NCBI GenBank assembly: GCA_964035545.1
Contig: OZ037770.1
Span: forward strand, 15,676,642 to 15,740,641
DNA length: 64,000 nucleotides
Direction of reading: 5' to 3'
Source: Bugula neritina
Taxonomy: Eukaryota > Animalia > Bryozoa
Below, one piece after another: positions 1-64,000 of the stretch. Both the position numbers and the translations under genes were made by a program. Numbering within the stretch: position 1 is the stretch's first letter; each line of letters begins with the position of its first letter. The notes beneath the pieces are model-generated. The model searched no databases, was not told the DNA's origin, and worked only from the letters and a program-made list of their open reading frames with translations.

Positions 1-282
1 AGCGCGTCATAAATTTGTGTTCTGTGTTAGTAGTTATAGTATATACATTTACTTCACTTGCGTGTTAGAAGTTAGTATTTACACTTCATTTTACTGAGTT
101 TCATATATCTGTTTAATCTCCAAAAATAAAAGGTCTTTGCTTAATGAGAGTTTCTTAAGAGCAATCTTTGGTCAACATTTTACACATTTTATTAATATTC
201 ATATTGTTAGAAGACATTGACTGTAAGGAGAAAACTTTTTCACAAAAATAGTCGTATAACTTTTAAATCTAACTTTCAATCA

Positions 283-1068
283 TTAGTGAAATAGTGATAA
301 TTTACAGTGTAATAATACACTTACTTTATAGTGAAATAACACACTTACTTTATAGTGAAATAATACACTTACTTTATGGTGAAATAATACACTTACTTTA
401 TAGTGTAATAATACACTTACTTTATAGTGAAATAATACACTTACTTTATAGTGAAATAATACACTTACTTTATAGTGAAATAATATACTTACTTTATAGT
501 GAAATAATACACTTACTTTATAGTGAAATAATACACTTACTTTATAGTGAAATAATACACTTACTTTATAGTGAAATAATACACTTACTTTATAGTGAAA
601 TAATACACTTACTTTATAGTGTAATAATACACTTACTTTATAGTGAAATAATACACTTACTTTATAGTGAAATAATATACTTACTTTATAGTGAAATAAT
701 ACACTTACTTTATAGTGAAATAACACACTTACTTTATAGTGAAATAACACACTTACTTTATAGTGAAATAATACACTTACTTTATAGTGAAATAACACAC
801 TTACTTTATAGTGAAATAATACACTTACTTTATAGTGAAATAATACACTTACTTTATAGTGTAATAATACACTTACTTTATAGTGAAATAATACACTTAC
901 TTTATAGTGAAATAATACACTTACTTTATAGTGAAATAATACACTTACTTTATAGTGTAATAATACACTTACTTTATAGTGAAATAATACACTTACTTTA
1001 TAGTGAAATAATACACTTACTTTATAGTGAAATAATACACTTACTTTATAGTGAAACAATACACTTAC
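283..1068. repeat. 24-bp minisatellite (tagtgaaataatacacttacttta), ~32 copies
   Basis: Visible tandem array. On the - strand each unit contains gtaagt, a donor consensus. Confidence 0.97.
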
Positions 1069-2523
1069 TTCAGGGTCTATTTTTATGCTTATTTCGAGTC
1101 AACAAAGTAATAAAAATCAATCGGTTTGTTTTCTATTGAATCAAAATAGACAGGAGAAGATAAACTCTAAAACACACTTGTAATCATGGAACAAATTCAA
1201 TACAACAATTAGCATCATATTCAATCAATCAGCAAGTAGAATATACATTGTATATAAGTTATTTATGTAAAGTCATCTATGACATTAATATACACATCTC
1301 TAAATATATAAATGCAGAAATATTTTTACTTCAAGCATATTTTTTCAGGAAACAGTTTTATAAACTATTTTTATGTAACAAATGAAGGAAATATCTGCTA
1401 TTTGTTATGTAGAGCATCTCTGTACTCACACACCTATGAAACTATTTCCTTTCATACGTATCATTGAGTAGACAGATTGTTGAAATTCTCCTGTGAGTTA
1501 ATTTCATGTGCTGAGTAAGCAATTCCCACACAAGTAGCTGGTCAACAGCCAACAGGGTTGCTAGGTAACCTGTAAACAAATCTTCAACGTGTACATTGTT
1601 CTTTATATAACTCGCTTCCCACATCTAATCTCACCACACCTTAAGTAACTGTTGTTTTGATGAGAAGGGCTCTTAGTGCACTCGATATGCACCTAAATAT
1701 CATAACTTCGGCAACACTGCATCTTGTAATCAGAAATATTAAAGCTATATATTCAGTATGTATAACAGTATACAGTACTAAAGCTACTTCTTGTTTGTAA
1801 CAATGCAGTACTAAAGCTACATCCGTGCAGTGAACCTAAAGTTGCATAAACTTGTAACTCTTTAATAAAACAAAAGTTTTACTTTTGCACTGAGAGCTGA
1901 TCCCCCTGTTTTATACCTTGACTTATTTAATTATATTATCTTTTAGTTATGCTATATTTAGAGCAGCTATACATGTATAACGTCATATTAAATTAGGTAA
2001 AGCTTAAATTAATAATTTTTAACTTGTTTTCAGACATTATTTCCCTTTCCTAATGAAGTAGTCGTTTTAGGATTTCGATGTGTGAGAATATTCAGTATTA
2101 ATTAACTAACTATAAATACTTTAGTCTGTTTTATACAAAATAAATCCCTACAGGATTATGGGTACACTATTATTCATTCCTTGTTTTCCCTCATTAATTA
2201 TTTACAATATTCTCAGTTAAAAAGTCTATGTAGCCAGGAGTATTTCTCACAGCTAAATGCATAAAAATCAATTTTCTTAGAGTTAGGTTGAGTTACATAG
2301 TTGTAAACTAATTCCTTCATCACGTGTAGATGTGAACCCATGTCTTTAATGAGGAAGGGGAAGATGGTTACAAGGATCTAGAGCTAACATACTTTTAATC
2401 TAATAATAAAACAAATCAGGTCACCTGATATTAACGTCAGCTAAGTTACAAGGAACATCTTTTTAGTTACCAACTGTTATTGTACTGAGCTGCACCATAG
2501 AATCTTCTGGAGTCTTATTCTCC

Positions 2524-5500
2524 ATGAGCATGTCTACGACTGAACTAAAAGAAAGAGCTAAACTAAGAGCGGAGTTGAAGGATCTCCTGAATGACTTCTC
2601 TGAAAACTCTACTGCCCACGGCCCACCCAAGGTGAGTTCAGCCCACCCAAGGTGAGTTCAGCCCACCCAAGGTAAGTTCAGCCCACCCAAGGTGAGTTCA
2701 GCCCACCCAAGGTGAGTTCAGCCCACTCAAGGTGAGTTCAGCCCACCCAAGGTGAGTTCAGCTCACCTTGGGTGAGTTCAGTCCACCCAAGGTGAGTTCA
2801 GCTCACCCAAGGTGAGTTCAGCCTACCCAAGGTAAGTTCAGCCTACCCAAGGTAAGTTCAGCCCACCCAAGGTGAGTTCAGCCTACCCAAGGTGAGTTCA
2901 GCTCACCCAAGGTGAGTTCAGCCTACCCAAGGTGAGTTCAGCCCACCCAAGGTGAGTTCAGCCTACCCAAGGTGAGTTCAGCCCACCCAAGGTGAGTTCA
3001 GCCCACCCAAGGTGAGTTCAGCCCACCCAAGGTGAGTTCAGCCCACCCAAGGTGAGTTCAGCCCACCCAAGGTGAGTTCTAGTTTGTGTGACCCTTTAAA
3101 ATATAGCTGAAGTTTTCTTGGGCTAAGTTGAGGTTGGGAGGTTATGGTCTTCCAATAGTAAGACAAGGTTTTTTCTAGGATGATGTTGAGATTTTCTTAG
3201 AATAGATTGAAGTACGCAGAGGGTAAACTCAGAAGTGGGAGATATGAATAATATAGATTGCCTTTTCCAATGGTAAGGCTTAGTTCATGTCCATGAGCTA
3301 TTTCTTACATTGGAGTAACAGCATGTTTATCAAAAGCATTTGTAGCATAATTTGTAGTCTAAACCTTTGAAATTATTAGCAATTATTTTTATTTTCTATT
3401 TTTGCCTGGCAAATGAATAGGACTTGGTGGAAGATATTGCTGGATATTGACAAGAACAAATGTAGCTCATTCGTTTGTTTTATATTATAGATTGTGATTT
3501 TCAATTCTTGAAAGTTACGCACAGTTGAAGAAGTGAAGTGGTGTAGTATAGTGACTCATAGGGTTAAAAATTTAACATAATTAAAGCAAACATAATTAGT
3601 CATTTAATAAAGATATAAATTTTGAAAATTAAAAAAATCAAAAATTTTTAAAATAGCACCAAGTTCTTAAATCAATCCTATTGTAAAATTTAATTTGCTC
3701 TTTCAGATTGTACAAAGAAAGTTTATCTTGGCCAAGTTGTTTTGGAGTTGCCTTTTCATTACTGGAATATGTTTCTTTGGGTACTTCAGCTACAAGTTAA
3801 CAGTAAAATACATAAACTATGAGACTACAACAGATATTGAGGTAAAGCTATTTCTCACCACATGTACTCATGGACTATATGCTGCTATTTTATACTACGA
3901 TACCAACTTATTGCTTATGTAAACTACAATTTCTATTAACCCAAAAGCTACAAACTTGTGGTGGTAGTTAGTTTACAAGTTGTCTAACTCAACATGATCT
4001 GAATTCCAGCTGACGTTTGACGTGCTGAAGTTCCCGTCTGTCACGTTCTGTAACCACAACCAGTTCAGGCTGGACAGGATTCCTCAAGACTTGAGGTCAT
4101 TGACCGAGGACTTCATCATGTCTGACAGATTTGAGATGTTTGGTGGAGAAGATTACTTCTACGACTACTTTAGTGAGTCTCAAACGTTCTTCTGTGTTGT
4201 AGTATTGGTATTTGTAGGGTACAGCTAGCTGTATTGTAGCATTGGCATGTTTAGGGTACAGTTATTTGTATTGTAGTATTGGTATTTCGAGGGCACAGAT
4301 ATTTGTATTGTAGTATTGGTATTTGTAGGGCACAGATATTTGTATTGTAGTATTAGTATTTTGAGGGAACAGATATTTGAGTTTTTTATTTAAAGCACCT
4401 ATTAGTTTAGTGATCTGGGTTACGTATCGACTTATAACTGTTGAGACCTTATAGGAACACATATTTCTCTAGAAGTATTTATTTGCAGTTTTTACTGCCT
4501 AAAGTACTCGTCTTTAGAGAACTTATATTACAAAGTGAATGGTGTGATCTATACACATTCTGTTTTAGTGTCTAACCCTACAGACTTCCCCTTGTACATA
4601 CCTTGGTCTTTTAGTGTCTAACCCTACGGACTCCCCCTTATACATACCCTGGTGTTTTAGTGTCTAACCCTACGGACTCCCCCTTATACATACCCTGGTG
4701 TTTTAGTGTCTAACCCTACGGACTCCCCCTTGTACATACCCTGGTGTTTTAGTGTCTAACCCTACGGACTCCCCCTTATACATACCCTGGTGGCTGGAGA
4801 CAACCCAGTCTGTTTCCTCATCTTCAGAATCTTCTAGTAGTGTAACAGGAGGCAATCAGCAAACTACACAAGTCACTGGGGAAGCGAGGAGGAGAAGGAA
4901 AAGATTCATAGCCGAGTTGGATGACAACAGTGTAGCTGTGATGAAAGACATGGTCAGTTTCTATCAGACTCTCCTTCAGTCACTAGATTTCTCATTCTTC
5001 AGAGTATTAGAGGATAAAGCTTTAATTCAGTGCTGTATTCTACTACCAGTTGATAAAGGTTTATACTTTGGCTGTGTTACAGGAGGGGTTTTACCTAATG
5101 CCGAATCTGACCAGTAAAGCGGGAGACATAACCTGGTTCTCAGAAACAGGCAGCCCATCTTCTGGAAGCTCTATTTTACTCAACGTGACAGAATATGTGG
5201 CCAGTTATACATCAGATAGTATGCTGAGAGGTGAGTTATACATCAGATAGTATACTGAGAGGTGAGTTATATACATAAAAAAAACTCACGCAAGTTTATA
5301 ATCGCTCTCCCTGTGAGAAAACCCCTGATGAAAGGGGTTTTTGTTAAATCGGGCTAAAGACTTATTAAGACGAGGCACAGGAGCAATTATGACTAGATGC
5401 TCTTCCTAACATCACCAATGGCCTTTGTCTGAGCTCGAACCCATGACTTTTGTGCGTACTAGGCAAACGCTCTAACCCCTAGGCCACGGCTGCTCCCTAG

Positions 5501-8500
5501 TTATATACGTCAGATAGTATATAAAACACAGCTTAAAGTGTATAGTGAGTGTAATTATGTATAAGATATCTAATTAATTATTTTTGAACACAGCTCAGTA
5601 GTCAATTTTGATAATTATATCAACTCCTTCCCTTGATAGTTTCATATATTGTTAATGCTATGAATGACATGTGCATTGCATCACTCGAACTAAAATTCAA
5701 TCAGAAAATTTGAAAACAAGTGTCATAGTCATTAGTGCCTATTCATCTCATACATCATCAGGGAGTTGCCTCTGTGTTGTTGTCCTTTAGTGTATCAGAT
5801 ATTCAATTAATAAGTACTCAGTTTCAAGAGTCACTATGCTATAATGTTCTTCATAAAGTTAATTAGATGATGTGGAAGCAGTAACTATACAGCTAAGGGT
5901 CATAGTCCTTGATGCTATAAGCAGCTATAGATGCTAGAATTAAGATACATGAAGATTATGCCAGATAGTTGACAATACTCACAGTGATGTCTTACTTACA
6001 TGATGTTGTAGGCATGGGACACGACATTGAAGAAATGCTACAAGGATGTACATTTCAGGGACGCACTTGTGGGCCAGAGTAAGACTTTAATTCTAGCAAC
6101 AAATATCAGCAGTTTTAGTTTTGAGCGAACAGTTTTAGTATATAGTTCTACTTAACTGATGAACAAACTAACTCAGAGCTCAGCCCTCGCATGCAACACT
6201 TTTTGCTTTTATCAAATGATTACTTTGCTTGTTACAGAGTCTTATGCATAGTCACTCAGACACAAATATTCTCTTAGACCAGAAATGATACAGTACTCAC
6301 TGGAATTAGTTAGATACACCAGCATTGCAACTTACTTACGGGGTTGCAATGCTGGCGTTCATTTCCTGCTATATTTTTAGAGACTTCTACCAATTCTATG
6401 ACAGAAAGTACGGGAACTGCTACACTTTCAACAGTGGCATGGACAAACAGGTGGCTAAAGTGACAAGTCCAGGGGCTCCTTTTGGTATAAACATATACTC
6501 CAATAGAGTGCTTTAGCTGTGAGGCAGCTTAAGTGTTACTATTCATATTCAGCTTTGTAAAAGTGTATGAGCTAAATAGGAATAAATATTATAGATCATT
6601 TAACACTTGTGATTTGGCTCTAATATAAAACCATGGCAAGTGTTACTACTGCATCTTTTTGTGTATATGGCAGGTCTGTTTATATATAACTCTGTAGTAT
6701 ATGACAGGTCTGTTTATATATAACTCTGTGGTATACGGTAGGTCTGTTTATATATAACTCTGTAGTATATGGCAGGTCTGTTTATATATGACTCTGTAGT
6801 ATATGGCAGGTCTGTTTATATATAACTCTGTAGTATATGACAGGTCTCCCTGCTACTCGAACAGGACAAAGCAAAGATAGGATAGGTCTGTTTACATAAA
6901 TCTGGTATATATATGGCAGGTCTGAGTCTGACCCTGTTCATCAACCAACCCATGTATGTGCCAGCTCTGAGCAAGCAGTCTGGAGTGAGAGTTCTTCTAC
7001 ACAGACAGGGAGAAGTGCCTTTAGTAGCGGAGGAAGGGTTCAATGCTCCACCCGGCATGGAGAGTGCCATTGCTGTTAGATATGTAGGTTATTAGAAGTA
7101 ATACCATGTAATACATACTATATAATATACTATATATTACAGTATACTATACTATGTACTCTATACTATATACTATACTATACTATACAATACTCTATAC
7201 TATATACTATACTATATACTATACTATATACTATATACTATATACTATATACTATACTATACTATATACTATACTATATACTATATACTATATACTATAT
7301 ACTATATACTATATACTATACTATACTATACTATATAATACAGTATACTATACTATACTATATACTATACTATACTATATACTGTACTATGTTACACATG
7401 TATACATTACTGTGTATAGATAGAGATCAGTAGGATGCCAGGGGAGAAATACAGTAACTGTACGAAGCAAAGTTTGAGTGAAGGCAGCTTTCATGAGTTT
7501 TATCCTGGGAACTACACGCAGCAGGTAATACTTTACACACACTAGGGGAGTATGTCTCGGGCTATATGTTAGATAGTCAGCAGGAGTTGTGTGCTCTCAA
7601 CAGCTGGCATAAAGTACTATGGAAGTTGTCTGTTCACAGTACTTATTAGTAGATATCTTATACGGAGTTGTGTCCTCATATCAAGTTTGGGTAGAGAATA
7701 TCATGTGGAATATAATGTAAATAAACTAGTTGTAAGCTGATGAAAACAGCACATACTACGTTACTGTGTGTTTACCACCCAGTAACTGTGACTATATTAC
7801 CTGACAAGTCCTTGAGCCGTCTGGTGACAGAGTGTCTGTATCTGTAGGCCTGTCTGAAGACCTGTTTACAGAAAGGAATAATAAAGGAGTGTGGCTGTGC
7901 AAACGCCCTTTACAGGAGTCCTCCAGATGTAGAAATCTGCAATGTAGATAAAGGTATGCTTTGCTATTAGTCACGGTAAATTAGTGGTTTTATATGCTAA
8001 TTGCTGAAACAATGAAATTCATTTAAGTGTTTGCTAATACTACTGCTACTGCTACTGCTGTACTGCTACTGCTGCTGCTAATACTACTATTACTACTGCT
8101 ACTGCTACTACTACTATTACTGCTGCCGCTGCTGTTATCACTCACACTATATAGTATATTACAGTTGCGTGTCTTGAGAAGGTTGAGGAGAATTTGCTGG
8201 AATTAGACGTGTGTCTGGGATCCTGTCCGATACAGTGCTGGGAGTCTCAGTACCAACACTCCATCTCCACCAGCCAGTGGCCCTCCAACAACTACGAGGT
8301 TCATCCTGCAGCTCTATTAGTCTCATTTGTCTCAAACTCTCGTATTCTCATTTCTTTAAAAGTCATCAACTTTCAGGACACTGTGAAAAGCATTTTATTT
8401 CATGCAAAATTATTAGCACAGTTATTATTTAACTACAAATGCATAATATTCTATTCGTTTGTTAGCATCAAGTCTGAGCTCACCTGTGATTGGTTGGATA

Positions 8501-9442
8501 TTAAACCAATGAAAATTTGTCATACACATTTTGTAACTCTGCTGTTCTTTTATCATTCTACTTCTGTAACTCAGGTAAATTTTTCAGCCATACCTGGAGC
8601 AAACATTGAAGACACGGGGCAAAGCCTTGAAGAAGATGTTGGAGGCATCTAATAGGTCAGTTCTATAAATAGCAGCCATTCAGCATGAGTCTTAGAAACC
8701 TTGTTAACTCATTTTACAGGCTTTCATGACTACCGAGTTTTTCTTTTGCTACATATTTTGTTTCTCTATTTTATTTGACTCTTACAGCTTTTCCTAAGTC
8801 AGCATAGTTCTGGCAGCAACTTGACAGCAACAGAAATTTGCATTTTTGTTCTCTTGTCACAACATTCAGAAAGTTTTAGCTACAACATAAAGTTGGCTGT
8901 CTTTTTATAGAGGTGGTCTCAGTTGATATAAATAATAAAATATGTTTTGTAGAGACGGTTTGAGAGAAGAGTTTGTTAAACTGGAGATATACTTTGATAA
9001 CCTGAACTTCTACCGCTACAAGGAGCGCCCTAGTATGACGGTAAGTTAAAATAGTAAGTTATAATAGTAAGTTATAATAGTAAGTTATAATAGTAAGTTA
9101 TTGTAAACATAGTAAGTAGTAAACGAATAAATATTATGTGTTACTGTAGGCTCACTCATAGAGCAAAACTCTAAAAGTAAAGCCTACTCTATGTTCACAA
9201 GTTAATCTCAGTCTAACTGTAAGTGAGACTCATAAAAGAACATATTTTGTTATTCACAAACTCTGTTGCAGTTTGAAGACCTAATCGGGAATATTGGAGG
9301 CCATCTTGGATTATGGATAGGCATGTCAGTGATCTCTTTTGTGGAAGTATTTGAGCTCATTGTATCCCTGTTTGCTGTTTGCGCTAGGGCTTTGGGTGCG
9401 AGTAAAAAGAATAAAGTGGAGCAGATAAAACAGTTTTGCTAG
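2524..9442 (+). CDS. DEG/ENaC-family sodium channel subunit, paralogue 1 (14 coding exons)
   Basis: Approx. exons: 2524-2631, 3708-3841, 4010-4172, 4753-4952, 5083-5230, 6012-6078, 6381-6484, 6920-7083, 7420-7524, 7848-7952, 8165-8298, 8589-8654, 8953-9040, 9272-9442. Motifs: STAHG, TM1, FPSVTFCNHN, YGNCYTFN, GLSLTL, Cys-rich thumb, TM2 GNIGGHLGLWIGMS. Confidence 0.93.
2621..3079 (+). repeat. 20-bp minisatellite spanning the exon-1 donor (gcccacccaag|gtgagttca), ~23 copies
   Basis: Unit is the last 11 nt of the exon plus the first 9 nt of the intron. Confidence 0.97.
4194..4378. repeat. ~36-bp degenerate intronic tandem repeat
   Basis: tgtattgtagtattggtatttgtagggcacagatatt, ~5 copies just after a donor. 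Confidence 0.85.
4561..4790 (+). repeat. 46-bp repeat spanning an acceptor, 5 copies
   Basis: ttttag recurs at 4563, 4609, 4655, 4701 and 4747. The last copy is the productive acceptor (exon from 4753). Confidence 0.95.
5275..5498 (-). mobile_element. tRNA-derived SINE, copy 1, with 10-bp target-site duplication
   Basis: The - strand begins GGGAGCAGCCGTGGCCTAGGGGTTAG (A box), contains GGTTCGAGCTC (B box) and ends in a T run. agttatatac flanks both sides (5265-5274, 5499-5508). Second copy at 28424-28633. Confidence 0.88.
6662..6925 (+). repeat. 34-bp repeat spanning an acceptor (ggcag|gtctg)
   Basis: ggcaggtctgtttatatataactctgtagtatat units. The last cag (6917-6919) is the productive acceptor. 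Confidence 0.9.
7110..7390. repeat. (tatac/tatatac)n intronic simple repeat
   Basis: Visible; fills most of the intron. Confidence 0.9.
9041..9100 (+). repeat. 13-bp repeat starting at a donor (gtaagttataata)
   Basis: Starts at the intron's GT; ~5 copies. Confidence 0.85.
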
Positions 9443-10018
9443 TAGTATAGAATATACTGAGTATTATACTCTGTATTACCACCTGTAACCATGACTGCCA
9501 GCTGTCATACGCTGCTCCACTTAGTATCAGACTCCGCCCACATTTACAGTCACATGACACTATACTAATCTCCGCCTTAGACTCCGCCCACATCTACACA
9601 TCATAACACTATACTAGATGTTGTTCTGTTTGGAAAGTATGTTGCTTGCTTTGCATTTTAACAAATTCAATAATACAAATCATAAATATTTTCAAATACA
9701 GTTGTTAACTTTTGTAGACATGCTTATGTAATAATTTATCAGCTTTTCAAATAAGTATTTGTCTTCTCTTTTTCTGTTCTTTTGAAAGCCCAGCATATTA
9801 CATTGCCTTGTGCTAGAAAGATTATTTGTAATGACTGTTAATACTGAATTTTTAAAAATTATTATAAACACAATTTTTACATTATTTTTATTTCTATGTA
9901 GACTAGATTTATTTGCTATACTCACAGTTTTGGCTAATAAAACAAATCATGGCTTTTTAGTCCTATACAATTATTTGAGTCGTTTCTGAAGTATGTCTAA
10001 ACGGCAGCGCTAAATCTG

Positions 10019-10420
10019 GGACAGCACTAACTCTGAGACAGCGCTAACTCTGAGACAGCGCTAACTCTGAGACAGCACTAACTCTGAGACAGCGCTAACT
10101 CTGAGACAGCGCTAACTCTGAGACAGCGCTAACTCTGAGGCAGAGCTAACTCTGAGACAGTGCTAACTCTGAGACAGCGCTAACTCTGAGACAGCACTAA
10201 CTCTGAGACAGCACTAACTCTGAGACAGCGCTAACTCTGAGACAGCGCTAACTCTGAGACAGAGCTAACTCTGAGACAGCACTAACTCTGAGACAGAGCT
10301 AACTCTGAGACAGCGCTAACTCTGAGACAGCGCTAACTCTGAGACAGCGCTAACTCTGAGACAGCGCTACCTCTGAGACAGCGCTAACTCTGAGACAGCA
10401 CTAACTCTGAGACAGCGCTA
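10019..10420. repeat. 17-bp intergenic minisatellite (ctaactctgagacagcg)
   Basis: ~23 copies between the two ENaC genes. Confidence 0.97.
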
Positions 10421-11025
10421 AACACAAACTCTCTAATATTAGATACGCCAGATTATTGCAGGAGAATGCAACTCTAGCAACACATGTCTGTTCAGAATAT
10501 TCTGCCAATATATGTGTAACTTGGCTGAAACTGTTTCCCCGTGAGTTTATCTGAGATAAACTGCATTGAATATTATATGTAGTGTTTAAACACAGAGTTT
10601 ATTACTCTAAGAAAGAGCTTTCACTGGCCAATCCTGCTCTGCCAATGTTCTTACTACAGTTATATAATTGAAAGGTCAAGGGCACTGGCTATTCAGCATC
10701 AAATAATAAAACCAATTAGAATAACAACACTCAAGTACTTGAAGATGTACGACAATTTTATTTCTAAAGGCTACAGACACTAATAATATTAAAACTACAT
10801 CAATAAGTAAAATTTTACAAACACATCAATTGGTGTGAGATGAATAAGGGTTGTATTGTGAGGTAGGAGTTTGAGTTAGAGTCAGAATTTGAATACTTAG
10901 AGTTTTATATAGGCAACAGTGACAGCGACAGTTAATGATAACAGTATAGCAGTTGAAACTTATAGTTACAGTTCTAGTTAGAGTGAGAGTTACAGCTCTA
11001 TAGTAATAGTTAGTTGGTGAAGGTA

Positions 11026-14000
11026 ATGGAAGGAGGCGCCAGCTCTAGACTGAAAACTCTCCTCACAGAGTTCTCTACTAACACAAGTGCTCACGGCCCC
11101 CCTAAGGTACGCCTCATCCCTCCAACGCTGTAGACTATCACAACTAGCTTATCTTTAAACGTGAAGTATATATGAAACTATTATTTATTTATTTAAAAAG
11201 TTTATTTTTTGAAGTGAGCAAAATTGAGTAAATTGTGGTATTATGTACAATGTTCAATTTATAACTAAATACAACAATCGATATTATTGCGTTAGATATG
11301 AATTTGTTATTTAATAATTTATTTCATTGCTTTAGCACATTGATGGCTAGTGTAGCCAACCTGTAGGTCAGTATTCATGTTAATATATATTCTGCATTCC
11401 AGTCAAAACTATTTCGCACTAAAGTGTTTTGGATAAAAATTCAACAACCTGTGTAATTTTTGCTATATTAAAATTCTTATAATATGCTATTGTTTGCAGT
11501 AGACATATGAGCATGGAATATAGTAATAGCTACACTGCTTATTAAAGTTCTTAATTATTTCTTGATAATTGTTAGAGTTAAGGAAATAAGATATCATATT
11601 TTGAAGTTGGCTATTTATTAAATAGTTTTCACTGTTTCTTAATAATTTGCAGTATCCAATAAGTTTATTATAACCACATGTTGTGTTGTTGTTATACACA
11701 CTTTTAGAGTAACGCTATCAACAGCTTTCACTCAAATAGCTAATGTTTCTTGTATAATATATTGATTTTACTCTCTCTGTACTATTCAATGAGTCAACAC
11801 GATTTGTGCTCAATAAATTACAATAATACTACAATAGTATCAAATGACTTATAAACCGTCATCAGATGAGGGAGTTATCTTTCTTTGCAAGCGAGACTTG
11901 GTATGAAGTACTTCCCTTGTGTATCAGCCGACTCGATACGAAAGCAAAGGTTGTAAGTATATAGTATTCTATACAAGCAGTTTAAATGTAGAATTGTCCT
12001 CTCTCTGCAGATACTGAGTGCAAAGTATGTCATAACTAAGATAATCTGGACCAGCCTCTTTCTCACTGGAATTGGAGTTTTCATCTACTTTAGTCAGCAG
12101 CTAGTTAGAAACTACTTGCAGTATGACACAACTACCGACATGAAGGTGAGTAAGCAGTTACATGACACTCTGTATGTAATGCTGCCTTGTGTCTAGCCAA
12201 CCGTGAAGTTGCTTTCTCATTGGTGAATGTATGTAGTATTCTTGCTCTGCTGTCCATCTCTCTGGTGTCCATCTCTCTGGTGTCCATCTCTCTGGTGTCC
12301 ATCTCTCTGGTGTCCATCTTTCTGTCTTTCAGATTCAGTTCAGGCAGTTAGAGTTCCCGGCTGTCACGATTTGCAACTTGAATCAGTTTAGAAATGACCG
12401 TCTGCCGAGGTACCTGACGGAACTGGCCGGGGACTACCTGGAGGAGAGGCAGGAAGACTTGCTGGGAGGAGAGGAGCAGTGGAACCAATACTGGAGTCAG
12501 TGACTTTTGGTTGATTATGAAACCAGCGCACTGATTGGTTGAAGCTCATATGACTACAAAACCAGCGCATTGATTGGATAATACTTGTTTACTTATTCTG
12601 GTTGTAGATGAACATTCAACAAGTGTGTCTTCAACTGGTACCACAGCAACTGGCAGCACCTCAACTGGCAGCACGACAACTGGCAGCACAGCAACTGGTA
12701 CCACGTCAACTGGAAGCACAGCAACTGGGAGCACGTCAACTGGCAGCACATCAACTGGGAGCACGTCAACTGGCAGCACAGCAACTGGCAGCACGTCAAC
12801 TGAGAGCACCTCAACTGGCAGCACCTTAACTGGCAGCACAGCAACTGGCAGCACAGCAACTGGGAGCACAGCAACTGGGAGCATCTCAACTGGGAGCACC
12901 TTAACTGGGAGCACGTCAACTGGGAGCACATCAACTGGCAGCACAGCAACTGGGAGCACAGCAACTGGGAGCACGTCAACTGGGAGCTCAAGTAGGAGAA
13001 GGAAACGTGCTGTCACTAATTTAGACAAGAAAAGGATGGATGTGATTGAAGATCTGGTAAGAAGTTAGTCATGTTGAGGAAGGTTTGCTGTGATTTGAGA
13101 CACAACTGAGTGTATATTTACGATATGAACATGTTTTATGTTCAATATGAAACATCACGATGATCAACAGCAGATGACCTCATCATTACCACATGGAGAA
13201 TATATGATAACTTTTGATAATATTTTGGCACAACAATATCTGGTAAATACTCAAAGTTACCACAAGGTGAGAAGCTGCAGTACTGATTGTCTATTATATT
13301 ACATAGAATATTACTGTTACTTTATAACTGCATGAAGGGAAGGTCAGAATTTCTGTTTGATTAAGTGATGAAATTTGATTTAAGTATGAAAAATAATTAT
13401 CATACTTTATAATTGAATGGTTTACGGCCAGTTGAAATTAGCCTTAAATTCTAATAATATAATGACTTATTAGTGAGTGAACTCTGATCGAGGTCCATGT
13501 ATGTTGAAGGCAAGAGAGTTCTACTACAGACCCAACATCGAGGGAATAGCCAACATGTCCTGGTTTAACAACGTCGGGGAGGCAGCGTCTGAGAAGACGG
13601 TGTTGTTGAACTTGACTCACACTCTGGCCAACTACACGGTGACTCAGCTATCAGGTTAGCTTTGAAACAGTTCACTTCCTATAGCAGCAAATACGCTGGC
13701 TTCCTATTTATGCAATTCCTGTTTATTTACTTCCTGTTATAAAACTCAAACATCCAACATTAACTTGAATGACACTAAACATTCAAGGAGATATGAAAAA
13801 TTTCTATTTGTGATGTATTCTCTATATTCTATCTAAATATCATGTTTGGAAAGTTTGAAACTAATTATAATTATCCTAATTTGAAATGTTATTATAGTCA
13901 TTGTATATTTCGTTCACAATAATTAAATTGATGGAAAAATTATCTGATTATAGAATTGTTTAGTGTAGCTGTTGACATAGTGTAACTGTTGATATAGCGT

Positions 14001-17000
14001 AACTGTTGACATAGTGGATCTGTTGATATTCATAAGTCTTCTTCTCTCTACAGCCATGGGACATGACATTCAAGAGATGCTACAGGAATGCACATTTCTC
14101 GGCTCAAACTGCGGCCCGAAGTATGTTTATGAAAATCTTTCAGAGAATGAAGAAAGATCTTGTCAATATAATTCACTTGTGTTAGTTTTGAAGTGAAATG
14201 GTACTACAAACTTTCATTAACATCTTGGTAAAAGAGACACCTTTTTATATAATAGGGTATGTTGTGGTACAATGCGATGTAGTGTGATACAATCTCATAT
14301 GCATTGTGATGCGCAAGTAATTTCACTTTTGTGTTGCAGAGACTTCTACCAGTTTTATGACAAGTTGTATGGAAACTGCTATACTTTCAACAGCGGAATT
14401 GACGGGCAGGTTGAGGTGATCACAACTCCAGGATCAACATTTGGTCAGATTTTCTTTATATTCTCAATATTATACACAAGAGTTGAATGGTGAACTTTCA
14501 TGACTTTCATGTCTGTCTAACACACATCTATCTAACACACATCTATCTAACTCACATCTATCTAACACACATCTATCTAACACACATCTATCTAACACAC
14601 ATCTATCTAACACACATCTATCTAACTCACATCTATCTAACACACATCTGTCTAACACACATCTATTTAACACACATATATCTAACACACATCTATCTAA
14701 CTCACATCTATCTAACTCACATCTATCTAACACACATCTATTTAACACACATCTATCTAACACACATCTATCTAACTCACATCTATCTAACACATATCTG
14801 TCTAACACACATCTATCTAACACACATCTGCCTAACACACATCTATAGTCTAACACACATCTATCTCACACTTCTATCTAACACACATCTATCTAACACA
14901 CATCTATCTAACACACATCTATCTCACACATCTGTCTAACACACATCTATCTAACACACATCTATAGTCTAACACACATCTGTCTAACACACATCTATCT
15001 AACACACATCTATAGTCTAACACACATATATTTAACACACATCTGTCTAACACACATCTGTCTAACACACATCTATCTAAGACACATCTATCTAACACAC
15101 ATCTATCTAACACACATCTATCTAACACACATCTATCTAACACACATCTATCTAACACACATCTATCTAACACACATCTATCTAACACACATCTATCTAA
15201 CACATCTATCTAACACACATCTATCTAACACACATCTATCTAACACATATCTATCTAAGACACATCTATTTAACACACATCTATCTAACACACATCTATT
15301 TAACACACATCTACCTAATACACATCTATCTAACACACATCTAATTAACACACATCTATATCTAACACACTTATCTGCTGGTTTTAGGTAATTAAAACTT
15401 GTTTGACTGATTTCAGGTCTGAGTCTGACCCTGTTCATCAACCAGTCTGCGTACGTGCCAGCTCTGAGCACACAAGCTGGTGTCAGGATAATGCTGCACA
15501 GACAGGGAGAAGTACCTCTAATCGCTGAAGATGGGTTCAATTTATCTCCAGGAACAAAGAGTGCTGTTGCAGTGAAGTATGTAAGTATGGATTTGTTAGC
15601 ATACTGAGAGTGGCTGGACAAAGAAGAGTACTTCTTGCAGGTTTTCTTATTTCTGTGATTACTATTGTCTATAAGTATAGAATACACTGAGAAGACTTCA
15701 GTTACAGTAATATTATGATACTTTAATGCAAGCAAATCAAATTGAAGTTACACTCTCTGAATATACATCATCACAACTATGGCCGTGGGAACAACTTGAG
15801 TTTAGTTGAGAGCACATGTTGCCACCTGCTATAGAGCTTGTCATGATTGTATGCAGATAGAAGTTTCCAGACAGCCTGGCTCCATGTTTAGTAACTGTAC
15901 TCACCAGATGGCACCTCCACAGGATGGAGGGCTGCATGAGTTCTACCCTGGCAACTATACACAGAAGGTGGGCTAGTTTGTAGTAACACAGTCTAAAGTT
16001 TAGGTGTGTAGTTTATTCAGCAGCTGTAAGAATTACTTAGTTTTTTATAAAAAACGTAATAATAGAAAACTGTGACACACTGTCTTGTATTCAAAAGCAT
16101 TGATCATTGTAGTTGAGAATTTGCTGAAGAGCAGTAAATGGTTGCTTATTGCAGCTTAAAGTTTCCGAGTAAACTACAGCCTTTAAAGCTCAAACTGAAG
16201 AATAATTATTATATATATATTTTTAATGTAACACTCAATACTGCATTGTTTCAGCTAGACTAATAATATTATGTTTAGGATAAAGTTTAGAAGACAAAAC
16301 ATTTTGTTTCAATAAAATGTTGTTTTATGTTGCTTAATTTAGCTTTGATATGCTTATTGTTGTAACAGTATACAGTATAGCTTGTTATATGTTGCATCTA
16401 TGGTCACATAACTTCAGTTACCTTTGACCTACGCATCACACTGTAAAATTACATAGTGTAGCTTGCACTGTACTTCAGTCACATGACACACACATGACAG
16501 TCACATGACACACATGTCTGCTATTCATACTGCAGGCATGTATCAACACCTGTCTCCAGAAAGGTATCATCTCCACCTGTGGGTGTGCCAGCCCTTTCTA
16601 CAGGTATCCACCTACAGCTGAAGTGTGTCCACCGATACTCTGTAAGTTACTTCCATTTCCTGTATGACTTACTGCTTTACTCTGTGCGTCTCCTTCTAGG
16701 TTTTTATCATTTTCCAAACTGTAATTGTCTCCTGTGTCCCTCTGTTTAGCATCCTAACCTATCCATAATGTTTTGTACTCCTCAGTCGACTGTGTAGAAA
16801 AAAAAGAACTCCAGATGTTTAACGACAATTCCTGCCAGAAATCTTGTCCTTTACCTTGCTGGGAGTCCCAGTATCAGTACACGTTATCGGCTAGTCAGTG
16901 GCCCTCCAACAGCTACAAGGTTAGCCTCAGATCTATCATGTGTCAGAACGGATTAAGGATCTAGGTTTATATTGTGCTTCCACAGCTTCAACATTATTTT

Positions 17001-17827
17001 GTGTGAAAGTTACTTATAACAGGAGAAAAAAGTAACTTTTTCATTTCATATTGGTTTTTAGAAGTGCTGTATGAATCCAACACATGTTTGTTGCCTGCAA
17101 AGCTCTACAACTCTTAATACGTAGTAATCTGTACTCCATAGATTATATCAAAACAGAAATGATTAGACTGATGTTACGGTTGAATGAGCAGAGTATGTCT
17201 CTCATATGTTTGGAGTTACTTACTCCTAGTTATATAATGAGCAACAGTTAATAGCAGCACAAGTCAAATATAACTACTCTTTTGTCTTCTTCAGCCATAT
17301 CTGGCCAAACTGTTGAAGGAGAGAGGGTCATCCATACTGTCTGCTCTAACAGATGAGACGTGAGTGTGTTAGTTATATTCACTCACTCTGTACGAGTTCC
17401 CAAATATCCAATAAATGCATTAGGACAAAAGAGTAACTTGAGTAGTAATTAGTTGAGTAATTTCACTAATAATTATTTGTGGTGATGTTTTCAGAGTTGG
17501 ATTGGCCCAAGAGTTTGTTAAGCTGGAAGTGTTTTATGACAACCTGAACTACCTTCAATATTCAGAGAAACAGAGTATGACTGTGAGTAGACTGCTAGAC
17601 TAGTATACTCTATTCTACGGCTATTATATGCTATCACAACTCTAACTGTTCTGCTCTCTGAACATCTCATTTGTCAGGTAGAGGACTTGGTGGGAGCCAT
17701 CGGCGGCCATCTTGGATTGTGGATAGGAATGTCTATACTATCATTTGTGGAAGTCATTGAGCTGATAGTTGACCTCCTCAAGGTCTTTGCTGGAGCCTGT
17801 TCTAGTAATAGAGTGAAGAGCTCTTAG
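11026..17827 (+). CDS. DEG/ENaC-family sodium channel subunit, paralogue 2
   Basis: Same exon layout as paralogue 1. Approx.: 11026-11106 (TSAHGPPK), 12011-12147, 12333-12495 (FPAVTICNLN), 12609-13056, 13511-13654, 14054-14120, 14340-14443 (YGNCYTFN), 15417-15580, 15858-15967, 16536-16642, 16786-16919, 17295-17360, 17495-17582, 17678-17827 (GAIGGHLGLWIGMS). Confidence 0.93.
12630..12987 (+). repeat. Coding 15-bp repeat (TGS[TI][ASL]-type pentapeptide) in the ENaC2 extracellular domain
   Basis: aactgg(c/g)agcac(a/g/c)(g/t)c units, in frame, followed by SSRRRKR. Confidence 0.92.
14513..15370. repeat. 15-bp intronic minisatellite (tctaacacacatcta)
   Basis: Fills most of the intron 14444-15416. 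Confidence 0.97.
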
Positions 17828-18804
17828 TCTCATCTCCCAATATCTCAGATAGAATAAATTCATTCTTATGACAGAGTACAGTCGACTGGCCTATCAGTCG
17901 CTCTATTGTCTACCAACACACATTTCTGTGGTAGTATATAAGCCAACTAATGTAGTCCAACTACGAGTTATTTTTACCTCTAGCTCCTTGTAACCATAGC
18001 AACATTTGATTGAGTCCTTGGTTAGTATACCATGTTTATTGTTGTAGAGTAGCATGTTTCCATGGTTGTAATACACTGAGTTGAGCAAGTACTTTGTGTA
18101 TGTTATCTTCATTAATACACCATGTAAACTAAACCAGTTCATCACTATACAGTATGAATAATCTGCAGGTAGTAGTGCAGGTAACTGACTGAAGCGCGCA
18201 ACATGTAAAGACAGGAGAAGACAACTACTGGTTGCATTTAGAAATGTCATTTTCTTCATAGAAATTGAAAATCTTCTAATCAAGACATTATTTAGCCAAA
18301 AGCACCTCAGTACATAACGCAACACTATGTAAACAGCTCTTATACATAGTTATTTCTGTAGCTGGCCAGTCTAAGTGTATAACATAGGCAGTTACTATTG
18401 CTTACAGGATTTCCATAAATTTAATAACCTGTGTGTAAAATGAACGTTTTATGTTAAGATTTGTGTGTGGTGGAGGTACTACATTACATCCTTATATCAC
18501 ACCTCAGACTTGCAGACTAGAGAATTAGGATGCAGTGCTCAATATTATTAGTATTATTGTGGGTACAACATTTAACTTTAGCTTTTTACTCCACAGAGGT
18601 AGACAAGGTAGAACAACTCTCAGCACCTAATATATATTTATTGTAGAATAATTCATGAGGTGTTTATACAAGGACACAGAACATTACAGCACACCAATGA
18701 ATAAGTAGCTAAGAAAACACCACATAGCTTAGTATAGTCAGTTAGTATAGAACAGCACACAGGGTGGGGGTAGCTGAGCCACCCCCACCCGCAATCACGA
18801 GTTC

Positions 18805-21368
18805 TTAGGAACTCATGCGGGCGTCGTCGAGACGCTGATTCACATTCTCCCAGTTGATGACCTCCCAGATGGCCTTGACATAGTTGGCTTTGACATTCTT
18901 GTACTGGAGGTAAAAAGCGTGTTCCCACATGTCAATACCCAGGAGGGGGATGAGACCTGCGAACAATACAAAATGCTGTAGTAAAGAGAGGATAACTCTA
19001 TATACAATACAGGGTGCTGTAGTAGAGAGAGGATAACTCTATATACAATACAGGGTGCTGTAGTAGAGAGAGGATAACTCTATATACAACTCAATGTGCT
19101 GTAGTAGAGAGAGGATAACTTTATATACAATACAATGTGCTGTAGTAGAGAGAGGATAACTTTATATACAATACAGGGTGCTGTAGTAGGGAGAGGATAA
19201 CTTTATATACAATACAATGTGCTGTAGTAGAGAGAGGATAACTTTATATACAATCCAGGGTGCTGTAGTAGAGAAAGGATAACTTTATATGCAATACAAT
19301 GTGCTGTAGTAGAGAGAGGATAACTTTATATACAATACAATGTGCTATAGTAGAGAGAGGATAACTCTATATACAATACAATGTGCTGTAGTAAAGAGAG
19401 GATAACTTTATATACAATACAATGTGCAGTAGTAGAGGGGTGGATATCCATACCCTGCATAGAGAGGGGGTCCTGGTTGGGACACGTAGTCAGTCTGAGT
19501 CTGCCGTGCCGGGGGTTCCAGCCGAGCCAGCTCCACCCTGACCCCTGTATCCCGAGAGACTGAGTGGACATCAACTCCTTGAACTTGTCGAAACTACTGA
19601 AGTCTCTTTCTATCAGCTCCTTAATATCACCTGTAATGGTGTAAGTATATTATGTAGTGTAAGTATATGCAGTGTATGTATAGTGTAAGTGTAGTGTAGT
19701 GTAAGTGTAGTGTAGTGTAAGTATATGTAGTGTAAGTATATGTAGTGTAAGTATATGTAGTGTAAGTATAGTGTAAGTGTAGTGTAGTGTAAGTATAGTG
19801 TAAGTATAGTGTAAGTATAGTGTAGTGTAAGTGTAGTGTAAGTATATGTAGTGTAAGTATAGTGTAGTGTAAGTGTATAGTGTAAGTATATGCGATGTAA
19901 GTATATGTAGTGTAAGTATAGTGTAAGTACAAGTAGAGTACCACAACATACCTTTAGGAATCCCCCCACCCTGGGGAGAGAGATTCGTCCAGAACACGCT
20001 GTGGTTGATGTGTCCTCCACCATTAAACTTTACGGCCGGCTCCAGGGATATGGCAGTGGCTATATCTCCTGCAGAACAAGGTAACCAATTAGCAGTACTG
20101 TAGAATAAGGTAAACAGTCAGCAGCACTGTAGAACAAGGTAAACAGCTGACTATAGAATAAGGTAAATCTGATCACTTGCTTTAAGGAATAGAGTAGACC
20201 AGTTTCTATGTCTATGTGAAGGTAGTAATTCAAACTTCTATTTAACAAACACCTTTGATAGCAATGAACTCTATTCTATATATAAGTGAGATCAAGGTTA
20301 TCAAGCTATAAGTTACCATGACTGCAAGATGGAGTATGAAACAAAACCAAGCATAATAACTACACAGAGTGAATCCACAGCATATGCTGAAGAATTCATT
20401 TAAACAGAGTAGAGGAAATGCTAAAACATCTACCATCTTGTATAGCTTTAGCCAGCTTCTCTTCTGCAATGTTTAGATTGTCAACATAAGTCTGGTGGTG
20501 TTTGGTGTGATGTAACGTCATAATCTCCTCCGAGATGACTGGAGTCAGGGCAGAGTAAGCATAGTCAAGTGCTGGTAGCGTGTGTTTACTACAAACTCTA
20601 TGCTTGCTACAATAAATATTCACATTCGTCTAAAGCCAGAGCTCTAAGACTAATGCTTTCGGCGAAATAAGTATTACATTTAGTTTTACTGGTAGTACTG
20701 TAGACATAGTAGAAGTAAAACTATAATCATAAGTATTCCTATTACTAATAGTAATAGAAATACTAATCGTACTAGTATTAGTATTACTATTCTCATCACC
20801 CAATCTAGTACCTAATACTAATAGAAACACTTATACTAGCAGCAGTATTACTATTAGTATTAGTATTACTACACTATGAGTATGAGTATCAGTATGAGTA
20901 TGGCTATAATAAGCATTCGTAAAAGTAAAACTATAAGTTTAACCATAAGTATTAGATTTAGTACTCCAAATAGTATAACTATAAGTATTACTATTAAATG
21001 TATTAAACTAAATTCAATCATTCAATTTTATATGGGCAAATATAAAACTAAAAGTAGTACTACTACTATTAGTATCACTATCAGTAGCCTATTACTATTA
21101 GTATTACATTTACTATTACTGTATTAGTATTACTATTACTATTAGTATTAGTATCACTAATGCCAATAGTAATACTAATAGTCTAAGACTTATACTTATA
21201 CTATAACTTTAACTATTAGTATCACCTAAGGTAAAGGAGGTAGGAGTTACACTTACAGTTACTGTTACTGTTAAGCTTAGAGGGACTGTTAAGGTTAGGG
21301 CTTACCAGACTAACTTACCCAGGGCAGAAAATAGCAGTAGCTAGTGAACGTTTAACTGCTGAGAGCAT
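18805..21368 (-). CDS. SOD2: Mitochondrial manganese superoxide dismutase
   Basis: Exons 21368-21319, 20606-20434, 20068-19952, 19630-19454, 18956-18805. Motifs: [43 protein letters not shown]; basic N-terminal transit peptide. Confidence 0.97.
18963..19437. repeat. 39-bp minisatellite filling SOD2 intron 4
   Basis: gtgctgtagtagagagaggataactttatatacaataca, ~12 copies. Confidence 0.95.
19640..19928. repeat. Degenerate (tagtgtaagta)-type repeat filling SOD2 intron 3
   Basis: Visible simple repeat. Confidence 0.9.
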
Positions 21369-22847
21369 GATTTTTCAGTAAAGTTTAATTTAACCAATGC
21401 AGTTCAGTCGAAAACTTCAAAGAATTATAGTCAACGTTATTACACACTCAATCCTATTTTACAATTTAATCAAAAACTTGTAGTAATAGTAACTTTAACT
21501 TTTAGTTTTAGTAATACTTCAAAGCTGCAAGGTTGTGCAGATTCGGTGCGATAGGTGAACTCTTGCTCTAACGTGGTCCGATATTGGAACTTGATTATTC
21601 ATAGTAAAGCAACAAAACCAGTTCGATAAAGTAGGACTCGTCCGGCATTATAGACGGCCTTGACCTGTAATGTAGCGCACAAGCATATTACATATTTGAC
21701 GATAATTTGGTGGGTACTCGATTGCCTCTCGCATTGGTGATTGTTTATTGATATGGAAATGAGCGTATATGAATATCCAATATGAAAATGTGACACTTGC
21801 ATAACCATTTACAAATTTTTAATTAGAAACTTAAACTTTAATTTCATAGTCGTTTTTTCTATGACTATTCTATCCATAGACTTTTAATAATTCAAAATAA
21901 GATCTGATTTCCTGTTATATCAAATTTATTTCAATTTAATGTGCTACATGACCATGACTAATGCTAATACTAATAGTAATACTAATAGGCCTGAGTCAAA
22001 GTTAATGTTATACACTCATACTCATAGTCATAGTCAAAGTCATAGTGATAGTCATACTGATACACTTACAGTCATACAGATAATTGATAACTATAAGTGA
22101 TGAGTGTCAGTAAGACCCGTAATCATAATGATTAAGTTATAAGTGATTATTACTTTGCTAATAATCATAATGATAATCATAATCAGTAATCACTAATGAT
22201 TATCATTATTATTATGATTATGAACTTATTTCTTAGGCTTATGGGCTAAGACTAAAGTAATACTGACAATAATTATCATAATCAGTATGTTAGCTTAAGA
22301 TTTTAATACCATAGGCTAGGCCTAGGGCTACTGCTATCCACTAGGTATAGGCATAACAGTAACCCTGCATCTCAATTTGAGCTTGCAGCTTTGCAATGTC
22401 ACTATGACTATGAGTATGAATCCGTTTAGTTCTACAGTAACTGACACAGTAACTGAGCTTTTTCCACACTGTTCTCACCATTATTGGAGTTTCAATTTAC
22501 AATTATCCTAACTGGGCATTGAATTCAGTATTAATTAGAACAATTTATACTAACACATAAATCATAATTCTGTACTTACAAAGTCAAAAATTATAATAAG
22601 CTTCGACAGTAGTTTTTATAATTACTGATTATAATGACAAAATTCTTAGCAATAAAAATTTAAAATTATATTTTATGGGATTATCACTTGCTGTTTCTTA
22701 TGTTTTTGGAATCACAAAATTTTAAATTTTCAAAACTTGATGCCAAAATATCTGCACTCTTACTTGTTTTCTGCTGCCATTCAAAATATTTTGGTTTTCA
22801 GTTATTCCTGCATCTACCGACAGTAGCTGAACAATTGCAGAGTGAAG

Positions 22848-25800
22848 ATGTTGAGCATGATTACTTGCGGCTTTCCTAAAAAGGTAAGCATAAGTTAGAG
22901 TGGGTTTAACCCTCCTCCACTCTAGTAATACATATCAAGTGCTTTAGTAGTGTCTCTGTTGTCCTCAATAGTTTTGTACTCATCTCTTCAGACACTCAGC
23001 TTAGCCCTGAGACGGGACTTCTCTCAGCTGTTGAAGCCAAAGTTCTCAAAGAATGTTTCAAATCCTCTTTCGAAACGCAATGCACCCAGCCTCAATAAGG
23101 TGAAGTTTTGTGTGAGAACTTGTGGCTACACTTGTTTGTAATCAGCAATACCTGGTCTTCACAAAGCTGTATTTATTCTGTATAACATACAGTGTGTTTA
23201 TAATTAGATATATTATTTCTATTTTACTTGTAACGACATGAAGCACACAACTAGTAGTTATTCTCTCCTGATGAGTGAATGAGAACACAACTGAGAAGTA
23301 ATGAAACTGCTGCATCCTTCAGGTGACGGTGAGAGGCACATCCGGTATATCTGAAGGTATCTCAATCAGAGCGCAGAATATGGTGGGCGGGTGGCTGATT
23401 GGATGTGCAGGCATGTGCTTCGGGGCTATCGTCATTGGTGGGCTGACTCGGCTGACGGAGTCTGGACTCAGCATGGTGAGTCATACTTGTGTGCAGACGT
23501 ACAGACAGACGGGCTCAGTTAGTCGCATGTCACTAGTTCAGTCATCTAGTTAGAGTATGTAGTCATAGTGTATAGTATATAGTATAGTATATAGTATGTA
23601 GTCATAGTATACAGTATATAGTATGTAGTGCTAGTATATAGTATGTAGTATGTAGTCATAGTATATAGTATGTAGTGCTAGTATATAGTGACAGTATAGA
23701 GTGTGTAGTTTATTGTCAGGTTGACTGGAAGTTATTTAAAGACATGAAACCGCCAAAGAGTGAAGAAGAGTGGATCAAAGAGTTTGAAAAGTACAAGACT
23801 TACCCTGAGTACCAGCAGTGAGTAATTCTTGTACTACCAGTCTCAGTCACTCTCAGTTAGTCTCAGTCACTCTCAGTCAGTCTCAGTCACGCTCAGTCAG
23901 TCTCAGTCACACTCTCAGTCAGTCACTCTCAGTCACTGTACACTCTGCATCCACTGTGCAGTAATATAATAATATAGTAATATATCCTACAGTATTCTGA
24001 GTTCGGGAAGGGAGATGACTCTAGCTGATTTCAAGTTCATATTCTACATGGAGTTTGGTCACAGGCTATGGGGTCGAGCTACAGGAATGGTGTTTCTTCT
24101 CCCCGCAACTTTCTTCCTTTATAAAGGCTGGATTACTAAGGCTATGAAACCCAGACTAGCCCTCTACACGACCTTAATCGGTTTCCAGGTTGGAACTCAG
24201 TCTAATAAATTGTAATATATACAGTGTATGCACTGTATAGTATGTATGATATATACAGTGTGTATTATATACGTAATATAAAGTGGTACAGTATATTATA
24301 GTATATATTCGCAGGGGTTTATGGGGTGGTACATGGTAAAGAGTGTACTAGTATATATTGGCAGGGGTTTATGGGGTGGTACATGGTAAAGAGTGTATAT
24401 TGGCAGGGGTTTATGGGGTGGTACATGGTAAAGAGGATATAGTATATATTGGCAGGGGTTTATGGGGTGGTACATGGTAAAGAGTGTATATTGGCAGGGG
24501 TTTATGGGGTGGTACATGGTAAAGAGTGTACTAGTATATATTGGCAGGGGTTTATGGGGTGGTACATGGTAAAGAGTGTACTAGTATATATTGGCAGAGG
24601 TTTATGGGGTGGTACATGGTAAAGAGTGTACTAGTATATATTGGCAGGGGTTTATGGGGTGGTACATGGTAAAGAGTGTATATTGGCAGGGGTTTATGGG
24701 GTGGTACATGGTAAAGAGTGTATAGTATATATTGGCAGGGGTTTATGGGGTGGTACATGGTAAAGAGTGTACTAGTATATATTGGCAGGGGTTTATGGGG
24801 TGGTACATGGTAAAGAGTGTACTAGTATATATTGGCAGGGGTTTATGGGGTGGTACATGGTAAAGAGTGTATATTGGCAGGGGTTTATGGGGTGGTACAT
24901 GGTAAAGAGTGTATAGTATATATTGGCAGGGGTTTATGGGGTGGTACATGGTAAAGAGTGGACTAGAAGACAAGCCCGGAGTCAACGATGTTCCCAGAGT
25001 CAGCCAATACCGACTGGCAGCACATCTCGGTACTGCTGCCGTTCTCTATTCTCTCTTTCTTTGGTCGGGAATGTCTCATCTGTTGAGAGATAAGTTTGTG
25101 AGTTTCTCCAATCTATTCTATAGTCATGTGATAGTAATATAATAATAATATAGTAATATAATAGTACAGTGTAATAAAGTAATAACCTGTAATCTACTCT
25201 ATAACTGTACTGCTAGGCAGGGGCTAGGGTACCCAACCTCAGGACTCTACAGAAAGGCGCCCACGGCGTCACTTCTCTCATATTCCTCACTCTCTTGTCT
25301 GGAGCCTTCGTGGCGGGGCTGGACGCCGGGCTGGTGTACAACACGTGGCCCAAGATGGCCGACAGGTGGATCCCGTCAGACCTGCTCGCCTACTCCCCCA
25401 CCTGGTCCAACTTCTTTGAGAATCCCACCACCGTGCAGTTTGACCACAGAATTCTGGTGAGTGTAGAGCTCAGTGGTGTCTTGTGTCGCCATCTGATTGG
25501 ACGATGAGCTATATCCAGTATTATGTGTGCACACAGGGGAAGGTGACTGTAGCCTCAGTGGCTGCCTTCTGGTTCATGTGTCGGGCAGCTCCATTACCCC
25601 CCGCAGCAAAGAAAGCATCCCACGCCCTCCTGGCTATGGCCTTCATTCAGATGTCCCTAGGAGTCAGCACTCTACTCACTCATGTAAGAAGTTACCTTCT
25701 CGCTGGTTGCACTTCTCTAAGGGAACACAATTCCCAACTGTGTTTCTCTCCACAACGCGTTTAGTTGTAATTTTGTAAATAATGTTGCTGAGTATTTTGC

Positions 25801-25905
25801 CTGTAGGTTCACACACACGTCGCCTCTACACACCAGGCTGGGGCTATCACTCTGCTCTCAATATCTCTGTGGCTCATGCATATTCTAAAGAGGATTCCTA
25901 AGTGA
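22848..25905 (+). CDS. COX15: Heme A synthase / cytochrome c oxidase assembly protein COX15
   Basis: Approx. exons: 22848-22883, 22992-23099, 23323-23475, 23720-23817, 23993-24188, 24930-25096, 25218-25456, 25537-25683, 25807-25905. Motifs: [59 protein letters not shown]. Confidence 0.96.
24296..24960 (+). repeat. 42/50-bp repeat spanning a COX15 acceptor, ~14 copies
   Basis: tatattggcag|gggtttatggggtggtacatggtaaagagtg. The last copy is the real exon start (24930). Confidence 0.96.
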
Positions 25906-27156
25906 GAGAGGATAACTCTCACAGTGTGAATACAAGAGCTGCACCATACAGCATGGCTACAGAAGAAGGGGTGTAGAGATTCCCTCTGGACTGAAACTAC
26001 AATCAGTTTAACTGAGTAAATCCGCCTCTTGGTGGTCTATAAATAGCACAGGACAGGAAACTGGTGCTACATATGCTTGTATGTAATGAGCAAACAACTT
26101 CACTGCATTGCTAAGTAATTTATTTACATTAAATATTGTGTTTTCTATCTCAAAATCAGACTGTATTTTCTGAATTTTATTATTAGTTTGTCTGTATTTC
26201 TCAGTTGTGAATCTGACTCATATTTCTAATGCTAACTCCTCTATTTTTAACTCGGTCTGTTTACTGTTACCATAGTGACAGTTTGTTGTAAATAGATTGT
26301 TTAGTGAATAGATTGAAGTATGTTTTCATATTCTTTATTGAGCAAAGAACGTAGTTAATTGGGGAGTAAAATAACAAGGAATGTGGTTGGTTGGGAAGTA
26401 TTATGTAACAAGGAATGTAGTTGGCTGGGAAGTATTATGTAACAAGGAATGTGGTTGGCTGGGAAGCATTGTATAACAAAGTTAAGGCTCAAGGCCTCTG
26501 TCTCCACTCACTAAAATGATATCATAGTGATTAGGTAACAACTCACTGACCTAGGGATGAATTGAGAGTAATCCAGGAGGGTGGATAGGGAATTATCCAA
26601 GGGGTGTGGGGTGGATTGGGAATGTGTGTAGGGGTGTGGGGTTTCAAATATTGCAAAGTATAACTTATAAAAATTGAACCTTTGTAGGTCATGTACTGAA
26701 TATGAAGTCTCCTAACAGATAATATACAATGTAGTAGAGATGTGTGTACAAATTCAATAGTGTATCACTACAGTAAAAACAACACTTTCTACACGGAGCA
26801 CCAAAAATAGGCTGCATTTCGCAGCTGAAAGTAAAAAAGAAGACAACTCTATATTACAGCATTTTCGCATGGAATGGCTAAAGTATTGAGTGTTGGCAGG
26901 GGGAATAACCTTTATATATAAGCAAAAGCTAACTGGCGCCTCAGTCTAAGAATAGCCTTGAGTTCCTAACATTTCATGGTAGGGTGGGAGTTGTGGACTA
27001 CTGACTACAGGTAGGGTAGTGACTTTGTATATTCTGTACAACATACTGTTGCTAGGCAACGCACTGCAATATTCAAACAGGAAATAGTCCAACGAGTTGC
27101 ACATACAGAATGACGTCCATCTTGCGCCACATCGGCACTGCTGTGATTGGCTACTC

Positions 27157-30100
27157 TCACAACAAACTCTCCACAACTGCGTAATACTCTTCTTTCTTTG
27201 AGTTGAAATATCTGATGTCATATATTTTCTTTCCCGACACAGGATTATGGGTAACGAATATTTGGTAATGAGTGAGAGGGATGTGGTATCTCATTTTAGG
27301 CTGAGCCCACTTGAACAGTCTGTCGGACATTGTAGTGTCGTTTAGTTTAGTGGTTAGGGGGGTGACGGGGAGGTCCCCGTCATATAAGTTTTTGTTCTTA
27401 TAGTAAACTTCATTTTTATTTCGAGTAGTTCCGCTGTGTTTATGTTCGAAGTTGTTTTCCTTTGTTCGCACTGTCAATGGAAGATGTTTCTGCATTCTAT
27501 TCATGATATCCACGTCTTCAGCCCCCCATTTGTACCCCCACCTACAAACAAAGAACTTAGTCTATACTTGCAGCTCCTCAGTGTGAAGTTAAAGTTGTGA
27601 AAAGTTTCAAATTTTCACAAAGGTGATTATAATATTTGCTATTTTCTGTTAAAAGATGCTGCAAGTTACACGACAATAGTCAATTCAGTACTCAGAAAAT
27701 TAGTAGTTTTGTTAATGAATTGGTTTGAAAGAATCCGCTACACAGGAGAAATACATTTCCCAATTGTTTGTGATAAACTTAAAGTGAGTAAACCTGGAAG
27801 TCCAGACTTACCGAGTGTCCCAGCCACCTATCGCTGCATAGTCATCAAAACAAGCGCCTATCATCCCATACCTACAGAGACAGCAAATAAAATGGTTAGA
27901 GACAAACAGACATACTAGCAGAATATGAGACAAACAGACAGATAAAACTGCTAAACGAAACACATGGGTGGAGTAGTTGGGTTGTAAGTGTTGTAATTAC
28001 TGAGACGTTTGTCTCCAAGTGCTACTCAAACAGAGCTACAAGTTTTGAAGAGGGATAAATGTGAGACTAAACACACGGCCAACCTAAACAACCACAAACA
28101 GGTAGATGACAATACTTTAGTTTGGATAGTATGAAAGTAAGTGAATGGCAAGTGGGTAACATGATAGGTGGGCATATATGCCATTCTCCTATAATCCCGT
28201 AATACCATCAGTCTATAAACTTGAAGTGAAGCACCACTTCTGCTATGTTAACGTCAATACATCGTGATCTAGCTAATTTCAGTTTATCTATCTAGGATTT
28301 GAGCTGAAGAAGCTAGCCAAGTAGATAAAAATGTTTATGAATGTTAAGGGGGCGTAGCTATCTATAAGGGGCTTTCAAAATCGGAAACGTGGCATTTTGA
28401 TATAGAGGTGAACTTTAGGTAAGACTCATACAAGTTTATAGTCACTATCCTTGTGAGAAACCCTGATAAAAGGGCTTTTGTTGAATCAGGCTAAGGACTT
28501 ATTTAGATGAGGCACAGGAGCAATTATGACTGGATGCTCTTCCTAACATCACCAATGGCCTTTACTGAGGTTTGAACCCATGACCTTGTGTTTACTAGCC
28601 TAGCACTCTAACCCCTAGATCACGGCTGCTCCCGAAACAAACTGTCGTATAATTTGTAAGTCTTTCAAATAAAACTCAACGTCAAATGAGTGGAAAGATC
28701 TCAGTGCAAGAGTGTAGGTATGAGGAGTGTTCAGAAAATCTTTAGGAATCACAAATGAATGAATCAAGTGAGGAATCAAGGAATGGCGGAGAACATGTCT
28801 GACTGTAGACTGTTAGACTGAGAACTCACCCTGTAGTCACCCAGTAACCTCCGGGATCCTTGTGTTTGTAGCAGACGGGGGCGAACGAGGACAGCCCGCA
28901 CCTCACGTGAGACCTGATGATGTCACTGAAGTTATTTGGTATAATAATACTCGTGTCAATAGAGAAGCCGATGGCGTCCTTCTGATGGCGGGACTCAGCC
29001 AGCTCCTTGGCATAATCAAAGCCTTTCTTCAGACCGATAGAGCGACTGAAGGGACCACCCAAGTAGAGGTACTTAGTGTCGACCAGAGTCGTGTGTTTAG
29101 AGAGGTCATACTTGTCCGTGTCCTTGGCCATGTCTACGACAACAAACGTCACGTGCTGTCTGTTGGTCTGGTTGTTGACAAAGGAGAGGAGACGGTCCAT
29201 ATGCACGGCATCGTTGCTGACAGCGGTGATGAGGTAGACATGACGCTTGTGCAGCTTGCCAAACTTCTTCATCGTCCAGAAGTCTTCTGCCGTCGAGCAG
29301 GAGCTGTTGACGTGGTGAAACTCAAAGGAAATGAGCTGGTTTTTGTTGGGGAAGGATGCGTGACGGTCGTACTCTGTGTCCAGCTTCCCTCCTAGCCAGT
29401 ACATACACCTGCAAGGGACATAACTCCAAATACTTGTGCTCTATAATAAGTTAATCTATTGAAAGGCATCTTGTGAATGAATTGGAAATTTGAAATAAAG
29501 AATCAAATTTCAAGCTGAGTCTTTTGTGAGTGACTAAAGGATTGAAAGGGGACGTCTTTACACAGACATTACAGTTATCCTCACCTATTGAGCTGCTTAT
29601 AGACTATGTACGTCTTTCTACTGTTGGGTTTGGAGCGTATGTTGTACCACCCGGGATTCTTGTTGTTGTAGTGGTCCAGAATAGCCTAGAAATACAGCAA
29701 TTACTCAATGAACAACCAGACACCTGCCATTGAGAATAAAGTTACATGTTATTGTGACACAGAGAGCTTGTATTTATAGAGAGCTCAATGTTTAATAGCC
29801 TTTGTCTTGAGTGTACATAACAATCCTGTTAGCATCCATTATGTTAAGCTATAGCTTCTCCCCTTACAGATTAGCCGAGTACCTGTTCAAAGTAAGCCCT
29901 GTTAGGGTGGGCCGGGTCTACCACCACCCTCTGTACAGGGTTTATGACTGGAGCACCAGTCTGCTTGTCTATCTGTATTGTCTTGCCAGTCTCATCGTAC
30001 AGTAGACTGATGTTCCACTTGGAGAATACGTAGGAGGTGAGGTTGAGCCAACGCGCGGCCCTCACTTCTAGATAACTTTCCATAAGTTCTGGGGCTACTT

Positions 30101-33100
30101 TATCCTGACAGATCTGTAGTATTATAAGTATATTATATAATATATTACATCTATTAGTATATATAATATATAACATCTATTAGTATATATAATATATTAC
30201 ATCTATTAGTATATATAATATATTACATCTATTAGTATATATAATATATTACATCTATTAGTATATATAATATATTACATAATATACTTAGTCAGTTCAC
30301 CTTCTTGTTATGCAGGACCTTGATATCGTTACAGGTAACCAGTTTCAAGTCGTGACGCTTTGCGCTAAACAGGAAGTCATAGTGATCGTTATTCTTGAGC
30401 TTGTCGTCCCAGTGTACTTTCATCAGCGTCTCTGTCTCAGCTATGAAGAACTGCTGCATCAAATCTGACCTACAGCGAGAGGTCGACAGCGTGGTGACAT
30501 TTGATTGGGCTCAGCGTATACAGAGTATACAGTCAGTATATAGTCAGTATACAGTCAGTATATAGTCAGTATACAGTCAGTATATAGTCAGTATACAGTC
30601 AGTATATAGTCAGTATATAGTCAGTATACAGTCAGTATATATTCAGTATATAGTCAGTATATAGTCAGTATACAGTCAGTATACAGTCAGTATACAGTCA
30701 GTATGCAGTCAGTATGCAGTCAGTATACAGTCAGTATACAGTCAGTGTATAGTCAGTATATAGTCAGTATACAGTCAGTATACAGTCAGTATATAGTCAG
30801 TATATAGTCAGTATACAGTCAGTATATAGTCAGTATACAGTCAGTATACAGTCAGTATACAGTCAGTATACAGTCAGTATATAGTCAGTATATAGTCAGT
30901 ATACAGTCAGTATATAGTCAGTATACAGTCAGTATATAGTCAGTATACAGTCAGTATACAGTCAGTATATAGTCAGTATATAGTCAGTATATAGTCAGTA
31001 TATAGTCAGTATACAGTCAGTATACAGTCAGTATATAGTCAGTATATAAGGGAGTATACAGTCAGTATACAGTCAGTATACAGTCAGTATATATGGGAGT
31101 ACTCATGCTGTAACAGTATTCAAAAAAAGGGGGACATTAGTTGGCTGAAAAAATAAAACTATGAAGTTACATAATTAATTTTGTCTTTAAAATTTAGCAA
31201 GCACTTTGATGAATATTCTGCCCCTTTAAAAACAAACATTTCATCAATTAAAGAACATCTTCTTGATTAGTAAGTGAATACATCTTTGTATAACGATAGA
31301 CTGCATGGTTAGCTAGTCTTATGAAACTGAACAGTATCATATGTTTGCTGCTTCTTATATATTAAATCATTCAGAGTACAAATATTCGTGTACACACAGC
31401 TCATACTTCACTGCCCTGTATTGTCCTCATTCACAATACCTTTTGTGAATGTTTCTATACCTCTTCTGTCAAATGGTCAATATTTGTTACCTTAGGGTTT
31501 AGTCAGGTGTTTACTTTAATTCAATTTAACTCCTGGGTATAATAGTACTGTAGGCTGATTAATAAAGTATCTAGTAAGCTGACACAGCCTGGCAGCATAC
31601 TGGCAGCATACTGTACTGGCAGCGTGTTGTTACCTGTCACATGTTGGTACGCTTTGGGAAGGATAGGAAGAGATGTTTGGGAACACCGTGAGCTCTCCGT
31701 TCTTGTTCATATGTATCATACCTGTAATATACAGTGTCATACCTATAATATACAGTATCATACCTATAATATACAGTATCATACCTATAATATACAGTAT
31801 CATACCTATAATATACAGTGTCATACCTATAATATACAGTATCATACCTATAATATACAGTATCATACCTATAATATACAGTGTCATACCTATAATATAC
31901 AGTATCATACCTATAATATACAGTATCATACCTATAATATACAGTATCATACCTATAATATACAGTATCATACCTATAATATACAGTGTCATACCTATAA
32001 TATACAGTATCATACCTGTAATATACAGTGTCATACCTATAATATACAGTATCATACCTGTAATATACAGTGTCATACCTATAATATACAGTATCATACC
32101 TGTAATATACAGTGTCATACCTATAATATACAGTATCATACCTGTAATATACAGTGTCATACCTATAATATACAGTATCATACCTATAATATACAGTATC
32201 ATACCTATAATATACAGTGTCATACCTATAATATACAGTATCATACCTGTAATATACAGTGTCATACCTATAATATACAGTATCATACCTGTAATATACA
32301 GTGTCATACCTATAATATACAGTATCATACCTATAATATACAGTATCATACCTATAATATACAGTATCATACCTATAATATACAGTGTCATACCTATAAT
32401 ATACAGTATCATACCTATAATATACAGTAGCATACCTATAATATACAGTATCATACCCATAATATACAGTATCATACCTATAATATACAGTACCATAGCT
32501 TATCTGTACAATACTTGAGCATCTCAATAAATATTGACAATTTGATTTGTGGTTTCAGGGAAGACTAAGTTTACCAAAAGAATCCAGAAATAAAATATAA
32601 GAAGACTTAGCGGTAAAACAAACACAATAATTAGCTGAGAAAGTGGTGGATGATTACCTTTACTCCGGGCACACTTGCCGTAGTCACATCTTAGGGGGGC
32701 GATAGCGTGGGCACCCGTCTTTATCAACTTGTCGGCCATCATCAACAGCAGGTCTTGCTGGTCGAGGGTGTAATCATCATCTGACATGAGCATATACTGG
32801 TACCCTGTAAGCATATATAAGCATATACTAGTACCCTGTAAGCATATATAAACATATGCTAGTACCCTGTAAGCATATATAAACATATACTGGTACTCTG
32901 TAAGCATTATATATAAACATATACTGGTACCCTGTAAGCATACATAAGTATATACTGGTACCCTGTAAGCATACATAAGCATATACTGGTACCCTGTAAG
33001 CATATATAAGCATATACTGGTACCCTGTAAGCATTATATATAAACATATACTGGTACCCTGTAAGCATATATAAACATATACTGGTACCCTGTAAGCATA

Positions 33101-36043
33101 CATAAGCATATACTGGTACCCTGTAAGCATACATAAGCAGATGGTCAACCAACTAACAGCCAGCTGAGCAAATCTGAAATCTTTTCACATTTAAAGCAAA
33201 CAGATGTCCACAACAAATTCAAGCAATTATTTTCTGTCAAGCCTTTCACTGATTGTTAGACTAAATAAGGGCTATAATTATAAATCAGGAGAGGCAACTC
33301 CTGATGAATAATGGATAAAGATCTATGGAGCATCACAACAATATAAATTAGCAAGCTTGTTGAAGAATTGCATGACATCTAATCAAGCAGTTGCATGTTT
33401 GTGGATGTGGGTTTAGCCCTGCCTTTATTTACACTGGGCCTCTTCACAAAATTGTTTTTTTATTTTTTCATGCATGTGAATAGAATACAGATAAACATGA
33501 ATTAGTAGAACCAGCCCCAACTCTGGTGTGTTTGTTGTGTTTTACATATCAGTTTAACTCTAGGAGTGGATATTTCAGCATGGCTTAAACTGCCAACAAT
33601 ACAACCAGTTGCTGCTGAAGTATTTGGACAAGGAGAGATTTTGGTTTTGTAATACAAGATGGAGTAAAGACCAAATAGCTTAAGAGGTGCTATGCAAACA
33701 GTGTCACACATCCTGTGTGCTAAGTAATCAAGTGAAATGCCAAGAGATAGTGTGACAGAGTAAATATGAGGCAAATGGTCATGTATGTTCACAGATACAA
33801 TTCATAGGAACTTTCAGGCAATATTATGATTTCACTTAGAAACCAACAAAACCTAGTCTGCCCTCTTTGTTCAGAGAGTATGAGTGACTTACAACAGAGG
33901 TACAGAGTACAGAGGATGTGTGAATACTGTTATAATTTGCATGTATAGCACAACCTCCTGGTGTTAAAATTCCATGTTTCTTCAAGAATCAGAGACCTCA
34001 ATCTGGAGAGTGAACAGAAAATTTAGAATAAACTTAGTAGTGGGTGAATTACTTCTTTTCATATTTCAGAATATCATCTAATCTTTAAAACTGTTCCAAC
34101 CAAACATAACTTGATAAATTTAGAAGTTTTGAAACTAAAACAAGCACTCACTAGTGTCCTAGTCTTTCCTTTTACATAATTTGATTATTAACAAATTTTA
34201 GGGGCAAAAATTGGGTGTGAACTTCTGCATATTTTAATTTGGTATACTCAACCACACTTTCTATGTGGATTACTGATATGAGTTAGCCAGCTGAATTACA
34301 TCTTAGCTAGCTGAAACTTAGTAGAATAAATACTGGTAAGAGAGAGGAGTTTAGTACCCATTCTATAGATGTGCTCCACCAAACGGTTTCTGCCGAAACC
34401 AACTCCGGAGTCGACAGGAAGTCGGATGTAGGTGATGTCATACGTCTTCGTCAGATTCTCGCTGACGCTGTCTTCAAACGAGTCATCTGCCACAAACACG
34501 GGGATGTCTGGGTAACTCTCCTTGAAGGAGGCTATGGTGGTCATCAGACACTCGGCTCTGTTGAACGTCTTTATAGCGACAGCGGTTCTCTGCAGGATCT
34601 CGTTAGGGGTTATGTACGACCCCTTCTTCAGGGGTGGCAGCGTGCTCCTGGGAGAGCTGCCAGTTATGACCAGTTTGGCAGCTGCTTCGCTCTCTCTCAG
34701 CGGTTTACTGGTCACCTTCTGTAGCTTCAGGGCAGACCTTGGTGTTGTGAGCTTCTTCGGGGTGGTTGGAGGGTCCTCAGCCGTCTTAGCTGTAACAGAG
34801 TCAGCTTTAGCTGTAACAGAGTCAGCCTTCTCTCTGACAGCCTTGAAGATCTCTCTCTCATTGGCCGGGGGTGGTTTGTGGGCGGGAATACGCACTGGAT
34901 AGGAGCGGTGCTCGTCAGGCTCAACGTACTGACGCAGCTGACGGTGGTCGACTTCCAGGAGCTCCGTCTGCACCATCGGCAGCCCGTCGCTGCTCGGCTG
35001 TTGCTGCAGCAGCAGGAGGATGTTCATGGAGAGGAGGGCGGTTATCCCTAGGAGGAAGTAGGGCACTTTCTTAGCCAGACTACAACAGAGTGTGTGGGTA
35101 CATGTACATAGCAGAGTACGTGAGTACATGAACAGAGCAGAGTACGTGAGTACATGAACATAGCACAGTACGTGAGTACATGTACATAGCACAGTACATG
35201 AGTACTTGTACATAGCACAGTACGTGAGTACATGAACATAGCAGAGTACGTGAGTACATGTACATATCACAGTACGTGAGTACATGAACATAGCAGAGTA
35301 CGTCACAGGAAGTGATATTCTACAGCTAAAGAGGAAAGTGTGGAGTCCCAAGGGACGGATATTGAAAAGGGAGTGGCTAGCGAAGGTAAATGCTCAGTCA
35401 GTCTACTTGAAGGTGATTTATGAAGTGAGATAGTAATTTATCACATCATTGACTATCTAAAAGTTTGGTGGCCAGAAATTTAAATGGTTTACCTCATCAT
35501 GATGGAAGATGGGACAGGTGTGTGCATTTGATTAACAGCTATACACTACACAGTACTTTATACACTACATTATACAGTGTGCTATACAATAAACTGTAGA
35601 GTGTAGTGTATACTACACAGTATACACTACACAGTACTTTATACACTACATTATACAGTGTGCTATACAATAAACTGTAGAGTGTAGTGTATACTACACA
35701 GACTAAGTGACTTGACTATGCTTTAGAGTTTAGACAGACAACGTTATTTAGGATGCTGACTTAGGATGCTGCCTTAGTTATAATGTCAAGCGATACCTTA
35801 ATTATTCAAGTACAAATCAAGTCATATTTAATAACTTAATTGACCAACTTCTAAGTTCAGTTTTCTAACCTAACTTACTTGCCTAACCCATTCCAGCAAT
35901 CATTTACCTACTTTTAGAGTTCATAAGTTCAATATAATCACAAGCAAGTTGCTCTTTCCAACAAGAAATATTTTAGATACTTACTTAGCCCGATCTCTTT
36001 GTATGAAGAAGACATCGCTAGTGGGACGTCTCCGCCTCCCCAT
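27157..36043 (-). CDS. Type II membrane two-domain glycosyltransferase (B4GALNT1/2-like GT-A domain plus B4GALNT3/4 / CHGN-like GT7 domain)
   Basis: Approx. exons: 36043-35985, 35079-34358, 32804-32658, 31721-31635, 30468-30301, 30114-29884, 29685-29585, 29408-28830, 27871-27812, 27541-27157; phases join in frame. Basic tail, TM and stem, then IKTFNR..VADDS..GRN..MSDDD..HYDF, then FSRSIGL..FAPV..GYW..GYG..IGGWD..WGAEDVD. Confidence 0.85.
28424..28633 (-). mobile_element. tRNA-derived SINE, copy 2 (diverged)
   Basis: Colinear with 5275-5498 (caagtttata ... gaggcacaggagcaattatgac ... gatgctcttcctaacatcaccaatggcc ... cacggctgctccc). Confidence 0.88.
30130..30280. repeat. ~26-bp intronic repeat
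   Basis: tattacatctattagtatatataata units. Confidence 0.9.
30525..31092. repeat. 11-bp intronic minisatellite (ta(c/t)agtcagta)
   Basis: Visible tandem array. Confidence 0.95.
31713..32492 (-). repeat. 21-bp minisatellite spanning an acceptor (tatta(c/t)ag|gtatga), ~37 copies
   Basis: The copy nearest the exon is the acceptor (exon from 31721). Confidence 0.96.
32790..33139 (-). repeat. ~31-bp repeat spanning an acceptor (atgcttacag|ggtaccagtatatgc), ~11 copies
   Basis: The unit includes the first exon codons (G-Y-Q-Y-M). Confidence 0.95.
35100..35303. repeat. 26-bp intronic repeat next to an acceptor
   Basis: acatagcagagtacgtgagtacatga units. Confidence 0.9.
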
Positions 36044-37126
36044 CCCTAGAGTAGAACTCTGTAGATATCTCTGTGCAGTTTATAGATGACTGATTAGACT
36101 TGTCTGTGTCAGTATGTATACTCAGTATAAAGTAACTCAACTAATACTCAGTATAAAGTAACTTAACTAATACTCAGTATCAAGTAACTCAACTAATACT
36201 CAGTATCAAGTAACTCAACTAATACTCAGTATACAGTATCGTAGCTAACCTACTACTCTACTGTTCGACAAACAAATGACTGCACTCCAATGAATGAACT
36301 CAGCATATAATAGAATGTTATTTGAATGCCTGCCCATTGTCGCACAGGACACGCCTTACATTGGCCAATGAGCACGTACAGTATAACTGTGTAGGAGTTT
36401 TACAATAAATGACGTCAGGGCAAACATGTGGGCAATCATGAGGGCAAACGTGGGGCAAGAAAACATGAATAATATGTTTCATTCGTCTATAAATACAAAA
36501 GAACATTAAAATGTTTGTTTTTAGAAAATTGCATGTATTGAAAATGAAAATATTTATAGCACCCATTTTAATACTCCAAACTAGTGAAGTGAAAGTGTTA
36601 TACACACGCAGTCTCTAGCTGTTGGCTGACACTCAAAGAGAGAGTGGTAGGTGTTGAGATGTTAACTGGGCCAGACTAGCTCTCAATACAGTGAAGAATA
36701 AACTAAGAACCTAACCTGATAGCTAACTGGTTGGAGAGCTCACCTTGCCTACCCTAACTGACGCAGATAGTGGAGTTATAATTGATATTGTAGAGTTTCT
36801 ATAACACTGGGTGAGATGTTGGTATGAATGAATGTTACGTAACGTTTGCATTTCCACCTTGCATCAGGTGTAGAGTGCATGCAAAGAAATAATTTATGCA
36901 AATTGAATGCTTCAAATAGAAATTAAAATCAGTTTAAACTAGATAAGTAATATAATTAGTAAATATAATATAATATAATTAGTAAATACAATATAATATA
37001 AGATAATCTAAGGAGTACATGTTTTCACTTTATTTCCAGAAGTTGACCAGATAAAAAGATAATTGATGAGGACAAGTTGTAGTAACAAATGTATGACTTG
37101 TTTCCCATATATATTTACATTCTACA

Positions 37127-37330
37127 TGTCTACCACAGTCTGTCTGTTTGTCTACCACAGTCTGTCTGTTAGTCTACCGCAGTCTGTCTGTTAGTCTACC
37201 GCAGTCTGTCTGTTAGTCTACCACAGTCTGTCTGTTAGTCTACCACAGTCTGTCTGTTAGTCTACCACAGTCTGTCTGTTAGTCTACCACAGTCTGTCTG
37301 TTAGTCTACCACAGTCTGTCTGTTTGTCTA
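37127..37330. repeat. 22-bp repeat just downstream of the ARP6 stop codon
   Basis: tctaccacagtctgtctgttag, ~9 copies. Confidence 0.93.
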
Positions 37331-37336
37331 ACGGTG

Positions 37337-40300
37337 TCATAGGATTTCATGTTTATTCTCGAGAAACACGTTGGCTCCATGTTCGTTGTAAGCTTCCCTT
37401 GAAACGGCAACTTTCTGGAACTGCGAGCTGCCAGCCAGAGTCTTGCCTCCTTCCCAGGCGTACGAGATGGGGCTGGAAGTATTACATCAGTCATCATGTG
37501 ACACGCTGGCAAACAACACTCATTACTCACTCATGTATTTTTATATAAAATGTTTGAAAATGGAAACGGAGGAGGTCGTGGGAGTAAAATAAATCACCAG
37601 AAAGCAATTTATTTAATAATATTTCAAACATTAAAAGACGGGTTGGAATGTATCCTACATGAAATGTAGAGCTTGAAAATGTAAGTATTCAATACCCTCG
37701 TTCAGTGGGTGTATATTATATCATGCGTATTACGTATAGATTATATATATATATAACATTACATGAATACGTGAAGTAAATAAACATTGGGAGTCTAAAG
37801 TCTATCTGGAACATGTACCAACATAATAAATGTAGTTTTTGCTTCAAAGTGACAATTGAAAGCAGATTAGCATAAATTTAAATACAACTGACAGACATAT
37901 GAGAAAGTGGAAGTACACAAGGTGAGTTGTATATTATGGATAGAGTCTTATTCATGTATCTTAAATCAATGGTTTTAGGTATAATGGCACTGGTAAGAAT
38001 GCTGACTCTCTCACTCACATATGCTGACTCTCTCACACATATGCTGACTCTCTCACTCACATGCTGACTCTCTCACTCACATGCTGACTTTCTCACACAC
38101 ATGAGGTTGTTGCACAGACATCTAACGTGAGAACAGAACAGGTTGAGTATTCTATTTGACTAGTAGTGTCGTAACCAAGTGATTGTAACAAGTGCAATAA
38201 ACTGCTTGTCATTCTTATGACTGAAACAAAAGACTGTATTGAGGAGTTATTGTGTAACAAAGGTTATAGAGACAAGCAGAGTCATGTAAGCTGAGTAGAA
38301 TCATGTGGCCTGCGTAGAGTCGCATATCTAGATTGAGCGATAAAATACGTATATGGTGGAGAACTCTTTACATGTTGCTGGAAACTCACTACGTCTGGCC
38401 ACATGAATTTAAATTCCAGGCTGCAGGAGTTACCTGTCCTTGCAATACAAACACAGTACAATTTATTTACTGCCATGTTATAAATTATGTCGCTATTCTC
38501 AGTGCTATCGATTGAAAGTAAAATGTAAAGCTGAAAAATGGGCTCACTCAATAGTTTTCAGCCAATCAGATTAATATATTTGTCTAGCATGTTGACAGCT
38601 GCACAAAGCTGACACTATTTTAGTTTATAAAGCTGAATAAATTGATAGAATATATTTGAATATTCTGCCAATAGGGCACTCCCAGAGTGGCGCTGACACA
38701 AGTGAGTGAAGCTGACACAAGTGAGTGATATTCACACACAGCTGACCCTGTCATGCTGTCTCATATTATACTCTAGAATAAAAGAGCCGGGTACTAATCA
38801 GAAGTAAAAACTGAAAAGACAGACTAGTTATGACAGGAAATAATCACGCCGTGTCACGGTGACATACGATTACGGAAAATTAGTAATAGAGAAACTGATA
38901 TTCTACTGATGATAGCGCAATTAATTGTTGTCATTAGTCAATGATATTCATTCAGCGAAACTAATGCGGTGGGATGAACACTTGGTTCACAATACAAACA
39001 TGAATAATTTTGGATCTTGTGTGACCACAGATTGCACTAAAAGCATGTGAGTTTCTGTGTGTACACAATAGCCTATTTCTGTGCGTACACAATAGCCTAT
39101 TTCTGTTCGTACACAATAGCCTATTTCTGTGTTTAGCTTAGGTTGATAAGTTATAAAACTTATACACGAAATTTCTGATCTACTATTTAGAGAACTCTGT
39201 TGTATCTCGTTTTATTAAAAACATGTTCTATTTTTGTCTCACTAATCACAACAGAACTTAAATTGCCAAAACTAGATAAGAATTGTCCCCACCACACACA
39301 CACACACACACAGTTACATACATGTCTACCAGAACCACACAATACACATACACAGTTACATACATGTTTACAAGAACCACACAGCACACATACACAGTTA
39401 CATACATGTTTACAAGAACCACACAACACACACACACACACACACACACACAGTTACATACATGTCTACCAGAACCACACACACACACACACAGTTACAT
39501 ACATGTCTACAAGAACCACACAGCACACATATCTTGGTTACAACTCAGATACAGGTATGGAGTTACACACCCATGAAAATAAACTTGTAGCACATTCAGT
39601 TCACACATACAATGTCCTCAATTGAATCCCATCTTGGACAACCGGACAGTGATGATGAGGTCCAGTAGAGAAGATAACTGCTAAAACTATAATCCACAGG
39701 TAAAATCATAGTCCGTAGGTAAAATTATAGTCCATACGTAAAATTATAGTGCGTAGGTAAAACTATAGTCTGTAGGTTAAATTATAGTGCATAGGTAAAT
39801 CTAGAAACCATGTGGAAATATTATCGTACTGTATTTTATCATTTGGCTCCCCACCAGACACCTTTTGAGTCTTATGTTATGTGTATGAGTTGCTATAGCG
39901 ATAGTTGCCACGGTAACTGTATAACAATCACTCCACCACTGCAGAATAACCCTCACGCTGTCAACACTGAGCGCAACAGCGGCAGCAGCTGAACCAAATT
40001 CTCTAAACAATTGAGACAAGAGCGACAGGACAGACTGCGAGAGCACACAACTCTGAAACTATACTCAACTGAAGGGTGTTGAATACTGTGTGTAACTCAA
40101 CAGTGTACTCTGAATATAGGAAAGTTTGTTGGTATGAGAGTTATCTTATCATGGTATACAGTAGGGGAGATCTGCAGCATAGCTACTCAGGTGATATCTG
40201 CATACACATTGGGTACATTAACTTAGCCTTAGGTGGCATACATTAGCTTTAGATACTGTAGTACAGAGTAGTAAGGAACAGAACTACATGGCTTAGCTTC

Positions 40301-43300
40301 AGATCCTACAATACAGCCTCAGACACTGTGTTATAGCCTAAGATCTCATCTAACCTATAGAGGAGAACTTACTTAGCAGGAAGATGAACTTTGACATCAA
40401 AGAATATGTCAGTAGAGCTTCTCACATCGTCAAACCTACAATCAGACAGAGTACTCTCAGGGGTGGAGCGAGATGGTACAATATTGTTAGGGGGTGGAGC
40501 GAGATAGCATTATATTGTTAGGGGGTGGAGCAAGAAGGTATAATATTGTTAAGGGGTGAAGCGAGATGGTATAATATTGTTAGGGGTGGAGCGAGAAGGT
40601 ATAATATTGATAAGGGGTGGAGCAAGAAGGTATAACATTGTTAAGGGGTGGAGCAAGAAGGTATAATATTGATAGGGGGTAACTCACACTCTCTGCTTGA
40701 AGCCGGGGAAGAGAGAGTTCCCTCCAGTTAGAACGATGTTAGACGTGAAGTGAGGCTGCATTGCTGTAAAACATTTCATCCTGTTACAGAATTCACAGGA
40801 GACCTAAATTATCACATATAATAACATAACACAAGAATAATATAATATAATAATATAATATTATAATAACATAACATAATAATAATATAATAAAGAGGTA
40901 CCGGGGTCAGTTAGGCTGATGACATGATTGATGGCCTCAGCCAGTCCGATCTGCTCGATGCCGATGTCGGAGGGTCTAAACAGCACCTCGGGAACTGAGA
41001 ATCTCTCGCTGTTCATTCTGATTACCTGCGTGTAGCATATACTATAGTACTGTATTACCTGCGTACAGTATATATTATAGTATTGTATTACCTGCGTACA
41101 GTATATATTATAGTATTGTATTACCTGCGTACAGTATATATTATAGTACTGTATTACCTGTGTGTAGTATATATTATAGTATTGTATTACCTGCGTACAG
41201 TGAGATATGCAGATTATATACTATGTATAATATATTATGTATAATACACTAGAATGATACACAGTACATAGTATTATATCGTATTTATAGTAGAAGAACT
41301 AGAAGGCAATAGACTAAGGACCTGCTGCTGTTTGTTAGCTGGTTGGTCGGGTGTACGAACATAGCCCCGCTTCACTAGAGTGTAGTCTGGGAGGACGTAG
41401 TCCATTGCTAAGGTGTTGGACTTTCCTTTCAATCTGCAAATGAAATACTAGAGGTTGTTAGATGAATAGCTGATGCTAACTGACACATATACTGACACAT
41501 GTACTGACATATATGCTGACACATATGCTGACGCATACTATATACTGACACATACACTGATACTAGCTGATACATATACTGATACTAACTGATACATATA
41601 CTGATACTGATACATATACTGATACTAACTGATACATATACTGACACATATACTGATACTAACTGATGCATATACTGACACATATACTGATACATATGCT
41701 GACACATATATTGACACATACTAGATACTAACACATATGCTGACACATACTAGATACATATACTGACACATATACTGACTAAACTGATACCTGCTGTGGA
41801 CCATGTCCTTCTGAAACTGAGTAGACACAAAACATACGTCTTCCTTACACTGATTCATCACGTAGCTTTCATCCATCACCATTAGTTGTCTGTGAGGTAT
41901 CAGAACGTTAGTATAATATTATAGCATAGTATACCTGTATGATAGTATAACTGTATGATAGTATACCTGTATGATAGTACACCTGTATGATAGTACACCT
42001 GTATGATAGTATACCTGTATGATAGTATACCTGTATCAGAGCTTACCTGTATGATAGTATACCTGTATCAGAGCTTACCTGTATGAGATGATATCTTTGA
42101 GATGATTGGTCAGCTGTTTCCCACCTACATCCAGCCTGTAAGAAAACTAAACTCCATAACTGAGTTATAACTATTCTGTTTCTGTATCAACTGGGAGTAT
42201 AGAACAAGTCATACACTATCAACTAGTACAGCATGAGTTACCTCTTAGAATACTGCTGGAGTCGCCTTCCCTTATAGTAAGGAGTGATGTGTGTGAAGGA
42301 ATACCCGCTGTCGACCACTAACGTACAAGCCGGGGCTGTTTCCTGTTGACTCGTGTACTTGAGTTGACTCAGATACGAAGCTGGAAAGTTACAGAAAACT
42401 GAGGTCAGGACTGGAGGATTTAAGAGTGAAAAGTACGAGTTAACAGAAGGTGTTGTAGGAGTTATCATCTCTAATGTACAACTAGCAACTTACAGTTACA
42501 CTTGAATGAAGACCTGAACTGATATTCTTCGAATATGATCTCAGCCATGGCTTCCTGAACTGTGGTGAAGTTGTGGAGAGGCTCTGTTATGATCAGATCT
42601 GTCTCATCAAAGTCTACCTTTTGACACAAGAAGAAAATCAGTAGAATAGAGCAGATACAGGGCAGAGAGAAGAAGGGAAAGTAACAAGAATCAGAACAGA
42701 GGAGAAAGATACAGCATAGAATGAGGGAGAGAGAGAGTAGCTGTATCTAAACCTGTAAGCAACTCTTTCCATAGACATAGTCCCAGACTTGTTTTTCAAT
42801 TTCCCAATTCACAAGATACCCCTAAAACAAAAAAAATTAAAGTAGCAGTTATATAGTTTGACTGTCTGGTTATGCCACATACACTGCAGGCTCTTCTCTA
42901 AACTACTAGTGAAATGTAAATATGACAATAACATTCAACTAAAGATTTATCCTCAGCATCCAATAAAGCAAATAGTTGACAGCCAGTGACTTAAAGTTAC
43001 AGCAATTCTCCTTATTATATGTTCAGAATGTTTTATTGTTCATAGTTCTGCCCAATCAATAATTTCAAAGCTACTGGAAATACAGGACTCTTCAAGTACC
43101 TTTTGGAAAGGTAGAAGATAGAATAACCCAGAGAGATCTTTACACTCATCTATCTGATCACCAATGAAGCAACGACTTCTTACCGTCTTAGCCTTCATTA
43201 CACAGTTGGGCATAACCCTGTAATTTGTGAAGAATAACAGATCACATACTAATACAAAGTCGATAGATGATTAAATGATCTAAGGTTTGATAACTTATAG

Positions 43301-44096
43301 TTATAGTCATACTCAGAATGAGTAATTTTCTCTCATGTTTGAGTGACAGACAGGTATTTCTACCACAATGACTAGTCAAATATTAGCATATTAGTATTAG
43401 GTATAGGTATAGCTCTTCATGTCATTTTACAAATATAAATTATAATGTTTAGGTTCAACATAATGATGAAGTTGAAACTAAAACAATATATCATTATTTT
43501 TATTTTACATGAACATCATTAATTTTATCATTATGATTACCTGTCAGACTCAGTGTCTGATTATCATTATTTATTATCATCACGGCTTATGATCATCAGT
43601 CACACCAACCATTCAACAACTTTCAGTTTTTTATTAAAAGGTGGTGCACCATTAAATTCCCATTATCATTATGATTACACCTGCAACATGAATATTACTT
43701 TGAATACCCGCCGTTGTTATTGTTACTCATATTGAGGTTATTTAGCACACCTTTGACAATTACCACTCATAAAGCTAATAGTAATAACACCGATGGCGAC
43801 ACCGACTGTCAAACTGATAGTGATAATCATTATGATTACACCTGCAACATGAATATTACTTTGAATACCCACCGTTGTTATTGTTATTCATATTGAGCTT
43901 ATCATTTACTTTTAGCACACCTTTGACAATAACTACTCATAAAGCTAATAGTAATAACACCGATGACGACACCGTGACATCATGATGTAAAACTAAATGA
44001 GAATAATTTAATTTTAAATTATTACCTGGGATTTTCTGCATCAGAAAACTCTGCTTTAACAGAGCCTGCTCCATTGTCAAGGACTAATACCACCAT
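37337..44096 (-). CDS. ACTR6: Actin-related protein 6 (SWR1/SRCAP subunit)
   Basis: Exons encode [133 protein letters not shown]. Last exon 37472-37337 ([10 protein letters not shown]). Confidence 0.96.
39290..39530. repeat. CA-containing compound repeat in the last ARP6 intron
   Basis: (ca)n + agttacatacatgt(c/t)tac(c/a)agaac units. Confidence 0.9.
40460..40680. repeat. ~30-bp repeat filling an ARP6 intron
   Basis: ggggtggagcgagatggtataatattgtta units. Confidence 0.88.
41022..41200 (-). repeat. ~35-bp repeat spanning an ARP6 acceptor (cgcag|gtaat)
   Basis: attacctgcgtacagtatatattatagt units on the + strand. Confidence 0.9.
41930..42084 (-). repeat. ~16-bp repeat spanning an ARP6 donor (atacag|gt)
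   Basis: acctgtatgatagtat / cttacctgtat units. Confidence 0.88.
43663..43975. repeat. ~160-bp direct duplication in ARP6 intron 1
   Basis: cattatgattacacctgcaac...aataacaccgatg(g/a)cgacacc occurs twice. Confidence 0.9.
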
Positions 44097-45540
44097 GCTA
44101 ATTAATTAACTGACACTGGCAGAATATTTGCTTTTTGTTGATTTTTAAATAATAATATTTTATGCTAAAATCAAACTTTTATCGACATTTTACAATTACA
44201 ATAGAGTTACTGAAGACAGGGCTTGGGAAGAAAATAACATTAAAAAGTGAGAAGGAATTTAATTGGAGACGGTTACTGAAACAACCTGTTTTCCCAAGAT
44301 CAACCCAATGGTTGCGCATTACAAAGCACAAGTAATACTAAGAGCAGACAACTCCATTTAATTTTCAACGCCACGGATATCTTGATCACACAAATTGTGG
44401 TTTAAAAAGCTTTGTGGGTTATTCCAATATAAAGTCTAGATGAAAGCTACTTTCCAAGGAATCTTTACTATATATAAACATGTTATCAGCTTCGAGTGAA
44501 CATGTAATATAATCTGTTATAATTGCACAACCGTTCTCCTATAAAACTAATGTTTTGCTTCAGAGCCAGTCACTACTAACCATCTTTATACACCAGTAAT
44601 AAGTTTCTTTCTCCCCACTCTTGTCCTGTTCGGGTAACTGGATACACCAACAATAAGTATCAGCATAGTATTATATTCAATATATTATAACCCACAATCA
44701 TTGGTTTTAAAAGTAAATTGATTTAAATCAAGTTGCTTCCTATTTTATCATATGCTCAACCTTGACCCCCATAATCAAGTCATTACTCTTCTACCAAGTT
44801 AGAATTAGTTGCAAGCTGCCAATACTATTTTTGTTGTTTGGCCTGTTCTCCCAGACATTAGGAGCAGCTATTACAAAGTCAGCATTTAGCCCCTATTGAG
44901 AATTTTATAAGAAACAAAGTGAAAAGAAGTGTTGAATATTGCAAGCCTCTATTATATGGCAGGTATGTTGTATTTATTTAGTAATATAATAAAATCCTAA
45001 AGCAGTAGTAATAACTGATAAGATATAGCTGTATACAGTGAACAACAGGAAACCTAACTAGTACCGAGCTTGAAGCACATTAAATATCAACAAATTAAAA
45101 TGTATAAAAATAAATAATTACAATTTACATAATTTCAAGATGAATGTTTACAGAAATATACATGGAAGTATTGCATTGGAGCGGTCCATTCATACTATCC
45201 AATTATGCTTCAAACTCAACACAAGTTTAAAATAATTGCCGGCTTCAAACTCTAGACTAACTAATATATAGAACAGGAATTACTCAATAAGATGGGATAA
45301 TCTGTACAACAGCAGCAGGTGTTAGTATATGGTCACAAGCTGCAAGCTTACAACAACTCAATCAACATAACATTGCTTGATGTCATAAATATAACTCTGC
45401 AGAGCAAGTGGTGCTTCATGAATACACCCTCTCCCCCCCCCCAAGTGGTGCGCCCTAAATATAGTCTTATCTGCAATGTTGAAAACCTGCAGGGAAAATG
45501 GCAGACAGAAAAATTTGACTTCCTAAGTGTGCAAAGAATT

Positions 45541-45744
45541 TACAGCAGACGTGTAGAGTCTGTAGCAGACGTGTAGAGTTTGTAGCAGACGTGTAGAGTC
45601 TGTAGCAGACGTGTAGAGTCTGTAGCAGACGTGTAGAGTTTGTAGCAGACGTGTAGAGTCTGTAGCAGAAGTGTAGAATCTGTAGCAGACGTGTAGAGTC
45701 TGTAGCAGACGTGTAGAGTCTGTAGCAGACGTGTAGAGTCTACA
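45541..45744. repeat. 20-bp repeat just downstream of the POM121-like stop
   Basis: tgtagcagacgtgtagagtc, ~10 copies. Confidence 0.93.
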
Positions 45745-45764
45745 GATGATGAGGAATCAGCTTC

Positions 45765-48700
45765 TCATTTTCTAGATCGCCTGCTGCGAGCTGTAGACTT
45801 TGAGGTGCCCATGGAGAACATACCTGGACCTCCGGTAGGTGCAGAGGCACCAAACTGTGGTGTCGCTGAAAAGAGGAACAAATATGGAGTGGTTAGTAGA
45901 GGAGAAAGAGACCTAGAGTACTAGAAGATGAAATACTGGATGTGCAGTGAGAATACAATGAGATGGTACATTGAGATGGTACAATGAGATGGTACAATGA
46001 GATGGTACAATGAGATGTGACCAGAGGAATACAAGTAACAAACCTGATGTAGCACCAAACGTAGGAACTGTAGTAGAGCCAAAGTTGAACATAGGCTTAG
46101 CTTGGTCTGTAGTCTGAGAACCAGCTGCGAATGGATTAGAGTTGGGTTGGGGAGCAGATGCAGTGCCGAAAGGAGAAGGTTGAGCAGCACTAGATGTACC
46201 AAAGGTGCTGCCAAATACTGGGGTATCTACAAGATATATCAGTATAGCATAACAACACAGTATATATAATATTGTATGATATATGACATCACATACTCTG
46301 AGTAGAGTAGAGTAGGGTACAGAGTAGGGTACAGAGTAGAGAAAGGAGGTCACTTACTCTGACTTGAACTGCTGCCGAACACCGGCGTAGATGTTCCTGC
46401 AGTTCCAGAACTACCAAACACACCCGTCAAGTTGTTGGAACCAGCAGAGCCAAATGCAGGAGGATTTGCAGAGGCTCCAAAGGCTGGAGGTGCGTTTGTT
46501 GCACCGAATGTCGGGGGTTTGCTGGATGCCCCGAAGTTGAAGGAGGGAGTAGAGGAGGAGGTCTGGAAAGCAGCAGCACCAAAGTTAAAGGAGGAGGCAG
46601 CGGGTTGGGTCTGTGAGCCGAATGCTCCGGCCCCTGCTCCAGCGGATGACGTGGAAGTCTGGGTTGTGCTGAATATTCCTGAGAGAAGGGGAGATAAATC
46701 TTAACAAAAGTGTACTAGTACTATTAGTGCTAGTACACTTAGTAGTACTAGTAGCAGTAGTACTAGTACTACTGCTACTAGTACTACTGCTATTAGTACT
46801 ACTGCTACTGCTACTACTGCTACTACTACTGCTACTACTAGTACTACTACTACTACTACCAGTACTACTACTACTAGTACTAGTACTACTACTACTACTA
46901 CTAGTACTACTACTACTACTAGTACTACTTATACTACTACTACTACTAGTACTACTTATACTACTACTGCTACTGCTGCTACTAATGCTACCACTACCAC
47001 TACCAGTGCTACTACTAGTACTACTCACCAGGCAAGGTGGAGTTGGTTCCCCCAAACAGTGAAGAGGAGGTGGAGGCAGGTGCAGAAGGATTACCAAATA
47101 TGGAGCTGCCAGGCTGACTGCCAGAAGCTCCAAATGGCGTGGAAGAGCCAAAGGTGAAGCCGGTTGCTGAAGACGTGTCAGTTTTGGCAGCACCTGGTGG
47201 GCAGAAGTCAGCATACTTTATGATGGCAACAGACAGACAAACACTGTGAGACACACAGACAGACACTGTGATACACACATACACTATGAGACAGACAGAC
47301 AGACAGTGTGATACAGACAGACAGACAATGTGATACACACAGACAGACAGTGTTAGACGTATAGACTGAGTTCTACTCACCGAAAACTGATGTGGAGCTG
47401 GTAGTTACTGCTGCTGTCGACAAACTACTGGCAGCCTGTGAACCACCAAACGCAAATGTGGAGGAGGAGGGGGCGCTAGTCTGAGCCCCAAACACAAATG
47501 AAGAGGAGACGGATGAGGCTGTTGAAATAGCTGCAGGAACCTTAAAACCAGAGAAGGCTGTGGCGGGGTGAGACGAATTGGTACCAGTTGGAGCAGCTGT
47601 ACTGCTAGTGGGCGTGGCCCCAAAGGTGAAGGTCGAAGTTGGAGCTGCTGTACTGCTAGTGGGCGTGGCCCCAAAGGTGAAGGTAGAAGTTGGAGCTGCT
47701 GTACTGCTAGTGGGCGTGGCACCAAAGGTGAAGGTAGAAGTTGGAGCTGCTGTACTGCTAGTGGGCGTGGCCCCAAAGGTGAAGGTCGAAGTTGGAGCTG
47801 CTGTACTGCTAGTGGGCGTGGCACCAAAGCTGAAGGTCGAAGTTGGAGCTGCTGTACTGCTAGTGGGCGTGGCACCAAAGGTGAAGGTCGAAGTTGGAGC
47901 TGCTGTACTGCTAGTGGGCGTGGCACCAAAGCTGAAGGTCGAAGTTGGAGCTGCTGTACTGCTAGTGGGCGTGGCACCAAAGGTGAATCTCGAAGTTGGA
48001 GCACATGCAGTAGAACTGGTGAAACTTGCAGACGACATAAATGAAGCAGAAGGGAGAAGAGAAGAACTGGTAGCAGCAGTCGAAGTCTTAGAGTTATCAA
48101 ATGAAAATGTCGGAGGAGCTGGTTTAGCAGAGATAGTCTGAGAGCCAAAGGAGAAGGCTGCTGTAGTAGCGGGAGGTGGAGGATCTGAAGCTGAGGCTAA
48201 ACTGGCACCAAAGTTGAACGTTGGGAATGAAGACCTGAAGAAGAAACAAGCTAGATGTTAGTACCTAGTAACTAACATCTAGTGACTATGGACTAACAAC
48301 TAGTACCTAGTAACTAACAATTAGTACCTAGTAACTAACATCTAGTACCTAGTAACTAACATCTAGTACCTAGTAACTAACAACTAGTACCTAGTAACTA
48401 ACATCTAGTACCTAGTAACTAACATCTAGTACCTAGTAACTAACAACTAGTACCTAGTAACTAACATCTAGTACCTAGTAACTAACATCTAGTACCTAGT
48501 AACTAACAACTAGTACCTAGTAACTAACATCTAGTACCTAGTAACTAACATCTAGTACCTAGTAACTAACATCTAGTACCTAGTAACTAACATCTAGTGA
48601 CTATAAACTAGTAAATTCAAAATTAACAGTGAGTACTGACTAGTAAATAGTGACTACTCACCCAAACGTTGAAACAGCAGGAGTTATCTTCACCTGTTCG

Positions 48701-51700
48701 CTGACAGTCGAATCAGTGTTAGTCGTGACTACAATACAGAGTAGAGAGAGTACAATACAGAGTAGAGAGAGTATAATACAGAGTAGAGAGAGAGTATAAT
48801 ACTGAGTAGAGAGAGTATAATACAGAGTAGAGAGAGTATAATACAGAGTAGAGAGAGTATAATACAGAATAGAGAGAGAGTATAATACAGAGTAGAGAGA
48901 GTATAATACAGAATAGAGAGAGAGTATAATACAGAGTAGAGAGAGTATAATACAGAGTAGAGAGAGTATAATACAGAGTAGAGAGAGTATAATACAGAGT
49001 AGAGAGAGTATAATACAGAGTAGAGAGAGTATAATACAGAGTAGAGAGAGTATAATACAGAGTAGAGAGAGTATAATACAGAGTAGAGAGAGTATAATAC
49101 AGAGTAGAGAGAGTATAATACAGAGTAGAGAGAGTATAATACAGAGTAGAGAGAGTATAATACAGAGTAGAGAGAGTATAATACAGAGTAGAGAGAGTAT
49201 AATACAGAGTAGAGAGAGTATAATACAGAGTAGAGAGAGTATAATACAGAGTAGAGAGAGTATAATACAGAGTAGAGAGAGTATAATACAGAGTAGAGAG
49301 AGTATAATACAGAGTAGAGAGAGTATAATACAGAGTAGAGAGAGTATAATACAGAGTAGAGAGAGTATAATACAGAGTAGAGAGAGTATAATACAGAGTA
49401 GAGAGAGTATAATACAGAGTAGAGAGAGTATAATACAGAGTAGAGAGAGTATAATACAGAGTAGAGAGAGTATAATACAGAGTAGAGAGAGTATAATACA
49501 GAGTAGAGAGAGTATAATACAGAGTAGAGAGAGTATAATACAGAGTAGAGAGAGTATAATACAGAGTAGAGAGAGTATAATACAGAGTAGAGAGAGTATA
49601 ATACAGAGTAGAGAGAGTATAATACAGAGTAGAGAGAGTATAATACAGAGTAGAGAGAGTATAATACAGAGTAGAGAGAGTATAATACAGAGTAGAGAGA
49701 GTATAATACTGAGTAGAGAGAGTATAATACAGAGTAGAGAGAGTATAATACAGAGTAGAGAGAGTATAATACAGAGTAGAGAGAGTATTTGCTCACCTGG
49801 CCCTAGTACAGAAGAACCTATGAAAGTGGCTGTAGTAGCAGGTGTGGTGGTGGTAGTTGAAGTACTGCACTCAGTAGTAGCTGCAGGGAGTACTGGAGAA
49901 ACAGTAACAGCAGCAGCAGTACTAGTAGTACTAGCAGTACTAGTACTACTGGCAGTATTAGTAGAATGAGTACTAGTGGTAGTACTTGGTGCGTTTTGAC
50001 TCTGACTCAAGTTAAATTGGACACCCTACAAATATACAAAATAGTCTCTAGCTGATGAATTAGAAACTAGTGAAGCAAAGTAGTACATAAAGATGACACA
50101 AGCGGCAGAAAGCAGCTGGGGGGTGCAGCTAAGAGATGAGGGGGAAGAGGTGGGCCACGGGCTACACTAACTAAGAGACATCTCTCACCTTCAACCACTT
50201 TGATTGGTAAAGTTGTTTGGGCCAGACGCGCTGAATGGTTTTAAGTCTCATGCTCTGAATAGCAGTTAGACCAGAGGGGTTGGTGGCATTGGATCCGGGA
50301 CGGTAGAACCAATCCAACGACTCAGAAAAGGCAGCATTACCACAAGGGGTTGTCTTTTCAACACCCCTTTGTTCTAACGACGTCCACCACCATCTTTGCT
50401 GCTCCCATGATATGCTGCCTTTGAAAACACAACGAAAATGCTTCACAGCATCTTCATTGTCTTTGCGAAGTTTCATCAACTCTCTTTCGGTGTTGTCAGT
50501 GCAATCGGAAGGATGACTGGTGGTGAGATAACGAGAGGGACCATATTGAACAATGGCCGATAGCTGTGCCACTAACACAGACAACTGAGCATAATCAAAA
50601 CTATGAGCAGGAGAGCTGCACAAGCTCCATGTTCTGTATGGAAAGGAGTCAGAACTGTCAGTAGTCTCAGACTTTTGGGGAGGAAAATTGAATAAATGCA
50701 GCATCTGACAGTTTCTTTGATTACAGCTTTCCTTAGTCTGAGAGCAGCTCCGTGTAGTCTGAGTACTAATATTCACAGCTACATTGACAATGGTCTGAGT
50801 TTCCTTACTATCTGTCCCCACACTACATTGCTCTACTATGTCCTGAACTTCTGCCGTCAGAAGACACTTTGGGTTGGTTGTTCCAGGTTTTAGAGTTGTT
50901 GTTTTGCGACAGAAAGGGCAGTTTCGCCGTATGACCTTGATCCCTGAGATGATGGCTTCCTTATAAGGCAGTCGCTTGATACAGTCGGCACACACCCTGT
51001 GCAGGCAGCTCAGCACATGCAGTTGACGAAATTGATCACAGATCTTACAAGTCACAGCTTCCCTTATTTGTTCAATAGGTGTTAGCCTGGCTTCCATTCT
51101 AGCATGAACACAGCTGAACAATGAGCATGTGTTGACACTAGTAAATTGTGTTTGTTACCAGGGTATTGTGATTGAAACAAACACGGTTAGCAACACTATT
51201 GATGACTGGGCATAGGAAAAAAATAACAATGTATCACGTGATTGGACTACTGCTGTGTGGGGATTCCCCTTTCTAATATTACTGAAGCCGATAAGAGCAT
51301 TGCAGTGCCAACAAGTCCCTGGATTTACGTAAGGTTTGAATACCTCTGTCTAAACTCTAAAGTAATGCCACTCATTATTGGCATAGTACTATGTTATTTT
51401 TCCTAGTGGGAATTACACATGGCTATCAAGAGAAGATAAGACCTAACAGTTAGATACCAAAATATATTGCAACACTAAAACAAAAACAGTGACAAACACC
51501 TTAGATACAAAAATAAAAGTCAATAAAACTTATAACAGAGCCAAAAAGGAATGCAAATAAAAAGAATTATCATTTGAATAAAAAAGTACTATAAAATATA
51601 AATTAGTAAATATTAGCACAAAGTTAACTACGAGAGTGTTACATAACTGTTTTGATTATTCAGAGTGTAGATGCAGAGTAGAGAGAGTCCTTGACATCTC

Positions 51701-54700
51701 TTACACAGCAGGGAATGGCTGTCAAACCTGCTTTCCATTATCTCCTGGTGGATCTACACTTCCAGTAAAAGGAGGTAGGAACATACTAAAAGCCTCACTG
51801 CCATAATGTCCCCCGTTATGTGAACACCGACGAGTAGCTAATTTTATTTCTCGTTGATTTCCAGCCGCGTGCACTTGAGATTCAGTACCACCACTTTCTT
51901 GTTGCCCTCTCTCATTAAATAGCTGCTGCCCCCTCCCCTTTGATAACTGCTCTCTACTCTCTACTGATGACTGATGCCCGTCAGCTGACATTCCCCCTCC
52001 GTCAGCCTCTCCAGCTGCTGCATCCTCCCCATTAGTTACAAGTGAGAAAGCATGAGCTACCTGTTCACATGACTCCTGTCTCAACTGATCTACCTGAGAT
52101 TCATAAGTTGGCTCCTCCTCTGTAGCATCTCCACAAGTCGAAACCGCTCTCTCCGTCTCCTCCACCTTCCTTCTCAGTGAGCTGGCCGACCTGGCCAGCG
52201 AACTCTCCAGATTATCCTCATGTTCCGCCACAGCTTTGGTATTTTGAGCTTGGAAGGCCAAGTTCTGATTGAAGCAAACGCCATATCTGGTAGGAAGAGC
52301 GTCCCAGCTGTCGTAGCCGATCACAGTAGCTTCAAAGCGAGTGAGAGTACCGGAGTCACTGTAGGTCATCAACAGATTCACCGACCTGGGTTGGGGGGCG
52401 GAGCGGAGCTCCCTCTGCAGCTGAAGCCTCCTGAACTGCTGCAGGCAATCAAGGCAGCTGACTCGTAGATCTCGCTGTGCTGCCGACACCCTCAGCTCCG
52501 TCCAGCATCGTCCACAATACCAGTGACCACATTGGACTACTTGCATAAACGCCTCCACCTCACAAACTACGCAGTCATGCAACAAGTCCATTTTAAAGCC
52601 GAGCTTCTAATGACAAACTCCCGAATGCCCAAAACCCTTCTTCCAGTGAGCAAAAAAGGGGACTTCCCATTTGCAGAGGGGTAAAACACCGGCACAAATA
52701 TTTAACCTCTGAGCACATGTGATTAATCGATAATTCTGCATGAATGTGCAGATATCAATACCATTGATTACTCTAGTATTGTTTATTGTTTGTAGACAAT
52801 AGACCAGCACAGGTGAAGCAAACACAGAGAAAGATGAAAGCACACCGACTGTATGCTCTGGTGTTGTTAGACTATTACAGTGCAGCCAGTTGAATCAATA
52901 TAGAGTAACAAGGAGAAATAGCGAGACACAAGAGAGTAGACAACTCCTGAGTGAGATACAATTGAGTAGACAGCTCCTGAGTGAGATACAATTGAGTAGA
53001 CAACTCCTGAGTGAGATACAACTGAGTAGACAACTCCTGAGTGAGACACAATTGAGTAGACCACTCCTGAGTGAGATACAATTGAGTAGACAGCTCCTGA
53101 GTGAGATACAATTGAGTAGACAACTCCTGAGTGAGATACAATTGAGTAGACAACTCCTGAGTGAGATACAATTGAGTAGACAACTCCTGAGTGAGACACA
53201 ATTGAGTAGACAACTCCTGAGTGAGATACAATTGAGTAGACAACTCCTGAGTGAGATACAATTGAGTAGACAACTCCTGAGTGAGATACAATTGAGTAGA
53301 CAACTCCTGAGTGAGATACAATTGAGTAGACAACTCCTGAGTGAGATACAATTGAGTAGACAACTCCTGAGTGAGAGACAATTGAGTGGACAACTCCCAA
53401 GTATCTGACTGGTATGGATAGGAACAGTAGGGACTCAATAGTTAGCTACAAGCTCCTATTGTAATAATATTAGAACAGGAGTGTATATAGCATGGGGTAG
53501 AAGGGGTGTAGTAAGGAATGGATAGCGAGCGGAGGGGGGTTGAACCAAGAATATACCAAAAGTGGACTCACCAGTTTGCTGCTTTGAGTTGCCGAGTCAC
53601 TAGTTACTGTGTTTAGGGGTGGGTTGAATGCCCGTCCCTGCACAGAGGATGTGGTGGAGGATGGAACTGAAGCTATACTCTGGACCAGTGAATCTACAGT
53701 GAGAGTTGCCATAGTAACAGTAATGCGTGTCAACATAATATGTTAATATACAGTGTGAGGTGTATAGTATACAGTGTGTATAGTATACTGACTGTTGGTA
53801 GAAGTGGAACTGGAGGTAGAATTAGCCTGAGATCTCACAGCAGGTAAACTTATAGTGGGTTGGACTATCGGCATGACAACCTGCAATATACACCAACACT
53901 CAGTACTACACAGAGTATCACTCAGTACTATACAGTATCACTCAGTACTATACACAGTATCACTCAGTACTATACAGTATCACTCGGTACTATACAGAGT
54001 ATCACTCAGTACTATACAGAGTATCACTCGGTACTATACAGAGTATCACTCAGTACTATACAGTATCACTCAGTACTATACAGAGTATGACTCAGTACTA
54101 TACAGTACTAACTACTAGATAGTACTGACCTGGCCAGTAGTACTAGTACTAGTAGTATTAGTTAAAGTACTACTAGTAGAACTGGCAGGGGCCGAGGAGT
54201 CGTCTATTCCCAGGAGACATTTAACTCTCCTGGCGTCCATATCTTCATCATATGCTCTGTCTTCCAGTGTGGCTACGAACCCGGACTCTGGCTAATAATA
54301 CGGTATAGTAATACGGTATAGTGGAGTAGTTGTATATAGTAATACAGTATAGTATATAATAATACATTATAGTATACAATAATACAGTATAGTATATAAT
54401 ACAGTATAGTATATAATAATACAGTATAGTATATAATAATACAGTATAGTATATAATAATACAGTATAGTATATAATAATACAGTATAGTATACAATAAT
54501 ACAGTATAGTATATAATAATACAGTATAGTATATAATAATACAGTATAGTATATAATAATACAGTATAGTATATAATAATACAGTATAGTATATAATAAT
54601 ACAGTATAGTATACAATAATACAGTATAGTAGTTGTATATAGCAACACACCCCGTAGGCTATGCTATCCTCTAGACTGGATATCTTAGCCACTTTAGAGG

Positions 54701-57700
54701 CTGGTGGTTGGGGGGTGTGAATAGCCTCCGTATGGTTGATAAAGGAGCTAGTTGGAGGACACGGACTAGACCTAGGGCTATTTTTGAGTGAAGGGAGGGG
54801 TGTGACTGAAATCCTTGAACCGGCCTCACTTTCATTGTCGCTCTGATCAGGAGCTGAGGGAATCGGAGTTCCTCTTCTGGAGCTTTCTCTACAGTGTATA
54901 TAGTATATAGGTCACAGTGTATATAGTATATAGGTCAGTGTATATAGTATATAGGTCAGTATATATAGTATATAGGTCAGTGTATATAGTATATAGGTCA
55001 GTATATATAGTATATAGGTCAGTGTATATAGTATATAGGTCAGTGTATATAGTATATAGGTCAGTGTATATAATATATAGGTCAGTGTATATAGTATATA
55101 GGTCAGTGTATATACATACCGGCTAGAGTTGAGGTAGCTAAGAGCAGTTGAACGTTTGTAAAGAGGTTCCTCTGTATCATCATAGTATGCTCTCTTCTAC
55201 AAAGTATTATGTAACAGTGTTTACTGTAAGTTATTGCTTACTTACACTGCACACACTTACATTGAATACACTTACACTGAACACACTTACACTGAATACA
55301 CTTACACTAAACACACTTACACTGAATACACTTACACTGAACATACTTACACTGAATACACTTACACTGAATACACTTACACTGAACACACTTACACTGA
55401 ACACACTTACACTGAACACACTTACATTGAATACACTTACACTGAATACACTTACACTGAATACACTTACACTGAACACACTTACACTGAACACACTTAC
55501 ACTGCACACACTTACACTGCACACACTTACACTGAATACACTTACGCTGAACACACTTACGCTGAACATACTTACACTGAATACACTTACACTGAACACA
55601 CTTACACTGCACACACTTACACTGCACACACTTACACTGCACACACTTACACTGAACACACTTACACTGCACACACTTACACTGAACACACTTACACTGA
55701 ACACACTTACGCTGAACATACTTACACTGAACACACTTACACTGAACACACTTACCCTCCTACGAGTTGAACTGTAGCTACTGGCTATGGCAGTACGTAG
55801 GTGGCCATCTCTCCTGGGAGTCAGCACGGGGGGAAGAGGCAGCACAGAGGGAAGTTCTCTGTTACTACTCACTCCACTGTTACTCTGCCCCTCACTGTCA
55901 GCGCCCAGTCTACTCGGCTGAGCGAACGTCTGCCCGTCAGCGCCAGGGGAGTGCTGCCTCACTCGCTTGCTGTCAGCGGCAGCACTCTGAGACTCGTCTG
56001 AATGCTGATTGGAGAGAATATCAGAGTCTGTGAGTTTCCGTTTAGCACCTGCTTTCTGTCTCAGTACGTCTATGATCTGAGTTGGTGGGGGGACTTCTCT
56101 CCTCCCCTGTATTACGCTCCTGTGATAGTCAGCAGTGTAAGTATAGTAGAATACAGTACATCAGTATATAGTACATCAGTATACCAGTATACCAGTATAT
56201 AAGTATATGAGTACGTCAGTATATCAGTATATAGTACATCAGTATATCAGTATACCAGTATATGAGTACGTCAGTATATCTGTATATAGTATATCAGTAT
56301 ACAAACTGATTAAACAACTTACAGAGGAGACTTTGGAGTTATGCTATCATTTCCAGGAATCCTGACCGAGTCACGAGAAGGATATACTGGTTTCCTGTTC
56401 GTTCTGTACCCAACAGACGGTATGAGACCTGCAATGGGAAAGTGTTGTAATAACACCCCTGCCATACCCTCTGCACCCCTGTCATACCCTCTACACCCCT
56501 GTCATACCCTCTACACTCCTGTCATACTCTCTACACCCCTGTCATACTCTCTACACCCCTGTCATACCCTCTACACCCCTGTCATACCCTCTACACCCCT
56601 GTCATACTCTCTACACCCCTGTCATACTCTCTACACTCCTGTCATACTCTCTACACCCCTGTCATACCCTCTACACCCCTGTCATACCCTCTACACTCCT
56701 GTCATACCCTCTACACTCCTGTCATACCCTCTACACTCCTGTCATACCCTCCACCCCTGCCATACTCTCTACACCCCTGTCATACCCTCTACACCCCTGT
56801 CATACCCTCTACATCTATGTCTCACTCTCTACACCCCTGTCATACCCTCTACACCCCTGTCATACCCTCTACACCCCTGCCATACCCTCTACACTCCTGT
56901 CATACCCTCTACACCCCTGTCATACCCTCTACACCCCTGAGATACTCTCTCTACACCCCTGCCATACCCTCTACACCTAGCACTCTCTCTTCCCTACCTA
57001 GCACTCTCTCTCCACCCCTAGCACTCTCTCTACACTCCTAGCACCCCCTCTACACTTTTAGCATCTTTGCTCTACACTCCTAGCACCCCCTCTACACCCC
57101 CTCACTGAAACTGCAACTGATACTGTGACTTACCTAGCCTGGATCTAGACAGGTTCTGTAGTATAGGACGTCTGGACGGCTCCGGCGCCAGCCTGAAGGA
57201 AGGGGGGTGGTGAGGTAGAGGATCAAACTCCATCTGGGAAAGTTGGTGGTACCTGTTTGACATGCCAGTATTGTGTCCATTCATAGAGCTACCTTGTGAC
57301 ACCTGCCAACACAAACCATGCACGGTCACTAGCTAGTAACGTCATGTGTCTCAGTGTAGACTGTTGTACAGTAGTGGTACTTACCTGGGGACACACCTTT
57401 GTAGACTTCAGCTGGAAGGAGCTCCCAGCTGCGGGTGGTGTCATGTGAGAGAGGGTGGATCTGGCAGACACGGGAGAGGTGGTGAGTGAGACACTGTCAC
57501 TGTCTGTACTGGGTACAGGGTCATGGCTAGAGGCTGCAGTAGGCAGGGAGTTGTCCTTACTTGCACTTTGTGTGTTGCTAGTTGAAGAACTGGAAGAGTG
57601 TACAGTGTTATAGAGTGTATAGTTCTATATAGTATACAGTGCTACATAGTAGATAATAACAGACTGAGACATGCATAGTGATACTAAAGACACAGCCTAC

Positions 57701-57894
57701 ATGAACTTATGTAATTATAGACAAGAGATGTGACCTATAAATCACTAGTTGACAGCTACTTGACACCCCCTTATTATCACCTAAACACATGGCGAATACT
57801 AAGTAGTCATTTCAGCACCTACACAGTTGAAGGTTGCTTTCTGTGACATGGAAATAGTATGAATTTGTAGCCCTTACCTGGCAGTATTACCCAT
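45765..57894 (-). CDS. POM121-like FG-repeat nucleoporin
   Basis: Spliced translation: MGNTASSS..., RLGLIPSVGYRTNRKPVYPSRDSVRIP, bipartite NLS AKRK..SKRVR, RTAIASSYSSTRR, PESGFVATLED, S/T-rich FG region, C-terminal FSMGTSKSTARSRRSRK. From recollection these resemble vertebrate POM121 blocks (LGVLPTV, TVRIAPP, RNAITSSYSST, PQLGYSITAED). No RanBP2 zinc fingers, which argues against NUP153. Confidence 0.8.
47585..48001 (-). repeat. Coding 60-bp repeat (TFTFGATPTSSTAAPTS-type FG unit), ~7 copies
   Basis: Near-identical in-frame units in ORF 47373-48038. Confidence 0.93.
48250..48600. repeat. 21-bp intronic repeat (tagtacctagtaactaacatc)
   Basis: Fills the intron. Confidence 0.95.
48730..49786. 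repeat. 21-bp minisatellite (tataatacagagtagagagag), ~50 copies, making up almost the whole intron
   Basis: Intron is 49796-48729 on the - strand. Confidence 0.97.
50171..51097 (-). CDS. Intronless RING-HC (C3HC4) protein B nested in a POM121-like intron
   Basis: 308-aa non-repetitive ORF from agaATGG. C-x2-C-x10-C-x-H-x2-C-x2-C-x20-C-x2-C; TQT motifs. Confidence 0.75.
   Translation of the reverse strand: MEARLTPIEQIREAVTCKICDQFRQLHVLSCLHRVCADCIKRLPYKEAIISGIKVIRRNCPFCRKTTTLKPGTTNPKCLLTAEVQDIVEQCSVGTDSKETQTIVNVAVNISTQTTRSCSQTKESCNQRNCQMLHLFNFPPQKSETTDSSDSFPYRTWSLCSSPAHSFDYAQLSVLVAQLSAIVQYGPSRYLTTSHPSDCTDNTERELMKLRKDNEDAVKHFRCVFKGSISWEQQRWWWTSLEQRGVEKTTPCGNAAFSESLDWFYRPGSNATNPSGLTAIQSMRLKTIQRVWPKQLYQSKWLKVRDVS
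51234..51269. promoter_or_regulatory. Candidate promoter of RING ORF B: E-box, CCAAT and kB-like site
   Basis: tcacgtga, attgg (CCAAT on -) and ggggattcccc, 140-170 bp upstream of the ATG. Confidence 0.45.
51722..52591 (-). CDS. Intronless RING-HC (C3HC4) protein A nested in a POM121-like intron
   Basis: 289-aa ORF from aaaATGG. C-x2-C-x10-C-x-H-x2-C-x2-C-x16-C-x2-C, then an acidic, coiled-coil-like segment. Confidence 0.75.
   Translation of the reverse strand: MDLLHDCVVCEVEAFMQVVQCGHWYCGRCWTELRVSAAQRDLRVSCLDCLQQFRRLQLQRELRSAPQPRSVNLLMTYSDSGTLTRFEATVIGYDSWDALPTRYGVCFNQNLAFQAQNTKAVAEHEDNLESSLARSASSLRRKVEETERAVSTCGDATEEEPTYESQVDQLRQESCEQVAHAFSLVTNGEDAAAGEADGGGMSADGHQSSVESREQLSKGRGQQLFNERGQQESGGTESQVHAAGNQREIKLATRRCSHNGGHYGSEAFSMFLPPFTGSVDPPGDNGKQV
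52659..52668. promoter_or_regulatory. kB-like site upstream of RING ORF A
   Basis: gggacttccc fits GGGRNNYYCC, ~70 bp upstream of the ATG. Confidence 0.4.
52930..53398. repeat. 30-bp minisatellite (gagtagacaactcctgagtgagatacaatt), ~16 copies
   Basis: Visible; upstream of the nested RING pair. Confidence 0.96.
53897..54107. repeat. ~21-23-bp intronic repeat (agtatcactcagtactatac)
   Basis: Fills the intron. Confidence 0.9.
54300..54630. repeat. 20-bp intronic repeat (acagtatagtatataataat)
   Basis: Fills the intron. Confidence 0.92.
54892..55113. repeat. 21-bp intronic repeat (gtgtatatagtatataggtca)
   Basis: Fills the intron. Confidence 0.92.
55240..55755 (-). repeat. 15-bp repeat starting at a donor (gtaagtgtgttcagt), ~34 copies
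   Basis: Follows exon end ...SSTRR|gtaagt. Confidence 0.95.
56453..57100. repeat. 20-bp intronic repeat (ctacacccctgtcataccct)
   Basis: Fills the intron. Confidence 0.95.
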
Positions 57895-60488
57895 TTGACC
57901 AGATAGAAAGAAGTCCTACTCTCTGAAGGACACTCCTACACCTATTAATGATATAGTATAACTCAAATGAGAAAATAAGGTGTAATTCTATAGAGCTTAT
58001 ATTTAGTGATTAAAATTTATAGTTGATATTTGATAACCCTGGGGTGTTTTATTACACATTCCAGCGTGGAATAGGTCTAGGAAATTCTTAGCAATCTGAC
58101 ATTAAATAGCTATGAATCTGAAGCCTTTGAGTCAGTCATATTCACAATGATACCAACAAATTAGGCTCCAAGACTGGGTTGAAAACTTTATGCTTTAAAA
58201 AATAGATAAAATGATACAGCGTAAAAGAGTAGTGTGACAGATACACACGACTTGGTTATACAGAGTTTGAGAACAGTGACAGTGCAACTCTGTTATACTC
58301 GCACTGAAACTCAGCCTGGCTTATATTTAGCACAAGTATCACTGCTATGTAATAAAAAACTTCAACATGAGCAATAGCTTTAAGTTCAAACATGTGTAAA
58401 TGTAAATGCCTATGGGCTATGGCAATATTTGTAATAACTTTGACATAACCAAAGTGACAACAAGCAGCATATCTGTTAAAAAAAAGTATTTCGGACTAAG
58501 AACACATATTCATATTGCCACTTATGCTTTGGTCAGTTTGGTGGCAGTGCTTATGATCATAATGAAAATCAAAATGATTTGATCATTTAAATGTTTAACT
58601 TTAAGTTTAAGCATTAAATTTAATTAAACACACAATTTAATAGTAACTATTACATTTACTATAACTAACAAGTAACATTTACAGTTATACTTAGTCTGAC
58701 AGACTTAGTCTTAATCTTATGTAATTGAGAATCGCTCAAAATCATTCTGGTTTTCAATCTCATTCTGCATTCAAAATCAATTTGAATTTCTCGAAAGAAC
58801 TAGAAGTTGAACTAGAAGTTGATATAAATTTATATATTCAAGTTGGATATTAACCAAAATAAAATAGAACTAAAACTTATAATAAACAATAAGCACTACA
58901 TTTATTTCGATATTTATAGGAAATTTTCAATTTCACCAAGTAGTTTTAGTAACTACTAAGTGTAATGACTAATATAGCTATAGTAATTAATAATAACTAA
59001 TAACTAACATGCAAATTTCACGATTCCAGCATTTGTAAATTAATATGGCGGGTTTTAGGACCGCGCTTAATATTAAGTGATTCCCGTAAAATTTGCTATT
59101 ATAAAGAGTTGTCTTTTTAATATCTAGCCCGTAAATTACTGTCGCAGTTCTTCAATGAAATTAGGGTGTCAACTATAAGACACCCGCATACCGCTAAAGA
59201 CCGTGTAATTTGGGTGTAATTAAATAATGGCGCCAGTCTTAAACTTAAATGTTGATTACAGTTAAACTTGATCACCAAGGCAAATCTACTCCATATGGTT
59301 TCTTTAATAAGTTGTTGTTAAAAACTTATTCAACGATATTCACAATATTATCATTATGAAACTATAATAATAGTAATTATAATAGATATTTACTTGAAGT
59401 TGATACTGATAGCGTAGCTGTAGCGTCGAAAGTTCAAGTTGAAATCAGAAGGAGAATCAGAATGACTTAAAAATAAAAGTTAAATTTAATCAGTTAAACT
59501 GAATGAAAATACTCATACTCATAGTGAAAGTGATACTCCTAGTCATAGACATACTGATACTCAAAGTAAAACAGAGTGAGAGTCTAAGAGTAACTGTAAG
59601 TCACTCTCAGTCTTGTTGAGAGTGAGGGAGAGTAAGACTAACAGTGTCAGTAAGTGTAACTGTTAGTGTTATTGTTAAACTTAGAATTTCTATTAAAGGG
59701 ACTCTCGCTCTAATTACTGACTAACTCTTAGTAGAAAACAAATGTGAGGCTAGGCAGTATTGGTAAATTTATACTAAATTATATTTACTACTGCTAGGCT
59801 AATAATAATACTTGTGATTGTAGTAACAGTGATTGTCATTGTACTTTGTAGTGATAGTGATACTAATAGAGTAATATTAGTGCTACTATTAGTAGTAATG
59901 CTAATTGTAGTAGTGGTAGTAGCAGTAGTAGTAGTTGCTTTTCTAGCATGACTTGGTTAAAAATGATGATTTCTCTTTCAGTTTTGGTCACTTATCTTAT
60001 GCAACAAGTATTAACTGTTATTATAACTGTAACTATACCAATATGTAAATCACAAATGATTAATTTTTTTTATTTTTTGAAATTTGTCTACCAAATTCAA
60101 CTCGACTGATAGTAGCCTAATAGTCATATTACTAAACCAATCATTCTGAGATATGTCAATACCATACGATAAATTATTGATACTTGCTTCTAGGGATGTC
60201 ATAAGGTTATAAAATATCATGAGATATTTCAACTTATGGTAATTGTTTCAGTAATGATAAAAAGCAACAGGGCTTTTACTGCCTCCATCGTACATTTCAA
60301 TAGCCAATGTGGCTATGTGTGTCTCCTTTGTTCAACAATGTTGTAACATATATACTTGTTAGGCATTATTCTTGGCATGGCTGTAGTCTGACAAAATATC
60401 TTAAACTACTTGTAATGTTACCAGTATGTTATCTACTCCTGTGTATAGCAATGCTTAGACTTATCTTCTCTTTTAGTTTGTAGAAAGT

Positions 60489-62653
60489 ATGGAGTTTTCT
60501 GTTCCTATTAGTTTTGCTGACTTGAAAACCAAGCAGCACCCTAATGACTACTCTGTGTCAGATGTTATTTCAGCCCGATTACTGCCAACTAAAATAGCAG
60601 GTACCGTTAGCACACAGCATTATTTAGCTTTTGGCTCAAGTATAAAAAAAATATCACAGAAAAATAAGCACAATCTTATTATCAATTTTTGGAAACTTCA
60701 ATTTACAAGACATGAAGCTGTGTGGAATTTGTTTGTAGAACTAAGATCTGATCTGAAGCAGTTTGACCACAGCACAGTCCTGACTCACTTTGACACTCTG
60801 TACAGCGTGCTCTGGTAAGTGTCACTATGTATATGACACTCTGTAGCTACAGTGTGCTCTGGTAAGTGTCGCTATGTATATGACACTCTGTACAGTGTGC
60901 TCTGGCAGGTGATATATATGGCACTCTGTGCAGTGTGCTCCGGTAAGTGTCACTATGTATATGACACTCTGTGCAGTGTGCCCTGGCAGGTGATATATAT
61001 GACACTCTGTACAGTGTGCTCTGGCAGGTGATATATATATGACACTCTGTACAGTGTGCTGTGGCAGGTGATATATAATCTATTTCCTTCTATTATATGC
61101 AGTGCTGAAAATGACCAGGAAAACACAACTCTGGAATCTGCGTGGTCTTGTCTTCTGAAATGTGAGTATTTACCAGCCGTCTACATCACTAGTTATTCCA
61201 CTACTAGTTATTTCACTGCTAGTTATTCCACTACTAGTTATTCTACTAGTACTAGTTGTTACACTACTAGTTATTCCACTACTAGTTATTCCACTACTAG
61301 TTATTCCACTACTAGTTATTCCACTACTAGTTGTTACACTACTAGTTATTCCACTACTAATTATTCCACTACTAGTTATTCCACTACTAGTTATTCCACT
61401 ACTAGTTATTCCACTACTAGTTGTTCCACTACTAGTTATTCCACTACTAGTTATTCCACTACTAATTATTCCACTACTAGTTATTCCACTACTAGTTATT
61501 CCACTACTAGTTATTCCACTACTAGTTGTTACACTACTAGTTATTCCACTACTAGTTATTCCACTACTAGTTATTCCACTACTAGTTATTCCACTACTAG
61601 TTATTCCACTACTAGTTATTCCACTACTAGTTGTTACACTACTAGTTATTCCACTACTAGTTGTTACAATGCTAGTTGTTACATTGCTAGTTATTCCACT
61701 ACTAGTTATTTCACTACTAGTTATTCCACTACTAGTTGTTACACTATCAGTTGTTACACTATCAGTTATACTACTACCAGTTATACAACTATCAGTTAAT
61801 CCACTACTAGTTATAACTATGACAGTACAGAGTGTATTGTTAGGTTTGGGGAAGCTGTACGAAGCTCTGGATGGGAACTGCGTCAAGATGGCCGACTCAT
61901 CTCTCCGCACCAGCCTCGCTATGAGTATTTACCTCACCACTGAGTACGTGGATAGACTAGAAACGCTGTCTAACAAACCCACCACCGAGCAGATTGTAGC
62001 TGGCAAGAAGGTGCGGTAGATACACCATGTCAATTAGTCTAAGTAGTATTACTGTAGTATTACTATGTGATTCACTGCAGAATGTCTGTTGTAGAAAGGA
62101 AAGCGTAAAGTTGAATCTGCAGACAATATGTCAATAGACTGGACTATGGAGAGATGTAAGTCAGTGAAGTGTTTGACTAAGTTGATGAGTTTACCTATAC
62201 AGAGGTTGTGGGAGCCTCCAGTGGTCGACCAGAATCTCATCAAGTATGTTATATTACTATATGTTTATATTACTATATTTTTGTATTACTATATGTTTAT
62301 ATTACTATATGATTATATTATCATATGTTTATATTACTATATGTTTATATTACTATATGATTATATTACTATATGTTTATATTATCATATGTTTATATTA
62401 CTATATGTTTATATTATCATATGTTTATATTACTATATGTTTATATTACTATATGCTTATATTACTATATGTTTATATTATTATATGTTTATATTATTAT
62501 ATGTTTATATTACTATATGTTTATATTACAGTTGCATTGGTAGTTGCTGCTTTAAGCTGCTACACAATCCAGTCACTGCTAAGTTGAAGGACACAAAGGA
62601 AGAGATTTTCCATCTGATAGGAATTCTGGTGAAACGCCACAAATACAGCCTAA
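60489..62653 (+). CDS. NCAPD2: Condensin complex subunit 1 (CAP-D2), 5' part; continues beyond the window
   Basis: Approx. exons: 60489-60600, 60739-60814 (HFDTLYSVL), 61103-61161, 61844-62010, 62095-62243 (LPIQRLWEPPVVD), 62532-62653 (CCFKLLHNP..IFHLIGILVKRH), matching the Cnd1 N-terminal region. Confidence 0.85.
60791..61077 (+). repeat. ~40-bp repeat spanning an NCAPD2 donor (gacactctgtacagcgtgctctg|gtaagt), ~7 copies
   Basis: The unit contains the last ~23 nt of the exon. Confidence 0.92.
61186..61815. repeat. 15-bp intronic repeat (actagttattccact)
   Basis: Fills the intron. Confidence 0.95.
62246..62528. repeat. ~18-bp AT-rich intronic repeat (atatgtttatattactat)
   Basis: Fills the intron. 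Confidence 0.92.
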
Positions 62654-64000
62654 GTAAGTATATACACTGTGTAGAGTAAATATATACTGTGTAGAGTAAG
62701 TATACACTGTGTAGAGTAAGTATATACTGTGTAGAGTAAGTATATACCGTGTAGAGTAAGTATATACCGTGTAGAGTAAGTGTATACTGTGTAGAGTAAG
62801 TATATACCGTGTAGAGTAAGTATATACTGTGTAGAGTAAGTATATACTGTGTAGAGTAAGTATACACTGTGTAGAGTAAGTATATACTGTGTAGAGTAAG
62901 TATACACTGTGTAGAGTAAGTATATACTGTGTAGAGTAAGTATATACTGTGTAGAGTAAGTATATACCGTGTAGAGTAAGTATACACTGTGTAGAGTAAG
63001 TATATACACTGTGTAGACTAAGTATATACTGTGTAGACTAAGTATATACCGTGTAGAGTAAGTATATACCGTGTAGAGTAAGTATATACCGTGTAGAGTA
63101 AGTATATACTGTGTAGAGTAAGTATATACTGTGTAGAGTAAGTATACACTGTGTAGAGTAAGTATATACTGTGTAGAGTAAGTATACACTGTGTAGAGTA
63201 AGTATATACTGTGTAGAGTAAGTATATACTGTGTAGAGTAAGTATATACCGTGTAGAGTAAGTATACACTGTGTAGAGTAAGTATATACACTGTGTAGAC
63301 TAAGTATATACTGTGTAGACTAAGTATATACCGTGTAGAGTAAGTATATACCGTGTAGAGTAAGTATATACCGTGTAGAGTAAGTATATACTGTGTAGAG
63401 TAAGTATATACCGTGTAGAGTAAGTATATACCGTGTAGAGTAAGTATATACTGTGTAGAGTAAGTATACACTGTGTAGAGTAAGTATATACACTGTGTAG
63501 ACTAAGTATATACTGTGTAGAGTAAGTATATACTGTGTAGAGTAAGTATACACTGTGTAGAGTAAGTATACACTGTGTAGAGTAAGTATATACACTGTGT
63601 AGAGTAAGTATATATGCTGTGTAGAGTAAGTATATACACTGTGTAGAGTAAGTATATATGCTGTGTAGAGTAAGTATATACCGTGTAGAGTAAGTATATA
63701 CCGTGTAGAGTAAGTATACACTGTGTAGAGTAAGTATATACTGTGTAGAGTAAGTATATACCGTGTAGAGTAAGTATACACTGTGTAGAGTAAGTATATA
63801 CTGTGTAGAGTAAGTATATACCGTGTAGAGTAAGTATACACTGTGTAGAGTAAGTATATACTGTGTAGAGTAAGTATATACTGTGTAGAGTAAGTATATA
63901 CTGTGTAGAGTAAGTATATACCGTGTAGAGTAAGTATACACTGTGTAGAGTAAGTATATACTGTGTAGAGTAAGTATATACTGTGTAGAGTAAGTATATA
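62654..64000 (+). repeat. 20-bp minisatellite starting at a donor (gtaagtatatactgtgtaga), >60 copies, open at the window end
   Basis: Follows exon end ...AGCCTAA|gtaagt. Confidence 0.97.

Follow-up and report, generated by a model that had tools for sequence, protein, structure and literature searches.

A RING-finger ORF in a bryozoan nucleoporin intron as a probable alternative first exon of a RING–FG isoform

An FG-nucleoporin gene of Bugula neritina harbors an intronic RING-finger ORF, ORF-B, that probably serves its host as an alternative first coding exon. The RING–FG isoform so formed would, by prediction, be an FG-targeted E3 ligase. The gene lies in a 64,000-nucleotide stretch of DNA (the window); all features described below are on the minus strand, apart from a tandem repeat with no strand assigned. 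If the splice is true, one nucleoporin gene yields both a pore component and a RING–FG hybrid in which the whole N-terminal half is swapped for an E3 head. Among the papers listed by our literature searches there was no natural RING–FG nucleoporin isoform, and the only similar protein that we came across is a laboratory construct that restricts lentiviruses. The locus would then allow one to ask directly whether FG repeats can act as a natural substrate-targeting module in ubiquitination. It also brings to light, in a little-studied phylum, an unnamed RING family whose members share a new conserved domain.

The host gene and its longest intron

The host gene (45765–57894), which we take to be POM121-like from its motifs only (basic clusters, SSYSSTR), was modeled as 17 predicted coding exons encoding 1155 aa, with no internal stops and with GT-AG introns. 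The FG/FxFG domain is C-terminal: 32 FG (16 FxFG) were counted in the model, all of the FG within aa 517–1155 and none within aa 1–516. The Nucleoporin_FG Pfam match on the host (0.005) is below the cut-off, and the Pfam POM121 domain gave no match in the 5 of the 17 exons that were scanned, each singly. RanBP2-type zinc fingers, a Nup153 trait, are absent, as there is no CxxC anywhere in the 1155-aa model. Nor does the modeled N-terminus contain a transmembrane segment, the top 19-residue hydropathy (1.18) being inside the FG region; an additional exon may lie further upstream, outside the 17-exon model.

Intron 10 (50026–53571; 3,546 nt) is the longest of the 16, the runner-up having 1,068 nt, and it falls exactly at the border between the FG-free and FG halves. 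It is preceded by exon 10 (53572–53693), the last exon of the FG-free half, which has a phase-0 donor. Exons 11–17 (45765–50025) encode the FG-repeat half (639 aa), common to the full nucleoporin and the predicted RING–FG isoform. An earlier reading of the window, made from sequence only, held that the host exons join in phase 0 without the material between them. This agrees with the stop-free model and with X6, a single run (RNA by guess) from a relative 5–12% diverged, which has joints 53693/53793 and 50024/53572; intron 10 is thus spliced out in X6. The 5′ end of the intron contains a 30-bp tandem repeat of about 16 copies (52923–53397).

On the host's sense strand, intron 10 contains two intronless ORFs, as that reading had proposed: ORF-A (51722–52591; 289 aa) and ORF-B (50171–51097; 308 aa when read to its stop). 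Both possess complete C3HC4 RINGs, with all eight ligands spaced C-x2-C-x10-C-x-H-x2-C-x2-C-x16/20-C-x2-C. Its other observations on the ORFs also held: similarity between them is confined to the RING, and neither has a B-box or SPRY domain. Their C-terminal parts, which it could not assign, have no Pfam match. The Pfam RING matches of ORF-B (1e-5 to 7e-3) and ORF-A (0.03 and weaker) are under the curated cut-offs, and the Atlas matches of both cover only the RING, all scoring <0.9. The predicted structures have mean pLDDT values of 31 and 34, too low to judge coiled coil. Both ORFs are real, undescribed RING coding sequences and predicted E3 ligases.

ORF-B belongs to an unnamed RING family

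An Arg linchpin after the last Cys is a hallmark of active RINGs. This residue is present in ORF-B (Arg64) and in the five homologues checked; the corresponding position in ORF-A is Leu. Full-length homologues of ORF-B show 33–38% identity, and together they make up an unnamed intronless family in which the RING is followed by putative LC8-type TQT motifs and then by a new conserved C-terminal domain. In all 11 ORF-B-like sequences examined, TQT occurs 35–50 aa after the RING (expected 0.04–0.17 each). ORF-B has two such motifs (aa 100 and 112), the first of which matches the LC8 consensus (PMC3078936). TQT anchors the linear motif in the manner of LC8 (DYNLL) clients, and binding is predicted. 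The C-terminal domain (~aa 165–303) has no match in PDB sequences or Pfam.

A single-protein scan of metagenome contigs gave no match, and a profile scan of these contigs gave five loci, one of which (L005) was left out as an intron-containing RING-only match. At another, L002, three intronless RING paralogues are arranged in tandem, with no FG exon within 1.2 kb downstream of the three.

ORF-A combines a complete RING (Cys7–Cys49) with a fast-evolving body and an unstable C-terminal tail. We found no homologues of it beyond its counterpart (P0002) in the close relative, and apart from the RING it does not resemble ORF-B. The two ORFs likely belong to one array of RING ORFs in this intron, ORF-A being a diverged, transcribed member. 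The earlier idea of an undescribed two-gene E3 module is borne out for the RING sequences themselves, given the ORF-B homologues and the two frames open in the relative, but not for the pairing, as ORF-A lacks homologues past that relative and differs from ORF-B beyond the RING. Two observations speak against the RING–FG reading: ORF-A stops about 55 codons early in the relative, and codons 133–303 of ORF-B show only mildly purifying selection (omega 0.49, P 0.07). Codons 1–84 of ORF-A, with 13 non-synonymous and 4 synonymous changes, evolve at a neutral-like rate (omega 1.3).

That rate is one reason to consider the ORFs as recent viral or transposon cargo or as decaying retrocopies. Others are that they are intronless in an intron-rich window, and that the Atlas clusters nearest to ORF-A are small viral RING proteins (0.88, under the lead level of 0.9). 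We nevertheless regard this origin, which the sequence-only reading had favored, as very improbable. No mobility genes were found, no relatives were detected in viral contigs or PHROGs, terminal repeats are absent from 50026–52930, as had been noted, and GC3 of the ORFs (0.45–0.48) is host-like (0.47). In the relative, ORF-A still has its start codon, every RING ligand and, across 52310–52621, a reading frame free of indels; the chance of its staying stop-free under neutrality is ~0.03–0.05. Moreover, ORF-B adjoins the same host in Watersipora (see below), indicating an orthologous site in another bryozoan.

Splice signals link ORF-B to the FG half

The predicted fusion point is a phase-0 donor, AAG/GTGAGA (50188–50189), located after Lys303 of ORF-B and ranked 4th among the 250 GT sites of the intron. 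Its phase is that of the host acceptor, and in-frame AG|GT sites occupy only 2 of 1067 positions in 50031–51097. ORF-A has a weak phase-0 candidate, CAG|GTTTGA (51727–51728; rank 19 of 250), one codon before its stop. Since an in-frame donor thus precedes the stop by 1–5 codons in each ORF, these stop codons may not be the true ends.

The assembly of X6 points to the same position. Its ORF-B contig aligns whole to 50189–51207 and an intron contig aligns whole to 49998–50218; they overlap by 30 nt, which places a branch of the assembly graph precisely at 50189|50188. Depths per bin in X6 leave no room for another aligned path at this branch. The other end of the intron contig, 49998, is the position expected if the contig merges with a preceding exon whose last bases are xAG; the host exon (CTG) predicts 49997. 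DNA runs show no break at 50189, and contigs of X1, X2 and X5 continue across it. Contig depths are flat in X2 and X5; those in X6 (ORF-B 82, ORF-A 69, intron contigs 21–27, host joint 90) give a weak hint only. The ORF-B/host joint 50189–50025 is absent from the 11 joints listed for X6, among which the host joint 53572–50025 is present.

A T-rich tract followed by CAG| (51205–51230) forms a candidate acceptor that precedes the ORF-B start codon by 108 nt. The X6 ORF-B contig begins at 51207, at either a splice site or an allele break; similarly, the X6 contig break at 51745 in the ORF-A region could be a splice site or an allele break. Use of ORF-B as an internal cassette exon (51205–50189; 1017 nt) was rejected, because an in-frame stop occurs 17 codons past the acceptor. 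A spliced leader was also considered, but the papers listed by a literature search gave no evidence of one in bryozoans.

Could ORF-A and ORF-B instead be stand-alone intronless nested genes, a tandem RING family with its own promoters and poly(A) sites that encodes small, host-independent E3 ligases? Normal stops end both ORFs, a T-rich tract follows ORF-A, the L002 array was seen without a nucleoporin, and the fusion joint is missing from the X6 list. On the other hand, neither stop is followed by AATAAA or ATTAAA within the intron, and family similarity finishes at the Trp immediately before the ORF-B donor. This view also fails to account for the Watersipora fusion model and for the positions, 50189 and 49998, at which the X6 contigs stop. 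We consider stand-alone genes unlikely. The earlier view of independent nested genes was right in that these are real coding sequences, but it overlooked the phase-0 donors, the X6 contig ends and the Watersipora model.

A similar fusion in a Watersipora subatra gene model

In the NCBI model XP_067950277.1 of another bryozoan, Watersipora subatra, an ORF-B homologue (35% identity, E 1.6e-28) is followed in frame by a homologous FG half, although the RING–FG junction is a few residues away from the predicted ORF-B junction. The model contains a pair of FG halves that are 64% alike, and nothing in it matches the host's N-terminal half; the host FG half is homologous to both FG copies of P0005 (z 9–12 versus shuffles). 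The model is automatic and also attaches, in front of the RING, an FG copy and an unrelated N-terminal segment, so it may be chimeric. A search for longer homologues found none among 4688 candidates and also missed P0005.

The fusion transcript might be real but a mere by-product, with a nested RING gene lacking a strong terminator splicing into the next host exon and acquiring a useless FG tail. The tails beyond the conserved domain differ across the ORF-B family, and that of ORF-A is unstable, as this would predict. Yet an equivalent join appears in the Watersipora model at 35% identity, and the join preserves the frame and sits exactly at the FG boundary. We judge a by-product to be distinctly unlikely.

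Proposed RING–FG isoform

In the RING–FG isoform that we favor, transcription would start inside intron 10, and the donor at 50189 would be spliced to host exon 11 (50025). The predicted 942-aa product would join the RING head to the 639-aa FG-repeat tail, dispensing with the host N-terminal half and its basic, NLS-like clusters. The TQT motifs may bind an LC8 dimer and thereby pair two RINGs, and the TRIM-like RING, with its linchpin Arg, could recruit an E2. The FG tail would position the ligase on FG binders for ubiquitination; candidate targets are transport receptors, the pore's FG mesh and incoming particles with affinity for FG motifs. As a long shot, the RING heads arrayed in the intron, one or more of them spliced to the FG tail, might give bryozoans a natural counterpart of the engineered TRIM–nucleoporin trap. 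Its soluble ligases would bait FG-binding viral or retroelement capsids for destruction, and fast-evolving ORF-A and the tandem paralogues would be traces of an arms race.

Comparison with known systems

Among solved structures, the family profile best matches the RINGs of TRIM32, TRIM30, TRIM2 and TRIM5 (E 2e-5 to 8e-4). Like these, the family has an N-terminal C3HC4 RING with a helix in front and, in ORF-B and the five homologues checked, a linchpin Arg. Unlike TRIM proteins, the ORFs have no B-box, SPRY or NHL, and the match is limited to the RING; B-box matches appear only in the distant RING-only relatives P0013 and P0015.

For the host side, the closest parallel in mode of expression is sPom121, which arises from an alternative transcription start with new 5′ exons and loses the N-terminal anchor (Franks et al. 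2016; PMC4888837). The predicted ORF-B isoform would share the alternative start, the new 5′ exon and the dropped nucleoporin N-terminus. However, the new exons of sPom121 are untranslated and its NLS domain is kept, whereas the ORF-B exon would contribute a 303-codon RING part and replace the entire FG-free half. POM121C 614–987 likewise consists of the C-terminal FG-repeat region of a POM121-type protein, set free from the rest, and is reported to bind capsid and block nuclear entry (PMC13483366, PMC5584925), but this is an overexpressed truncation without a RING.

The nearest likeness to the proposed product is the engineered TRIM5 RBCC-NUP153C, in which a head with a RING is fused to the FG-rich C-terminal half of a nucleoporin. 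Its FG motifs bound lentiviral capsids and HIV-1 titre went down 5–10 fold, with either half alone inactive (Matreyek et al. 2013; PMC3795039). That protein is a laboratory construct with a B-box and coiled coil, whereas the predicted ORF-B fusion would be natural, dispensing with a B-box and carrying TQT motifs and an unnamed domain between its RING and the FG repeats.

Host gene and nested reading frames

The host nucleoporin model, assembled by hand using GT-AG sites, comprises 1155 codons over 17 exons with no internal stops. Intron 10 (50026–53571), in phase 0, is the longest of its 16 introns. Contigs of X6, a run from a close relative whose RNA status is a guess, contain the joints 50024/53572 and 53693/53793, so X6 includes spliced RNA and intron 10 is confirmed. 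Together with the hand-built model, the first joint bears out the sequence-only reading that the flanking exons join in phase 0. FG is absent from residues 1–516 and occurs 32 times in residues 517–1155, residue 517 being the first past intron 10. The first half has three basic clusters; neither CxxC nor a transmembrane segment is present in the model. From its motifs we take the host to be POM121-like; no POM121 match was found in 5 of the 17 exons, each scanned singly. The N-terminus, MGNTAS (57878–57894, minus strand), fits an N-myristoylation pattern, and a lipid anchor could stand in for the POM121 membrane helix. Franks et al. (2016; PMC4888837) regard Pom121 as an innovation of the vertebrates.

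The host ATG is preceded, at 24 nt, by an AG, and a further upstream exon is possible. At 47586–48002 (minus strand), eight copies of a 51-nt coding tandem repeat enlarge the FxFG array. Introns of the window are mostly filled by intron-specific minisatellites (143 tandem-repeat rows), several beginning at the donor itself. A multi-exon actin-related gene, presumably ARP6, lies downstream of the host (40861–44090, minus strand). Exon pieces at 19650–20117, 26946–29440 and 32524–35393 (all minus strand) resemble Mn superoxide dismutase and a pair of genes of glycosyltransferase type.

The RING frames in the host intron are real. As originally proposed, ORF-A (51722–52591, 289 aa) and ORF-B (50171–51097, 308 aa), both on the minus strand, each carry a complete C3HC4 RING with all eight ligands, and sequence comparison finds nothing shared beyond it. 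A TRIM identity was rejected, there being no B-box.

ORF-B is an old gene

ORF-B is a real, old gene. Its counterpart in the close relative shares 91% identity and carries eight extra residues inserted in frame. A search of 1.84 billion representatives returned 13 matches, including, besides the relative's protein, three full-length ones at 33–38%; the only named source is the bryozoan Watersipora subatra (XP_067950277.1), which points to a probable bryozoan origin of the window. Outside the RING, ORF-B scores z 20 against this model and z 30 against another homologue (P0004), relative to shuffles. Family members share the order RING, TQT motifs, C-terminal domain. The TQT motifs occur in 11 of 11 ORF-B-like sequences, and ORF-A lacks them; the C-terminal domain keeps 18 positions invariant among five sequences compared and has no match in Pfam or PDB. 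Among the 40 of 329 differences listed, 26 fall in 50189–50700; the 23 common to X5 and X6, leaving out three X2-only differences, comprise 10 synonymous and 13 non-synonymous changes (omega 0.49, P 0.07).

A separate locus found by profile scan (L002, 579–4498) holds three intronless ORF-B paralogues in tandem. The second and third have GTAG|GT close to their stop codons, and a short exon-like S/P/A-rich stretch lies downstream (~5405).

ORF-A

The sole ORF-A homologue, in the close relative, is 73% identical across 218 residues and ends about 55 codons early. Among 17 of 19 differences listed (two single-allele differences left out), the split is 13 non-synonymous to 4 synonymous (omega 1.3); sparing of the eight RING ligands is not significant (0.27). 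Four runs show no indels in 52310–52621, with ATG and ligands unchanged, and the frame is unlikely to have stayed open by neutrality at the relative's divergence (about 0.03–0.05). That the ORFs are cargo or decaying sequence appears very improbable. ORF-A lacks the linchpin Arg; its candidate donor, in phase 0 one codon ahead of the stop, is weak (rank 19 of 250) and of a type used once among the host's own.

The ORF-A 3′ region (51745–51971) is rearranged between the relative's alleles by insertions and replaced stretches. X6 contigs break at 51745; DNA contigs are continuous there.

Proposed joining of ORF-B to the FG half

The case for an ORF-B fusion is built on observed anatomy, conservation, frame fit and contig ends. 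The donor AAG|GTGAGA follows codon 303 in phase 0, five codons ahead of the stop, and ranks 4 of 250 intron GT sites under a matrix built from the host's own 16 donors; in-frame AG|GT sites occupy 2 of 1067 positions in 50031–51097. Two X6 contigs, covering 50189–51207 and 49998–50218 end to end, overlap by 30 nt, as neighbouring contigs do elsewhere, which places a branch of the assembly graph at 50189|50188. The two contigs by themselves account for the bin depths (35.4 expected against 35.2 seen); the other branch therefore leaves the region. On the acceptor side the intron contig ends at 49998, as merging with an xAG-ending exon predicts; the host's own exon would put it at 49997.

X1, X2 and X5 contigs run unbroken through 50189. 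Against the fusion, the 50189–50025 joint is absent among the 11 joints listed. The donor side of that predicted joint (30 nt) has one mid-stretch mismatch, which may have kept it from aligning.

In XP_067950277.1, the ORF-B homologue immediately precedes an FG half that is related to that of the host (z 9–12; last 80 residues, z 7–10), and an in-silico 942-aa ORF-B/FG fusion aligns collinearly in a single alignment. The model carries a pair of FG halves (64% alike) on either side of a RING and no match to the host first half, which suggests that RING and FG half were duplicated as one unit. It is an automatic model that also joins other pieces upstream, one presumably retroelement-like and with no Pfam match. 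A search for longer ORF-B homologues found none and also failed to recover this one. Its label, 'streptococcal hemagglutinin-like', is misleading.

A promoter inside the intron would drive an ORF-B transcript that is quite probably spliced onto host exon 11. The RING is predicted to have E3 activity, the FG tail would do the targeting, and TQT motifs may bring about LC8-driven pairing; the first of these motifs fits the LC8 consensus given in PMC3078936. Overall we lean towards a ligase that the FG tail directs to FG binders, working at the pore or close to it; stand-alone nested genes are unlikely, and a chimera arising as a by-product seems distinctly doubtful.

Comparison with known systems

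The main text of the Watersipora genome note contains neither 'nucleoporin' nor 'RING', and the titles and opening lines of abstracts in the literature searched disclosed no natural RING–FG nucleoporin isoform. The proposed isoform most resembles sPom121 (PMC4888837) in the way it would be made, and the engineered fusion TRIM5-NUP153C (PMC3795039) in layout.
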